Shown: piece by piece, positions 1 through 39,870 of the stretch
Numbering within the stretch: position 1 is the first letter of the stretch
How the letters are laid out: every line of letters begins with the position of its first letter
DNA from: a virus
Lineage: Duplodnaviria > Heunggongvirae > Uroviricota > Caudoviricetes
Length of the DNA: 39,870 bases
Virus record (IMG/VR): IMGVR_UViG_2734482574_000014
Reading direction: 5' to 3' (one strand)
Notes under the pieces: model-generated
What the model saw: only the letters and a program-made list of their open reading frames with translations
Database searches by the model: none
Told to the model about the DNA's origin: nothing
Position numbers and translations under genes: made by a program

Positions 1-459
1 TTATTCAGTCGGCAGTGCTACGCGCCAGGGGAGCAGTTCGCCGACCCGGTTTATCGGCCAGTCGGCTATGACGTCAAGGACATAGCGGAGGTAGCTTTCT
101 GGCTCCACTCCGTTCAGTTTGCACGTCCCGATCAGGCTGTACAGCAGCGCTCCCCGCTCTCCTCCATGATCCGAACCGAAGAACAGGTAGTTTTTGCGGC
201 CCAGACTGACCATCCGCAACGCATTTTCAGCGATGTTATTGTCCGCCTCAGCCCAGCCATCATCTGCATAGTACGTCAGCGCCGGCCACTGGTTCAGGGC
301 ATATGCGAACGCTTTCGCCAGTTCTGAGTGTCGCGACAGGGTTTTCATCTTTTCACGCAGCCAGCTTTCCAGGGATTTCAGCAGCGGTTTCGTTTTCAAC
401 TGACGTTCGGCAAGGCGCTGTTTCAGCAGGAAGATGTCGTCAGAAGAGATGTCGTTCAT
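1..459 (-). pseudogene. tnpC: IS66-family transposase TnpC, C-terminal ~150 aa only; 5' two-thirds of gene absent
   Basis: Product ...YADDGWAEADNNIAENALR...NYLFFGSDHGGERGALLYSLIGTCKLNGVEPESYLRYVLD... resembles conserved C-terminal region of IS66 transposases (from memory); in-frame stop at 508-510 limits upstream extent. Confidence 0.8.
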
Positions 460-555
460 AAGCCCGTATTTTACCGGGCTTATTCTGTGACAACCAGGAT
501 AAAGAGATTTACAGCATGGTCAGGGAGGTCAGCAGCCGCTTAGGCTGTCTATAGC

Positions 556-640
556 GCGGCGATTTTTTTGATACCGATTTGCATTTCATTTGATACCGCT
601 GAAAAACGCCGATACGCAACTTATTTGATACTAAATCGGC
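556..640. repeat. Prophage right end (attR side): terminal inverted repeat region with three TTTGATAC(CG) motifs at 567-574, 588-596, 623-631 (candidate transposase sites R1-R3)
   Basis: Motif is the reverse complement of GTATCAAA repeated three times at the opposite end (39011-39166); ~20 bp terminal match GGCGATTTTTTTGATACCGA vs GGTGAATCATTTGATACCGA. Confidence 0.6.
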
Positions 641-677
641 GCTTTTCTTTTGAGTTTTAGAATGAGTTTTTAAGCGT

Positions 678-1415
678 TCATTCACTCTCTTTCAAACCAG
701 TTTTAACTGTTTGTGGTTTTGGGTAAGGCTGGACTTTGAATAGCTTTGTGTTAAGGCGTTTTCTGGCTCTCTTGTCCAGAAACCGGATGTAACGAAACTG
801 ACGGAATTTATGAACACTGGCTCTGTCGATATTAGCCCGCAGATGTTCACCTCGCTGTCCTCCTCGTTTGATTGCATTCTTGCAAATCTCGTGATACCAC
901 TCGCCATCAAGTTCATAGAATGTTGTTTCATGACTGCCTACATAATCAAAATTGCTTGCCTGGTACACGACACCAAGACAGCCACAACGCTCATCTGCAA
1001 ACGACTGAACCCACTGCACCTGCGGATAAAGTTGTCTGATTAGTTTGAGCGCGTAACTGATTGCCCTTGATTCGGAGTTTCTCGGCATACAGTCATGCAG
1101 CCATAACCGGTTAAGCTCCATATATTCGCGGTTCTGCGTGCCAGTTACGACGCGTGCACCATTGTTTGGATTAAGGGCATAACCCCATTGCATTACGCCA
1201 ACCAGCTCCCGTTCTGAAAATATGCCCAGATGAAGGTAGGAATTATTTACGAAACGATGGCTGTAATGTTTATTGACGACGACCAGCCGGGCCAGCCAGC
1301 AACTTATTGTCTCAACCCGTAACTCACGGGAGCCATAACCGACGATATTGTCGTTATAGTGAATAAGTTCAGGCGTGCTGATGATACGGGATGTAACTTG
1401 CTTTCTGTTCCCCAC
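678..1415 (-). CDS. mom: Mom-like DNA modification protein; start uncertain (frame open to 1610, candidate GTG at 1415 after AAGGA)
   Basis: Position immediately downstream of and overlapping a Com-like zinc-finger gene at the prophage right end, as in Mu com-mom; size ~245 aa; GNAT-like R-x-G-x-L-G patch (ERCGCLG). Confidence 0.5.
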
Positions 1416-1569
1416 GACAGGATTTCCTTGTGTATGTGGGGTGCTCTGTGGCGCTCTGAGATGTGATTTGATTGAGGGTTTTACAGCGCGGACATTTAAC
1501 TTCCAGATAACTGAAGCTGGCTCGTGCCAGTAGCTTGTTACAATGTCGGCACCGTATGTTTCGATACAT
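1369..1569 (-). CDS. com: Com-like zinc-finger translational activator
   Basis: Product contains [10 protein letters not shown]...EVKCPRCK, closely resembling Mu Com (IRCKNCNKLL...EIRCPRCK, from memory); 3' end overlaps the mom frame; real start taken at internal Met (track ORF 1369..1614). Confidence 0.75.
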
Positions 1570-1610
1570 GGCCGCATAACCTCCTGCTTTGTTGTTGATA
1601 TCTTTATCAC

Positions 1611-1825
1611 TCAATCGATCGACAAAAACGATCGATTTGATTTATTTAATTGATACAACAAATAACACGAAATGTCATTAGCGAAAATTTATGAGTTTGA
1701 TCACTAATTTTAAACGGTGCTGTAACGCATAAGTGCTGAATGATTGTACATTTGAATACCGCAAAGCAAACAAATCAACTAATTTATAGAAGTCAATTGG
1801 TTAATTGCCAGCGTAAGAGGCTGCT
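1611..1825. promoter_or_regulatory. AT-rich divergent control region upstream of com/mom (minus) and ORF 1826..2119 (plus), with GATC sites at 1617-1620, 1630-1633, 1699-1702
   Basis: Sequence ATCGATCGACAAAAACGATCGAT seen directly; Mu mom promoter is known to be controlled by Dam methylation of clustered GATC sites. Confidence 0.3.
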
Positions 1826-2119
1826 ATGGACAATCATGTAACGACGAGAAATCGAAAAATGATTGAAAATGCGGAAATCTATAATGATTATTTTTCCGAT
1901 TATTCAGATGCCTGCAAATACAGTTCGAGTGCGGGAGAGTTCATATGCTTCAACTTTTTTATTAAATCTTATGTTTTTCCTCCACAGCAAGAAGATGGAG
2001 GTGTGCCACCTCCTGAAATCACTTTGCACCGTATAGCCTCCGTCTCAATGATGGAGCAACAGGCTAATGAGCTGTATAGCATTCTGGGAACGATTCTACA
2101 AAAGCGTGAATCGGACTAA
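1826..2119 (+). CDS. hypothetical protein, 97 aa, in AT-rich DNA
   Basis: ORF with AAGAGG Shine-Dalgarno ~7 nt upstream of ATG; opposite strand to phage backbone; no recognisable motif. Confidence 0.45.
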   Translation: MDNHVTTRNRKMIENAEIYNDYFSDYSDACKYSSSAGEFICFNFFIKSYVFPPQQEDGGVPPPEITLHRIASVSMMEQQANELYSILGTILQKRESD

Positions 2120-2286
2120 TGATACCGGTTCATTTGCCTGCCCGGATGGGGAAGCAGGATTGACTGCTCCATAAGCAGCTATATTTCTGAATACGAAATA
2201 CTATCCAGCGATTACATATGGCTGGATAGCGGCAAAGATGTTTTCATTAGTGTCAAACCGGCAGAGGACACCACCGGTTTGTATTG

Positions 2287-2541
2287 TTACATCATGGTAC
2301 TGTCAGTTCCGGGCTGAGCCGGGTCTGGTTGCTCTGGCTGCGCGTCGGTTTTCGGCTCATTATCAGCATCACTGGCCGCAACTGCTGGCCCAATAAGTTT
2401 TGCCAGCACTTCATCAACGTAAGTGTCGATTTGTGCCTCAAAATCCTTGCGGACCTGCGCTTTCAGCAACTTATTTACTTCACCGGAATACAGTGCCTGT
2501 TTTACCAGGTCTTCAGTGACGGTGCCTTTAATTTCTGGCAT
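2287..2541 (-). CDS. hypothetical acidic protein, 84 aa
   Basis: ATG preceded by strong AAGGAGG RBS (spacing ~7). Confidence 0.6.
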   Translation of the reverse strand: MPEIKGTVTEDLVKQALYSGEVNKLLKAQVRKDFEAQIDTYVDEVLAKLIGPAVAASDADNEPKTDAQPEQPDPAQPGTDSTMM

Positions 2542-2576
2542 GTATATCCTCCTTATGCGGGAATAAAGCCCTGCAA

Positions 2577-2759
2577 TCAGGGCTGGGTCGGGTCTTTTGG
2601 GAGCGGAGTTACCTGCGCTGTTTTACTGAGTTTTTCAGCTGCTGCGTCCTCAATTTTGCGGCGAACATAATTTCTGATGGCCTTATAACCACCACTCACC
2701 AGATATAACGCACATACTGCCGTGCAGAAATACAATAAAATAAGCTGTAAAAATGTCAT
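2577..2759 (-). CDS. small single-pass membrane protein, ~60 aa (start moved to ATG at 2759)
   Basis: GGGAGG RBS before ATG at 2757-2759; hydrophobic stretch LQLILLYFCTAVCALYLVSGG followed by basic tail. Confidence 0.6.
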   Translation of the reverse strand: MTFLQLILLYFCTAVCALYLVSGGYKAIRNYVRRKIEDAAAEKLSKTAQVTPLPKDPTQP

Positions 2760-2855
2760 TATCCCTCCCAATTATTGACATGGTGTTGACACCGGTAATA
2801 TCTGTTAGGTAAAAAGGTGCACTGCATTTTTTGCTTTGGATATAACGATCTTTTT

Positions 2856-2898
2856 GCCGCCGGTTTCTTGTTTTCCCTTACCGGCGGCATTTTTTTAT
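2856..2898 (+). terminator. rho-independent terminator, functional on plus strand
   Basis: Perfect 9-bp stem GCCGCCGGT/ACCGGCGGC (2856-2864, 2880-2888) with 15-nt loop followed by ATTTTTTTAT; on the minus strand the stem is followed by an A-tract, so termination is strand-specific. Confidence 0.55.
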
Positions 2899-2903
2899 CC
2901 TGC

Positions 2904-4958
2904 TTACGCGTTATTCACTTCCACCACGATACTGTCAATCAGTACCGGGTAAGTCGCATTTTTAGTGATATCGGTCACGCGCAACTTGTCTGCCGTAAAC
3001 GTGCCGACCGGAGACTGCGACAGCATGAATGGTGTCCCGTCCTTACCATCAATGACCGGCGTCACCTCAATACTGTTGTTACCGGCAAAACGGAAGCCCA
3101 GCGTATGCCATTCGTTATTAAATGCGCCGAATGACCCCAGCTTCGTGTTCTGCGCCGTGTTTCCTTTGTGATACATCACGTTAAGGTCTGTGGCATCGCT
3201 CTGTACGTAGAACGATGCCAGCAGGTTATGACCGGCATTTCCTTCCAGAGTAACCCCTTGCGGCAGGGCAGAAACCGGCCAGTACAGCGCCAGTGCGTAC
3301 TGATTAGCCGTAAGCGCGCCATCGAGTTTAAAACGACAACTGACAAGACCACCTTTACCCAGCAGGTCCGCACCATTACCAGCATCATGCTCAAGGTACC
3401 AGGGGGCTCTTCCTGTTTCCTTGGTCAGTTTCATTGCCTTACCCCCGCTGGCTCCGGCATCATCCACGATTTGAGCCTTGCCACCTCCGGCAGCCCAACC
3501 CTGTGGTGTCAACCGTCCTTCAGACTCAGATGCCCGGTAAGCAAATAGCGTACTCATCGTCGTGGTGTCTGCGGGTGGCGTGGACGGTTTTGATGGTGTA
3601 TCAGGTGACGGCTTCTCATCCGGTGGTGTCACGGTCTGCCCACGCATCAGTTCAGCCGTGCGCCCTGCATGGAGCATAATAGCTGAGGCCAGACGGTCTG
3701 AAATGACGCCCCTGCGTGCCCATGAGCTGAAATGGCTGTCACGCTGTGTCGAAACAAAACTGCCCTGGGTTCGGGATGCTGCACCGTAATACCCGACAGC
3801 CACAATATCCGGGTCTTCCGCCGGAGCATTCGTTGGCGTGCTCTGTCCATTCTCATCCGTCAGGAACGGTACAAAGAAAATTTTCTGTGCTTCCTTGCCT
3901 TTGTAGCCACCGTATACTGCCTCATATTTATCGGTGCCAGCGTTTTTCCAGTAATACGTGGTATCACCGCAAATCCACGGCACCGTGGTGGCATTTCCAC
4001 TCACGCACTGCGCAGCAAGCGGAGCCAGGTCAGTTCTGAACTGCTGAACCATGGCCGTGAATAAACTATTATGCTGCTGGCTTCCTGAGGCAAGGTCTGC
4101 CTCTCCCTGCATCCAGACCACAGCCAGAAGTTTGTTTTTCGGGTTTTTCGCCAGCGCGACTTTGGTGCGGCTTACCAGGTCCTGATACAGAGGTTTACCG
4201 GCCCCCCAGCGTGAAGAATCAGCGGAAGCACCGCTGGCCTCACTGAATGAGCCGTCGGCTCCAGTGGTGAATGCTGACCCGCCACGACAACAGGGCACCA
4301 GAAGTATCCCGGCATTCTGTGGGATATAGGGAAGCAGTTTTTTGGCAATATGCAACCCCTGACCGACAGTCCCGTACTGGCCTTTTGCCAGATCAGCTTT
4401 CGGGTGGTTTATCCCGCTCATATCCTGAACATCATGCAGGCAGTGGTCTGCCGGAATGATGTCGTTGTATGTACACGACGTACCGTTGGGCGTTACCGTA
4501 CTGCGGCGTGCCAGTTGCTTAATGCGTGGGTCCGGGCGGTCAAACGAATCCGGTAACGGCAGCCCCTCGCCGTAGGCCATGCCATTTGACTGACCCGCGA
4601 GAATGACAACAAAGTAATATTCCGGCTCTGAACTGCTGCCATTCGTGCTACCGGAAGGCCCGGCGTTATCCGGTGCATTCCAGTCGGAGGGCGTGAGCGT
4701 TCCGGCCACGTCAGATGTGATTGGAATGATGCCAGTCACGCCTGAACTGGTGATTTCTGCACTGGGATTACCGGATACCGGCATTACCCATAATGGCTCT
4801 TTCGTGCTGAAGCGGATCACGCAGTCTGCGAAGGTGATCCCCCCTTTATTACCCGAAGGGCGGAAAGGGCTTTCAATAAATGCCACCGTGCCACCGGCAA
4901 CCTTGACTGAAAACTCTCCGGGCATGGCGGAGAGCATTTTCCACTTGGAGTCTGACAT
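2904..4958 (-). CDS. multidomain carbohydrate esterase: SGNH/SASA-type (sialate O-acetylesterase-like) catalytic domain, Pro/Thr-rich linker, C-terminal putative carbohydrate-binding domain (684 aa)
   Basis: Motifs ILAGQSNGMAYGEG (GQSN block) and VVWMQGEADLA (QGE-D block) typical of SASA/SGNH esterases; linker TPPDEKPSPDTPSKPSTPPADTTT; architecture recalls prophage NanS-p esterases of enterobacteria (from memory). Confidence 0.7.
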   Translation of the reverse strand: MSDSKWKMLSAMPGEFSVKVAGGTVAFIESPFRPSGNKGGITFADCVIRFSTKEPLWVMPVSGNPSAEITSSGVTGIIPITSDVAGTLTPSDWNAPDNAGPSGSTNGSSSEPEYYFVVILAGQSNGMAYGEGLPLPDSFDRPDPRIKQLARRSTVTPNGTSCTYNDIIPADHCLHDVQDMSGINHPKADLAKGQYGTVGQGLHIAKKLLPYIPQNAGILLVPCCRGGSAFTTGADGSFSEASGASADSSRWGAGKPLYQDLVSRTKVALAKNPKNKLLAVVWMQGEADLASGSQQHNSLFTAMVQQFRTDLAPLAAQCVSGNATTVPWICGDTTYYWKNAGTDKYEAVYGGYKGKEAQKIFFVPFLTDENGQSTPTNAPAEDPDIVAVGYYGAASRTQGSFVSTQRDSHFSSWARRGVISDRLASAIMLHAGRTAELMRGQTVTPPDEKPSPDTPSKPSTPPADTTTMSTLFAYRASESEGRLTPQGWAAGGGKAQIVDDAGASGGKAMKLTKETGRAPWYLEHDAGNGADLLGKGGLVSCRFKLDGALTANQYALALYWPVSALPQGVTLEGNAGHNLLASFYVQSDATDLNVMYHKGNTAQNTKLGSFGAFNNEWHTLGFRFAGNNSIEVTPVIDGKDGTPFMLSQSPVGTFTADKLRVTDITKNATYPVLIDSIVVEVNNA

Positions 4959-5043
4959 CGTCTTTTCTGCCTGTTTCTGAATTAAACAGAGTCAGAATAG
5001 CGACCGCTGAAAAATATGTGTTTTGCGGAAATTCAAAAAAGCG

Positions 5044-5616
5044 TCACGGTACTTTTGGTGACGGAGCTGGTGAGGCAGGAAAATAACGATAAAGGGTGGA
5101 AAGGCCAATATCAAATATCAGTGCGATTTGTTTACGGGACTCGCCATTAGCCAGCAAACGGGCGATTTGCTCCCGCTCTTTCTCTGTCAGTTTCTGAGGT
5201 CTGCCGCCATGACGCCCCTGAGCACGGGCAGCAGCAAGACCCGCGCGTGTACGTTCAATAATGAGTTCCCGCTCCATTTCCGCCAGCGCGCCCATTATAT
5301 GGAAAAAGAAACGTCCCATGGGAGTGGATGTATCAATATTGTCCGTAATGCTGCGGAAGTTAACGCCGCGTTGCCGGAGTTCTTCTGTTAAAAGGACAAG
5401 GTGCTGCATACTGCGTCCAAGGCGATCCAGTTTCCAGACCAGCAGGGTATCCCCTGGCCGGAGTCGCTTTAATGCGCGTTTAAGTCCGGGACGCTCCCTT
5501 GTCTTACCGCTTATTCTGTCTTCGAAAAACAGCTCACATCCTGCACATTCCAGCGCATTTCTTTGTAGCGCCGTATTCTGGTCATTTGTTGACACCCTGA
5601 TATACCCAATCAGCAT
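5044..5616 (-). CDS. gin: serine DNA invertase (Gin/Hin/Pin/Cin family)
   Basis: N-terminus MLIGYIRVSTNDQN...GDTLLVWKLDRLGRS...MGRFFFH(I/V)MGALAEMERELIIERT is near-identical in pattern to Mu Gin (from memory); adjacent to invertible fibre segment. Confidence 0.9.
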   Translation of the reverse strand: MLIGYIRVSTNDQNTALQRNALECAGCELFFEDRISGKTRERPGLKRALKRLRPGDTLLVWKLDRLGRSMQHLVLLTEELRQRGVNFRSITDNIDTSTPMGRFFFHIMGALAEMERELIIERTRAGLAAARAQGRHGGRPQKLTEKEREQIARLLANGESRKQIALIFDIGLSTLYRYFPASPAPSPKVP

Positions 5617-5681
5617 ACGATTTCCTTATTATAAAAAGCCGGAATTGTCGCATGAGGAATAAAACAGAGTTAATCCTGGCT

Positions 5682-5707
5682 TTCCTGAAAACCTCGGTTT
5701 ACGGGAA
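5682..5707. other. gix-like inversion crossover site (invertase-proximal): TTCCTGAAAACC-TC-GGTTTACGGGAA
   Basis: 26-bp imperfect palindrome resembling Mu gix / Salmonella hix sites; central TC dinucleotide matches inverted GA core of site at 6999..7024. Confidence 0.6.
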
Positions 5708-5821
5708 ACGGTAAACAGGGCGGCGAATGCCCTGCCATCGGACGGCACCGCCGTTGCCGCGAACAGGCTGGCAAATGCCCACACAATTAATGGTGTTCCC
5801 TTTGACGGGACGCAGGATATC
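5694..5821. repeat. inverted repeat copy B (~125 bp) bounding the invertible segment
   Basis: 5696-5765 is ~68/70 identical to reverse complement of 6941-7012; both copies encode [25 protein letters not shown]...[12 protein letters not shown]. Confidence 0.8.
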
Positions 5822-6046
5822 ACTATCTCATCAGGAACAGTAACCGCCATAAGACTGGGGTCGGTGACCGCACATATGCCCGGAACATGGGAAAGCTGGG
5901 ATCTGAATCTGGGGGGCGGCAATGTTCTTACCGGAATTAAAGTACAGGATGTCGGTAAGAATACGGCAGATAACGTCGGCGGCGTGTATTACCGGCCGTT
6001 GCAGTATCTGTTAAATGGAGCATGGGTGACGGCTGCAAGTATATAA
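5696..6046 (+). other. promoterless alternative tail-fibre C-terminal cassette (Sv'-like), silent in this orientation
   Basis: Plus-strand frame encodes [16 protein letters not shown]...YYRPLQYLLNGAWVTAASI, sharing the conserved block and a similar tip with the expressed fibre C-terminus (...[19 protein letters not shown]); no start codon or RBS at its 5' end. Confidence 0.7.
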
Positions 6047-6055
6047 TGATATTCA

Positions 6056-6073
6056 GAAGGCCTTCCGGCCTTC
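6056..6073. terminator. hairpin between convergent Sv' cassette and chaperone gene (GAAGGCC-TTCC-GGCCTTC), followed by TTTATTA on plus strand
   Basis: 7-bp perfect stem seen directly; weak U-tract. Confidence 0.35.
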
Positions 6074-6077
6074 TTTA

Positions 6078-6599
6078 TTACTGTGGCTGCTCAGGCCATT
6101 TAATGGCGTTAAATTCAGCTTCTGTTTTAATGGCGGGTAGTTCCATTTTCTTCACCTGACTGATGTATGCCATCCATTGGGTAAGTGCTGCTCTGTCTTC
6201 ATCGCTGATGGTGCCCAGTTGTAGCTCCGTTCTCCAGTCATTAATTTTTTCATATGCCTGATTAAGATATGACTGGCGCATTGCTTCCAGTTTTCTTGCG
6301 TAGTTAACCGGAATACGGGAGATTATGCCATTATCAAACTTCCAGTTTCCTGAAATATCCGTGCCTTCAGGGAGTTCATCGACCTCAACCACAGAAAACC
6401 CCGCAGGATACAGCGCCGAGGCGTCCTGTGATATTGAGCAGATAACGCCGCTGTCAGGTGTTATGCAAAGTTTATATTTTTTGGTGAATAATGGCAGGGA
6501 TTCGTAGAAATCCTTACCATCTTCACTCTGGAAATACTGAACATTATTACCATATGGCATATTTTCAGGATAATAACGGGTTATATTTTTTAGTTCCAT
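6078..6599 (-). CDS. tail fibre assembly chaperone (Mu U / Tfa-like)
   Basis: Immediately downstream of tail fibre gene, inside invertible segment; size ~170 aa; typical Tfa-like composition. Confidence 0.75.
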   Translation of the reverse strand: MELKNITRYYPENMPYGNNVQYFQSEDGKDFYESLPLFTKKYKLCITPDSGVICSISQDASALYPAGFSVVEVDELPEGTDISGNWKFDNGIISRIPVNYARKLEAMRQSYLNQAYEKINDWRTELQLGTISDEDRAALTQWMAYISQVKKMELPAIKTEAEFNAIKWPEQPQ

Positions 6600-6650
6600 A
6601 AAATCCTCCTGGAAATAAATCTGTTTTAAAATATATTATTTACTGACTAT

Positions 6651-7541
6651 TTATAACTGAGATACCGTAATCCATGTACCTCCGACTAATTTTTGCAGGG
6701 GTCTGAATGCTATAAAATCGTTTGAAGCATCAACTTTACTGTCAATCTGCAGGCCTGCCATAACATTACCGTACGCAGAGTAATATGCCCCACCGTACAT
6801 TACCTGCCTGTTCTCTGCTCCCAGCCTGATATCCTGGATATATCGGGAATCCGCATCCTGCTGTGTTATACCAGAAGTGATGTTTATGTCCTGCGTCCCG
6901 TCAAAGGGAACCCCATTAATATTTCTTGGGGTGGCGAGTCTATTCGCGGCAACGGCGGTGCCGTCCGATGGCAGAGCATTCGCCGCCCTGTTTACCGTTT
7001 CCCGTAAACCGACGTTATCGATAAAAGCCCCTTTATCCGGAATGTCTGCGCCGTTCTGCTCCCTGCGCAGGTAACGGTTATCACCTTCGCTTTTGCTGTA
7101 AACATCCAGATTATTACGGGCGGTTCCCTTATTCTCCAGGTCGGCGAGATTCTGATCCTTCGCCAGGGCATTAACGTCAGCGGGACCAAGACTGTTTTTT
7201 GTGGCAAGCGTCCCCAGACCAAGATAACCACGGGCCAGACGCTGGGCCTCCGCACCGGCATCAGCAATTTCTTTCAGGTTATTTTTCCGGGAAAAGGCAT
7301 TCGCAGCGATAATGGCTTTAATGGACAGCGTAAGCTGGTTTAACTGCGCCTTATCCGGCTGAATACTGGCTTCAGCCAGAATATTCAGCAGTTCGGCCTG
7401 GAGAATATTCAGCCAGTCCTGACCAATCCAGCTGATACCTTTTTGTCCGTCACCTTCGGTAAACCAGGTGGTGGTATTACTCTGCGCCGGTGCCAGCGCA
7501 GGCATATTCGCCACGCCGGAATTATTATCAACATGAAACAT
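6651..7541 (-). CDS. tail fibre protein (S-like; constant N-terminal part outside, variable C-terminal part inside the invertible segment), currently expressed variant
   Basis: Gene spans crossover site at 6999-7024; C-terminal part duplicated in alternative form on opposite strand. Confidence 0.75.
6885..7012. repeat. inverted repeat copy A (~125 bp) bounding the invertible segment
   Basis: Reverse complement matches 5696-5821 with a short divergent patch. Confidence 0.8.
6999..7024. other. gix-like inversion crossover site (fibre-internal): TTCCCGTAAACC-GA-CGTTATCGATAA
   Basis: Half-sites resemble TTATCNAAAACC-type invertase sites; core GA is the inverse of TC at 5694-5695. Confidence 0.6.
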
Positions 7542-8101
7542 TAAATAGTCTCCTCTTCATGGCTGTTTGCATAAACGTAAATAAACGTCTGCCATGCAGG
7601 CTTATAACGGTTCAGAATACATTCCAGCGCACCGCCTTCATAAATACGCAGCGGCGTGAGAATATCATCCAGCACATTCATATTCCGGTAGCCGGTTTCA
7701 CTGTTAATCGTGACAATACTGACCCACTGCGAATCCGGTGAGGGCTGAATGTCAATCTGATAACCAAACTCCGCCGCAAACCGGATATAAAATTCACGGT
7801 TCAGCGAGGGCTTCATCCGGTATTTATTTCCGGCATAACGCTGTCGCTCCGTGAGGGTGGCTCCGGCCATATCACACTCGGGAAGCCCGAGATAACGCTC
7901 CCAGTCTTCCAGCAGCAGGCGCGACGTGTCAGGGAAACGCTCGGCAAGCAGCTGTTTACCCGTCCAGGATACACGCGCTGTCGAATGACTGAGGCCCAGA
8001 CATAATGATGCCAGTACGGATGACGGACGCTTGTCCCATGCCAGCCCGTCAGGCAGTAACTGCAACAGGGCGCGCTGATGCGGGGTCAGGGTTACAGCCA
8101 T
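7541..8101 (-). CDS. baseplate/tail protein (Mu gp48-like)
   Basis: Position between baseplate J-like gene and tail fibre; ~186 aa. Confidence 0.55.
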
Positions 8102-9174
8102 GTGATTTCTCCTACCGTCAGCAGCTCACTGTCTCCCGCCTGAACTGACGTCAGCGGACTGCGCACTTCAAAATCCTCCAGATTTTTCACCCCTGCCACC
8201 GCCCGCCAGAAAGACGACGGCAGAACCAGACCGCCGGGCCGGGATTCGTTATACAACAGGTCGGTCAGCGCCTGTTTTACGGCCGCCTGATTCTCCGGTG
8301 TTTTCGGGATGATCCTGATGCTGAAGGGCACCGGCTTATTGGTCAGTTTAAACACGGTCACCGTCGGCCCCAGAGGCTGTCCGACAGGCTGGCCGGTCGC
8401 CGGATCATCATGACTGCGGATATAATCCGCCACCCGCTGAACATCACCGTCACCGGGGAAAATATCCGGGTTATTATCCTGAACAAACGTTACCCCCACG
8501 CTGCCCGCCTGCGGCCATTCCGGGCGGCACCATGCCCGCGTCACGCCCGGCACTTCACGCGCCCAGCGTTCAAAATCATACTGCGTGCCGCCGGACGGTG
8601 GATTCTGCACCCGGAAAACCAGACGGGAAAGCAGCTCCGGCACGGTTTCCACATCCGCACCACCGGTGATCCCCGTTCCGGTCACCGTGGCCGTCTGGTT
8701 GATCCCCGCCTGCGGTGTGATAAATGTCAGTTTTGTCCCTGCCGGGGCATTCCCCGCACGACCGGCACTTTCGGCTTCCACACTGACATTCAGCGTACCG
8801 GCCTTACCGGTCAGGGAGGTGGTGATACGGTAAACCACGCCATCACTTCGCTGGAGAAGCACACCTTCCTTGATCCCCGCATCCGTGGTCAGCATCAGCT
8901 GAACCGGCCCGTCCCCCCGAGAGGCAGGCTTACGCATGACGCCCCAGAATGCACAGTGTTTCAGCAGTTCGGCTTCATCGGCTTCGGTCGGGATGATCTG
9001 ACGCGCAATCCAGGCCAGATGCTCATGCTCCTGAGCAGATAACCCTGCCTGAGCGTAAGCAATGGCATTCAGGGTGGTTTCATTCACACCCGGCTGCGAG
9101 CCGGGCAGGCGCTGGCTGATATCCTGCTGTGTCTGCGTGATTAACTGTGCCAGCGGTAAAGGCTGATAAGGCAT
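8092..9174 (-). CDS. baseplate J-like protein (Mu gp47-like)
   Basis: Size (~360 aa) and position in baseplate cluster. Confidence 0.65.
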   Translation of the reverse strand: MPYQPLPLAQLITQTQQDISQRLPGSQPGVNETTLNAIAYAQAGLSAQEHEHLAWIARQIIPTEADEAELLKHCAFWGVMRKPASRGDGPVQLMLTTDAGIKEGVLLQRSDGVVYRITTSLTGKAGTLNVSVEAESAGRAGNAPAGTKLTFITPQAGINQTATVTGTGITGGADVETVPELLSRLVFRVQNPPSGGTQYDFERWAREVPGVTRAWCRPEWPQAGSVGVTFVQDNNPDIFPGDGDVQRVADYIRSHDDPATGQPVGQPLGPTVTVFKLTNKPVPFSIRIIPKTPENQAAVKQALTDLLYNESRPGGLVLPSSFWRAVAGVKNLEDFEVRSPLTSVQAGDSELLTVGEITWL

Positions 9175-9611
9175 TACTCCCCCTTAAGATCAGCATAAAA
9201 AATCATGGGCCTCACTGAACCATCAGGCAGGGTTATGCGCACCGAAAGCGCCAGCCGCGCGTGTCCCACACGTTCTGCATGACAGACCACGGATGACGCC
9301 ACGCCATCCTGACTGAGCCAGCCCAGCGCCTCATCCGCGTAAGCACGGGCACGGCTTATCACCGAGGCCAGCGTTTTTTCCCGGCTGAGAAGCCACAGAC
9401 GGGAGCCAATGGGGCGCGGGCGAAAACTGTCTCCCCACCATCCCCGGCGGTCGCGCGTACCGTCAGGGATTTCATCCGATGCCAGCGCCCGGCGGTCAGT
9501 AAACAGCGAAATCAGAACGGCCGTCAGCAGACTGTCATCCGTCAGCAAGTCGGCACCGTTCAGTTGCAGCGAACCGCACCCCTGATCCCATACAATTGCA
9601 ATATCAGCCAT
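9174..9611 (-). CDS. baseplate protein (Mu gp46-like); start moved to internal MADIAIVWDQ
   Basis: Track ORF 9174..9755 overlaps upstream gene; internal Met at 9611 gives typical ~146-aa protein with ATGA-type overlap. Confidence 0.6.
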   Translation of the reverse strand: MADIAIVWDQGCGSLQLNGADLLTDDSLLTAVLISLFTDRRALASDEIPDGTRDRRGWWGDSFRPRPIGSRLWLLSREKTLASVISRARAYADEALGWLSQDGVASSVVCHAERVGHARLALSVRITLPDGSVRPMIFYADLKGE

Positions 9612-10218
9612 TCTCCGGCGCTCCTGTCTTACTGCCTTTGCCGTTATCCTGATGCACATGGCCGGAATAGGTGATCCCGGCAATAACGGCATCAGACATC
9701 GTGAACAGCCCGTCTGATTTACCTGTACCATCAAGCACGAAATTACCCTTAACATGCAGGTTTTTATCCACCGTCACATTGCCCGTAAAGGTGGCCTCCG
9801 GCGTATCCACCCGCATCCCCTCATCGGCGTAAATCTCCAGCATTTTGCATGTCACAATAATGCGACCATCCTTTGTTAACCGTATCCGGTGCCCCTCATG
9901 GTGATACACCCCCGTATCTCCGGCTGTGAGTCCGGTCGGGCGGCTGCGCCGGTCTTCCACCACAAGCACCACAGTCTGATCCCGCTGTCCGCCCAGACAG
10001 GCAAAAAAGGTTTCCGCACCCGGCAGGGGAACGCTGATCTGCCCGTACTGCTGGGGACGCTCCACATCATCAAAGGTTTCGCCGTCCATGCCGGTGAGCT
10101 GCACATTCTGCATTTTCAGTTCGTCATGTGTGCCGGTCAGAACGCCCCGGCCAAACAACAGGCGAATACCGCGCGTTACCGGGGCAATCAGGCGGCTGAA
10201 CACTTCATCATTCATCAA
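9604..10218 (-). CDS. baseplate assembly protein V / spike-like (Mu gp45-like)
   Basis: ~200 aa, position after P-like gene. Confidence 0.6.
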   Translation of the reverse strand: MMNDEVFSRLIAPVTRGIRLLFGRGVLTGTHDELKMQNVQLTGMDGETFDDVERPQQYGQISVPLPGAETFFACLGGQRDQTVVLVVEDRRSRPTGLTAGDTGVYHHEGHRIRLTKDGRIIVTCKMLEIYADEGMRVDTPEATFTGNVTVDKNLHVKGNFVLDGTGKSDGLFTMSDAVIAGITYSGHVHQDNGKGSKTGAPENG

Positions 10219-11332
10219 AGCTGATCCCCTGTTTTTTCATCTGCTGGCGAATAAAGGCATCAACATCGTCACCGGAACCACCCCGGCCCTTACTGTCCGG
10301 CTCTGCCGGAACGATAAAGCCGTCACGCGGTGCCAGTACCAGCCGGGTGACTTCCCCGTTATGTTCATCAAGTAAAAACTCCACCTGACAGACCAGCAGT
10401 TCAGTCTGTTCTATACCGAAACGCAGGGCTGAAACACCGGTCAGCAGATTGACATCCCATAACCGGCCATCATCCCGGAACCAGCCACGCACGGTGGCAG
10501 AAAACCGTTCTGAACGGGCAATCGCACGGCGCATTTCACGCAGGGCACGCTGCCGTGCACCGGTGGTGTCTGTCTGTTGATCGGCGAGGATGATTTTCGA
10601 CCGGTAGCGGCCGATCTGCTCATCACTGATGACGCCCACAGGTGCTGCCAGACGGGCGGCGGATTCGCTGTCTCCCCGTTTGCCACCACCGCGCCCGTGT
10701 CCCCGGACACGGTATTCGCTGTATCGTCCTCGCCAGTCCGTGTTGTAATCGGCATCAAGCAGGTTATCTCCCAGCACCAGTCTGTCCGTCTGCTGGCTTC
10801 CTGCCTGGGTGAACACCAGATCGCCGTCAGCATTACTGGTCACCAGCACCCCGCGATGCCGGGCAGCACGGGTCAGCGCATCCGCCACGGTTTCTGAGTT
10901 TTCCAGCGTAAAAGAGCTGAAGGGGCGTGCAGCCGTGTCGTCGTTAACCTGCCAGCGCACGGCTATCCCGAAGGGCGCACATAAATCTGCGGCAATCTGT
11001 GCCAGCGTCCGGTTGCGCCACTGGCTGCCGGGATGGATGGCGGCACAGTCCACCAGGTCGCCGGTTTTATCCCGACCGCTGATGCTGATCTGATGACGGG
11101 TTGCACTGATCCGCTGACTGACCTGATCCAGCCAGCCACTGATGACCGTCTGCCCGTTAATTCTGAGCGTCAGGGACTGACCGGTTCGCAGGGCTGAGGG
11201 GATGCGCTCACCGGGCAGCATCAGCCCCAGTTCAAACGACCCGGCCAGATGCTCCAGCGAGCGACGGACGCTGACCGTCAGCCAGCCGGAAAAAATACTG
11301 CCACCGATATACAGTTCAATCCTGCTGCTCAC
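10208..11332 (-). CDS. tail protein P-like (baseplate hub, Mu gp44-like)
   Basis: ~374 aa, immediately after N-like gene. Confidence 0.6.
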   Translation of the reverse strand: MSSRIELYIGGSIFSGWLTVSVRRSLEHLAGSFELGLMLPGERIPSALRTGQSLTLRINGQTVISGWLDQVSQRISATRHQISISGRDKTGDLVDCAAIHPGSQWRNRTLAQIAADLCAPFGIAVRWQVNDDTAARPFSSFTLENSETVADALTRAARHRGVLVTSNADGDLVFTQAGSQQTDRLVLGDNLLDADYNTDWRGRYSEYRVRGHGRGGGKRGDSESAARLAAPVGVISDEQIGRYRSKIILADQQTDTTGARQRALREMRRAIARSERFSATVRGWFRDDGRLWDVNLLTGVSALRFGIEQTELLVCQVEFLLDEHNGEVTRLVLAPRDGFIVPAEPDSKGRGGSGDDVDAFIRQQMKKQGISFDE

Positions 11333-12674
11333 TGATCACCTCCACGCTGCGGCCACCCGGAACAAAAACCGGATCGGGGATATTGTTTCTGCGGACAAAA
11401 TACTGCCAGCGACTGCTGTTGCCGGTGGCACGGTACAGCGTGACCAGTGCCGGTTCGGTGGTGCGAACCATGACCTGAAAAGCACCGGGAAGATGCACGC
11501 TCCGTGTGGTTAAATCTTCTGTCAGCGCAAGCCCTGCATCACGTAATGCAAGGGCAGTCCCGGTATAGCCCTGTGCGGACAGATCCAGCACCTGTTGTTC
11601 CATGGCATCGCTCAAATCCCGGTTGATACGCTGCACATCAGCAGAACTTTCCAGCCAGGCCAGTCCGCCCGAACGGTCAGTATCCTGAACGTGCGTCGTA
11701 TTCTGCCGGATGACCTGATCCAGCAGTTTTCCGAGCGTCTGTGCCTGCGACACCAGGGTTGCACTCTGCATCACGCTCCGCAGCAGACGGATATTTTTCT
11801 GTGCCGCAGGCGTCAGGCCAATCAGGCGCTGTGGATCATCCTGTTCGCTGAGGGTGTAACGCAGGGAGGAAAGTGTGCGGTACAGCTGCGGCATGGCCTG
11901 CTCTGCCATGCTGTCACGGTTTGTGGTCAGGCTGCCGGACGGCGTTCCGGCTTTTCCGGTCAGAGACAGGGAAGGATCGCCGGGCAGCCCGGTCAGCACG
12001 GCAAACATTCCGGCCAGCGATTCAGCCATGCGACGGGGCGCATTAATCAGGGCGGCGGCATTGCCTTTCAGGGCAGTAAAACTGGCCGTAAAGGCACTGA
12101 TATCCTGCACAATCCCCATCCCCGAAACGGCATTCTCCAGTGCATCAATCTTATCGCTGATGGTGTCGGTCATGGCCTGTACATCATGCAGACCGTCTGA
12201 AATCACCGTCCAGCCGTCTGAAAGCGTGTTAAACAGCTGATTCATTGCTGAGCCGCTTTTCTGCTCCAGCGCAGCTGCCGTATCTTCTGCCACCGCAGGG
12301 GCGGTATCGTCACTGGCGGGGATCACGTTGATCGTGAACTCAACCGTTCCCTGCTCGCTGGCGTTATAACGGCTTTCAAAGCTGTTTATCAGCACGTTTA
12401 ACGTGCCGTAATCCGGGTGCATCAGTTCACCGGCACCGGGTGCACGCAGCGCATCACGCAGGCGGCTTCGCTGTGTCTGAAGATCGTCTCCGGTCACCAG
12501 AACCGTGAATGTGAACTCCGGGAGTTTTGGCCCCAGATCATCCGCACCGCCGCTTTCACGCAGTGGGTATTCACGGCGCACAATGTTACGTCCGCCCCGT
12601 TCCCGCTGCTCCTGATAAACCAGGAACGGTACGCCACGAAAGGAGCCACGCCCCGGCGTGTCAGTAGAGGCCAT
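11316..12674 (-). CDS. DNA circularization protein N-like (Mu gp43-like)
   Basis: ~452 aa, immediately downstream of tape measure gene. Confidence 0.6.
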   Translation of the reverse strand: MASTDTPGRGSFRGVPFLVYQEQRERGGRNIVRREYPLRESGGADDLGPKLPEFTFTVLVTGDDLQTQRSRLRDALRAPGAGELMHPDYGTLNVLINSFESRYNASEQGTVEFTINVIPASDDTAPAVAEDTAAALEQKSGSAMNQLFNTLSDGWTVISDGLHDVQAMTDTISDKIDALENAVSGMGIVQDISAFTASFTALKGNAAALINAPRRMAESLAGMFAVLTGLPGDPSLSLTGKAGTPSGSLTTNRDSMAEQAMPQLYRTLSSLRYTLSEQDDPQRLIGLTPAAQKNIRLLRSVMQSATLVSQAQTLGKLLDQVIRQNTTHVQDTDRSGGLAWLESSADVQRINRDLSDAMEQQVLDLSAQGYTGTALALRDAGLALTEDLTTRSVHLPGAFQVMVRTTEPALVTLYRATGNSSRWQYFVRRNNIPDPVFVPGGRSVEVISEQQD

Positions 12675-14718
12675 AGTTCCCTCCGTTCCAGACGTTCACA
12701 TCCAGGCCATGCTGTGCGGTATCATCCACATCAATACTGCGCGCCCGCCAGCCTTCAGGGGCAACAAGCTCCACCCGTGCGGCGGTTTTCGCGGTGGCCT
12801 GTCCGCCGTTTTCGTCACTGCCGCCACGCAGTTTCTGCCAGGCCTGCGTCAGCCAGCCCCCCAGATAATCACCGAGATAGCTGCCCACCGTGGAACCAAT
12901 GGCAACCCCGACCGGACCGGCAGCCGCCCCCAGCGCGCCACCGGCGATACTTCCGGCAAGGGAACCCACGGCACCGGCTTTATCGGCTGCACTGGCGCTG
13001 CTGTCCAGCAGTACAGGAGCCGCCATGGCACCGGCCCACAGGGCACCACCACCCAGCCGACCGGCACCACGGAACAGCCCGGCAAAACGCCCCAGCCCCA
13101 TGCGGTTTCCGGCCGCCGTTAGCAGACCACCGGCACGGCTCATCATACGACCGAAGAAGCCCTGTTTACCGGCACTCTCCGCCAGTTGCTCACCGGCAGT
13201 CACGACGGTCGTGACACCCCGTCCACGTCCGGGGCCGCGTTTTTTACGGCCGCGCACGGTTTTGCCGTCACCGCTGACCACCACATCCCCGCCACCTGAG
13301 GCCAGGCCACCCGCAGGCCAATTGGTGACCAGCACGGGCTGAACGGCAGCCGGATTTACCCCGGTAAGGAAATTCAGGAACCGGCCAGCGCGTCCGGGCT
13401 GCGTTCCCGGTACAGTGGTCTGCGGTTTGCGGAAGGGCGACGTCAGCACGGAGGTCATCGCCATGCCATAGCGTAAGGGGGTTGCGCCGAGACGTAATGC
13501 CCCCGTCCCCGCAAACCTGAGCACCTTCAGCGCACGGGAGGCGAGATACATATACATCAGGTACTTTGCGGCGGTCTGCGCACCCTGACCAATGCGATCC
13601 AGCGCATCGCCATAACCGGCGTCGCGCAGTGCCTGAAGCGTTTCCCTGACTTTCTGAATGACCCGGTAAAAGCCGGTCGCAGCGTCTCTGGCATACTCAA
13701 ATCCCTGATTCAGGGCTGAGGCCGTCTGTGTGGCCAGCTTATCCTGTAAGCCGCTTTTCTGTGCCGCATCAGCATAATCCAGAAAGCCTTTCAGGCTCTT
13801 TTTCAGGCTGTCAAACGGTCCCTTTGCCATCACCTCGCGGGCAAATCCGTCCCAGACATCGCCCATCATGGACGTCATTCCCGTCCAGGAATTCATGGCG
13901 TTTTTCTGGGCACCTTTTGCCTGTTCGGCCATCACCTGAAATAACAGGCGAATGCTGTCCGGTCCCAGTTTTCCTTTCTCGCCTTTCTCACGGATGATCT
14001 TCTGGTTTACACCCAGCTTATCGGCCAGCAACTGGTAAACGTTAATCCCGTATCCGGTCAGAATATTGGCGTCCGCTGCCTGGATACTCTGGCGGGCAAA
14101 CATCTGTTTGAGTTGCAGGGACGCACCCTGTGCATCTGACAGTGACCAGCCGTGATAGCCGCCCTGATCCTGAAGCATGGTAATAAAGCGACGGGCTTCC
14201 CTGTCACTCATACCGAACCCGCGACTGGAGGCGTATTCCTGCATAACCCCCGCCAGCCCCCAGGTGGTGTCTTTGGCGTTCTGTACCGCCCAGGCTTTCA
14301 CTGCTTCCGTTTTTGCCGTATCGCCATGATTAATGGCGTTGAGACGCAGAATATAGTTCTCCATCTCTGCGGCCGGGCGGATAAAGGCTTTATTAAACCC
14401 GTAGACCGCAGCCCCTCCCGCCAGCATCCCGTAAAGGTTGCTTATCCGCCCGATGGTGCCGGTAATGCTGCCCTGAAGGCGGTCAAAATCTGACGTCACC
14501 GTGCGGATACTGCCACGAACACCGGCAAGCGTTCGCTGCATACGGGAGCCGACAAGTTCTGTCTCCTGACCGGCACGACGTGCTGCATTTCCAAGACCAC
14601 CCAGCCCCGTCCTGCCGGAACGGGAGAATGCCCCCAGCTCCTGTGACCACTGGCGGGATTTGGCAGAAATATTGCCGAGTAAATCGACAATCAGGGAGGC
14701 TTTCAGGTTTTTTGCCAT
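12661..14718 (-). CDS. tail tape measure protein
   Basis: 685 aa, Gly/Ala-rich with helical N-terminal half; located after tail assembly chaperone and tube/sheath genes. Confidence 0.8.
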   Translation of the reverse strand: MAKNLKASLIVDLLGNISAKSRQWSQELGAFSRSGRTGLGGLGNAARRAGQETELVGSRMQRTLAGVRGSIRTVTSDFDRLQGSITGTIGRISNLYGMLAGGAAVYGFNKAFIRPAAEMENYILRLNAINHGDTAKTEAVKAWAVQNAKDTTWGLAGVMQEYASSRGFGMSDREARRFITMLQDQGGYHGWSLSDAQGASLQLKQMFARQSIQAADANILTGYGINVYQLLADKLGVNQKIIREKGEKGKLGPDSIRLLFQVMAEQAKGAQKNAMNSWTGMTSMMGDVWDGFAREVMAKGPFDSLKKSLKGFLDYADAAQKSGLQDKLATQTASALNQGFEYARDAATGFYRVIQKVRETLQALRDAGYGDALDRIGQGAQTAAKYLMYMYLASRALKVLRFAGTGALRLGATPLRYGMAMTSVLTSPFRKPQTTVPGTQPGRAGRFLNFLTGVNPAAVQPVLVTNWPAGGLASGGGDVVVSGDGKTVRGRKKRGPGRGRGVTTVVTAGEQLAESAGKQGFFGRMMSRAGGLLTAAGNRMGLGRFAGLFRGAGRLGGGALWAGAMAAPVLLDSSASAADKAGAVGSLAGSIAGGALGAAAGPVGVAIGSTVGSYLGDYLGGWLTQAWQKLRGGSDENGGQATAKTAARVELVAPEGWRARSIDVDDTAQHGLDVNVWNGGNYGLY

Positions 14719-14721
14719 GGG

Positions 14722-14916
14722 TTACTGCTTCGTTCTGAGAATTTTTTCGGTCTGTCGGCAGTGCCGGTAAAGCTGCGATAAGGGGAGGTTAAGCGCCCAC
14801 TCCGGGCCGCTTTTTGTCACCATCCCCAGCACAATTGCGGCTTCTTCAATCTGATCCCGGCACTGCATCTGGTCGCCCCCGTTCAGCGACCAGCTTTCCG
14901 GCCATCGCGGAATCAA
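14722..14916 (-). CDS. ORF overlapping 3' end of tail chaperone gene in +1 frame; candidate frameshift extension or small independent gene (internal ATG at 14868 after GGGGG)
   Basis: Open frame ends 3 nt before tape measure ATG; overlaps 14846-14916 with upstream gene. Confidence 0.35.
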   Translation of the reverse strand: MIPRWPESWSLNGGDQMQCRDQIEEAAIVLGMVTKSGPEWALNLPLSQLYRHCRQTEKILRTKQ

Positions 14917-15322
14917 GCAGGCTTACTGCCGCCATCAGTCGGGAGAGATCGCGCTCGCTGAGCTGTCCTATCTGACGCGGAGACAATGGCCCCTCAATCT
15001 GGCCGACAGCGGCAATCTGACGGCGCAGCAGCGCAATGCCGCGCAGTGCCGGTGAGGCCACAAGAACCGGACCGTTTCGGGTTTCCATAAGACGCTCGGC
15101 CTCGCTCTCCGCATCAATGCTGTCTTTTGCCGTCAGTTCGCGGAAGGTGACGCGGTATTCACGGGATTCCCCGAACGGCAGACCGTCGAGCAGATCCACA
15201 TAGCCGTTCGCCAGTTGTTCAGCCAGCCCGGCGGTGCGGGGATCGCCGTCTTCAAGTGCATCCCGGATAGCCTCCATCACGGCCTCGTCAGAAACCGCCG
15301 TTTTTTTCTTACGTGTGCTCAT
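14846..15322 (-). CDS. tail assembly chaperone (Mu gp41-like)
   Basis: Position between tube and tape measure genes; ~158 aa acidic protein. Confidence 0.55.
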   Translation of the reverse strand: MSTRKKKTAVSDEAVMEAIRDALEDGDPRTAGLAEQLANGYVDLLDGLPFGESREYRVTFRELTAKDSIDAESEAERLMETRNGPVLVASPALRGIALLRRQIAAVGQIEGPLSPRQIGQLSERDLSRLMAAVSLLDSAMAGKLVAERGRPDAVPGSD

Positions 15323-15336
15323 TACATTTTTCCTGA

Positions 15337-15702
15337 TTACTGGACACGGGTACTGGTGGCGCTGGCGAACTTCGCGGAGATATCACCACCACCGTCAAGC
15401 GAGGCCGGTTCACTGCTCCAGGCCTTCGTCATCATGTGGACTTCACCGGTATCGGCCACGAACTCAATCGTGACCGCAGTCCAGGTGTTGATTTCATCGG
15501 CAGCCGGTGAACCTTCTCCGCCCGCCGGGAATTTACAGTCCAGCGTCGCCTCACGGGGTTTCTCGCGATAGCCGTAAACTTTCGCGCCTTTCACCACTTC
15601 ACGCTCAAAGCCGGACGGGGAGAACGTGGCCCCCTCAAGGGTGTCGTACTCCTGCCCGTTCACACGGATGGTGGCCGTGCCCTGATACTGTTTTCCGCTC
15701 AT
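15337..15702 (-). CDS. tail tube protein (Mu M-like)
   Basis: ~121 aa directly downstream of sheath gene. Confidence 0.7.
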   Translation of the reverse strand: MSGKQYQGTATIRVNGQEYDTLEGATFSPSGFEREVVKGAKVYGYREKPREATLDCKFPAGGEGSPAADEINTWTAVTIEFVADTGEVHMMTKAWSSEPASLDGGGDISAKFASATSTRVQ

Positions 15703-15710
15703 GCCTTACC

Positions 15711-17213
15711 TCACAAAATGAAACGGATCTGCGCGGCCATGAAGCGGAACTGGTTAACCAGATCCGGTGTACACATCACATCCAGACGGTTACGGTCTTT
15801 TGTGTTGCGCTCCACGAGCAGATTCTTTTTAAAGGTGTCCAGATTTTCGACCAGTCCCAGATCCACCCATTCTTCCCCCAGCGAAATTAACTGAAGTTTC
15901 ATGATCTCCGGTGTCACGATATTCTGACCGGCACGAACGGGCGTCCCGTCATCAGCCAGTTTATGGCGCGGAAAACGCTGCGTGATAAAGGTGCGCAGGG
16001 AATAACGCAGATATGACAGGGTGTAGATGGTTTCCACATCCAGATAGCTGGGATCGATTTCGCCGTATGCATTCTGACGGTACATCGTCACCTGACGTTC
16101 AATCTGCACCACATCCGCGGCCGCGACGGTCACCGTGGACATGCCGGTATAAAGCAGGCTGTTTCGCTCTTCCCGCGTCAGACGATCCGGTGCTTCAGGT
16201 GCCATACGGGCAGGCAGCGCCAGTGTCTGTAATGGTCGGGCCGGATCCGTTGACAGGGAGGGCGCACAGACCGCACAAATGGAGGCAGCCCAGACATAAT
16301 CCGGCTCTGGTGCTTTAGGAATAGAAGTGCAGGTAAACAGGAAGTCATTACGGGATTCACCAAAACTGGTTGCCGTACCGAAGGTGCCGGTATGCGCCAT
16401 CCAGACCATACCGTCCGACATTTTTACCGGTCCCCAGCGTTTCAGCAGTTCATCCGCCAGAATTTTGAGATTTGCCGCATCCTTATAGGGCATGACGATG
16501 TAGTTGTACTGACGATTCCCCATCCCTGAGACGCTACGGGTGATATCGGGGTTTGTTGCCTTCTGTGTTGGCGCGACGAGCTCCAGCGTAAGACCGGCCG
16601 GTGTAGTTTCACCGTCATAATAGTTCACCCGTAAATCATGAGCTGAGCATTCACCGATAAAGCGGGCGTTAACCCCCATGCTGCCTTTAAGTCCTTCAGC
16701 ATTATCACCACTGACTTCAGCTGCGATAGCAGTGAATGGCGCATCAGTGTCAGCGTTAATGACCTTAGCCAGCTCTTCCACAAGCTCTTTACCTTTTTTC
16801 CCCTTACTGACGGGCAGGAGGTAACGGCGACCGCCGATGTAAACACTTAACACCCCGTCTGCCAATGCTGTTCCAATGATATTCATCACGCATGCCCTGG
16901 ACTGACCTGTTCCAGCCCCCTGTGCAATGGCATATAACTCTGTGTCAGGGTTAATGGCGATAAATTCCTCTACCATCAGTGCAATCATGGAACCTCGCCC
17001 CCAGAGTTCTCTTGCTTGTGAAGCTCGGGTAATACGTACTGGTACATCAAGCTGACCGCGCCCCTGAATGGTAGTGTCTTTCATTGCAGCCTGACCAAAC
17101 AACAGTACCGCCTGACGCTGTGGTGGAGTGCCGGTCACGGCCATTGAATTATTGATTTCAATCTGTACCAGCGGAATGCGATTGTTATCGCCGATATAAT
17201 CAAAGTTAATCAT
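15711..17213 (-). CDS. contractile tail sheath protein (Mu L-like)
   Basis: 500 aa; position and size. Confidence 0.8.
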   Translation of the reverse strand: MINFDYIGDNNRIPLVQIEINNSMAVTGTPPQRQAVLLFGQAAMKDTTIQGRGQLDVPVRITRASQARELWGRGSMIALMVEEFIAINPDTELYAIAQGAGTGQSRACVMNIIGTALADGVLSVYIGGRRYLLPVSKGKKGKELVEELAKVINADTDAPFTAIAAEVSGDNAEGLKGSMGVNARFIGECSAHDLRVNYYDGETTPAGLTLELVAPTQKATNPDITRSVSGMGNRQYNYIVMPYKDAANLKILADELLKRWGPVKMSDGMVWMAHTGTFGTATSFGESRNDFLFTCTSIPKAPEPDYVWAASICAVCAPSLSTDPARPLQTLALPARMAPEAPDRLTREERNSLLYTGMSTVTVAAADVVQIERQVTMYRQNAYGEIDPSYLDVETIYTLSYLRYSLRTFITQRFPRHKLADDGTPVRAGQNIVTPEIMKLQLISLGEEWVDLGLVENLDTFKKNLLVERNTKDRNRLDVMCTPDLVNQFRFMAAQIRFIL

Positions 17214-17491
17214 CAGGACGTCCCCTTATCTGATGCTGCGGTTTTTTCAGCCACCGCCGCAGTTTTTTCTGCTACCGCTCCCGCTGGTTTTGCCGCCGCG
17301 CCGGTATTAGCAGTTGTGGCAGCCGGGGCAGGCTCCGCCGTTTTATCCACCACAATGACGTCGCCATCATTAAGACGGCGGCACCAGAACGGAGTGAAGG
17401 GTTTCTCTTCCCCGTCCTGAGAGAGCGGAGTCATCGTGTCGGGATCGCGGATCAGGCATCCCGGCGCAGGTTTAATAAAAATGGTTGTCAT
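17213..17491 (-). CDS. small head-tail region protein (Mu gp38-like) with Ala-rich repeat tail
   Basis: Position; repeated AEKTAAVAEKTAA. Confidence 0.45.
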   Translation of the reverse strand: MTTIFIKPAPGCLIRDPDTMTPLSQDGEEKPFTPFWCRRLNDGDVIVVDKTAEPAPAATTANTGAAAKPAGAVAEKTAAVAEKTAASDKGTS

Positions 17492-17494
17492 CTG

Positions 17495-18058
17495 TTATTC
17501 CTCTGACAGTCCGGCGTTTTCACCGGCGGCAGTTGCACCAGGCAGACGGATGTGTGCCTTAAATTCCGGCGTGCCTTCCGGTTCGGTAAAGGTTTCGTAA
17601 TGGCGCAGGAAATCATCCAGCGAGCTGATATCCGTCAGCGGGTCGATCATTTCCTCGCATGAGAAATACAGGGCGTACATCACGGCACCGCTGCCTGCCT
17701 GCGTTTCGGTGTAACCGTTGACCGCCTTTTCAAAGTAAAGCGGTGAGGTTTTTTCTGCTCTGAAGCCGTCCAGCACGGTAATCAGGCGGGCCACAATCTG
17801 ATAAAGCCCGGGACGGCTGACCTCACGGCCATTGAGCATGTCGCCGATGACGTAGAACACCCAGTGACTGACCAGACGCCCACGGGTACGCCCTTCACCG
17901 GCACCCAGCCAGGCAACATAGATAGCCGGGGCGTTAATCAGCATGGTGCGCAGTACGCTGTCGCTCCAGTCGCCGGGATGTGTGTCAACAGACACCAGTT
18001 CATTCCCGAAATACTCACGGATACGGGCGATGTACGCCTGCTCGGTTTCCGTAATCAT
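17495..18058 (-). CDS. Mu gp37-like protein
   Basis: Position and size (~187 aa). Confidence 0.5.
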   Translation of the reverse strand: MITETEQAYIARIREYFGNELVSVDTHPGDWSDSVLRTMLINAPAIYVAWLGAGEGRTRGRLVSHWVFYVIGDMLNGREVSRPGLYQIVARLITVLDGFRAEKTSPLYFEKAVNGYTETQAGSGAVMYALYFSCEEMIDPLTDISSLDDFLRHYETFTEPEGTPEFKAHIRLPGATAAGENAGLSEE

Positions 18059-18474
18059 ATAAAGCCCTTCTGGTTGCGCCCGAACACCGCCGCATCAGAC
18101 TGCACCTGCGGTAAATCCCCGGATTCAGGGGCCGCACCGTCTGTATCCACGCCGACCGGCACGTTACCGTTCATGACATCTTTCAGCCAGGCCAGCGCCT
18201 CACGGTAACGGTCACGCGCCTGATCGGATGCCCGCTGATCGCACAGGTAATAAAAGGCAATCGTGCAGCAATGCTGAACAAGGACCGCCGGAACCACCGC
18301 CAGCGGCAGCGTGTAACGGGAAGACAGATAGCTGTCGATAAGGGCAGACGCGTCCGTCAGTGCCCGGTTCAGCTTGCGCGTGTCCGGTTCATCCGAACGG
18401 GGCACGGCCAGTAATGGCCTGAGCAAATCCTCGCGGTAACGTGCCCGCATATCGGTTTCGGTGGCGTAATTCAT
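18055..18474 (-). CDS. Mu gp36-like (DUF1320-type) head-tail joining protein
   Basis: Motif ...DSYLSSRYTLPLAVVPAVLVQHCCTIAFYYLCDQRA... typical of this family (from memory). Confidence 0.6.
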   Translation of the reverse strand: MNYATETDMRARYREDLLRPLLAVPRSDEPDTRKLNRALTDASALIDSYLSSRYTLPLAVVPAVLVQHCCTIAFYYLCDQRASDQARDRYREALAWLKDVMNGNVPVGVDTDGAAPESGDLPQVQSDAAVFGRNQKGFI

Positions 18475-18830
18475 GCGCGCGCCTTTTTCGCCTGTCTGGC
18501 GTTATTGCCGGTCTTTTTCCGGGGAGCATCCTGTACGGTTTCGGCTTCGGCTAAATCTGCACCGGTCTCTGCATGAACCACACCCGCCACGGCTCCCGCA
18601 TCATCACCAGGCGTCTGTAGTATTCGTACAGTGAGGCATGGCTCCGCTTCCAGTCGGGCAAGCTGCTCCGGGGTGACGTCAACCTGCTGGCGTCCCCGCA
18701 TGAACAGGAACCCCGCACGACGAAAATGCGTACGACTGCAACGCACTTCTGCCAGTACCGTGACAGGACTGTCACCACTGACCTGAAGGCCTGAATCATC
18801 TGTTGCTGCCACAGTGTGATGTTCATTCAT
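18471..18830 (-). CDS. hypothetical protein (Mu gp35 position)
   Basis: Position after major capsid gene. Confidence 0.45.
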   Translation of the reverse strand: MNEHHTVAATDDSGLQVSGDSPVTVLAEVRCSRTHFRRAGFLFMRGRQQVDVTPEQLARLEAEPCLTVRILQTPGDDAGAVAGVVHAETGADLAEAETVQDAPRKKTGNNARQAKKARA

Positions 18831-18873
18831 ATTTGCCCTCCGCAGGGGCCGGGCCGTAAGCCCGGCTCACCGT

Positions 18874-19821
18874 TTACAGATAATCCGCGACAACCAGCTC
18901 CAGCTTGCCCTTCATCTCGTTAGAGACTGTGGCGTTACCGTCTGCGAACAGCTCGCGCTCCAGCAGCTGCACCGCCTGTTTTTCCAGCGAGGTGGGGACA
19001 ACAATATGGGTGGGTTTGATGCCGAGTTTGCGGCCACCGTCAGCCTTAAAGTCACGCATGGCTGACCAGCCGTGCCACAGCGCATCCAGCGTCAGCGGTG
19101 ACTGCATCATGTAGGCCATCTGCCAGAAGCCGTAGCCCACATTGCGACGGGCGGAAGCACCGAACACAAACTCGTTATCAGTAAACGCACGGCCTTCATC
19201 GACTTTTGTCTGGGCAACCAGTTCGGCTTTGCGGCGATCCTGATAAATCAGCGGTTTTACCGCGCGGGAGCAGTCAAGCAGATACCAGGCCGGGCCGCTG
19301 TAATCCGCCTGTGCACCGACAGAGCCGGTTTTTGCCACAAACATATTGCTGACCATCTGTGCATCACCGGAGCCATCCACTTTGGGGTAAACAGGGTGTT
19401 CGGTATCAAAGAAGTTCTGGCCGTCATAGCAGGCCGCATTCAGACCATCACGCAGTGCAGCAAAGACCAGTTCATCCGGTTGTGCCGCAGCGGCACGACC
19501 CATTTCCTGGAATAACGGGGAGTAGATGCCGAGATTGTCGTCTTCAAAGTCATCGCGGCTAATGGCAACGGTGCCTTCAAAGGTTTTGTTCACGATGGCG
19601 TAGCCATAGGCTTTCATCTTCTCGATGACGCGGGAGCCGATCCACTCACGGAACTGCGGGAACTGCCCCAGCCAGCCGTAGGTGTTGGATTTCGAGGTGG
19701 ACGGCACGGTCATCGCAATTTTCTGGTACTGCGACGGAGCCATGGACATCCCGGCCTGAAAATCAGAACGGTAGCCCGTCATCAGGGCGGTGATCATCGC
19801 CGGTGTAATCGGGGTAGGCAT
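18874..19821 (-). CDS. major capsid protein (Mu T-like)
   Basis: 315 aa; position after protease/scaffold gene. Confidence 0.8.
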   Translation of the reverse strand: MPTPITPAMITALMTGYRSDFQAGMSMAPSQYQKIAMTVPSTSKSNTYGWLGQFPQFREWIGSRVIEKMKAYGYAIVNKTFEGTVAISRDDFEDDNLGIYSPLFQEMGRAAAAQPDELVFAALRDGLNAACYDGQNFFDTEHPVYPKVDGSGDAQMVSNMFVAKTGSVGAQADYSGPAWYLLDCSRAVKPLIYQDRRKAELVAQTKVDEGRAFTDNEFVFGASARRNVGYGFWQMAYMMQSPLTLDALWHGWSAMRDFKADGGRKLGIKPTHIVVPTSLEKQAVQLLERELFADGNATVSNEMKGKLELVVADYL

Positions 19822-20954
19822 TATTGCATTTCCTCTTTCATTTTCAGGAACTCGGCTTCGGTTTTACCCAACAGACGTGCGGCGGCGATATCTTCAGCCG
19901 ACAGCACAGCGGTGGCGGTCTTTTTATCCGGCACGGTTACGGTGTCGGTCTGAAGAGTGGTCAGAGCCGCAACCGGCTGGCGGGCGTCAAGCTGTGCAGA
20001 AAGTGCCGCGACGCCAATCTGTTGTCCGAGTCCTTCCATGTATCCGCGTTCGCTTTTGAAAATGCGTCCTTCGGACTCGGCCTTATCCAGCAACTGCTCC
20101 AGCGTGGTGCTGCCGTGTTGTGCCGACAGCGCGGCATATTCGGTACGCAGGGCGTTATACGTCTCAACGGGCACATATTTCGTCAGATCAATAGTGCCGC
20201 CAGTTGGTGTGCCTTTTGCGGTTTCCAGTTCTGCCGACAGGCTGGCAACCTGCGTTTTCAGGGTGTCGTGCGCATCCGCACGGGTTTTGATCCCGGTAAG
20301 GGCAGACAGCGCCGCCGTGCCCAGTTCCGGTGTAAATTCGTCACCGTCAGCCACGGTCAGACCGAGCGCCGTCAGCAACTGGCGTAATTGCTCATTCATG
20401 GGGGATTGCTCCTGAGAAGGGGAAACGACATAGAGATCATCAGCACTGAGTGCCGCGACAGGGTTCATACCCGTAATACCCGGATCATTCGTCAGGGAAG
20501 CCATGCGCAACAGGTAGGGTTCCCCGGTGTCAGCGAAATAATGCATATATGCAGACAGATAGGCATATTCACGGTCATCAATATGTTTTTGTGCCTGTGG
20601 TGTCCATTCAGGTTTAATGAAAATCCCCTGACCCTCACGCCATTCGATGTTTTCCGGCTTAACCCATCCTGCAGCAATAGCCTTGAATCCGTTTTTCTGC
20701 GCATTCACGGAGTGATGGTCATAATCAATCAGTAACGGCTGATGCAGGGCGGAAAGCCCGGCTTTCATCCGGTTACAGGCGGATTCGTTAATCAGCCAGC
20801 CTTCAGTCGGTTTTTCCGGGCGACCGTCACGGGCCTTTACCCGACCGGCTGGCAGTAACTGACACCATCCGTCGCCGGATGCAGTCAGCGAAGCTGAAAG
20901 CACGGCTAAACCGGAGGGGCGATTTGCGTCTTTTGGGTGATTTTCTGTCTTCAT
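19821..20954 (-). CDS. head maturation protease/scaffold (Mu I-like)
   Basis: 377 aa; position between G and T. Confidence 0.7.
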   Translation of the reverse strand: MKTENHPKDANRPSGLAVLSASLTASGDGWCQLLPAGRVKARDGRPEKPTEGWLINESACNRMKAGLSALHQPLLIDYDHHSVNAQKNGFKAIAAGWVKPENIEWREGQGIFIKPEWTPQAQKHIDDREYAYLSAYMHYFADTGEPYLLRMASLTNDPGITGMNPVAALSADDLYVVSPSQEQSPMNEQLRQLLTALGLTVADGDEFTPELGTAALSALTGIKTRADAHDTLKTQVASLSAELETAKGTPTGGTIDLTKYVPVETYNALRTEYAALSAQHGSTTLEQLLDKAESEGRIFKSERGYMEGLGQQIGVAALSAQLDARQPVAALTTLQTDTVTVPDKKTATAVLSAEDIAAARLLGKTEAEFLKMKEEMQ

Positions 20955-21131
20955 ACCGGCAGCATAAGCCGGGTATTTTTGGGGCTGGTTTTGCGGGACT
21001 TCAGAAAGTGCTGACAGGGGGGGAATGAGAAAGGCGCTTCACGCAGATTTTAAAGCCCGTTAAATACAGGTTAGAAAATCACGACACGCGCCTGAAGGGG
21101 GTAAGGTAATACGTTTGCATACCTTAAACCA

Positions 21132-21605
21132 TTACGGCGTTTCTGTGGCCTTTTTAAAGCGTTTTCTGATTTCGTCCATGATCTCCTGTTCTGCCACCTG
21201 ATCAAAGCCCATATACGGACGTGCGCCAATGGCCGCCGGTCCCGGTGGCATACCAGGCAGGCCACCCCACTGATGAATGGCTGCATAAGGTTCATTTGAT
21301 CCAATCAGCGCCCAGGTATCGCCATAATCCGTGGTCAGGCGGCGGGCCAGATCGCCGTTCAGCGTCAGGATTTTGCCGGGCGTGTATCCCTTACGGGTAC
21401 GCCACTCACGGTAAGGATCTGACCAGTCATGCCAGCGTTCACCATCCGGCTCTTTTTCCTGCTCAAACGCCATTTCTGACGATGACAGAAGACTCGCCGC
21501 CACACTGCGGGCCAGGTCTTTTCCGCCGCCCACAAACTGAAGCCGGGCAAACACTCGCTGGAGACGCGTAACGTCAACAACGACAGCTGCATCAATGGAT
21601 GACAT
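21132..21605 (-). CDS. virion morphogenesis protein (Mu G-like)
   Basis: 157 aa; position after F. Confidence 0.65.
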   Translation of the reverse strand: MSSIDAAVVVDVTRLQRVFARLQFVGGGKDLARSVAASLLSSSEMAFEQEKEPDGERWHDWSDPYREWRTRKGYTPGKILTLNGDLARRLTTDYGDTWALIGSNEPYAAIHQWGGLPGMPPGPAAIGARPYMGFDQVAEQEIMDEIRKRFKKATETP

Positions 21606-21726
21606 ATTGCCTCCGCATAAAGGATGAATATAAAATAAACAGGCGGTCAGTGTACGCTTAACTGGTAAAGTCGGTGCCTGCCTCCGGGTGGATCATGTAT
21701 GCGGGTTCGACCCCCGCCACTGACCG

Positions 21727-23058
21727 TTAATCAATTTGTCCTTCCAGCACCTCAAGCATTCCGCCCCGGATATCCGATTTCAGCTTATCCATATTGATAA
21801 CCCGGTAAGCATTCACAATCACATCCAGTTTGTCGGGCTGACGTTTCAGACTGTACGGTGCATTAACGGCAATCTGCACACTGCCATCCTGATTTTCCAC
21901 GATATACATCAGATTGTTGTGCCGTTTGTCCCACAGTACCGCTTTTGGCCTTGCCAGCATTGCCGGTAAGCGCCCGAAGTCCTCCGGCGTCAGAGCGATG
22001 CCGTCATTCTGATGTTTCACACTGTCCGCATGGAGCACATTTTTACCGCTCATCGCCAGCAGGCGGGCCGGTGGCGTTCCCGTCCGGCTTTCCACTGCCT
22101 GCGCAATGCTTTCAGTCATAAAGCCCAGCGTGCGGATATCGTTACCACCTCGCCGGGTCTGCATGATGTTTTTTGCCCAGATGCGGAACGCCAGCTGCCG
22201 CTCCGGGCTGTTGTTCATCTCCTGAACCACCATTTCCCGTAACGCCGGGCTTTTCACCTCGATCAGTTTGCGGATCAGCGCCTGGTCTGTGCCGAACGCT
22301 GCCGAGCCGGGGTTATATGACCAGCCCACATCCGGTGTCATGGTTCTGGCGCCATCTGAATATGTGGTCACCGGCATTTCTCTGACTTCTCCGGTCTGTT
22401 TATCCACGCCAGCCTCAACATTGCGGGTGGAGAGATGATCCTCACCGGATGAAACGGATAACCCCATTGCATCCAGACGGGCCTGAGACAATGGCCGCAC
22501 ACGGCAGCGGCAGTTCCAGCCATTGGGCGGGTAGTGTGTTTTCCAGAACGGATCGTCATAGCGGAATACCAGACCGTTAAGGGCGGAATGCGACGGGCGG
22601 GTACGGCTGTCCATGACCGCCACATACTGCCAGAACGGATGCGTGTCCGTGTTGTTCATCATCTGCGTGTAACGCCCGGCATTGTAAGCCACACGGGTGT
22701 TCACGTTGTAAATCAGCGCCAGACGACGGGGACTGCCCTGCTGCACTTCTTCCGCGTTACCGTCGCTGTCCACCACAATCTGCTTTCCCCACCATCCCAG
22801 CTTTTGCAGGCGTGGCGTCAGTGTGCGGATAAATTCTTTCTGTGAAATCCCCTCATCAATGGCCCGCTGCACTTCGGCCTGTAATGTGGTTACCACATCC
22901 AGCCGTGCCGTTTTTGCTGCCGTGAATGAGCGGGCATGAACATCCGCGTCTGTTTCGAACCAGTTCCAGCTGATATGCGCCCCTTTGGCGCGGAAGTATG
23001 CCACCGTCTCTTTTGAGGGAAGCGTGGCGGCATAACCTAAATCAATCCCCTGAGCCAT
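21727..23058 (-). CDS. head morphogenesis protein (Mu F-like)
   Basis: 443 aa; follows portal gene. Confidence 0.7.
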   Translation of the reverse strand: MAQGIDLGYAATLPSKETVAYFRAKGAHISWNWFETDADVHARSFTAAKTARLDVVTTLQAEVQRAIDEGISQKEFIRTLTPRLQKLGWWGKQIVVDSDGNAEEVQQGSPRRLALIYNVNTRVAYNAGRYTQMMNNTDTHPFWQYVAVMDSRTRPSHSALNGLVFRYDDPFWKTHYPPNGWNCRCRVRPLSQARLDAMGLSVSSGEDHLSTRNVEAGVDKQTGEVREMPVTTYSDGARTMTPDVGWSYNPGSAAFGTDQALIRKLIEVKSPALREMVVQEMNNSPERQLAFRIWAKNIMQTRRGGNDIRTLGFMTESIAQAVESRTGTPPARLLAMSGKNVLHADSVKHQNDGIALTPEDFGRLPAMLARPKAVLWDKRHNNLMYIVENQDGSVQIAVNAPYSLKRQPDKLDVIVNAYRVINMDKLKSDIRGGMLEVLEGQID

Positions 23059-24631
23059 CCAGCATCCCCTTCATTTCCGCAGCAAACATGGCATCACTGA
23101 GCAGCGTCATCAGGCGGGAATCATCCATTTCACGGTAAAGGGCAGGCAGGTCTGCCAGTGCCTCCGCCAGCCCCCGCGTTCTGATGACATCAATGACCGG
23201 CTCCAGCACCGGATCGATGGCCTCCTGTAAGCGGCGGGCAGGCACCGCGTCCCCCATGTCGTCCAGTTCATCACGCGGCGTGTTTTTCGCTTCCGGCAGT
23301 CGGGCTGAAAGCGCCGTCTGTTCTGTCTTTTCCTGTTTTTCCGGTAGCGTTTCCCTGTCAGGCATGGCCGGTTCATTACTGCTCTGACGGACACGGAATA
23401 TGGCTTCACCGGGCGTGGGCTGTGGAATACCGGTCTGATCCCGTACCCAGGGATCAGGAATATCCATCCCCGCACTGAGTTGCATCACCGCACTGGCTAT
23501 TTTGGTGATATCCCCCGGTTCTTTGGTCTGGAAACAGATACGCGGCAGGCGACGGATATCAATGGCGTGGGCGGTGTTCAGGGCATACAGCGGATACACC
23601 AGATCGCGGTTCAGGGTTGCAGCCAGCTGGCGTAAATCAGAATCCCTGATTTCCCGGCGCACCTCGTTATGCACCTCACCCAGCGAGCGCGCGCCTTTGT
23701 CTCCGGCTTCTGTGGTCAGCGTGCCGCCGAGTATTGCTTTGGAGATGGAACGCTCACCCCACGAAATCATGGTTTCAAACGGATCGGCCTGACCGTTCGC
23801 TGCCGCCTGAAACTCCAGCGACATCCCGGCCGGGATGATCCCGCCTGTACGTCGCCCGATATCCATCACCGCCCGCATCAGGGCACTTTTCTGCTCCGGT
23901 GTTGCCCCGGACGGGTATTTCCCGACCTTCATTGGCAGGCCGTACACCTCCAGAAATTCCGCCAGATCGCGCACGGAATAGTTTTTGAAAATGAACGGCC
24001 AGATAAGCGTTCTGACAAGCCCCGTCGCACCACCGTAGCCGGTGCGTGAACGCGACTGATGCACTATCCAGCCAAAGGGCTGAAACGCCACCCCGGCATG
24101 GCTGCCGTCACGCAGCCGCAGTTCGCTCAAATCATCCGGGTTAAGGCAGAAATGCCCGCTGTCACGCCAGCGGATGGCGCGGATGATGTGCATTTTACCG
24201 AGCATCCCGTGCTCAATTTCCATGCAGGAATAGCCCTTCAGGATGGCATCCGTGGCGTCAAACAGCATGGCATCAAACCAGTCTGCGGAATGCAGATATT
24301 CGTCGAGCATTTCCGCGTCCTTTTTCTCATTCGCGCTGGCGTTCGGTGGCGGCTCAATACTCCATGGCACCCCCTGAATGGCAAGACGTCGCTTGCCCAG
24401 CTCCGCAAAAAGGTGGGTGTCCTTTTCTTCAATATCAGCGGCCAGATCGGACTGGGCAATCAGATCGCCACGTTCAGCCCCGCGAAGGCACTGCGCCGCC
24501 CGGTTCGGGGTGATACCCGAAGCCGGATGTTCAATATAACGGCTGGCAATCTGCGGAATATCCAGCGCGGCACTCTGCATCTCCGGGTCAAAGGAGAAAG
24601 GTTTTCCGTCAGTATCAATGATGCGTCCCAC
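23042..24631 (-). CDS. portal protein (Mu gp29-like)
   Basis: 529 aa; follows large terminase. Confidence 0.8.
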   Translation of the reverse strand: MGRIIDTDGKPFSFDPEMQSAALDIPQIASRYIEHPASGITPNRAAQCLRGAERGDLIAQSDLAADIEEKDTHLFAELGKRRLAIQGVPWSIEPPPNASANEKKDAEMLDEYLHSADWFDAMLFDATDAILKGYSCMEIEHGMLGKMHIIRAIRWRDSGHFCLNPDDLSELRLRDGSHAGVAFQPFGWIVHQSRSRTGYGGATGLVRTLIWPFIFKNYSVRDLAEFLEVYGLPMKVGKYPSGATPEQKSALMRAVMDIGRRTGGIIPAGMSLEFQAAANGQADPFETMISWGERSISKAILGGTLTTEAGDKGARSLGEVHNEVRREIRDSDLRQLAATLNRDLVYPLYALNTAHAIDIRRLPRICFQTKEPGDITKIASAVMQLSAGMDIPDPWVRDQTGIPQPTPGEAIFRVRQSSNEPAMPDRETLPEKQEKTEQTALSARLPEAKNTPRDELDDMGDAVPARRLQEAIDPVLEPVIDVIRTRGLAEALADLPALYREMDDSRLMTLLSDAMFAAEMKGMLDGSGD

Positions 24632-26298
24632 TACCAGCCCCCCCGATCAAATTCATGATATGCCTCATCGTCATCACGATAACCGCCCTCCATTGCCCGC
24701 GACCGCTCCTGTAGCGCCTGACAGGCTGATTCATCCAGGATGAAGCCCTCCATGTATGACGCCCGGTTTGCCATACAGAGCGCCACGGCAAAATCACCAT
24801 GGCGGCGGGCGTTCGCAGCCGTTGCGTTCTGGTCCTTCGTGCGCCCCTTGTCGATTTGCGGGATACCATTCACTACCTTCACATGGCGCAAATCATCAAG
24901 CGTGGTCTGATGGCGGGCGACGAGGATATTCTGATCTTCAAACTCGGCTTTCAGTTTTGGCATCCACTCGCCGTACCACTTCGGCGACAACATCACGCAG
25001 TCGATGATGTCCGGGCCAAAGGCCAGCAGTGCGGCCTCTGCCAGATAGCCGCCGTTACCGGTGGCGTCGAACGCCGCACCGACCAGCGCCGGAACGCGGG
25101 TCAGGATGTACATCATCACCTGTTCCTGCTGGGCATACGGCAGGTTGCGCAGCTCCACGCGAAACACCTCGCGCTTTGCCAGGGATTCGGTGATTTCCAG
25201 CAGCACAAAGCAGGACAGGTCACCGGTGCGGGCAAAGTCTTCCCCGAAGCTGAAGCGGGAACGGGGATTTAATTTCTCTAAAAGCGGTTTTAAATGTTCT
25301 TCACACCAGGTTAAAACTTCCGATTCACGCAGCCATGCGGCACGGCTGATGAAGTTGTCCGGGGCTTCAAACGTCAGAATCGGGATGTCGCGGATCATCG
25401 CCATTTCAATAAGCGCGTGGGGGATATAGGCACCGCCGGATTTTTTCGGGATACAGCCGTATTCCTCGTCGGCATCCTCACGGGTCGGGGCGTTTTTGTA
25501 GAGATCATCACGCCATTTCTGCTCGCTTTCCGGTGACCATTCCTGATCGGTGACGTAACAGATACGACGGTACAGCCCGTCCGCAATGGCATCATCCAGG
25601 GTTATGCGGTGGACGCTGTAATCCTTGCGCCCCTCGCGGGCTTCCTGAATGTACTGATTAAACAGATTATCGACGCCGTTATGCGTGGAGATAATACGCA
25701 CGCGCGCGCCCCACATAGTGAGCGCCATTGCCGCCTTGAGAAGCTCATCCAGTGACTCGTGGAACGCGGCTTCATCAATCACCACATCCCCCTGAAGGCC
25801 GCGCAGGTTTGACGGACGGGAAGACAATGCCTGAATTTTGAATCCACTGTTCGGAAAGCGGATCATGTAGGTCAAAATTTCTTCTTTTTTATCCCGATCC
25901 CAGAATGTCTGCTCATACACATCAGCATCTGCCAGCTGGTTAAAGGCACGGGAGAACAGCGCGCAGGCAGAAATATATTCCAGCGCCATCTCCTGCTTTG
26001 ATCCCACATAAAACACATTGCGGCCACCACGACGCTTCGGTTTTGCAGCAGTAATGACGTTACGCCCGGCTTCCGCCCAGGTAAGACCGGTGCGGCGGGA
26101 TTTCTCCGCGATGCAGACCTGACTTTCATCTGCAAACCAGCGGGCCTGATAATCCAGAAACACCGGCATATCACCGGGCAAATCAAGGCTGTCCGGCACA
26201 TCCACGCCCAGCAGGGCTTTTTCACCTGACAGATCAATTTTGCGGGGAGGCGTCATTTGCATCAGTGAAGGCGACGTTTCTCTGGCTTTGTTCATCAT
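24631..26298 (-). CDS. terminase large subunit (Mu gp28-like)
   Basis: 555 aa; position. Confidence 0.8.
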   Translation of the reverse strand: MMNKARETSPSLMQMTPPRKIDLSGEKALLGVDVPDSLDLPGDMPVFLDYQARWFADESQVCIAEKSRRTGLTWAEAGRNVITAAKPKRRGGRNVFYVGSKQEMALEYISACALFSRAFNQLADADVYEQTFWDRDKKEEILTYMIRFPNSGFKIQALSSRPSNLRGLQGDVVIDEAAFHESLDELLKAAMALTMWGARVRIISTHNGVDNLFNQYIQEAREGRKDYSVHRITLDDAIADGLYRRICYVTDQEWSPESEQKWRDDLYKNAPTREDADEEYGCIPKKSGGAYIPHALIEMAMIRDIPILTFEAPDNFISRAAWLRESEVLTWCEEHLKPLLEKLNPRSRFSFGEDFARTGDLSCFVLLEITESLAKREVFRVELRNLPYAQQEQVMMYILTRVPALVGAAFDATGNGGYLAEAALLAFGPDIIDCVMLSPKWYGEWMPKLKAEFEDQNILVARHQTTLDDLRHVKVVNGIPQIDKGRTKDQNATAANARRHGDFAVALCMANRASYMEGFILDESACQALQERSRAMEGGYRDDDEAYHEFDRGGW

Positions 26299-26543
26299 GC
26301 TTTACCTGTCAGAATGCTTTTGATTCGGGACTCAAGCTCTTCAGTCATCACGTCCACGCCGCTCAACTCATCAGTGGCAGCCTCTGCCAGCAGCGAATGC
26401 AGTTGTTCCAGGGATATTTCCCCGGCAATGCTGAGTTCAGTCAACTCACGACATACCTTTATGGTTTCAGGAGGTAACTGTGTTGCAAGACTGAATGCTT
26501 TCTGATGGGCACTGCTCATCAGTGAGCGGTTATCTGTTGCCAT
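26295..26543 (-). CDS. small protein sharing C-terminal motif with small terminase (partial paralogue)
   Basis: C-terminus ELSGVDVMTEELESRIKSILTGKA vs TerS C-terminus ELRGVDGMSEQIEFRIRQMLLGKA. Confidence 0.5.
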   Translation of the reverse strand: MATDNRSLMSSAHQKAFSLATQLPPETIKVCRELTELSIAGEISLEQLHSLLAEAATDELSGVDVMTEELESRIKSILTGKA

Positions 26544-26553
26544 GATTCACCTC

Positions 26554-27135
26554 CTACGCCTTACCCAGCAGCATCTGCCTGATACGGAATTCGATCTGCT
26601 CGCTCATGCCATCCACGCCGCGCAACTCATCGGTGACCGCATTCGCCATCTCTTCAGCAAATGCGGCCCGGATTTCTTTTTCACGCTTAATGCTGCGCTC
26701 GGCGGCACTTTCTGCACGCTGTGCCGACAGGAGGATGTCCTTAATAAGGCGCATATCCACATCGCTGTCGCTGTTCAGGGATTCGGTGGCGGCACGCAGA
26801 CGGCGGTACATCAGGGCACGGGACATCTCCAGAATCAGTGCCGTGGTTTCACCGGTCGGCTTATCCCCCAGTTCGGCCATCATGGCTTTTGTCTGCTCGC
26901 GTAAATCACGCAGATTACGGGCAATCAGCTCATTACGGGAGGCTTCCCGGCTGATGGCCGCCGGTGAGAGCTGCTGCTCTTCCGGCAGACCTGCTTCACG
27001 GATCAGACGGTTGATTTCCTCGCGGATCTGGACCTGCGTCAGACGTTTTTCACGCAGCATTTCCAGCAGCGGCTTACGGATGCTGTCGGGGAGCAAATCC
27101 ACCTTGCGTACACGGCCACGCGCTGGCTTATCCAT
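26554..27135 (-). CDS. terminase small subunit (Mu gp27-like)
   Basis: 193 aa helical basic protein immediately upstream of TerL. Confidence 0.6.
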   Translation of the reverse strand: MDKPARGRVRKVDLLPDSIRKPLLEMLREKRLTQVQIREEINRLIREAGLPEEQQLSPAAISREASRNELIARNLRDLREQTKAMMAELGDKPTGETTALILEMSRALMYRRLRAATESLNSDSDVDMRLIKDILLSAQRAESAAERSIKREKEIRAAFAEEMANAVTDELRGVDGMSEQIEFRIRQMLLGKA

Positions 27136-27137
27136 CG

Positions 27138-27428
27138 TTACCCCCTTGCGCGTGGTTTCTTCACACCCGGAACGGTGGCGCGGCCTTCCGCCACATCCTG
27201 ACCCCGGCCGGTCAGTTCAGCGATGAAATAACCGTTAACAAGCGTGCGCTTACGCACCAGTCCCTGCTCGGCAAGCCAGGCAATGTGGGTATGAACGGTG
27301 TCGCGGGACACGCGGTGACCGTAATCATCCAGGCAGTCCTGAAGCACGGATTCGCCCAGTTCGCCGTTGTAATCCGCCAGCGACCGCAGAATGACAAGAC
27401 GCTGATCTTCAGTAATGAAATCACTCAT
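27138..27428 (-). CDS. hypothetical protein (Mu gp26 position), possible winged-helix
   Basis: Position. Confidence 0.45.
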   Translation of the reverse strand: MSDFITEDQRLVILRSLADYNGELGESVLQDCLDDYGHRVSRDTVHTHIAWLAEQGLVRKRTLVNGYFIAELTGRGQDVAEGRATVPGVKKPRARG

Positions 27429-27732
27429 TGTGTTTTTTCCTTACAGCCTGCTCCAGCAGCAGTTCGTTCTGATGGGAGACGGATTTCAGGGTGGCATTGG
27501 TGGCCTTAAGCTCACCGCGCAGGGTGGTGATTTCGATATTGAGTCTGTTCACCTCCTGCTGCGTGGGCAGGCCGGAAATCCGGCTCTCCACCCGCTCAAC
27601 CCGGTCGGAGAGTTTTTCAAAGGCCTCGCGGGGGACAAAGGTTTTGCGCATCAGCGCCATGAAGATCCCCCCGGCTGTGGCCGTTGCCGACAGGATCGGC
27701 ACGACATAATCTTTAACGATGCTGACCCACAT
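27421..27732 (-). CDS. membrane-anchored coiled-coil protein (Mu gp25 position; possible lysis accessory)
   Basis: N-terminal hydrophobic segment VVPILSATATAGGIFMALM followed by helical domain. Confidence 0.4.
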   Translation of the reverse strand: MWVSIVKDYVVPILSATATAGGIFMALMRKTFVPREAFEKLSDRVERVESRISGLPTQQEVNRLNIEITTLRGELKATNATLKSVSHQNELLLEQAVRKKHNE

Positions 27733-27940
27733 GACCGGCCTCCATGATGTTCTGGCAGTTCACACAACGGATGGCATCCGGCACGGCAACCAGACGGGCA
27801 GCCGGAATGTCACCCCCGCAGTCCGCGCATACACGCCTGCCCGGTGTCTCCGCCACCCGGCGCTTACGTGTCAGCCGGTCACAAAGGGCGCGTTCTGTTG
27901 CACGCTCCATGACTGCCTGAGCACAATCTGAATCATCCAT
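27713..27940 (-). CDS. TraR/DksA-family C4 zinc-finger protein
   Basis: CADCGGDIP...CVNCQ motif; start taken at internal Met (track ORF to 28006). Confidence 0.65.
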   Translation of the reverse strand: MDDSDCAQAVMERATERALCDRLTRKRRVAETPGRRVCADCGGDIPAARLVAVPDAIRCVNCQNIMEAGHVGQHR

Positions 27941-27950
27941 ACCTTTTTCC

Positions 27951-28226
27951 TTACTTCGTCTTTCCTGCCGGAACAGCAGTCGTTCCGGCCATATCAGTAA
28001 ATTCATGCTGTCGCTGTGTCTCCAGACGGCGGATGCTGGCCTTGTCCACGTTGCAGTTTTTAATCACCGCCAGCAGTTGCAGGTTGTAAGTGACCGATGC
28101 ACCAAACGTGAACGGCTGCGGCGCGGGAGGGACCAGGCAGTCAGCCAGCCATTCAGCGGGGATCGGCACCGGCTTCACCGGCACGTATTTCACAGACGGC
28201 CCGCCGCACCCGGTCAGCCACATCAT
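27951..28226 (-). CDS. o-spanin (Rz1-like lipoprotein), embedded in +1 frame of i-spanin 3' end
   Basis: Lipobox LTGC after hydrophobic stretch, proline-rich mature region; start uncertain. Confidence 0.55.
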   Translation of the reverse strand: MMWLTGCGGPSVKYVPVKPVPIPAEWLADCLVPPAPQPFTFGASVTYNLQLLAVIKNCNVDKASIRRLETQRQHEFTDMAGTTAVPAGKTK

Positions 28227-28503
28227 CAGGCACAGGCACAGCGGCAGCAGGCACCGTTGCCAGTGACCGGCGGACAATGCTCTGCTGTTCCTCGCTGTGC
28301 TGCATGTTCTGCTGTTTTTCATTCGTGGCCGCCTTGCTGATTTGTGAAATGAGTTGCAGGGTGCGTTGCTGGTTTGCCAGCACCAGACGGGCTTCGTCCC
28401 GTTCACGCACAAGCACATGATTATTGTCCTCAAGGCGCTGCGTCTTCTGGTGCATTCCCCATACCACGGCAGCCAGCACGCTCATCACCCCCAGCGCCGC
28501 CAT
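28153..28503 (-). CDS. i-spanin (Rz-like); start taken at Met 28503
   Basis: N-terminal TM MAALGVMSVLAAVVWGM then coiled-coil; GGAGG before ATG; track ORF extends to 28674. Confidence 0.5.
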   Translation of the reverse strand: MAALGVMSVLAAVVWGMHQKTQRLEDNNHVLVRERDEARLVLANQQRTLQLISQISKAATNEKQQNMQHSEEQQSIVRRSLATVPAAAVPVPDDVADRVRRAVCEIRAGEAGADPR

Positions 28504-28615
28504 ACAGCCTCCGGCAATCAGGGCCGGTAAGGGATTGTTCACCGCAGACACAGCACACCCCGCAGCAGCACAACGGCACACAGCAGCGCAATCATGAGCG
28601 GTCGCCAGAAGCGGT

Positions 28616-29116
28616 TCAGACTTTCGGCAAATCGTAACGACATAACCATTCATCCGCCGAACGGCGGGCCTCAAGACCGGGGAGTTTTACCCCCTTTGAA
28701 TAAATCCAGCGGATATACTGCTTACAGGACGCGGGCATCTGCCCGGCATTGATAAGGCGCAGGAGCGTGGAGTTGCGAAAGTTCGTTTCACCGGCCCAGA
28801 AAATCCAGGAGGCCAGCGCCACCGTCTGACCACGGGTAAGCGGCACCTGAACATGACGATCGATAGCCGCAAAGGCCCATTTCATGTCCTTTTCCAGCAG
28901 CTCCAGACACTCTTCATCAGTTTTTGTCATCCCCGGTTTCACATCCGGGCCGGTATGGCCGTAACAGATGGTGGGGGTGCCGGTGGGATCAATGTACGTG
29001 GTGTTTTCTTTCCCTTCCCAGTAGCCGGTGTAGTGCGTGGCAATGGTGAACGTCCCGGCTCCGGCCAGAACAAGGGCAATCAGCTTTTTACGCAGGGGTG
29101 CGGGGAGTTTTGGCAT
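28616..29116 (-). CDS. SAR endolysin (phage lysozyme)
   Basis: N-terminal signal-anchor LIALVLAGAGTFTIA followed by E...D...T catalytic motif EGKENTTYIDPTGTPTICYGHTG. Confidence 0.8.
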   Translation of the reverse strand: MPKLPAPLRKKLIALVLAGAGTFTIATHYTGYWEGKENTTYIDPTGTPTICYGHTGPDVKPGMTKTDEECLELLEKDMKWAFAAIDRHVQVPLTRGQTVALASWIFWAGETNFRNSTLLRLINAGQMPASCKQYIRWIYSKGVKLPGLEARRSADEWLCRYDLPKV

Positions 29117-29187
29117 TGTTACGCTGTCTCATGGTGTTCTCTGAGTCAGCGTAACCGTGAGGAAAAGGGGGCAGGATTTGCGGAATA

Positions 29188-29610
29188 TCAGAAAAGCCGT
29201 GGCTGCGTGCGTTCCTGATGCAGGCGACGCTGGTTGCGGATAACGGAGTAAATCTGCGTCTCTGACATCTGGTAGTGGCGGCGCAGGGTTTCAATTTTTT
29301 CGCCCTGGCTCCAGCGGGAAAAAATTTCATTATTGCGCAGTTCGGTGAAAAGGGATTCACCGACCGGGAGATAATAACCACGCCCGCCCATGTACCCGGC
29401 CTGTGCGGCTGCAACCTTACGGGCAAGCATTCCCGCCTGAGCAGGTTCAATCCCCTGACGGTGCAGTTCAGCACTGATCACATCAACCAGGTCCCGCAGC
29501 GTGCCGGGCCAGTTCTTTTTCAGCTCATCATCAGGAATATCATCCAGACGGTCAATCAGCGCGTGCAGCTGTTCGCTGTCACCAAACATGCTCATCTGTG
29601 TTTCAGCCAT
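29188..29610 (-). CDS. Mor/C-family transcriptional activator
   Basis: C-terminal region ...YYLPVGESLFTELRNNEIFSRW...IYSVIRNQRRL resembles Mu Mor (from memory). Confidence 0.7.
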   Translation of the reverse strand: MAETQMSMFGDSEQLHALIDRLDDIPDDELKKNWPGTLRDLVDVISAELHRQGIEPAQAGMLARKVAAAQAGYMGGRGYYLPVGESLFTELRNNEIFSRWSQGEKIETLRRHYQMSETQIYSVIRNQRRLHQERTQPRLF

Positions 29611-29641
29611 ACCCGCCTCCGGTCATCATTACACAGGGCAA

Positions 29642-29680
29642 GTTTAAAATAAAAATCCCGCGCTGTGGCGGGATTTGGGG
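29642..29680 (-). terminator. rho-independent terminator on minus strand, between gemA-like gene and Mor/C gene
   Basis: Stem ATCCCGC/GCGGGAT (29655-29661, 29668-29674), loop 6 nt, followed on minus strand by UUUUUAUUUU. Confidence 0.6.
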
Positions 29681-30193
29681 TTAACGGGGGAATGATTTTT
29701 CATACAGCCTGCAAACACGCTCATAACTCATCACTGCACGTTCCGACATATCCAGGGCTGCCAGCATTTTGCGGCGGTGCCAGCGTTTGAGACGCTCCAG
29801 CACATCAGAGGCCAGCGCGGGTTGTTGCTCCAGCCACTGCCAGTTAGCCACACCTTCGCCGTCGTTCTGCGCGGCCGTCTGCGATTTCACCCAGCGGTTA
29901 AGGGCCGTTTCCCCGCCATCAGAGATAAATCCCTGCCGGTGCATCACTTTCCAGATGGCGCGAATTTTGGCGGTCACCGTACCCGGTTTTAAGGCCCGGT
30001 TAACCGGCTTCTGACGCACTTTAAAACCGCGTTTTTTGAAAACATCCAGCACGCGGGATAACTCACCGGGTGACATATCACGGCAACTGGATTTGCCGGT
30101 GGCTGCCAGCAGCGCGGATGTATAGGTATCATGGTCAAGCTGTAGATCGCGTTTTGCGACATGTATTAAGGTAATCAGGGAAGCGCGATTCAT
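29681..30193 (-). CDS. GemA/gp16-like protein (DUF1018-type)
   Basis: N-terminus ...LITLIHVAKRDLQLDHDTYTSALLAATGKSSCRDMSPGELSRVLDVFKKRGF typical of this family (from memory). Confidence 0.6.
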   Translation of the reverse strand: MNRASLITLIHVAKRDLQLDHDTYTSALLAATGKSSCRDMSPGELSRVLDVFKKRGFKVRQKPVNRALKPGTVTAKIRAIWKVMHRQGFISDGGETALNRWVKSQTAAQNDGEGVANWQWLEQQPALASDVLERLKRWHRRKMLAALDMSERAVMSYERVCRLYEKSFPR

Positions 30194-30206
30194 TATCGTG
30201 GCTCCA

Positions 30207-30235
30207 TAAAAAATGGGCGGTGTTACCGCACCGCC
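30207..30235 (-). terminator. terminator-like hairpin plus U-tract on minus strand, immediately upstream of gemA RBS (possible attenuator)
   Basis: Stem GGCGGTG/CACCGCC (30216-30222, 30229-30235) followed on minus strand by CAUUUUUUAUGG. Confidence 0.45.
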
Positions 30236-30263
30236 ATGTCAATTAACATAAAAGGAAAAATCT

Positions 30264-30503
30264 ATGTCAGATATAAAAAATGCACTTGATGTTGCCGCAT
30301 TCACAATGGCTGGAAATCTTATGGTAACCCTGTTCGATAAGGGGCTGATTTCCCGTGAGGAGGCAATACATATTATCAATCTCGCTCAAAAAAACTCTAC
30401 CCCGGAAAATGCAGAAGATATCCAGGATGGCTCATATATTAATACCGACTGGCATTTCGACAATCTCCGGGCCTGTATGGGGATTACCGCTGAAAAAGAT
30501 TAA
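30264..30503 (+). CDS. hypothetical protein, 79 aa, opposite strand, AT-rich
   Basis: AAGGA RBS 7 nt before ATG; 3' end overlaps convergent minus-strand gene by 20 nt. Confidence 0.4.
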   Translation: MSDIKNALDVAAFTMAGNLMVTLFDKGLISREEAIHIINLAQKNSTPENAEDIQDGSYINTDWHFDNLRACMGITAEKD

Positions 30504-30771
30504 AAATTTTTGCATAATGTTCAGATGTAAGAATTGCTGAACCATCAACACCGAGCCTACGGCGAACGTATTCCTCGCGGGCTATTTTATTATCCAGAGA
30601 TACAGCATCCTTAATCAGGTTAATCTCCCGCTCCATTATCAAAAGGGCTTCTCTGGCTGCAAGATTTTCTTTTATCGCATATTCGATAATGTCCCGCATA
30701 CGTTCAAGCATGCCGATTTTAGCCAGTTCTTCGTCGATAGATTTAGGCGCAAATTTGATTTCTTTTTCCAT
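30484..30771 (-). CDS. hypothetical helical protein, ~95 aa (start at ATG 30771; track ORF uses upstream GTG)
   Basis: ATG immediately after stop of zinc-ribbon ORF (TAATATG); AT-rich. Confidence 0.55.
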   Translation of the reverse strand: MEKEIKFAPKSIDEELAKIGMLERMRDIIEYAIKENLAAREALLIMEREINLIKDAVSLDNKIAREEYVRRRLGVDGSAILTSEHYAKIFNLFQR

Positions 30772-30772
30772 A

Positions 30773-30916
30773 TTATTCATCCTCACAATTTATACATGCA
30801 GTGTCGTCGCCCATATCGCAGTGGTTACATTTTATCTCACCACAATGTGGGCACTCTTTCAGATACTCCGGGTCCTCATTTCCACAGGTGGGACATTCAA
30901 CAATTTGCTCATCCAT
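30773..30916 (-). CDS. small zinc-ribbon protein, 47 aa (four CxxC pairs); below ORF-track size cut-off
   Basis: Hand translation MDEQIVECPTCGNEDPEYLKECPHCGEIKCNHCDMGDDTACINCEDE; GGGGA RBS; ATGGATGA overlap with upstream gene stop. Confidence 0.55.
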   Translation of the reverse strand: MDEQIVECPTCGNEDPEYLKECPHCGEIKCNHCDMGDDTACINCEDE

Positions 30917-31241
30917 TATGTATCCCCTGTAATTCCGGCAAGGCCGAAAGATGGCACCAGTGCGTCACCTGTCCGTCCTCATCTTCAAGGCAGGCTCCGG
31001 TTTCTTCATCAATAAAAAAGCCTTCATACCCCATATGGCCGATGCGCAGTTCCTGTTGGTCACCATACTGAACAATCAGCACGACAGCCTCCATATCAGG
31101 CGGAAATGCGTCATCCAGTGAATGCCAGGGATAACCGCGCAAATCCCCGAAATAAACGCCGGTCAGCGTTCCGCCACAGAGCGGCATTCCGGCGGCACAC
31201 ACAAGAGGTTCATCTGATTCAACAAATAAGGTCGTTATCAT
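30909..31241 (-). CDS. hypothetical acidic protein, 110 aa
   Basis: Translationally coupled within early operon. Confidence 0.55.
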   Translation of the reverse strand: MITTLFVESDEPLVCAAGMPLCGGTLTGVYFGDLRGYPWHSLDDAFPPDMEAVVLIVQYGDQQELRIGHMGYEGFFIDEETGACLEDEDGQVTHWCHLSALPELQGIHNG

Positions 31242-31789
31242 GGCGTTAACTCCCGTAATACAGCGTCCTCGGCAGTCCGGCGACGGTAATAAACTGCGTG
31301 AGCAGAATGTTCAGATATTCCAAACTTTTCGCCAATTTCCCGGAATGACAGACGGCGTGGGTAATCGGAATCACGCAGCTCACGTATAAGACGTACATCA
31401 TCATCAGATATGCGCGTGCCGGGGCGTAACTCTCCGCACTTTGTTAATCCAGCACCAATCATTCCTGCCCGACATCTGACAGAATCTTTATTACGTCCGA
31501 GATATTCTCCCATTTGCTGGCAGGTCATTGTTCTGGCATTTTTTCGAATAAACTTATCTTCATCAGGTGTAAATCTTGGGTGTTTATATTTCAGTAACTC
31601 CGGGTATGAACTGCGCAATACACCAGTCCGGTTATATACAGCCCAGACAGTTCTTTTTATTCTGGCAGCAATATCCTTAACCGGGGTGGATGAATAAAGC
31701 GCAATCAGCAGCGCATCTTCTTCAGGTGTCCACGGACGGACATGAGCGGGGGCGCGACCTTTTAGTCCCATGGGTTGTAATTTCATCAT
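31238..31789 (-). CDS. putative DNA-binding protein (Myb/SANT-like W-x-EED and C-terminal HTH-like segments)
   Basis: PWTPEEDALL and SFREIGEKFGISEHSAHAVYYRR segments. Confidence 0.5.
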   Translation of the reverse strand: MMKLQPMGLKGRAPAHVRPWTPEEDALLIALYSSTPVKDIAARIKRTVWAVYNRTGVLRSSYPELLKYKHPRFTPDEDKFIRKNARTMTCQQMGEYLGRNKDSVRCRAGMIGAGLTKCGELRPGTRISDDDVRLIRELRDSDYPRRLSFREIGEKFGISEHSAHAVYYRRRTAEDAVLRELTP

Positions 31790-31792
31790 GCA

Positions 31793-32308
31793 TCACCCCC
31801 TGACTCGCTTTTCAGCAGCATAAAACTCATCAGACAGTATTTCGGTCATTTTCTGTTTTGCGGGTTTTACGCCGCACTGAAGGTAAATCACATCGTCAAC
31901 GCAGAACCACTTCACAGGGCCAAACAGGATTGCCGAGAAATCAATACCCAACCAGAACAACAGCGCATCGGTTCTGGCATACGTGACGGGCGAATATTCA
32001 CGCCACAGACTGTTCAGTTCATCAGAGGCAACACGCAGGGTTTTAGGGATACGTGATGTGCGCGGTGTGCAGCTCCAGCCATTCGACGCAGTCGGTTTTC
32101 GCCATAAGTCGCGATGAAAAGGATATTTGTCCTCCGTAAAACGCAGTCCCTTAAAGTAAAATCCACTGATACCGGATACAAATACCGACCGGCACGCAAC
32201 ATTCAGCACGGCCTCAAGGCGTTTTGCCTCATCCTTAACTTTCTGGCAGTCCTGCTGGTATTTTTGCCACGCAGCCAGCGCGGAAGGGTTTGATGTTTTA
32301 AAGAACAT
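31793..32308 (-). CDS. hypothetical protein, 171 aa
   Basis: ORF in early operon. Confidence 0.5.
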   Translation of the reverse strand: MFFKTSNPSALAAWQKYQQDCQKVKDEAKRLEAVLNVACRSVFVSGISGFYFKGLRFTEDKYPFHRDLWRKPTASNGWSCTPRTSRIPKTLRVASDELNSLWREYSPVTYARTDALLFWLGIDFSAILFGPVKWFCVDDVIYLQCGVKPAKQKMTEILSDEFYAAEKRVRG

Positions 32309-32841
32309 TACGCCACCTCCGCAGATATCCCGGCAGGCGCTGCTGTCCGGTCAACAATCAGGTAGCGCAGAACATGTTCAGTGATATTCCAGCCGCTTAA
32401 ACCGCAGATAATGACGCCCAGGCGTATGTCGATATACGCCATCACAAACTGGGGCACGCCTTCTTTCATGGCCTGCTCATCAACTTCAGCCACCACATAA
32501 ACGGTTTCACAGGTCAGAACGCCCTGAGCAAATTCCCACGCCATCGACGGAATATCATGCCCCTCAATCCATGGCAGGGATTTTCTGAAGCCGCACCACT
32601 GAACATCATCAGCCGCAGATTCCTGGCTGCATTTGCGACGAACCGGCTGCACCGGGCGGGGACGCGGAATATCATAAAAACCGTTACATTCCGTCAGCAC
32701 GCCTGCATCAACCGCATCACGCAGAAAATAAACCATGGAGGATGGCGGCATATTCATTTTTTCAGCCAGTACACCGCAGGTCAGGCGGCCATAAATACAC
32801 AGCCAGTTTTTAACCCCTTCAAGCACTTTTGCATCAATCAT
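32308..32841 (-). CDS. hypothetical protein, 177 aa
   Basis: ORF in early operon. Confidence 0.5.
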   Translation of the reverse strand: MIDAKVLEGVKNWLCIYGRLTCGVLAEKMNMPPSSMVYFLRDAVDAGVLTECNGFYDIPRPRPVQPVRRKCSQESAADDVQWCGFRKSLPWIEGHDIPSMAWEFAQGVLTCETVYVVAEVDEQAMKEGVPQFVMAYIDIRLGVIICGLSGWNITEHVLRYLIVDRTAAPAGISAEVA

Positions 32842-32986
32842 GATTTATTTCCCCACCACATTATTAATGACGATATAAACGTATTTCATATTTCTTAACC
32901 CTTATTTTCTGTTTTCAGGCGCAAGCAGTCCCCTGACGCGAGCGCCATAATTAAAATGAAGTGATATTTAATTGATTAATGCGGTG

Positions 32987-33517
32987 TTATTTATTCAGTC
33001 CGGCGTCCTGTTCAAAAGGCTCGACATAAAAACTTTCAGCGCCTTTATTCACCTTGATACCGGCAATGCCTTTCACAGCATCCGGCTCCGCCAGGACGGC
33101 TTCCTTGTTCACTTCCTCTTTCGTGCGGATGAAACGCTCAAGCCCCATACGGCGCAGCATTTCAATCACACCTTCCACATCACGGCTGACGCTGCATGAT
33201 GGCGTTCCCAGCCGCCATGACACCGTTCCGGTGGTCAGATTGGCTGTTTTGGTTTTGCCGCCGTTCGTCAGCTCATCACGGTTGGTTTTGCACCAGTCCT
33301 GAATCCCTTTAAAAAGCACTTTGATTTGCTTTTTAAGATTTTCAATCTGCGGCGTATAACGGGCGGTGATTTCTGCCACTTCGTCATTCATCGCCGTTTC
33401 CAGGCGCAGCGCCTCTCGCTGAATATCTCCCAGGGTGCGGATATCACGGCTGACTTCTTCCCGGGTCTGCGGTGCCGCCTCGGCTGCGGCCTTTAATTTT
33501 GTAACGCGTTTAGCCAT
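32987..33517 (-). CDS. gam: host-nuclease inhibitor Gam (Mu Gam / Ku-like)
   Basis: Long near-colinear similarity to Mu Gam as recalled: ...IRTLGDIQREALRLETAMNDEVAEIT...CKTNRDELTNGGKTKTANLTTGTVSWR...ERFIRTKEEVNKEA...EPFEQDAG. Confidence 0.85.
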   Translation of the reverse strand: MAKRVTKLKAAAEAAPQTREEVSRDIRTLGDIQREALRLETAMNDEVAEITARYTPQIENLKKQIKVLFKGIQDWCKTNRDELTNGGKTKTANLTTGTVSWRLGTPSCSVSRDVEGVIEMLRRMGLERFIRTKEEVNKEAVLAEPDAVKGIAGIKVNKGAESFYVEPFEQDAGLNK

Positions 33518-33528
33518 TTTGTTTTTCC

Positions 33529-33822
33529 TTATTGCAGTGTGCCTGATGCTTTATGCACGCGGTGGCGTTTAATGATGGCATCCGCTCCAAAAGACTGTGC
33601 AGATGCCTGAAATTCCGCTGAGAGAAACTGAATAATTGCAGGACTGTGATACTGGAGAATACTTGCATAAACGTCACAGAGTGACGTCGGCCTGTTATCC
33701 GTATCACGTTCTGTTTTCACATCCACTCCAATCTTTTCATGCACTTCAACACAGTCATTGCCTGCCAACTTTTCGTCATGCGAAACATGATTAAATTCAA
33801 AAATAACGCGTACTTTGCTCAT
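33529..33822 (-). CDS. hypothetical protein, paralogue 2 (starts MSKVRVIFEF)
   Basis: Shares N-terminal MSKV-R-IFE(F/Y) and central ...AEF.A... pattern with adjacent gene. Confidence 0.5.
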   Translation of the reverse strand: MSKVRVIFEFNHVSHDEKLAGNDCVEVHEKIGVDVKTERDTDNRPTSLCDVYASILQYHSPAIIQFLSAEFQASAQSFGADAIIKRHRVHKASGTLQ

Positions 33823-33826
33823 GGAA

Positions 33827-34099
33827 TTACCCCTGTTGATTAAATTCATTACCGTTAATAACCCCGGAAGCCATGCCTCTGTCTTTCATGAATGCACTGG
33901 CTTTCATTGCCACAAACTCTGCGAAGTTTCTGCTTTCTGCCAGCATAACCACCCCAAAAATCATGGCGGGTCCATTATCTTTCTTCTTTATTCCGGTTGA
34001 ACGTATATCCAGACTTACCCCTCTGTGCGTGCTGCCATCAGAGTTTTTGCAGATAACATCTTCCTTGTATTCGAAAATAATGCGTACGACTTTACTCAT
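33827..34099 (-). CDS. hypothetical protein, paralogue 1 (starts MSKVVRIIFEY)
   Basis: Tandem with 33529..33822. Confidence 0.5.
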   Translation of the reverse strand: MSKVVRIIFEYKEDVICKNSDGSTHRGVSLDIRSTGIKKKDNGPAMIFGVVMLAESRNFAEFVAMKASAFMKDRGMASGVINGNEFNQQG

Positions 34100-34377
34100 C
34101 CTCTGGTCCTCGTTCTGTTTGGATAACTGACCCGGCGTCTAACCTCACGGCAGAACCGAATCATGGCATTAAAGGCTTCTTCCTCCGTCACCGCTTCCGG
34201 TATCCCCGGAACCAGTAACTGCTCCTGTTCATCACGTCCATGACGCGCCATAACCTCAATCACATGCCGTACCGTGGCAGGCTTTCCGGCAACTATCGGC
34301 AATGCACCTTCCGGCAGGACGTAACCAAACTCAATAAGACCACTCGACCACGCCCATGCAATGAGATTTTTTTTCAC
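34096..34377 (-). CDS. hypothetical protein, 93 aa
   Basis: ORF in early operon. Confidence 0.45.
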   Translation of the reverse strand: MKKNLIAWAWSSGLIEFGYVLPEGALPIVAGKPATVRHVIEVMARHGRDEQEQLLVPGIPEAVTEEEAFNAMIRFCREVRRRVSYPNRTRTRG

Positions 34378-34378
34378 C

Positions 34379-34645
34379 TCACACCTCCCAGTAAACCGTG
34401 CAGCCGCTGATGCGGGTGGCCTTCACACGGCGGCGCAGGCCGTTGGTCTGTATGGTGATTTCAATTTCACCGGTTCCCTGCACGTTGCCTACCGGCGGCG
34501 TGGTTTTCAGTGCAAAACGTTGCGGATAGCGCTTACTGCGTTCCAGTACCGCACCGGCAAGTTCGGTCAGACGGCGCGCGCTGTTCAGGGAGTCGAATAA
34601 ATTCATTTTGTTACCGCAGGATTGCATATTCATATAACACCTCAT
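34379..34645 (-). CDS. hypothetical protein (~83-88 aa)
   Basis: ORF in early operon. Confidence 0.4.
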   Translation of the reverse strand: MRCYMNMQSCGNKMNLFDSLNSARRLTELAGAVLERSKRYPQRFALKTTPPVGNVQGTGEIEITIQTNGLRRRVKATRISGCTVYWEV

Positions 34646-34873
34646 TTAGCTGACTTGTTTCGCACCAACAGAACGGCATATTCCGCTGTAAACTTCTGTC
34701 GCACCTTCGCGATCAAGTCCGGCAGATATCACCATTCGTGTGCGGTCATTAAATTCAAAAAGTAAATCGCCACATTCTTTATTTTCGGCCAGTGAAATCA
34801 CCTTCACGTTATCGAAATTAACCAGGTAAAAGCGTCCGTAAATATCAGGAATATTAAATACCGCCATAATCAC
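34646..34873 (-). CDS. small protein at Mu kil position (75 aa)
   Basis: Immediately downstream of B-like gene, as Mu kil. Confidence 0.4.
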   Translation of the reverse strand: MIMAVFNIPDIYGRFYLVNFDNVKVISLAENKECGDLLFEFNDRTRMVISAGLDREGATEVYSGICRSVGAKQVS

Positions 34874-35811
34874 ACCTGTGAGAGTAATTCAGGGTTGGTA
34901 TAAACCTCTTTAAAGGCCGCATTAATATGTTTTTCTGTCAGCGCCGCGCCTTCACCGCTGGCGGTGAGCCACGCCTGGTTAAGCGTATGTGTCAGAACGC
35001 GTAACGCTCCCGGCTTTTCAGCGATAGCCTGCATGACGGCCAGCTCGGCCTCACCACTGATCCCCCACGCCATGGCAATGGCCAGCACATCCGCCTTTTT
35101 GGCCTTGCGAAGTTGTTTTGTACGGGCAAGACGGCTGAACAGGCGCGATAAATCATCAAAGGCGCGGCGTCCACCTTTAAACAATCCGCGCGGGTTACCA
35201 ATAAGCACCATCCCGATCCCCGTGGCGTCCTGAATTGCCCGGAGTTGCTCCAGACCGTCAATACCAAGATGATCCGCCTCATCCACAATCACCAGTCCAC
35301 GCGTTCCCATCAGGCGACGGCGGATGGCGCGGGATAATGCCCCTTTGTTCGCGCGGGTGTAATCAATCCCCAGCGCATCGGCCAGCTCCAGCAGACACTC
35401 CGTGACGCTGGAGTGCGCGGGTGACAGGGTGATCATCCAGGTGTTTGGTTGCTCCTGGCAGTAATTACGGGCAGTGGCCGTTTTACCCACACCCGGTACG
35501 CCCACAATAACGTTAATACAGCCCATCAGGCGAACCGCCTGAAACAGTGCGCGCAGCTCCTGGACTGTCTGAGTTTCCACAAACTGCGGCGGTTCCGGCA
35601 GTGCGCTTTGTTTATTCCAGTTCTCATACCAGGAGCGCAGGGAAGCAGCCACAGCAGCGTTATCGCCTTTATATTTTCCCTTACGGAAAGCCGATAATGT
35701 GCCGTCGGAAATTCCCGCCTCTCTGGCGATGGCATACTGCGTCAGTACGCCGCCATCAATAAGTTCATCAATGGTCTTGATTACATCGTTAATATCGGTC
35801 ATATTATTCAC
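34870..35811 (-). CDS. B: MuB-like ATP-dependent target DNA activator
   Basis: 313 aa with Walker A GVPGVGKT, directly after transposase gene. Confidence 0.85.
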   Translation of the reverse strand: MNNMTDINDVIKTIDELIDGGVLTQYAIAREAGISDGTLSAFRKGKYKGDNAAVAASLRSWYENWNKQSALPEPPQFVETQTVQELRALFQAVRLMGCINVIVGVPGVGKTATARNYCQEQPNTWMITLSPAHSSVTECLLELADALGIDYTRANKGALSRAIRRRLMGTRGLVIVDEADHLGIDGLEQLRAIQDATGIGMVLIGNPRGLFKGGRRAFDDLSRLFSRLARTKQLRKAKKADVLAIAMAWGISGEAELAVMQAIAEKPGALRVLTHTLNQAWLTASGEGAALTEKHINAAFKEVYTNPELLSQV

Positions 35812-35884
35812 CTCGCTTGAGACAGCATTCTCCGAGACTGAAACCTCAAATAACCTGAGTCACCCCTCGGGTTATTTTTTTATT

Positions 35885-37972
35885 TCAGGCCAGCGGATCA
35901 CTTTCTTTTAATTTCGCTTCGAGCAGTTGCAATCCCCGCTGGAAATTACGCTCGTATTCTTCATCAGGTTCATCGTCAGCGACCGGTTGCTGAACGGTCA
36001 CCGTATTACCCACAGGGCGGTATATGTTTTCCAGCCAGGGCTCCTGCGGCTTGTGCTCCAGCACGTTGACAACCTCATCCTCGGCATCACGGATTTTTTC
36101 CTCTGCGCGTTTACGCATGCCTTTAAGGCGCTGCTGCTGTTTGTAGTATTCCGCGCTGACAGGGAAGGCTTCGCGTTTATTGCCGTCCCATACCGCCTCG
36201 CAAATCACGCTGCCATCCGGGCGGCGCACGGTAATTCGTTCGGCATCATGAATGTCATAGCTGATAAGTACCTTACGGCCATGCTCGTCACGCAGCTCGG
36301 GCGCGTAGTAAATATTATTCAGCCAGCGTATTTCACAGCGTCTTACAGGGCGCTCCACCATCGGCCGGAACATATCCCGCAGTTCAACATCGGACAGCCA
36401 TTCAATTTCCGTGTCCTCTTCCGCCAGGCGTTTTTTTCTGAACTCCGCCGGGCTGTAATGTTTACCGTTCGGCTTCATGGGTAATTCATCGTGCGGCCGG
36501 TTGTTGTACCACTCAACACCGTCACGAATGGCATCAATCAGTTCAGACCAGGACGGTAAATCACGCATCGCTGACTGCTGCCGGGCGTTCAGCCGTTTGC
36601 CCTGTTGCAGGGCACTGAATGCCGAGCGTAAATCGCGGTTGGTTTTACGTAACGTCTCGCGATCTGCTCCTTTCCCGAAATAGGTGCGGTATTTACGGGC
36701 TATGCGCATCGGTAATGTGCGGTTAAGCCGTTCGATAATGCCCCGTCCCTGCGGATTACCGGCAATCCCTGTCGGGTGATTAATCCCCAGTCGTGGCAGT
36801 ATCCCCACAATCTCCTTATCCAGGACGTCGGCGGTTTCCCCGGAGCCATTATCCGAGTAATACAGAAACGGTTTGCCATGATGGCGAATACCGTGCTGTA
36901 TGGCACCGGCTACGGCGAAAACATTTTCAGCCAGGTCAAGGCTCCAGCCCACCACAAAGCGCGTGCCACCGTCGATAACAAAGGTCACTTCCGGTGCGAA
37001 TGGCCGCCCGTGAACCGGGTGCGCGCATTTCAGCTTCATGCCGTGACCGTCACCAATCCAGACATAATTCACCGGCATTCTGGACCAGTCGCGGCGCGTG
37101 AATCCCTCAAGCTGACGGTATTCACTGCCAGTTACCCGGCCTTTTTGTTTCACCACTTCCGGCAGTTTCTTCATTGCGCGGCGAATGGTGTCATAAGAGG
37201 GCATGATATCGAGCATATAAGGCTCATCAGCGTGCCGGTGCTGCCATTCAGCAACAAAATCCTCGTAAGCCTCGGTCATTGGTCGGCCGTTTGACTGGCG
37301 ATACTGCGCCAGAAATTCGGGCAGCCAGTTAATATCTTCGGCTTTTATTTCCTGGCGTTTACCCGGTGCCAGTAAAAGCAGGCGTTCAGCGGCGTTCTGT
37401 GCCTTGTTAAAGGCCGCAATCCAGCGTTTCAGCGTGATTTCACTCAACGCGCGGCTGTTTCCCTTTTTGGCGTTCGCCGTCTCAACCATTGCCACAATGC
37501 GCTCGTCCAGTTGTGATCGTGCCAGGCTGTTAACGAGGAACCGGATAGCTTTAGCGCAGCTGAAACCGGGTTGTTGCGTGAATTTCAGCACCTCACTGAC
37601 GATCGCAATGCGTGCGTCTGCCACCTGGCGCTGGTTTTCAGTCAGGGCATTGAGGCGTTCGACCATCAGTTGTGGTGATCCGCGATATGCCTCCACCGCA
37701 TCAACCACGGCAGACGAGCGTCTGGCCTTTGTCACCACCGGAGCCGGTGATTCATCGGCTTTTTGCGTCATCAGTTGCAGGGCATAACGTTCGCGTAATG
37801 CCTGCTGTGTCACTTCAGGTAAACAGTCAATGCTGTATTCAAAACCTTTAGCGCCTTTCTTGCGGCGTCTGCTGGTTTCGCTGGTTGCATACTTCCTGAT
37901 TGAATAGCGAACGCCTTGCTCCGTTCCCGGCATCCCCGGTAATCCAACCAGTTCTTTAACTGAAGCAAACAT
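35885..37972 (-). CDS. A: MuA-like DDE transposase
   Basis: 695 aa; position between ner and B. Confidence 0.9.
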   Translation of the reverse strand: MFASVKELVGLPGMPGTEQGVRYSIRKYATSETSRRRKKGAKGFEYSIDCLPEVTQQALRERYALQLMTQKADESPAPVVTKARRSSAVVDAVEAYRGSPQLMVERLNALTENQRQVADARIAIVSEVLKFTQQPGFSCAKAIRFLVNSLARSQLDERIVAMVETANAKKGNSRALSEITLKRWIAAFNKAQNAAERLLLLAPGKRQEIKAEDINWLPEFLAQYRQSNGRPMTEAYEDFVAEWQHRHADEPYMLDIMPSYDTIRRAMKKLPEVVKQKGRVTGSEYRQLEGFTRRDWSRMPVNYVWIGDGHGMKLKCAHPVHGRPFAPEVTFVIDGGTRFVVGWSLDLAENVFAVAGAIQHGIRHHGKPFLYYSDNGSGETADVLDKEIVGILPRLGINHPTGIAGNPQGRGIIERLNRTLPMRIARKYRTYFGKGADRETLRKTNRDLRSAFSALQQGKRLNARQQSAMRDLPSWSELIDAIRDGVEWYNNRPHDELPMKPNGKHYSPAEFRKKRLAEEDTEIEWLSDVELRDMFRPMVERPVRRCEIRWLNNIYYAPELRDEHGRKVLISYDIHDAERITVRRPDGSVICEAVWDGNKREAFPVSAEYYKQQQRLKGMRKRAEEKIRDAEDEVVNVLEHKPQEPWLENIYRPVGNTVTVQQPVADDEPDEEYERNFQRGLQLLEAKLKESDPLA

Positions 37973-37974
37973 AA

Positions 37975-38205
37975 TTACGCGACCTTACGAATGTAGCGGC
38001 TGGGCCAAATCTCCTCGGGCGGCACCCCCAGGCATTCCGCGATAATCCCCTCATACTTGGGAACATGGCGGTATACCGCGTTGTACAGATTGTTCTGACC
38101 CACGCCAGCTTTACGGGCCAGCGCCCTCATGCTTCCTTCTCTGGCTCTGACTTCCCCCAAAATTCTTTGAGGATGCCAATCAGGCTTAACTTCATTTCTC
38201 GCCAT
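37975..38205 (-). CDS. ner: Ner-like DNA-binding regulator
   Basis: Similar to Mu Ner as recalled (…DWH…ALSRQ/ALARK…WP(K)…IIA…EIWPSRY). Confidence 0.85.
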   Translation of the reverse strand: MARNEVKPDWHPQRILGEVRAREGSMRALARKAGVGQNNLYNAVYRHVPKYEGIIAECLGVPPEEIWPSRYIRKVA

Positions 38206-38390
38206 GATTCATCTATCCTAAAAAGTTACGAAATTTGATAACTAAACTTAGTTATCAAGTTTGATATAAGTATTGATCCACTTCTGCTTCATGTAAAGCA
38301 AAAAAAACATCTTTCTTTTGTCTATTGTGGATCAATGGTTGCTGACAACACTAAAAGTTAATAATTTCAAATTGATAGGAAGAAAAGAAA
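38206..38390. promoter_or_regulatory. operator / divergent promoter region between repressor and ner
   Basis: Palindrome GATAACTAA-AC-TTAGTTATC (38237-38256); inverted pair ATTGATCCAC (38272-38281) / GTGGATCAAT (38327-38336); AT-rich. Confidence 0.6.
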
Positions 38391-38936
38391 ATGAACAAGC
38401 AAACAACAACATCTCTTTCTTTTCCTGGTGGTAGAAAAGAAAGCATTGCTGAGCGTCTGAAAAGGCTGATTGGCTCCCGCAGCGTCAGAGCTGCAGCAAG
38501 AGATTGGGGGCTTTCATTTTCAACACTAAACAATTATCTGTCTCGTGGCACTGAGCCATCCTTAAGTGTCGCCCTTCAGATTGCGTCTATCGAAGGAGTA
38601 AGTGTTGAGTGGCTATGTGGATTCAGTGATGCATCACAAGTGAATCGGTGTGAGATCAAGGAAAATCAAGATGAAAGCAAGAAGATAATTATGACGATTA
38701 TCAGCGCACTTGATGAAAAAGACTTAGAGCAGCTATCGAAAAATTTGGTTCTGAATGGAGCCAAGTACTTAGCTCGGTTGTTAGAGCCTGAAAATCAAGA
38801 TCTAATCCGCTTAGAAGGAAGGAAAAGAATAGCTGCATTACAGCTTGAAGGTATGTCTGACGAACGCGTCAGAGAGATTTTGGAAGAAACTGAGAGAAGT
38901 CGCAAATCTAACGCGGTAGAACCAAAAGCGGGTTAA
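38391..38936 (+). CDS. prophage repressor (c-like), N-terminal HTH
   Basis: Divergent from ner-A-B; AGGAAG RBS; HTH-like segment ...AARDWGLSFSTLNNYLSRG... Confidence 0.7.
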   Translation: MNKQTTTSLSFPGGRKESIAERLKRLIGSRSVRAAARDWGLSFSTLNNYLSRGTEPSLSVALQIASIEGVSVEWLCGFSDASQVNRCEIKENQDESKKIIMTIISALDEKDLEQLSKNLVLNGAKYLARLLEPENQDLIRLEGRKRIAALQLEGMSDERVREILEETERSRKSNAVEPKAG

Positions 38937-39010
38937 TAGCATTAGCCCGCATTTTGCACTATATCGAGTATTTCGCATTGTTTGGAACGCCTTAAAAGAC
39001 TAAAACCACA

Positions 39011-39174
39011 GTATCAAATGAGTTGCCGATTTTATAATAAATGACTAATTATTGCACAATCGGTATCAAATAGACCTTATCCGCACATCTAGCCATCACC
39101 TGTTTTATTTCAGTATCTTACAGGTGATTTCACCTCCTTTCACTAAACCCCTTGTCGGTATCAAATGATTCACC
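39011..39174. repeat. Prophage left end (attL side): three GTATCAAA(T) motifs at 39011-39019, 39063-39071, 39158-39166 (candidate L3, L2, L1)
   Basis: Reverse complement of right-end motifs; spacing pattern (one terminal, two internal) as in Mu attL. Confidence 0.6.
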
Positions 39175-39493
39175 TGGTTATATGTCGCCAGTCGATACCT
39201 TCCAGCAGCATCGCCAGCTGCGCCTGTGTAAGGAACACTTTGCCATCACGGGCTGACGGCCAGGCGAAGCGCCCACGCTCCAGCCGTTTGGTCAGGAGGC
39301 ACAGTCCGTCACTGGTGGACCACAGCAGTTTAACCTGACTGCCGCTGCGGCCCCGGAAAATGAAAACATGGCCGGACATGGGATCGTCTTTCAGCGCCGT
39401 CTGTACTTTCGCAGCCAGGCCGTTGAAGCCATTTCTCATATCGGTGATACCGGCAACCAGCCAAATTTTGATCCCGGAAGGTAACGGGATCAT
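39170..39493 (-). CDS. tnpB: IS66-family accessory protein TnpB (orf2)
   Basis: Product ...LVAGITDMRNGFNGLAAKV...HVFIFRGRSGSQVKLLWSTSDGLCLLTKRLERGRF typical of IS66 orf2; stop codon abuts or lies within prophage terminal repeat. Confidence 0.85.
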   Translation of the reverse strand: MIPLPSGIKIWLVAGITDMRNGFNGLAAKVQTALKDDPMSGHVFIFRGRSGSQVKLLWSTSDGLCLLTKRLERGRFAWPSARDGKVFLTQAQLAMLLEGIDWRHITR

Positions 39494-39870
39494 CGCTTCA
39501 GTTCCTGTATCAGCAGAGTCAGGAGCTTTTCGCTGACATTGCCATTGAAGCGGAGCGTCCCGTGCCGGAACGTTACCTCACAGCTGATACTGAGGGTTTT
39601 CGGGTCCTCTGCGAGCGATTCTGGCTGTTCGGCAGCTGCATCGAGAGTCACAGGAAGTAGCTGGGGGCTCTCTGAAGAAGGTAATAGCAGCTTTCCCTCG
39701 CGCCATTGTTGTCGCCATTTGAACAACAGATTGGCGTTAATGCCATTTTCAAGAGCAAGTTTTGAGATGGATATCCCGGGTTCACAGGAGGCAGCAACGA
39801 GCTGCTGTTTAAATTCGGGAGGATAATTAGGGCAGCCTTTTCGCCTGCCGGGAGTCACATTTTTCTGCAT
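39490..39870 (-). CDS. tnpA: IS66-family TnpA (orf1); start at window edge
   Basis: Small HTH protein overlapping tnpB start (ATGA-type coupling), typical IS66 orf1 arrangement. Confidence 0.8.
   Translation of the reverse strand: MQKNVTPGRRKGCPNYPPEFKQQLVAASCEPGISISKLALENGINANLLFKWRQQWREGKLLLPSSESPQLLPVTLDAAAEQPESLAEDPKTLSISCEVTFRHGTLRFNGNVSEKLLTLLIQELKR

Follow-up and report, generated by a model that had tools for sequence, protein, structure and literature searches.

What is a large carbohydrate esterase gene doing next to the DNA invertase of a transposable phage, at a place where only 94 bp separate gin from com in canonical Mu? The question is raised by a 39,870-nucleotide stretch of viral DNA (IMG/VR record IMGVR_UViG_2734482574_000014; the window hereinafter), in which an earlier note had singled out a SASA-type esterase gene lodged between gin and com/mom. 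Pfam assignments of both neighbors confirm this position (Table 1), and the premise that Mu passes directly from gin to com/mom is sound as well. Canonical Mu shares the order of tail fiber genes, invertible segment, gin, com and mom at its right end, whereas in the Mu-type family considered here the gin-com interval spans ~3.4 kb and accommodates the esterase gene, the genes for DUF1378 and DUF826 proteins and a variable extra ORF, here on the plus strand. The carrier is a Mu-type transposable prophage, as indicated by the presence of MuA, MuB, portal, MuF and gpT proteins, a contractile tail, gin, com/mom and terminal repeats; both ends have the outward-facing form CGGTATCAAA-N13-TATA flanked by TGTC, and contain repeated TTTGATACCG motifs along with a short target duplication. 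A left end at ~39091-39095 was considered and replaced by 39182 upon comparison of both ends with LC727881. In Mu-type genomes, the esterase gene comes right after the tail-fiber genes, the invertible host-range segment and gin; in this prophage, it is located ~24 kb from the lysozyme gene. The palindrome that precedes its start codon is retained in the first of the three lineages of these loci described below, gin-less relatives included, and at 5 of 6 arm positions in the second, and a scan for promoters and terminators performed no better than on shuffled sequence (4 promoter-like sites vs. 6.8 expected).

Table 1. Features of the esterase locus and its prophage, in window coordinates
Feature	Position	Strand	Basis or detail
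Complete Mu-type prophage carrying the module	550..39182	-	MuA, MuB, Mu portal, MuF, gpT capsid, tail sheath
com and mom, overlapping, downstream neighbors at prophage right end	678..1614	-	Zn_ribbon_Com, E 1.3e-12; Mom PF25680, E 1.6e-77
Extra ORF between gin and com	1826-2119	+	
DUF826 small protein, third module gene	2287..2541	-	PF05696, E 6.4e-16
DUF1378 small protein, second module gene	2577..2771	-	PF07125, E 1.2e-31; hydrophobic N-terminal segment
NanS-p-type sialate 9-O-acetylesterase gene	2904..4958 (incl. stop codon)	-	684 aa, ATG start; ORF listing
Lectin-like jelly-roll domain (DUF6645)	2907..3554	-	aa 469-684; 6yp6 and PF20350
Linker 2	3555..3662	-	aa 433-468; Pro/Thr/Ser-rich, 53% P+T+S; hypervariable between lineages
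SGNH type II / SASA catalytic domain	3663..4625	-	aa 112-432; Gln123-Ser124 (block I, GQSN), QGE 284-286, His409 (RDSH)
Linker 1	4626..4715	-	aa 82-111; predicted disordered, Ser/Gly/Pro-rich; pLDDT <50 for aa 82-105
N-domain, Mu-type-specific, predicted all-beta, in place of DUF1737	4716..4958	-	aa 1-81; AF2 and Pfam
Palindrome CTGTTT-N7-AAACAG	4971..4989	-	Ends 12 nt upstream of esterase ATG
gin-type DNA invertase, upstream neighbor	5044..5616	-	Resolvase, E 1.6e-51; HTH_7; phrog_125 DNA invertase

The esterase ORF is genuine and intact. The proposed SASA affiliation holds: the HMM search with PF03629 yields 51.3 bits against a gathering score of 24.8 bits (E = 1.5e-13), and the catalytic part (aa 110-428) aligns with the solved E. 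coli NanS/YjhS, a 9-O-acetyl-Neu5Ac esterase (3pt5; E = 1.8e-117). Moreover, aa 71-684 match phrog_143 with E = 1.7e-296. By homology, the protein is a NanS-p-family sialate 9-O-acetylesterase, a member of a known and biochemically characterized family. The earlier note was silent on the name of this family, as well as on the three-gene module and on the first ~110 aa, with their extra domain and linker. The motifs that it did list are where it had read them (GQSN at aa 122-125 and QGEAD at aa 284-288), and Gln123, Ser124, His409 and QGE284-286 are invariant in an alignment of 20 homologous sequences. The canonical Ser-His-Asp triad of SGNH hydrolases, with its DxxH motif in block V, is absent: the corresponding sequence is QRDSH, with the Asp at -2 rather than -3. 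NanS itself catalyzes with Ser19 and His301, assisted by Gln18, and without a catalytic Asp (PMC9063846), so that the missing Asp is a trait of the family and not a defect. These three NanS residues align with Gln123, Ser124 and His409 of the phage protein. Thus, of the catalytic Ser, Asp and His that a structure had been expected to accommodate, the first and the last can be placed, whereas the Asp had been mis-specified for a family that lacks it. Homology shows Ser124 and His409 as the predicted catalytic pair and Gln123 as the predicted oxyanion-hole residue; as in NanS, a catalytic Asp is lacking. The two enzymes differ in build: NanS is a single-domain protein, given by its depositors and in the literature as about 326 aa long, that is homologous to the catalytic domain over its full length, has neither the N-domain nor the lectin-like domain, and is not phage-borne. 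A full-length AlphaFold model of the phage protein was set aside (mean pLDDT 41.9; the underlying alignment was too shallow, with all sequences at least 78% identical).

Downstream of the catalytic domain, the Pro/Thr linker and the carbohydrate-binding appearance of the C-terminal domain were both read correctly from the sequence, although at 216 aa the domain is slightly smaller than the ~230 aa first assigned to it. This domain matches the solved C-terminal domain of NanS-p (6yp6; aa 469-683, E = 7e-98) and DUF6645 (PF20350; E = 7e-68, above the Pfam cut-off). The NanS-p C-terminal domain has been described as a jelly-roll of the lectin-like kind that probably serves as a carbohydrate-binding module (PMC10462455, PMC8065619), and the four aromatic residues proposed to form the sugar site (PMC10462455) are all retained here, as Y554, Y559, Y584 and F654. 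The C-terminal domain is probably a carbohydrate-binding module that holds the enzyme on sialoglycans. The linker that precedes it is only 17-19% identical between lineages. No hydrophobic stretch was found anywhere in the protein, and the maximum 15-residue Kyte-Doolittle mean within the N-terminal 75 aa is 1.08; therefore the protein has no signal peptide, as the earlier note had also concluded, and for want of one the esterase would have only two ways out of the cell: phage lysis or carriage by a particle.

The NanS-p proteins of lambdoid phages share the SASA and DUF6645 domains, likewise lack a signal peptide and are likewise followed by DUF1378 and DUF826. In Stx phage 75/02, a lambdoid locus (L043) and all Mu-type loci that are long enough to show it, the gene after the esterase is the one for DUF1378, and the complete order esterase-DUF1378-DUF826 is the same in Stx phage 75/02, L043 and the Mu-type loci. 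The settings differ: in lambdoid Stx phages, the same three-gene module adjoins the lysis genes, with the nanS-p gene between stx/Q and the holin gene, whereas the copy described here is at the far right end of a transposable Mu-type myovirus prophage. DNA identity to the lambdoid L043 locus is 88% from window position 4626 to 2625, that is, from codon ~111 of the esterase gene to a point inside DUF1378. The onset of homology is also at 4626 for the Stx phage locus L004 and at 4625 for the Salmonella locus L041. From these coincident onsets, the 3' end of linker 1 is a recombination breakpoint with lambdoid nanS-p alleles, and the comparison shows that the catalytic and C-terminal domains, together with the start of DUF1378, form a module that is exchanged by recombination with lambdoid prophages.

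Upstream of this breakpoint, the Mu-type copy is a different protein. In place of the DUF1737 domain that lambdoid NanS-p carries at the N-terminus, there is an unrelated domain of ~80 aa, for which no Pfam family was found at E<=10 with the N-terminal 110 aa or with the three Mu-type N-domains searched. Control N-termini match DUF1737 (PF08410) with E-values of 8.7e-19 for an Stx phage and 3.1e-8 for a P2-like phage. The P2-like phages, which had been entertained as a third N-terminal type, were ruled out because their N-terminus is DUF1737. The AF2 model of the Mu-type N-domain comprises five strands and no helix within aa 1-80 (pLDDT of 77-88 by 10-residue blocks over aa 11-70), with a predicted shape of a small beta-barrel or jelly-roll; the DUF1737 fold, one helix and three antiparallel strands, is absent from it. 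In the protein database, the two architectures are separable by length, with proteins of 678-691 aa lacking PF08410 and proteins of ~647-650 aa containing it, and beyond the swap point (aa ~95-684) they are up to 91% identical. A word-indexed protein search with the N-domain retrieved only fragments of the three lineages, to which an exhaustive phmmer search added a single Salmonella fragment (P0125); another phmmer match (P0126, E = 7e-4) was rejected as spurious, being of low complexity and unrelated in appearance. All 37 of the 37 N-domain loci are Mu-type right ends, and they fall into three lineages, with Salmonella represented. Among the 347 phage records with an esterase homologue, the N-domain is present in 2, both of them Mu inserts inside Stx phages, and the lambdoid Stx matches listed align only from aa ~63-112 onwards, mostly from ~94-110. 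Apart from these two inserts inside Stx prophages, none of the isolated phages in the collection combined this backbone with the gene, and a search for proteomics found none. This comparison shows the N-terminal ~110 aa to be particular to the Mu-type prophages, where they stand in for the DUF1737 of lambdoid NanS-p.

A mosaic locus of this kind could be a decaying passenger, a non-functional leftover of recombination with lambdoid phages in which the first ~110 codons are an accidental fusion; the mosaic surroundings fit such an origin, as does the existence of relatives that lack gin or have a frameshifted gin. Nevertheless, the ORF is intact in each of the three lineages, whose N-domains are just 30-60% identical, and dN/dS is ~0.03-0.15 in every domain. 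For the N-domain, dN/dS is 0.03-0.05, compared with 0.09-0.13 for the catalytic domain, values that derive from few substitutions (1-3 nonsynonymous and 8-16 synonymous). By this measure, the N-domain is under strong purifying selection. Furthermore, the Mu-type backbone was found in 248 E. coli genomes, lineage 2 of the N-domain in 205 and lineage 1 in ~28, so that roughly 230 of the 248 appear to have the gene, an estimate from separate totals that were not matched genome by genome; hence the gene appears to be near-universal in its host family of Mu-type prophages. Of the complete E. coli genomes, about 4% contain such a prophage, many O157:H7 strains among them. Decay is already contradicted by the dN/dS values and the invariant catalytic residues, and the prevalence of the gene also speaks against it; we consider this reading extremely improbable.

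What, then, is the gene maintained for? By analogy with characterized relatives, the enzyme would strip 9-O-acetyl groups from Neu5,9Ac2, either bound in mucin glycans or present as free sialic acid, and the deacetylated sugar would become usable by E. coli. For homologues of the lambdoid type, esterase activity on Neu5,9Ac2 and mucin has been shown, together with a benefit to growth (PMC8065619), so that, of the roles put forward in the earlier note, a host-benefit esterase freed at lysis has experimental backing in the family. The simplest form of this role would be a free enzyme that builds up in the cytoplasm while the phage grows lytically, escapes at lysis and is never borne on a particle, with surviving lysogens profiting from the unlocked acetylated sialic acids; under such a scheme, the N-domain would be an extra carbohydrate-binding, oligomerization or stability domain. 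Such a role is the classical one for NanS-p and has experimental support (PMC8065619), the predicted small barrel or jelly-roll would also suit a binding module, and a paralogue search with the N-domain against all other ORFs of the window returned nothing below E 0.08, so that the domain has no sequence relative among the other proteins of the prophage. We give such a free enzyme a chance somewhat short of even. It leaves unexplained why the N-domain tracks phage type so strictly, with all 37 of its loci of the Mu type and the domain absent from ~345 non-Mu phage records, while the remainder of the gene is freely exchanged with alleles of lambdoid phages at one fixed point. Moreover, in phage phi24B it is a capsid anchor that occupies this N-terminal position.

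The phi24B protein, gp84, has the same three-part layout as the Mu-type esterase, in which a flexible linker joins a small N-terminal domain to the esterase and another linker joins the esterase to a lectin-like domain, and Ser-rich linker motifs occur near the first junction (GSSSEPE here and ASSSPS in lineage 2). According to a 2026 preprint, gp84 is anchored to the capsid via DUF1737, a fold of one helix and three strands that occupies a hexon pore as a hexamer (bioRxiv 10.64898/2026.04.10.717836). In contrast, the Mu-type N-domain is predicted to be all-beta, with no detectable similarity to that of gp84. For N-terminal docking as such, gp84 is a precedent. The suggestion that the esterase might be a tail-associated protein fares accordingly: virion association is supported for gp84, yet on the capsid and not on the tail (bioRxiv 10.64898/2026.04.10.717836).

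A role on or near the particle could also take the form of an adsorption aid, with the enzyme, virion-borne or acting locally, de-O-acetylating bacterial surface polysaccharides, be it the O-antigen or a capsule (for instance, one of O-acetylated polysialic acid), and thereby exposing the phage receptor; functionally, it would be a tail-associated receptor modifier. The adjacent tail-fiber genes, invertible host-range segment and gin are in keeping with this idea, as is a weak partial match to phrog_25867, a 'tail protein' (E = 1.2e-6, aa 211-312), whereas the catalytic domain closely resembles NanS, an enzyme with 9-O-acetyl sialic acids as its known substrates. Most E. coli hosts of these prophages, e.g., O157:H7, are not known to have sialic-acid surface polymers. 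The same review that raises the possibility for NanS-p notes that experiments have yet to support any part in attachment (PMC8065619), and the sole localization data for the family again place the protein on the capsid and not on the tail (bioRxiv 10.64898/2026.04.10.717836). We regard an adsorption aid as unlikely.

Given the parallel with gp84, we propose, tentatively and at distinctly less than an even chance, that the N-domain is a virion-docking adaptor on Mu-type particles that does the same job as DUF1737 on lambdoid capsids; it would be a phage-type-specific adaptor that fixes the esterase to the Mu-type particle. The presence of DUF1737 esterases in P2-like phages implies that DUF1737 is not bound to a single capsid type and hence weakens a strict reading of one adaptor per morphotype. 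Our confidence in the account as a whole, that is, the identity of the enzyme, the shared module, the exchange of the N-domain and the near-universal occurrence of the gene, is high.

NanS-p proteins have been discussed as fitness factors that enable pathogenic E. coli to feed on the acetylated sialic acids of mucus. As far as the sequences go, the enzyme family and the lectin-like domain are the known part of the gene and the N-domain of the Mu-type copy is the part that differs, so that this copy amounts to a natural domain-swap experiment in which the enzyme and the lectin-like domain are kept while a different, strongly constrained domain occupies the N-terminus. If the N-domain does not dock, the gene still belongs to a known enzyme family and is carried by a phage unusual for it. 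If docking does occur, display on the particle, beyond release at lysis, would be what selection maintains, and a new adaptor domain would be defined. Display would then have been retained across unrelated phage morphotypes through the exchange of the N-terminal adaptor alone, and NanS-p would be primarily a structural or accessory protein of the phage and not a host-benefit 'moron'.

The 684-residue open reading frame between gin and com/mom lies, with its ATG start, where the earlier note had placed it, and its catalytic part matches the Pfam SASA family above the cut-off (PF03629, residues 117-312, E 1.5e-13) and the solved structure of NanS/YjhS, the E. coli 9-O-acetyl-N-acetylneuraminic acid esterase (3pt5, residues 110-428, E 1.8e-117). 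The C-terminal part matches Pfam DUF6645 (PF20350, residues 533-650, E 7e-68) and the C-terminal domain of phage phi24B NanS-p (6yp6, residues 469-683, E 7e-98). NanS catalysis relies on a Ser19-His301 pair, Gln18 sits in the oxyanion hole, and a catalytic Asp is absent (PMC9063846); the alignment to 3pt5 puts Ser124, His409 and Gln123 at these three positions, and each of them is invariant among homologues (n=20). Moreover, the four aromatics proposed as the sugar-binding site of the phi24B domain (PMC10462455) are all kept (Y554, Y559, Y584 and F654). Together, the structural matches and the kept catalytic and sugar-site residues identify the protein, at the level of sequence, as a NanS-p-family sialate O-acetylesterase. 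Thus, the enzyme assignment of the earlier note was correct and its interpretation is supported overall, the sole error in the enzyme call being the expected Ser/Asp/His triad, which does not apply to this family; the claimed lack of a signal peptide is borne out by the absence of a suitable hydrophobic segment. NanS-p members from O157:H7 and O104:H4 prophages are active on Neu5,9Ac2 and mucin glycans and support growth on Neu5,9Ac2 (reviewed in PMC8065619). This enzyme family had been characterized before, which makes the finding as first written an ordinary one. In RefSeq, the gene is labeled either 'DUF6645 domain-containing protein' or 'sialate O-acetylesterase'.

The window contains an entire Mu-type prophage, encoded on the minus strand (MuA, MuB, Mu portal, MuF, gpT capsid and tail sheath). 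The gap between gin and com in canonical Mu is only 94 bp, and the approximately 3.4 kb that separates these genes here is therefore extra, as had been proposed. A palindrome, CTGTTT-N7-AAACAG (4971-4989, minus strand), stops 12 nt 5' of the esterase ATG. It is kept in lineage 1, the sequence group of the window, and largely kept in the 69%-identical lineage 2, and might serve as an operator or form an RNA hairpin close to the ribosome-binding site. The prophage (ends at 550 and 39182) sits within an IS66-family element that makes up the flanks (1-549 and 39183-39870) and whose transposase gene apparently lacks most of its N-terminal part. Read outward, both prophage ends are CGGTATCAAA-N13-TATA, and both are flanked by TGTC (546-549 and 39183-39186), in agreement with the annotation of LC727881, which gives its Mu insert a duplication of 4 bp.

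Features of the window and of the esterase (nucleotide positions unless marked aa)
Feature	Position	Strand	Remark
IS66 transposase C-terminal fragment	1-459		
com and mom	678-1614		downstream neighbors of the esterase
97-aa ORF	1826-2119	+	opposite strand, between DUF826 and com
DUF826	2287-2541		after DUF1378
DUF1378	2577-2771	-	directly downstream of the esterase
Esterase	2904-4958	-	684 aa
GQSN motif	aa 122-125		in the esterase
QGEAD motif	aa 284-288		in the esterase
Pro/Thr/Ser-rich linker	aa 433-468		in the esterase
Separate C-terminal domain	last 216 aa		in the esterase
gin-type invertase	5044-5616	-	upstream neighbor, same strand as the esterase
IS66 TnpB	39170-39493		3' end interrupted
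IS66 orfA	39490-39870		

Gene order and DNA homology place the esterase in a three-gene module shared with lambdoid phages. In Shigella Stx phage 75/02, the esterase is followed by DUF1378 and DUF826 between stxAB and the holin, and the lambdoid prophage that encodes protein P0030, the closest DUF1737-type relative, has the order Q, esterase, DUF1378, DUF826, holin, lysozyme, Rz1. The DNA of the latter locus matches the window from 4626 to 2625 with 88% identity, that is, from esterase codon ~111 to the middle of DUF1378, and the left edge of homology is almost identical in Stx phage 75/02 (4626) and in a Salmonella relative (4625). The DUF1378 protein consists of a hydrophobic N-terminal segment (…FLQLILLYFCTAVCALYLVSGG…) and a charged tail, and its gene accompanies the esterase in both examined lambdoid loci and in nearly every Mu-type locus that extends far enough; a functional link, e.g., membrane or lysis-related handling, is possible. 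Farther downstream, the 97-aa ORF, which has no Pfam or PHROG match, lies within a low-GC stretch (1615-2286, 42% GC), and other ORFs occupy its site in relatives (135 aa in locus L006, a small CxxC-rich one in L002 and a hypothetical protein of 154 aa in O157:H7 PA20). The DUF826-com interval looks like a variable cargo slot. In L002, the Mu insert of Stx2c phage LC727881, com is followed by a 350-aa protein (9420-10472) instead of mom; its cytosine-5 DNA methyltransferase-like motifs (…GGTPCQAFS…), by which alone it was judged, suggest that the com-controlled DNA-modification gene is exchangeable.

The N-terminus follows a different distribution. Esterase homologues are encoded in 347 phage records, nearly all lambdoid Stx phages, and among the matches listed the alignment starts at residue ~63-112, mostly ~94-110; the first ~100 residues were found in only two records, each annotated as a Mu-like phage inside an Stx prophage. 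In a collection of 5.8 billion proteins, homologues fall into two clean-cut architectures, one of 678-691 aa that spans the entire esterase and lacks PF08410 (DUF1737), the other of ~647-650 aa that contains PF08410 and covers only the last ~85% of the esterase at ≤91% identity. The N-terminal 110 residues of the three Mu-type lineages gave no Pfam match at E≤10; the N-termini of an Stx-phage and a P2-like-phage homologue, used as controls, matched DUF1737. An exhaustive phmmer search with residues 1-105 against 1.84 billion representatives yielded a single further relative, a Salmonella fragment in which a Pro/Thr linker and the beginning of a NanS-type esterase again come after the N-domain, here 30% identical. 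This gene, too, belongs to a Mu-type prophage, after baseplate genes, tail fibre, invertible segment and invertase. The Mu-type context is uniform in all 34 retrieved IMG/VR N-domain loci and two further loci; Mu-specific markers are present in 36 of 37 loci, the remaining short one showing only a 99%-identical gin. In the Salmonella enterica locus (L041), invertase and esterase are set apart by a pair of small ORFs without a Pfam match (58 and 87 aa, 9426-9910), and the tail-fibre genes are of another type (Phage_fiber_2, gp37_trimer, DUF4376).

With an alignment of the three lineages as input, AlphaFold models residues ~7-79 as five beta strands (pLDDT of 77-88 in 10-residue blocks over residues 11-70) and residues 82-105 as a disordered linker, whereas DUF1737 of phi24B is described as one helix and three strands (bioRxiv 10.64898/2026.04.10.717836). 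Fold searches returned only a generic cupin or jelly-roll resemblance. Within lineage 1, the N-domain differs by 8-16 synonymous and 1-3 nonsynonymous substitutions per comparison, with dN/dS of 0.03-0.05 (catalytic domain, 0.09-0.13; C-terminal domain, 0.12-0.15), counts that are small yet consistent over five comparisons. The N-domain is a real domain under constraint.

The backbone MuA gene occurs in 248 of the 5426 complete E. coli genomes, the lineage-2 N-domain in 205, many of them O157:H7 (strain PA20 is an example with the gene order of the window), and that of lineage 1 in about 28. Given these totals, which were compared as such and not genome by genome, the esterase appears to be near-core in the Mu-type family rather than sporadic cargo. 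In some E. coli genomes, the Mu-type esterase or the backbone is present two to four times, and two copies are plasmid-borne, which is consistent with spread by transposition inside a genome. LC727881.1 and LC727895.1 (L002) contain complete same-backbone Mu-like prophages nested in Stx1a and Stx2c prophages, and these composites have a DUF1737-type NanS-p gene in addition to a different, Mu-type one. Among relatives, gin is lost in L005, L011, L012, L016, L019 and L025-L027, which still have its final ~60 bp as well as the intergenic stretch that precedes the esterase, and is frameshifted in strain DLI.5a (L001 24496-25067), where most structural genes are gone; the tail-fibre segment is therefore fixed in a single orientation in this part of the family. 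A literature search found nothing connecting NanS-p with Mu-like phages, and the literature on Sp18 is silent about the esterase gene; as far as we found, neither the replacement of the N-terminal domain in Mu-type prophages nor the near-core standing of the gene in this family has been described.

With respect to function, homology shows the protein to be a Ser-His esterase for 9-O-acetyl sialic acids that has a lectin-like targeting domain; by analogy with its homologues, it would de-O-acetylate mucin sialic acids. Because it lacks a signal peptide, its only routes out of the cell would be lysis and carriage on a particle. The phi24B NanS-p, gp84, is reported to be a virion protein whose DUF1737 N-terminus binds capsid hexons as a hexamer, the remainder being cleaved off later (bioRxiv 10.64898/2026.04.10.717836). 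In Mu-type prophages, DUF1737 is swapped at a fixed breakpoint for another constrained domain and the remaining gene recombines with lambdoid alleles, the pattern expected if the N-terminus were a phage-type-specific adaptor. Against a strict form of this reading, P2-like phages also use DUF1737, and no structural result points to a binding partner. We rate it at somewhat less than an even chance that the N-terminus of the Mu-type esterase would serve as an adaptor specific to the phage type.

Follow-up and report, generated by a model that had tools for sequence, protein, structure and literature searches.

A miniature Mu G-segment-type tail-fibre switch with one chaperone gene for two tips in an Sp18-type Mu-like prophage

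The stretch of DNA analysed here (hereafter the window, 39,870 nucleotides, IMG/VR record IMGVR_UViG_2734482574_000014) carries an apparently complete Mu-like prophage, in which MuA, MuB, Mor/C, lysis, head, tail, baseplate and com/mom genes were all found. Between the constant part of its Mu S-like fibre gene and a gin-like serine invertase gene lies a segment of 1,318 bp, measured core to core, as compared with approximately 3,060 bp for the G segment of Mu. This segment is a miniature tail-fibre switch of the Mu G-segment type, situated in a Mu-like prophage of the Sp18 type. The switch as such is of a known kind, and the departure from it consists in one fibre-assembly chaperone gene being present for two tips, where two such genes are usual. 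The features of the locus are as follows.

5044..5616, minus strand: gin-like serine DNA invertase, 190 aa, just outside the segment (Pfam Resolvase 1.6e-51 and HTH_7 4.9e-15)
5682..5707: gix-like site beside gin, core TC on the plus strand (GA on the minus strand), its reverse complement matching Mu gix at 21/26 positions
5687..5835: left inverted-repeat arm, encoding a shared fibre block (repeat comparison)
5696..6046, plus strand: silent alternative fibre C-terminus (Sv', tip type X), an open frame with neither a start codon of its own nor tfa downstream
6055..6074: GC-rich terminator-like hairpin between the two convergent cassettes
6078..6599, minus strand: tail-fibre assembly chaperone gene tfa, 173 aa (Pfam Caudo_TAP, PF02413, 4.8e-19)
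6600..6650, minus strand: AT-rich spacer of 51 nt from the Sv stop to the tfa start, a possible weak tfa promoter with only an 8/12 sigma-70 match
6651..7541, minus strand: expressed tail-fibre gene, 296 aa (PHROG 1833 tail fibre, 4e-129)
6871..7019: right inverted-repeat arm (repeat comparison)
6999..7024: gix-like site in the fibre ORF at the Sc/Sv boundary, core GA, matching Mu gix at 22/26 positions
7541..8101, minus strand: Mu gp48-like baseplate wedge protein, which docks the fibre (Pfam Phage_Mu_Gp48 7.5e-22)

The invertase adjoins the segment and combines an N-terminal resolvase catalytic domain with a C-terminal HTH, as is characteristic of the Din family; it matched a PHROG DNA invertase at 1.9e-94 and was 73.9% identical to Mu Gin over 184 aa. 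Within gin, at nt 94 and 140, there are two AT-centred 15-mers of the degenerate form G-N13-C, 46 bp apart and at the same positions as in Mu gin; they are tentative candidates for a Fis-dependent recombinational enhancer (sis) such as the Din family carries in the 5' part of the invertase gene. The site beside gin reads TTCCTGAAAACC TC GGTTTACGGGAA and that in the fibre gene TTCCCGTAAACC GA CGTTATCGATAA. Both 26-bp sites are inverted and show the core GA when read outward from the segment interior, again in the manner of the Din family; the Mu gix 26-mer used for the comparison was read from NC_000929. An 18-nt degenerate gix core pattern matched the 39.9-kb window only at these two sites, on opposite strands, and never in 100 shuffled sequences, which rules out chance; the pattern was derived from Mu gix and relaxed at two positions so as to accept both window sites, and is hence not independent of them. 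The repeat arms that accompany the sites are made up of two blocks, one of 86 nt (5687-5772/6934-7019, 93% complementary) and one of 50 nt (5786-5835/6871-6920, 84% complementary), together spanning about 149 nt.

The fibre gene consists of a constant part, Sc (7013-7541, 176 aa), and a variable part, Sv, of tip type A (6651-7010). The former aligned with Mu S from residue 1 to residue 191-198 (PDB 5yvq_A, 2e-44), and tip A with the Mu S tip of the same structure (1e-4) and with that of Mu S'. Homologues of tip X were found in the short-fibre tip of phiTE (4e-10) and in the tips of Mu S' and S. A and X are homologous Mu S-type distal domains of ~75 aa each, strongly different in sequence, and presumably recognise different receptors or confer different host ranges. 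When the segment was inverted in silico with exchange at the core dinucleotides, cassette X was fused in frame to give an intact fibre of 293 aa; the constant N-terminus outside the segment can therefore join either variable C-terminus, as in a G segment. The hairpin between the cassettes (z = -3.1) has an 8-bp stem that is flanked by an A run and, at its opposite end, by a T run; its tail on the plus strand is T-rich, and counterpart hairpins occur after tfa in relatives.

Among near-identical prophages of publicly available E. coli genomes the segment occurs in either orientation, so that the inversion is documented by natural variation among other strains. In JE86-ST05 (L002) the exchange point is bracketed by the outer half-site and the first repeat SNP, i.e. 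the repeat arms moved with the segment, as expected for a crossover at the core. The element is not a one-off: of 5,426 complete E. coli genomes, about 230 (~4%) contain it, O157:H7 with its Sp18 among them, and DLI.5a, TOE17 and AST46 each harbour two copies in opposite orientations. Junctions with the tips not followed by a chaperone gene form the majority in complete E. coli genomes (208 records against 21; Sc-X 24 and Sc-A 6, and for the Sp18 allele pair Sc-Y 184 and Sc-B 15), all these counts being inflated by clonal descent, above all in O157:H7.

A preliminary description, made from the letters of the window, had proposed a Gin/gix-type invertible tail-fibre switch here, and the invertase, the sites, the fibre homology and the occurrence of both orientations support this assignment. 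Every feature it listed lies where it was placed: the Gin-family invertase just outside the segment (Resolvase plus HTH_7, 74% identical to Mu Gin), two gix-like 26-bp sites with inverse core dinucleotides (TC/GA), the expressed fibre C-terminus and chaperone inside the segment on the minus strand (genes 6651-7541 and 6078-6599), and the promoterless plus-strand cassette at 5696-6046, an open frame without a nearby start codon. The estimate of ~1.3 kb, far shorter than the G segment, was accurate; that of ~125 bp for the inverted repeats was near the measured span. The alignment of the sites to gix, which it had suggested, revealed the shared GA core, the frameshift it had considered for the fused cassette is absent, and the inverted orientation it had looked to reads for exists in public E. 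coli genomes.

The protein encoded by tfa matched Mu U (PDB 5yvq_B) at 4.2e-16 and was 32% identical to Mu U'. The gene is situated downstream of tip A after the 51-nt gap, and the position typical of Caudo_TAP genes thus applies to tip A only. Searches of the whole window by tblastn with its own Tfa, Mu U and Mu U' returned 6078-6599 and no second tfa, so that each C-terminus does not have a Tfa gene of its own, as it does in a G segment. A small novel chaperone ORF following cassette X was considered and rejected, as only 31 nt separate the X stop from the tfa stop.

The equivalent spacer between fibre gene and tfa measures 0-5 nt in Mu, P1, POP15 and the Actinobacillus phage. A consensus scan of the tfa strand upstream of tfa gave no sigma-70-like site of at least 9/12 either in the window or in L007, a relative of the B type, and a permissive scan of the spacers before tfa reached 8/12 at best. 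In L005, a relative of the C type, matches of 9/12 occur within the region that codes for Sv, at distances of 161 and 261 nt upstream of tfa. Spacers from the lineages with A, B and C did not align and are not conserved between lineages, and no rightward promoter from the gin side was convincing by eye in an alignment of the gin-to-site intergenic region across lineages. A candidate box for the Mu late activator, the C protein, before tfa (…AGACCCCTG…) was rejected as a regulatory motif, since the resemblance is left over from codons of a tip (RPLQ).

Each of the 32 Sp18-type loci from IMG/VR that yielded both a tip and a tfa had exactly one tfa, as had all E. coli loci examined, in agreement with the claim of the preliminary description that there is only one chaperone gene. 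Across the Sp18-type relatives examined, tips A, B and C were always upstream of tfa and co-directional with it, which was never so for X and Y. Of the six pairings that the tips allow, five were observed. The one-tfa layout is conserved and, as judged from these comparisons, appears to be maintained rather than accidental. Tfa alleles did not track the linked tip, since the Tfa type of the window was found with A and with C, and A with two Tfa alleles. It should be added that a species-wide genome scan yielded only 11 loci, of which 2 were informative. Beyond the family, homologous tips are directly followed by an annotated tfa in P1, POP15, the Actinobacillus phage and Mu, and by an unannotated 194-aa ORF in the tfa position in Escherichia phage 19-1-2; homologous tips also occur in P2 and SfMu.

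The mechanism that we propose is as follows. The Gin-like invertase would swap strands at the 2-bp cores of the inverted gix-like sites and flip the 1,318 bp; because one site lies inside the fibre ORF, the baseplate-docking 176-aa N-terminal part would thereby be fused to one of two tips. In the tip A state, that of the window, tfa follows the tip, and in the tip X state no tfa stands behind it, the hairpin between the convergent cassettes presumably stopping the late transcript in either orientation. The single Tfa would be a generalist that serves tip X too, so that both fibre forms are assembled, and would be made regardless of orientation from a promoter that either moves together with tfa or is located on the gin side and reads inward. 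We consider it probable, if well short of certain, that the switch works with one generalist Tfa for both tips, produced independently of orientation. The fuller proposition, that a generalist chaperone encoded within the segment and expressed either way assembles two receptor-binding tips and that the tip lacking a chaperone gene is the principal E. coli-infecting form, is offered more tentatively, at slightly less than an even chance. The preliminary description had held that the inverted fibre would be left without a co-transcribed chaperone; as to layout this stands, and the comparative evidence from Tfa alleles and from the lineage described below suggests that the single Tfa probably still serves tip X.

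A less probable explanation, though one to be taken seriously, is that the X and Y tips are chaperone-independent, or need only catalytic help from the Tfa of a co-resident prophage, Tfa acting with A, B and C only; Tfa would then perhaps stay bound in the receptor-binding tip, and the two orientations would correspond to capped and uncapped fibres. Consistent with this are the absence of any tfa co-directional with X or Y in the Sp18-type relatives examined, the terminator-like hairpin directly after X, the lack of a convincing tfa promoter in the window, and the fact that X and Y constitute a distinct subgroup with a common motif, ADN[VI]GGVYYRP. Moreover, at 293 aa the fibre is shorter than Mu S (504 aa) and therefore has less repetitive shaft to bring into register, and phage Sf14, which has a Mu-like baseplate, carries fibres without any Tfa homologue (PMC11821841). 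However, the nearest X/Y-like tips elsewhere, in a P1-like phage, POP15 and a Citrobacter braakii prophage, do precede tfa, and no matching of Tfa alleles to A, B or C is seen. A further argument against it comes from a locked lineage in which one shared deletion removed gin, the gin-side site and Sv, i.e. the tfa-linked tip cassette, leaving X or Y ON. Only these tips can be expressed there, yet tfa, convergent on the fibre gene, was kept intact in all nine loci and shows dN/dS of 0.11-0.23 at dS of 0.10-0.43, in line with purifying selection. The tfa divergence seen in this lineage may have entered by recombination instead of building up in place. A 10/12 sigma-70-like promoter is located 120 nt upstream of tfa in the locked lineage; as it spans the deletion junction, it gives no direct information on the invertible form. 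We favour the generalist Tfa over chaperone-independent tips.

It is very improbable that the locus is a decaying G segment from which U' was deleted, where the X-ON state would give fibre-less or non-infectious particles and the alternative cassette would be a relic. The outgroup relatives L067 and L066 (65-71% Sc identity) possess two convergent tfa genes, the former within a complete classical G-type segment, and the one-tfa state is therefore derived; some copies of the element also have a frameshifted gin or a disrupted fibre gene. Nevertheless, the X and Y cassettes were intact in all loci examined, and their dN/dS of 0.09-0.15 across divergent pairs, at dS of 0.34-1.4, points to strong purifying selection on the chaperone-less tips and hence to their being functional. 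The layout furthermore persists through reassortment into five tip combinations, X or Y is ON in most records, clonally inflated as these are, and the same state is fixed in the long-lived locked lineage.

Equally improbable is that the inversion serves the host, with one fibre chimera blocking adsorption of other phages. In its favour are the precedent of e14 StfE2, reported as an anti-adsorption protein that PinQ-driven inversion yields from a cryptic-prophage fibre segment (PMC12529663), and the ability of invertases to act in trans between elements. Against it, the fibre gene here is part of a late operon that is complete, in a Mu-like prophage that appears intact, and no independent promoter of its own was detected.

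Pairing of a tip with its Tfa in cis is taken as the rule for the cassettes of Mu, P1, P2 and e14, and tail-fibre engineering and host-range prediction usually treat the two as an inseparable cassette. The widespread natural system considered here swaps tips and keeps one chaperone gene, its chaperone-less tip being conserved and usually ON. If the generalist Tfa is real, cis-pairing would not be needed, and tips could be swapped with no co-transfer of their chaperone; one Tfa serving five tip types would amount to a portable promiscuous chaperone with a minimal swappable receptor-binding module of ~75 aa. Should X and Y instead fold unaided, comparison with A, B and C could reveal the basis of chaperone dependence in Mu-type tips.

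As a mechanism the switch is textbook material, and public genomes already contain the element in annotated form. With the G segment of Mu (S-U, U'-S') it shares a Gin-type invertase 74% identical, located just outside the segment with com/mom farther on, 26-bp gix-type sites with a GA core, the homologous position of the site in the fibre ORF (Mu …NLGLQETVNRA…), and homologous Sc, tip domain and Tfa. It differs from Mu in the length of the segment (1.3 against 3.06 kb), in having one tfa instead of two, in variable parts of ~117 instead of ~320 aa, shorter because the central Sv shaft is missing, in a pre-tfa spacer of 51 instead of 2 nt, in the terminator-like hairpin between the cassettes, and in ~3.4 kb of extra DNA between gin and com/mom encoding SASA-esterase/DUF6645, DUF1378 and DUF826 proteins.

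An invertible host-specificity region of the Sp18 type was noted in O157:H7 Sakai as early as 2009 (PMC2669165); in the literature on this region we did not find the single-chaperone layout and its conservation described. Sp18 belongs to the same prophage family and has the same order (Sc, tip, tfa, tip, gin), with neighbouring genes 85-93% identical at the DNA level, whereas the tips are A and X in the window and B and Y in the Sp18 type.

The C segment of P1 with cin and the P segment of e14 with pin likewise rely on a Din-family invertase to switch fibre C-termini, and P1-type tips are homologous to tip X (52% identity). Unlike the window, a P1-like record has one tfa for each alternative tip, as does e14 (tfaE and tfaP; PMC12529663). 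A parallel in layout is offered by the Mu-like prophage of Citrobacter braakii ATCC 51113 (L012; also IMG/VR L076), whose invertible fibre segment contains a single internal tfa and whose currently expressed Sv has no co-directional tfa. It differs in a longer Sv (472-aa fibre), in the Y-like tip being the tfa-linked one, in a possible third site, and in a second fibre gene with its tfa beyond the invertase.

The sequence features that the preliminary description had read as an invertible tail-fibre switch were confirmed as real, and the pair of sites, the invertase, the fibre, the tail-fibre assembly chaperone (Tfa, gene tfa) and the start-less plus-strand frame were all present as first described, at the following positions of the window:

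5044-5616, minus strand, invertase (gin; Resolvase and HTH_7)
5682-5707, gix-like site on the gin side, TTCCTGAAAACC-TC-GGTTTACGGGAA
5696-6046, plus strand, alternative cassette, open frame without start codon
6078-6599, minus strand, Tfa (Caudo_TAP, 4.8e-19)
6651-7541, minus strand, tail fibre, 296 aa
6999-7024, gix-like site, TTCCCGTAAACC-GA-CGTTATCGATAA

The two 26-bp sites lie at the outer ends of inverted-repeat blocks, the outer arms (5687-5772/6934-7019) comprising 86 nt with 93% complementarity and the second block (5786-5835/6871-6920) 50 nt with 84%. A degenerate 18-nt pattern for the core, derived from Mu gix and relaxed at two positions so that both window sites fit, matched only these sites in 39.9 kb, on opposite strands, and was found in 0 of 100 shuffles. 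In-silico inversion of the intervening DNA, with exchange at both core dinucleotides, fused the cassette to the constant N-terminal part of the fibre (Sc) with no frameshift, giving an unbroken 293-aa fibre; the reading frame therefore offers no argument against a switch. In identical genomes RefSeq places a 65-aa "hypothetical protein" at 5629-5826 (minus strand). Since this frame reads in antisense across both the silent tip cassette and the inverted repeat, it is probably spurious; it does coincide with the stretch that must contain the gin promoter and leader.

Public assemblies indicate that the segment does invert. The family is present in about 230 of 5,426 complete E. coli genomes. For the window allele pair, counted at coverage of at least 80%, the Sc-A junction (the window state, with tip A expressed and tip X silent) was found in 6 records and the in-silico-inverted Sc-X junction in 24; for the pair of Sp18, a prophage of E. 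coli O157:H7 Sakai, Sc-B was found in 15 and Sc-Y in 184. Strains DLI.5a, TOE17 and AST46 carry two copies per genome in opposite orientations. In JE86-ST05 the repeat arms moved along with the segment, which places the exchange in the interval from the outer half-site to the first diagnostic SNP, where a crossover at the core would put it. In NCCP 13905 the middle of the segment is inverted and both arms (3683-3830 and 4880-5025, compared to window 5682-5835 and 6871-7024) keep their original positions; the exchange took place away from the gix core, inside a 23-nt identical stretch of the second repeat block, GTTCCCTTTGACGGGACGCAGGA. Such an exchange suggests that the arms recombined homologously or underwent gene conversion, and its products are chimeric tips, in which …ATPRN… runs on into the X tip. 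Tentative candidates for the enhancer are two Fis-like 15-mers starting from gin nt 94 and 140, positions that they share with those of Mu gin.

It should be added that some copies carry a frameshifted invertase gene (DLI.5a, 3045-3616; STEC2017-197, locus L024, 1002-1492); in DLI.5a, a second prophage copy might act in trans. The gin-side site has lost 1 nt from its outer half in L004 (O157:H7 ECP19-198, 3097-3122 and 4127-4547), L005 and L024, and L004 has a disrupted fibre gene as well. Many short-read IMG/VR contigs (L049, L052-L057, L061, L064) stop 500-660 nt past the fibre start, at the inverted repeat; the repeat itself, a mixture of orientations in the sequenced culture, or the two together could account for such assembly breaks.

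The whole window holds one tfa homologue only, and the single chaperone gene reported initially holds for all Sp18-type relatives examined. Gene order was always Sc, tip, tfa, tip, gin, with a single tfa, in the E. coli loci examined and in the 32 Sp18-type IMG/VR loci where both tip and tfa were detected. Tips of types A, B and C always stand upstream of tfa and co-directional with it; types X and Y, which have the motif ADN[VI]GGVYYRP in common, never do. Five of six pairings were seen (A+X, A+Y, B+Y, C+Y and C+X). Loci L066 and L067, with 65-71% Sc identity, have two convergent tfa genes, and the one-tfa state is therefore derived; L067 shows the full arrangement of a classical G-type segment, in the order fibre, tfa, tfa', Sv' and gin, and its inverted repeats measure 222 nt. 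A different Mu-like prophage, of Citrobacter braakii ATCC 51113 (L012, 6001-11486), also has a single tfa within the invertible segment, in a different configuration: tfa is linked to a Y-like tip and the expressed 472-aa fibre is without it. This prophage has a possible third gix-like site (9190-9223) and, after the invertase, a collagen-repeat fibre gene with its own tfa.

The preliminary description had also stated that no co-transcribed chaperone would remain after inversion. This stands for gene order, but probably not as lack of a chaperone: the puzzle is probably resolved by a single generalist Tfa, produced independently of orientation, that would serve tip X as well, in trans. We favour this reading because Tfa alleles mix with tips, a spacer precedes tfa, and a lineage locked in one orientation keeps the gene. 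Window-type Tfa is found with both A and C, and A with two Tfa alleles; the Tfa N-terminal domain, which in Mu reportedly touches the fibre tip, shows about 85% conservation between lineages. A spacer of 51-120 nt precedes tfa, versus 0-5 nt in Mu, P1 and POP15. The locked lineage (L025, L026, L031-33, L035, L041, L048 and L051) has a deletion with a single common junction (equivalent to window ~5110-6650), by which gin, its neighbouring site and the tfa-linked variable tip Sv were lost; only X or Y is left to be expressed, and tfa is convergent with the fibre gene. Nevertheless, tfa is intact in 9/9 loci (dN/dS 0.11-0.23 at dS 0.10-0.43), and the 235 nt upstream of it are 0-8% diverged.

The main rival is that X and Y fold without Tfa, which we consider less likely in view of the unmatched alleles and the retention of tfa in the locked lineage. 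In its favour, and counting against an orientation-independent Tfa, the promoter scan upstream of tfa returned no site of at least 9/12 in the window or L007; such sites in L005 lie only within Sv coding sequence, and the tfa spacers hold candidates of 8/12 at most. The locked lineage does have a 10/12 sigma-70-like promoter (ATGATA-17-TATAAT) 120 nt upstream of tfa, but it spans the deletion junction and so is not transferable to the invertible form. That chaperone-less cassettes are relics is highly improbable, given that X and Y are intact in all loci examined, show constraint equal to that of the tfa-linked C type (dN/dS 0.09-0.15 at dS 0.34-1.4 in divergent pairs) and are the expressed tips in most genomes (24+184 records versus 6+15, a ratio inflated by clonal descent). 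In Mu, the orientation that permitted infection passes to new lysogens, so the observed bias at least fits a role of X and Y as the tips that infect E. coli.

Furthermore, in L005 (4049-4170, between the C-type tip and tfa) and also in the locked loci, the spacer before tfa holds a decayed remnant of the 3' end of a different tip cassette (…INGSWRTAGSA*). It directly attests the replacement of tips by recombination at the conserved ING-W motif, with the old end staying on as non-coding spacer.

The window is apparently a complete Mu-like prophage. Besides the genes below, it encodes a repressor-like HTH protein, Mor/C, lysozyme, baseplate proteins gp47 and gp48, and head and tail genes recognised from the annotation of a 99.7% identical genome:

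678-1614, com and mom
34870-35811, MuB
35885-37972, MuA

Remnants of insertion sequences flank the prophage, namely a C-terminal fragment of an IS66-family transposase at the left edge (1-459, minus strand) and an IS3-type HTH_Tnp_1 ORF at the right (39490-39870, minus strand). Between gin and com/mom, where Mu has no counterpart, lies a 684-aa protein (2904-4958, minus strand) with a SASA/SGNH carbohydrate-esterase domain and C-terminal DUF6645. It is kept in all relatives (PHROG 143, function unknown) and could be a glycan deacetylase, carried on the virion or acting in lysogenic conversion, which would make it a second determinant of host range.

Homologies to Mu, together with both orientations in public genomes, bear out the reading of the segment as an invertible fibre switch. 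On direct comparison with the fetched Mu sequence, the invertase is 73.9% identical to Mu Gin over 184 aa, and the sites match Mu gix (both sites TTCCTGTAAACCGAGGTTTTGGATAA) at 21/26 and 22/26 positions with a common GA core. Residues 1-198 of the fibre align with 1-191 of Mu S (2e-44), including the 11-residue block holding the site, and the last ~66 residues with the distal tip domains of Mu S (PDB 5yvq) and S' (8ju3). The silent tip aligns with the same tip domains, its best match being the phiTE short-fibre tip (9cuy, 4e-10); for Tfa the match is Mu U (5yvq_B, 4e-16), with 32% identity to U'. An annotated tfa stands within 0-5 nt downstream of the homologous tips of Mu, POP15, a P1-like phage and an Actinobacillus phage; in Escherichia phage 19-1-2 the corresponding position is taken by an unannotated ORF of 194 aa. 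Mechanism and components are thus those of a Din-family, Mu G-type switch, but one Tfa per alternative tip, a hallmark of the G segment, was sought and is lacking here. The segment is, as had been remarked, far shorter than that of Mu (1,318 versus ~3,060 bp): both variable parts are without their central ~200-aa shaft, and one chaperone gene is missing. The element belongs to the Sp18-type family; a paper of 2009 (PMC2669165) noted the invertible host-specificity region of this family and called it "distinct from those of Mu". The literature searched, of incomplete coverage, yielded no account of the one-chaperone layout. Given these homologies of Gin, gix, fibre, tips and Tfa, the element is therefore a G segment minus its shafts and one chaperone gene: the switch itself is ordinary, and the conserved layout with one chaperone gene is the specific oddity that can be put to the test.

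Follow-up and report, generated by a model that had tools for sequence, protein, structure and literature searches.

The closest described counterpart of the locus analyzed here lies between gp14 and gemA of bacteriophage Mu. There, RefSeq NC_000929.1 places Mup15/gp15 (NP_050619.1), a gene of 88 aa, on the complement strand, and the older record M64097 lists gp15 as putative ORF F-134. GenBank AF083977.1 (7896-8162) instead has a forward 55-aa ORF, Mu_54, in place of gp15 and, ahead of gemA, a separate promoter termed 'semi-early'. Paolozzi and Ghelardini (1992), as cited in PMC3820752, list the gem operon as constitutively expressed in lysogens. Our literature search found no study of gp15 function. 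Mu also offers a point of reference in its t9.2/Pm junction, where a terminator is located within the annotated middle-promoter region that depends on Mor. Like gp14 and gp15, olg1 and gene 10 of the transposable Pseudomonas phage Fc02 are early-region genes that overlap on opposite strands; PMC9936078 describes one strand as expressed in the lysogen. The Fc02 pair differs in being located next to the repressor and ner and in encoding unrelated proteins, and the exclusion activity described is that of Fc02.

We analyzed a 39,870-nt stretch of DNA (the window) that holds a Mu-like Escherichia coli prophage whose genes lie on the minus strand. The order gp13-gp14-(reverse gp15)-hairpin-gemA is the same as in Mu (Table 1), and both loci have a convergent 3′ overlap, about 70 nt between the gp15 and gemA starts, low GC content, and homologous proteins. 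The two gp15 proteins are approximately 20-30% identical and differ in length (79 versus 88 aa) and in overlap with gp14 (20 versus 62 nt); that of the window carries the WHxDNL C-terminal motif of a subfamily different from that of Mu. Further upstream in the window are genes with matches to Mu gp12, gp11, Gam, and others. The downstream part differs from Mu in having a single Mor/C-type gene and, between gemA and this Mor-family gene, a strong terminator-like hairpin (29653-29676, minus strand) with a 9-bp stem, a z-score of -4.2, and a T-run extending to about 29643; the two genes overlap in Mu. The single Mor/C-family gene of the prophage is directly followed by lysozyme, and the middle/late regulatory layout thus differs from that of Mu.

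Table 1. Positions of the features discussed in the text, counted from the first letter of the window.
Feature	Position	Strand	Basis
Lysozyme gene	28616-29116	-	Locus gene order
Mor-family activator gene	29188-29610	-	Locus gene order
gemA	29681-30193	-	Pfam GemA, E=2e-28; conserved flank immediately 3′ of the cassette
HP1, GC-rich hairpin with T6, terminator- or attenuator-like	30206-30235	-	Terminator scan
Mosaic cassette (AT-rich island), 713 bp	30213-30925		BLASTN breakpoints, slot configurations, GC 0.41
Shine-Dalgarno-like AAGGA	30252-30256	+	Read from the sequence; 7 nt 5′ of the gp15-like ATG
Mu gp15 (Mup15) homologue, 79 aa (ORF79)	30264-30503	+	phrog_32893, E=1.3e-45
A7 run, frameshift hotspot in the gp15-like gene	30388-30394	+	Indel alleles in relatives
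Mu gp14 (E15) homologue, 95 aa	30484-30771	-	phrog_6075, E=5e-44
HP2, predicted intrinsic terminator of the gp15-like mRNA	30554-30593	+	Stem-loop 30554-30583, U-rich tail 30584-30593
Mu gp13 (E14) homologue, 47-aa zinc-ribbon protein (CxxC...CxxC...CxxC)	30773-30916	-	phrog_5584, E=3e-26

The original prediction had singled out 30264-30771 as an AT-rich island holding one small gene on each strand. The GC content computed for this interval is 0.413 (0.415 for 30207-30916), as compared with 0.537 for the whole window, about 0.50-0.51 for the early region (30194-38000; 0.504 computed), and 0.561 for the late region; equally AT-rich windows of 508 nt make up approximately 1% of the early region and 1.4% of the late region. 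The 95-aa and 79-aa genes are both in the ORF list and share the 20 nt of 3′ overlap ascribed to them (30484-30503), the terminator-like hairpin is present on the minus strand just 5′ of the gemA ribosome-binding site, and the antisense geometry holds in that the whole plus-strand gene would be crossed by early-strand transcripts. Relatives (Mu, D108, L053, and L056) carry the region at low rather than backbone GC, and the ORF on the plus strand is both conserved and subject to purifying selection, so that these parts of the prediction stand. Other AT-rich islands of the prophage, at 1211-1801, 6071-6531, and 38011-38750 (the repressor end), have a GC content as low or lower (0.36-0.39). Identical DNA is present in several complete E. 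coli genomes, and in these identical prophages PGAP annotates both the 79-aa and the 95-aa ORF as hypothetical. The 47-aa ORF is left unannotated by PGAP in those genomes and is annotated by gene callers elsewhere.

All three small ORFs of the cassette match PHROG profiles, each of a family of unknown function. In a search of phage DNA, positions 30551-30898 showed 72% identity to Mu, D108, and relatives over gp13 (E14) plus gp14 (E15). The 47-aa protein has a weak match to Zn_ribbon_LapB and has the pattern CPTCG...CPHCG...C..C in common with Mu gp13. The gp14 homologue has 95 aa when read from its ATG and 100 aa when read from a GTG further upstream; it matched Mu gp14 (3e-28), D108 (6e-28), and L058 (8e-13) by phmmer; a gp14 scan starting from L053 returned no matches. 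It is convergent with the gp15-like gene and overlaps it.

The relationship of ORF79 to gp15 emerged from profile comparison. A family profile built from ORF79-type and more distant sequences, with neither Mu nor D108 included, recovered Mu gp15 (E=2e-9) and the D108 ORF (1e-13) and gave no score to Mu_54 or to a DUF2513 protein encoded by sister prophages. By BLASTP, ORF79 matched the D108 ORF (2e-6); plain BLASTP of ORF79 against Mu gp15 gave no match. When 1.8 billion representative proteins were searched exhaustively with a profile, about 26 clusters were recovered, all of 60-120 aa except two long multi-stretch matches. Members share the N-terminal motif fDvAaFtlAGNllvtLvxKGvIsxeEAxxII, and the ORF79 subfamily has the C-terminal motif WHLDNLxAxL, which ORF79 retains. 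Conservation of the protein extends down to approximately 20-40% identity with both end motifs kept, while the DNA has diverged. For the ORF79 frame, alleles of the lineage give a dN/dS of 0.17-0.39, in the same range as for gp14 and gemA. The motif ACATAAAAGGAAA in the Shine-Dalgarno region is common to the window and D108.

Gene arrangement is conserved as well. At every locus examined (Mu, D108, L053-L058, and L062), gp15 is in reverse orientation and converges on gp14 with an overlap of 4-98 nt. The distance from the gp15 start to the gemA start and the gp14 overlap are 70 and 20 nt in the window, 70 and 62 nt in Mu, 69 and 53 nt in D108, 71 and 32 nt in L053, and 74 and 98 nt in L056. The retrieved contexts of L053-L058, L062, and the D108-like L060 include a gp13-like small gene further upstream. 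Three loci found from the gp14 side, namely L064 from a Vibrio parahaemolyticus prophage together with a widespread enterobacterial and a Salmonella-type locus (L065, L066), carry gp15 in three of three cases, one of them missed by the gene caller. The gp14/gp15 pair is kept in L058 and L064 although other genes separate it from gemA. Together, purifying selection, shared motifs, and conserved synteny establish gp15 as a true protein-coding gene and an obligate partner of gp14 in gene order.

Against this stands the reading that ORF79 is not a gene and that the 290 nt between gp14 and gemA are a noncoding gemA leader or promoter, or encode a small forward ORF such as Mu_54. AF083977.1 does annotate both Mu_54 and a semi-early promoter there, the D108 record annotates nothing between gene 14 and gemA, frameshifted gp15 alleles recur, and we found no promoter for the reverse ORF: within 200 nt upstream of gp15 in eight lineages, no sigma-70 consensus promoter is conserved, and in the single 9/12 match (30103-30132) the -10 element differs from allele to allele. 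This reading is nonetheless very improbable in our estimation. Selection acts in the ORF79 frame, the end motifs persist at approximately 20-40% protein identity despite divergence of the DNA, and conservation extends to the orientation, the Shine-Dalgarno sequence, and a terminator of its own. All three minus-strand frames across 30264-30503 are broken by stops, so the window holds no forward counterpart of Mu_54, no conserved counterpart of Mu_54 was found, the D108 ORF list shows nothing like it, and it gets no score against the gp15 family profile. Between gene 14 and gemA of D108, a gap of 376 nt holds a 119-aa gp15 homologue that the record leaves unannotated (GQ357916.1, approximately 7853-8212 complement; 2141-2500, plus strand, in our extract L002). 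The reverse ORFs of Mu (88 aa) and D108 (119 aa) begin approximately 70 nt from the gemA ATG. Comparative evidence therefore supports reverse-strand gp15 as a conserved gene of Mu.

The frameshifted alleles bear on whether the gene is needed. Relatives carry independent indels: the A7 run has lost one nucleotide in two allele backgrounds (L013/L014 and L011/L012), and two nucleotides are inserted in a nearby C run (about 30400) in L008-L010. In total, 3 of the 11 distinct alleles of the lineage are frameshifted, with replacement of the conserved C-terminus, which indicates that gp15 is dispensable in at least some prophages; the alleles look like the decay of a dispensable prophage gene. All indels lead into one alternative open frame (30355-30540), giving products of 91-92 aa. 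Programmed -1 frameshifting at A_AAA_AAC (30388-30394) was considered and rejected, as the alleles arise from insertions or deletions in the DNA and enter the +1 rather than the -1 frame.

The gp15-like mRNA appears to end inside gp14. A hairpin (HP2) starts 51 nt 3′ of the gp15 stop, within the gp14 codons for the motif AREEYVRRRL, and is conserved in 13 lineages as a GC-rich stem of 10-13 bp with a trailing U tract in the gp15 sense. Counted over 10 of these lineages, standard pairs fill 94.5% of pair cells, compared with 36-52% when the partners are slid, and three pairs have changes on both sides; a synonymous Ala codon (GCC/GCT) covaries with the opposing AGG/GAG codon. G-U pairs are frequent and occur only in the gp15 sense, as their counterparts in the gp14 sense would be A-C mismatches, and of the 13 lineages folded, 12 give the more stable structure in the gp15 sense. 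The allele of the window is weakened by an A-C mismatch (30559/30578; ΔG -10.8, z -0.4) that results from a synonymous CGC-to-CGT change at 30559. The gp14 peptide over the hairpin is itself strongly conserved, as AR(D/E)xx(V/I)RR(E/R)L, so conservation of HP2 may in part be a by-product of protein constraint. With strand-specific pairing and covariation taken into account, HP2 is best read as an intrinsic terminator of gp15 mRNA.

A second hairpin, HP1, is located on the early strand, past the antisense of gp15 and ahead of the gemA ribosome-binding site (GGAG, 30205-30202). It reads GGCGGTG-CGGTAA-CACCGCC (30235-30216), followed by CATTTTTTAT, GGAG, and the gemA ATG, and its stem has 7 bp, of which 6 are GC pairs. 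Its folding energy alone is unexceptional (z = -1.3), and its significance comes instead from a position that is conserved in relatives: hairpins with different stems occupy the same place in Mu, D108, L053, L055, L056, L058, L064-L066, and two alternative cassettes of sister prophages (B and C, below). Some lineages share the stem GGCGGTG/CACCGCC, and others have a wholly different one that is nonetheless GC-rich. The U tract is good in the window, L055, and L058 and poor in Mu and D108, that of the window being much better than that of Mu; given the poor tracts of the two phages, HP1 may not be a terminator but a palindrome for protein binding or an element affecting RNA stability. As a GC-rich dyad at the boundary of an early transcript and a separately promoted unit (the 'semi-early' gem promoter of the Mu record), HP1 is comparable to the Mu t9.2/Pm junction, by analogy only; its sequence differs.

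A variant of the palindrome idea extends to both hairpins, which would be DNA sites for a dimeric regulator of divergent gp15 and gemA promoters, possibly gp15 itself or a GemA/Mor-type protein, rather than terminators, with HP2 a by-product of the gp14 peptide motif. In keeping with it, the GGCGGTG/CACCGCC stem is identical in five lineages despite diverged surrounding DNA, HP1 falls within a divergent intergenic region of 70 bp, labelled as promoter in the Mu record, and the same record places the t9.2 terminator inside the annotated Mor-activated middle-promoter region. We nevertheless judge it quite unlikely, because entirely different GC-rich stems and loop lengths take the place of HP1 in L056, L058, and L006, in most lineages the early strand has a U tract after HP1, and the L056 hairpin contains a G-T pair that is tolerated only in early-sense RNA. 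For HP2, the covariation at synonymous sites and the strand-specific G-U pairs likewise speak against it.

The boundaries of the island are sharp. In BLASTN comparisons with the sister prophages L019, L006, L021, and L034, homology breaks at 30212/30213 and 30925/30926, between flanks that are 96-99.7% identical; these breakpoints almost exactly match the originally predicted extent (30207-30916), and the left one falls within the HP1 T-run. The slot between a 110-aa gene and gemA takes five configurations among 31 related IMG/VR loci, with at least five distinct AT-rich cassettes within the lineage, all with a GC content of approximately 0.35-0.45. Configuration A, that of the window, is gp13-gp14-reverse gp15. 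Configuration B has a 130-aa gene, a 102-aa gene, and a reverse DUF2513 gene, and configuration C (e.g. L021) is B without the reverse gene. Configurations D and E consist of one or several forward genes, of which the last encodes a small membrane-like protein and overlaps gemA. The reverse DUF2513 gene of 136 aa, found in this slot in L006 (2109-2519, plus strand) and L019, converges on the upstream forward gene with a 39-nt overlap, and a different GC-rich hairpin precedes gemA there. In two E. coli prophages, L018 (NZ_CP075632.1, 789-1485) and H24 (NZ_CP027586.1), IS1A insertions adjoin or interrupt the region; in L018 the IS1 abuts the start of the gp15-like gene, and gemA through the late genes are deleted on that side. 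A gemA-based scan of genome contigs gave no confirmed relatives. The five configurations and the sharp homology breaks mark the region as a recombinational hot slot, in which the cassette of the window is the Mu-type and presumably ancestral version.

These comparisons qualify the proposal that the island is a horizontally acquired module. The exchangeability, the sharp breaks, and the at least five cassettes agree with it; a foreign insert peculiar to this prophage, placed before gemA, does not fit, as the content consists of homologues of the gp13, gp14, and reverse-strand gp15 of the Mu/D108/SfMu backbone. The further suggestion of a toxin/antitoxin-like or anti-defence function found no such signature in Pfam, PADLOC, NCBIfam, PDB, or fold searches. 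Specifically, Pfam, PADLOC, and NCBIfam gave no toxin, antitoxin, or defence match for the gp14 or gp15 homologue, and PADLOC matched none of the four cassette-region proteins nor the DUF2513 alternative. PDB sequence profiles of the gp14 and gp15 families returned nothing significant, fold and sequence searches of gp15 gave no informative functional match, and Rfam identified no family in the island. The product of ORF79 was modelled by AF2 (pLDDT 81.8) as a soluble helical bundle; the hydrophobic stretch of helix 1, as read from the sequence, extends over no more than approximately 15 residues. The gp15 product is thus predicted to be a small soluble helical protein, and it probably works together with gp14, in protein binding or regulation.

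An acquired toxin/antitoxin-like or anti-defence module, with the convergent overlap providing type I-like antisense control, is therefore unlikely in our view. Features that could be cited for it are the mosaic cassette with its sharp boundaries and low GC, the other cargo that the slot holds in sister prophages (including the reverse-strand DUF2513 gene), the strict pairing of gp14 and gp15 with 3′ antisense overlap, and the precedent of the opposite-strand overlapping genes with exclusion activity in the Mu-like phage Fc02 (PMC9936078). They are countered by the membership of the module in the Mu, D108, and SfMu backbone, by the unmatched toxin, antitoxin, and defence models of PADLOC, Pfam, and NCBIfam, and by the proteins themselves: gp15, as read from its sequence, lacks a hydrophobic stretch longer than approximately 15 residues and is modelled as a soluble helical bundle, and the partners are both helical proteins of approximately 80-100 aa, not a short membrane peptide and an RNA.

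We regard it as likely that the island is a recombinational cassette that carries the Mu genes gp13, gp14, and reverse gp15, with gp15 as a self-contained convergent unit antagonistic with early transcription. The comparisons establish which genes these are and how they are laid out; the logic of expression and any partnership between the gp14 and gp15 products are inferred. With HP2 as its own terminator, gp15 would form a self-contained transcription unit, and its RNA would be antisense to the last approximately 110 nt of the gp14 mRNA. Transcripts of the early operon (Pe) would in turn be antisense over the full length of gp15. Because of this mutual antisense coverage, gp15 expression and strong early transcription would antagonize each other, and gp15 would most likely be made when the early operon is quiet, during lysogeny or at low Pe activity. 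HP1 may attenuate or end early transcripts and so limit read-through into a separately promoted gemA-mor unit. The gp15 unit resembles a phage moron, an autonomous unit of promoter, gene, and terminator in a prophage, in being AT-rich, opposite to the surrounding operon, equipped with its own terminator, and polymorphic in presence or absence at the level of the cassette. Unlike a moron, gp15 is ancient in the Mu family and strictly coupled to gp14, and no promoter for it was identified in the eight lineages searched.

A bolder extension is that gp14 and gp15 form an antisense-coupled toggle resembling a type I toxin-antitoxin system, with gp15 produced only in the lysogen, where it would confer a host phenotype, and silenced by Pe on induction. 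We consider this unlikely. If true, gp15 might exclude other phages or modulate the gem operon, gp15 RNA would trim gp14 expression, and a combined protein-protein and antisense module would be built into the core of Mu-like phages.

The feature of the window is ordinary, if neat, Mu-family architecture, and not a new defence or toxin locus. Its interest lies in the paradigm phage Mu, in which the 'semi-essential early' genes gp13-gp15 are without an assigned function and public records disagree on the coding strand. For work on Mu early regulation or lysogenic conversion, the gp14/gp15 pair, with its putative terminator embedded in gp14, would provide a concrete unit.
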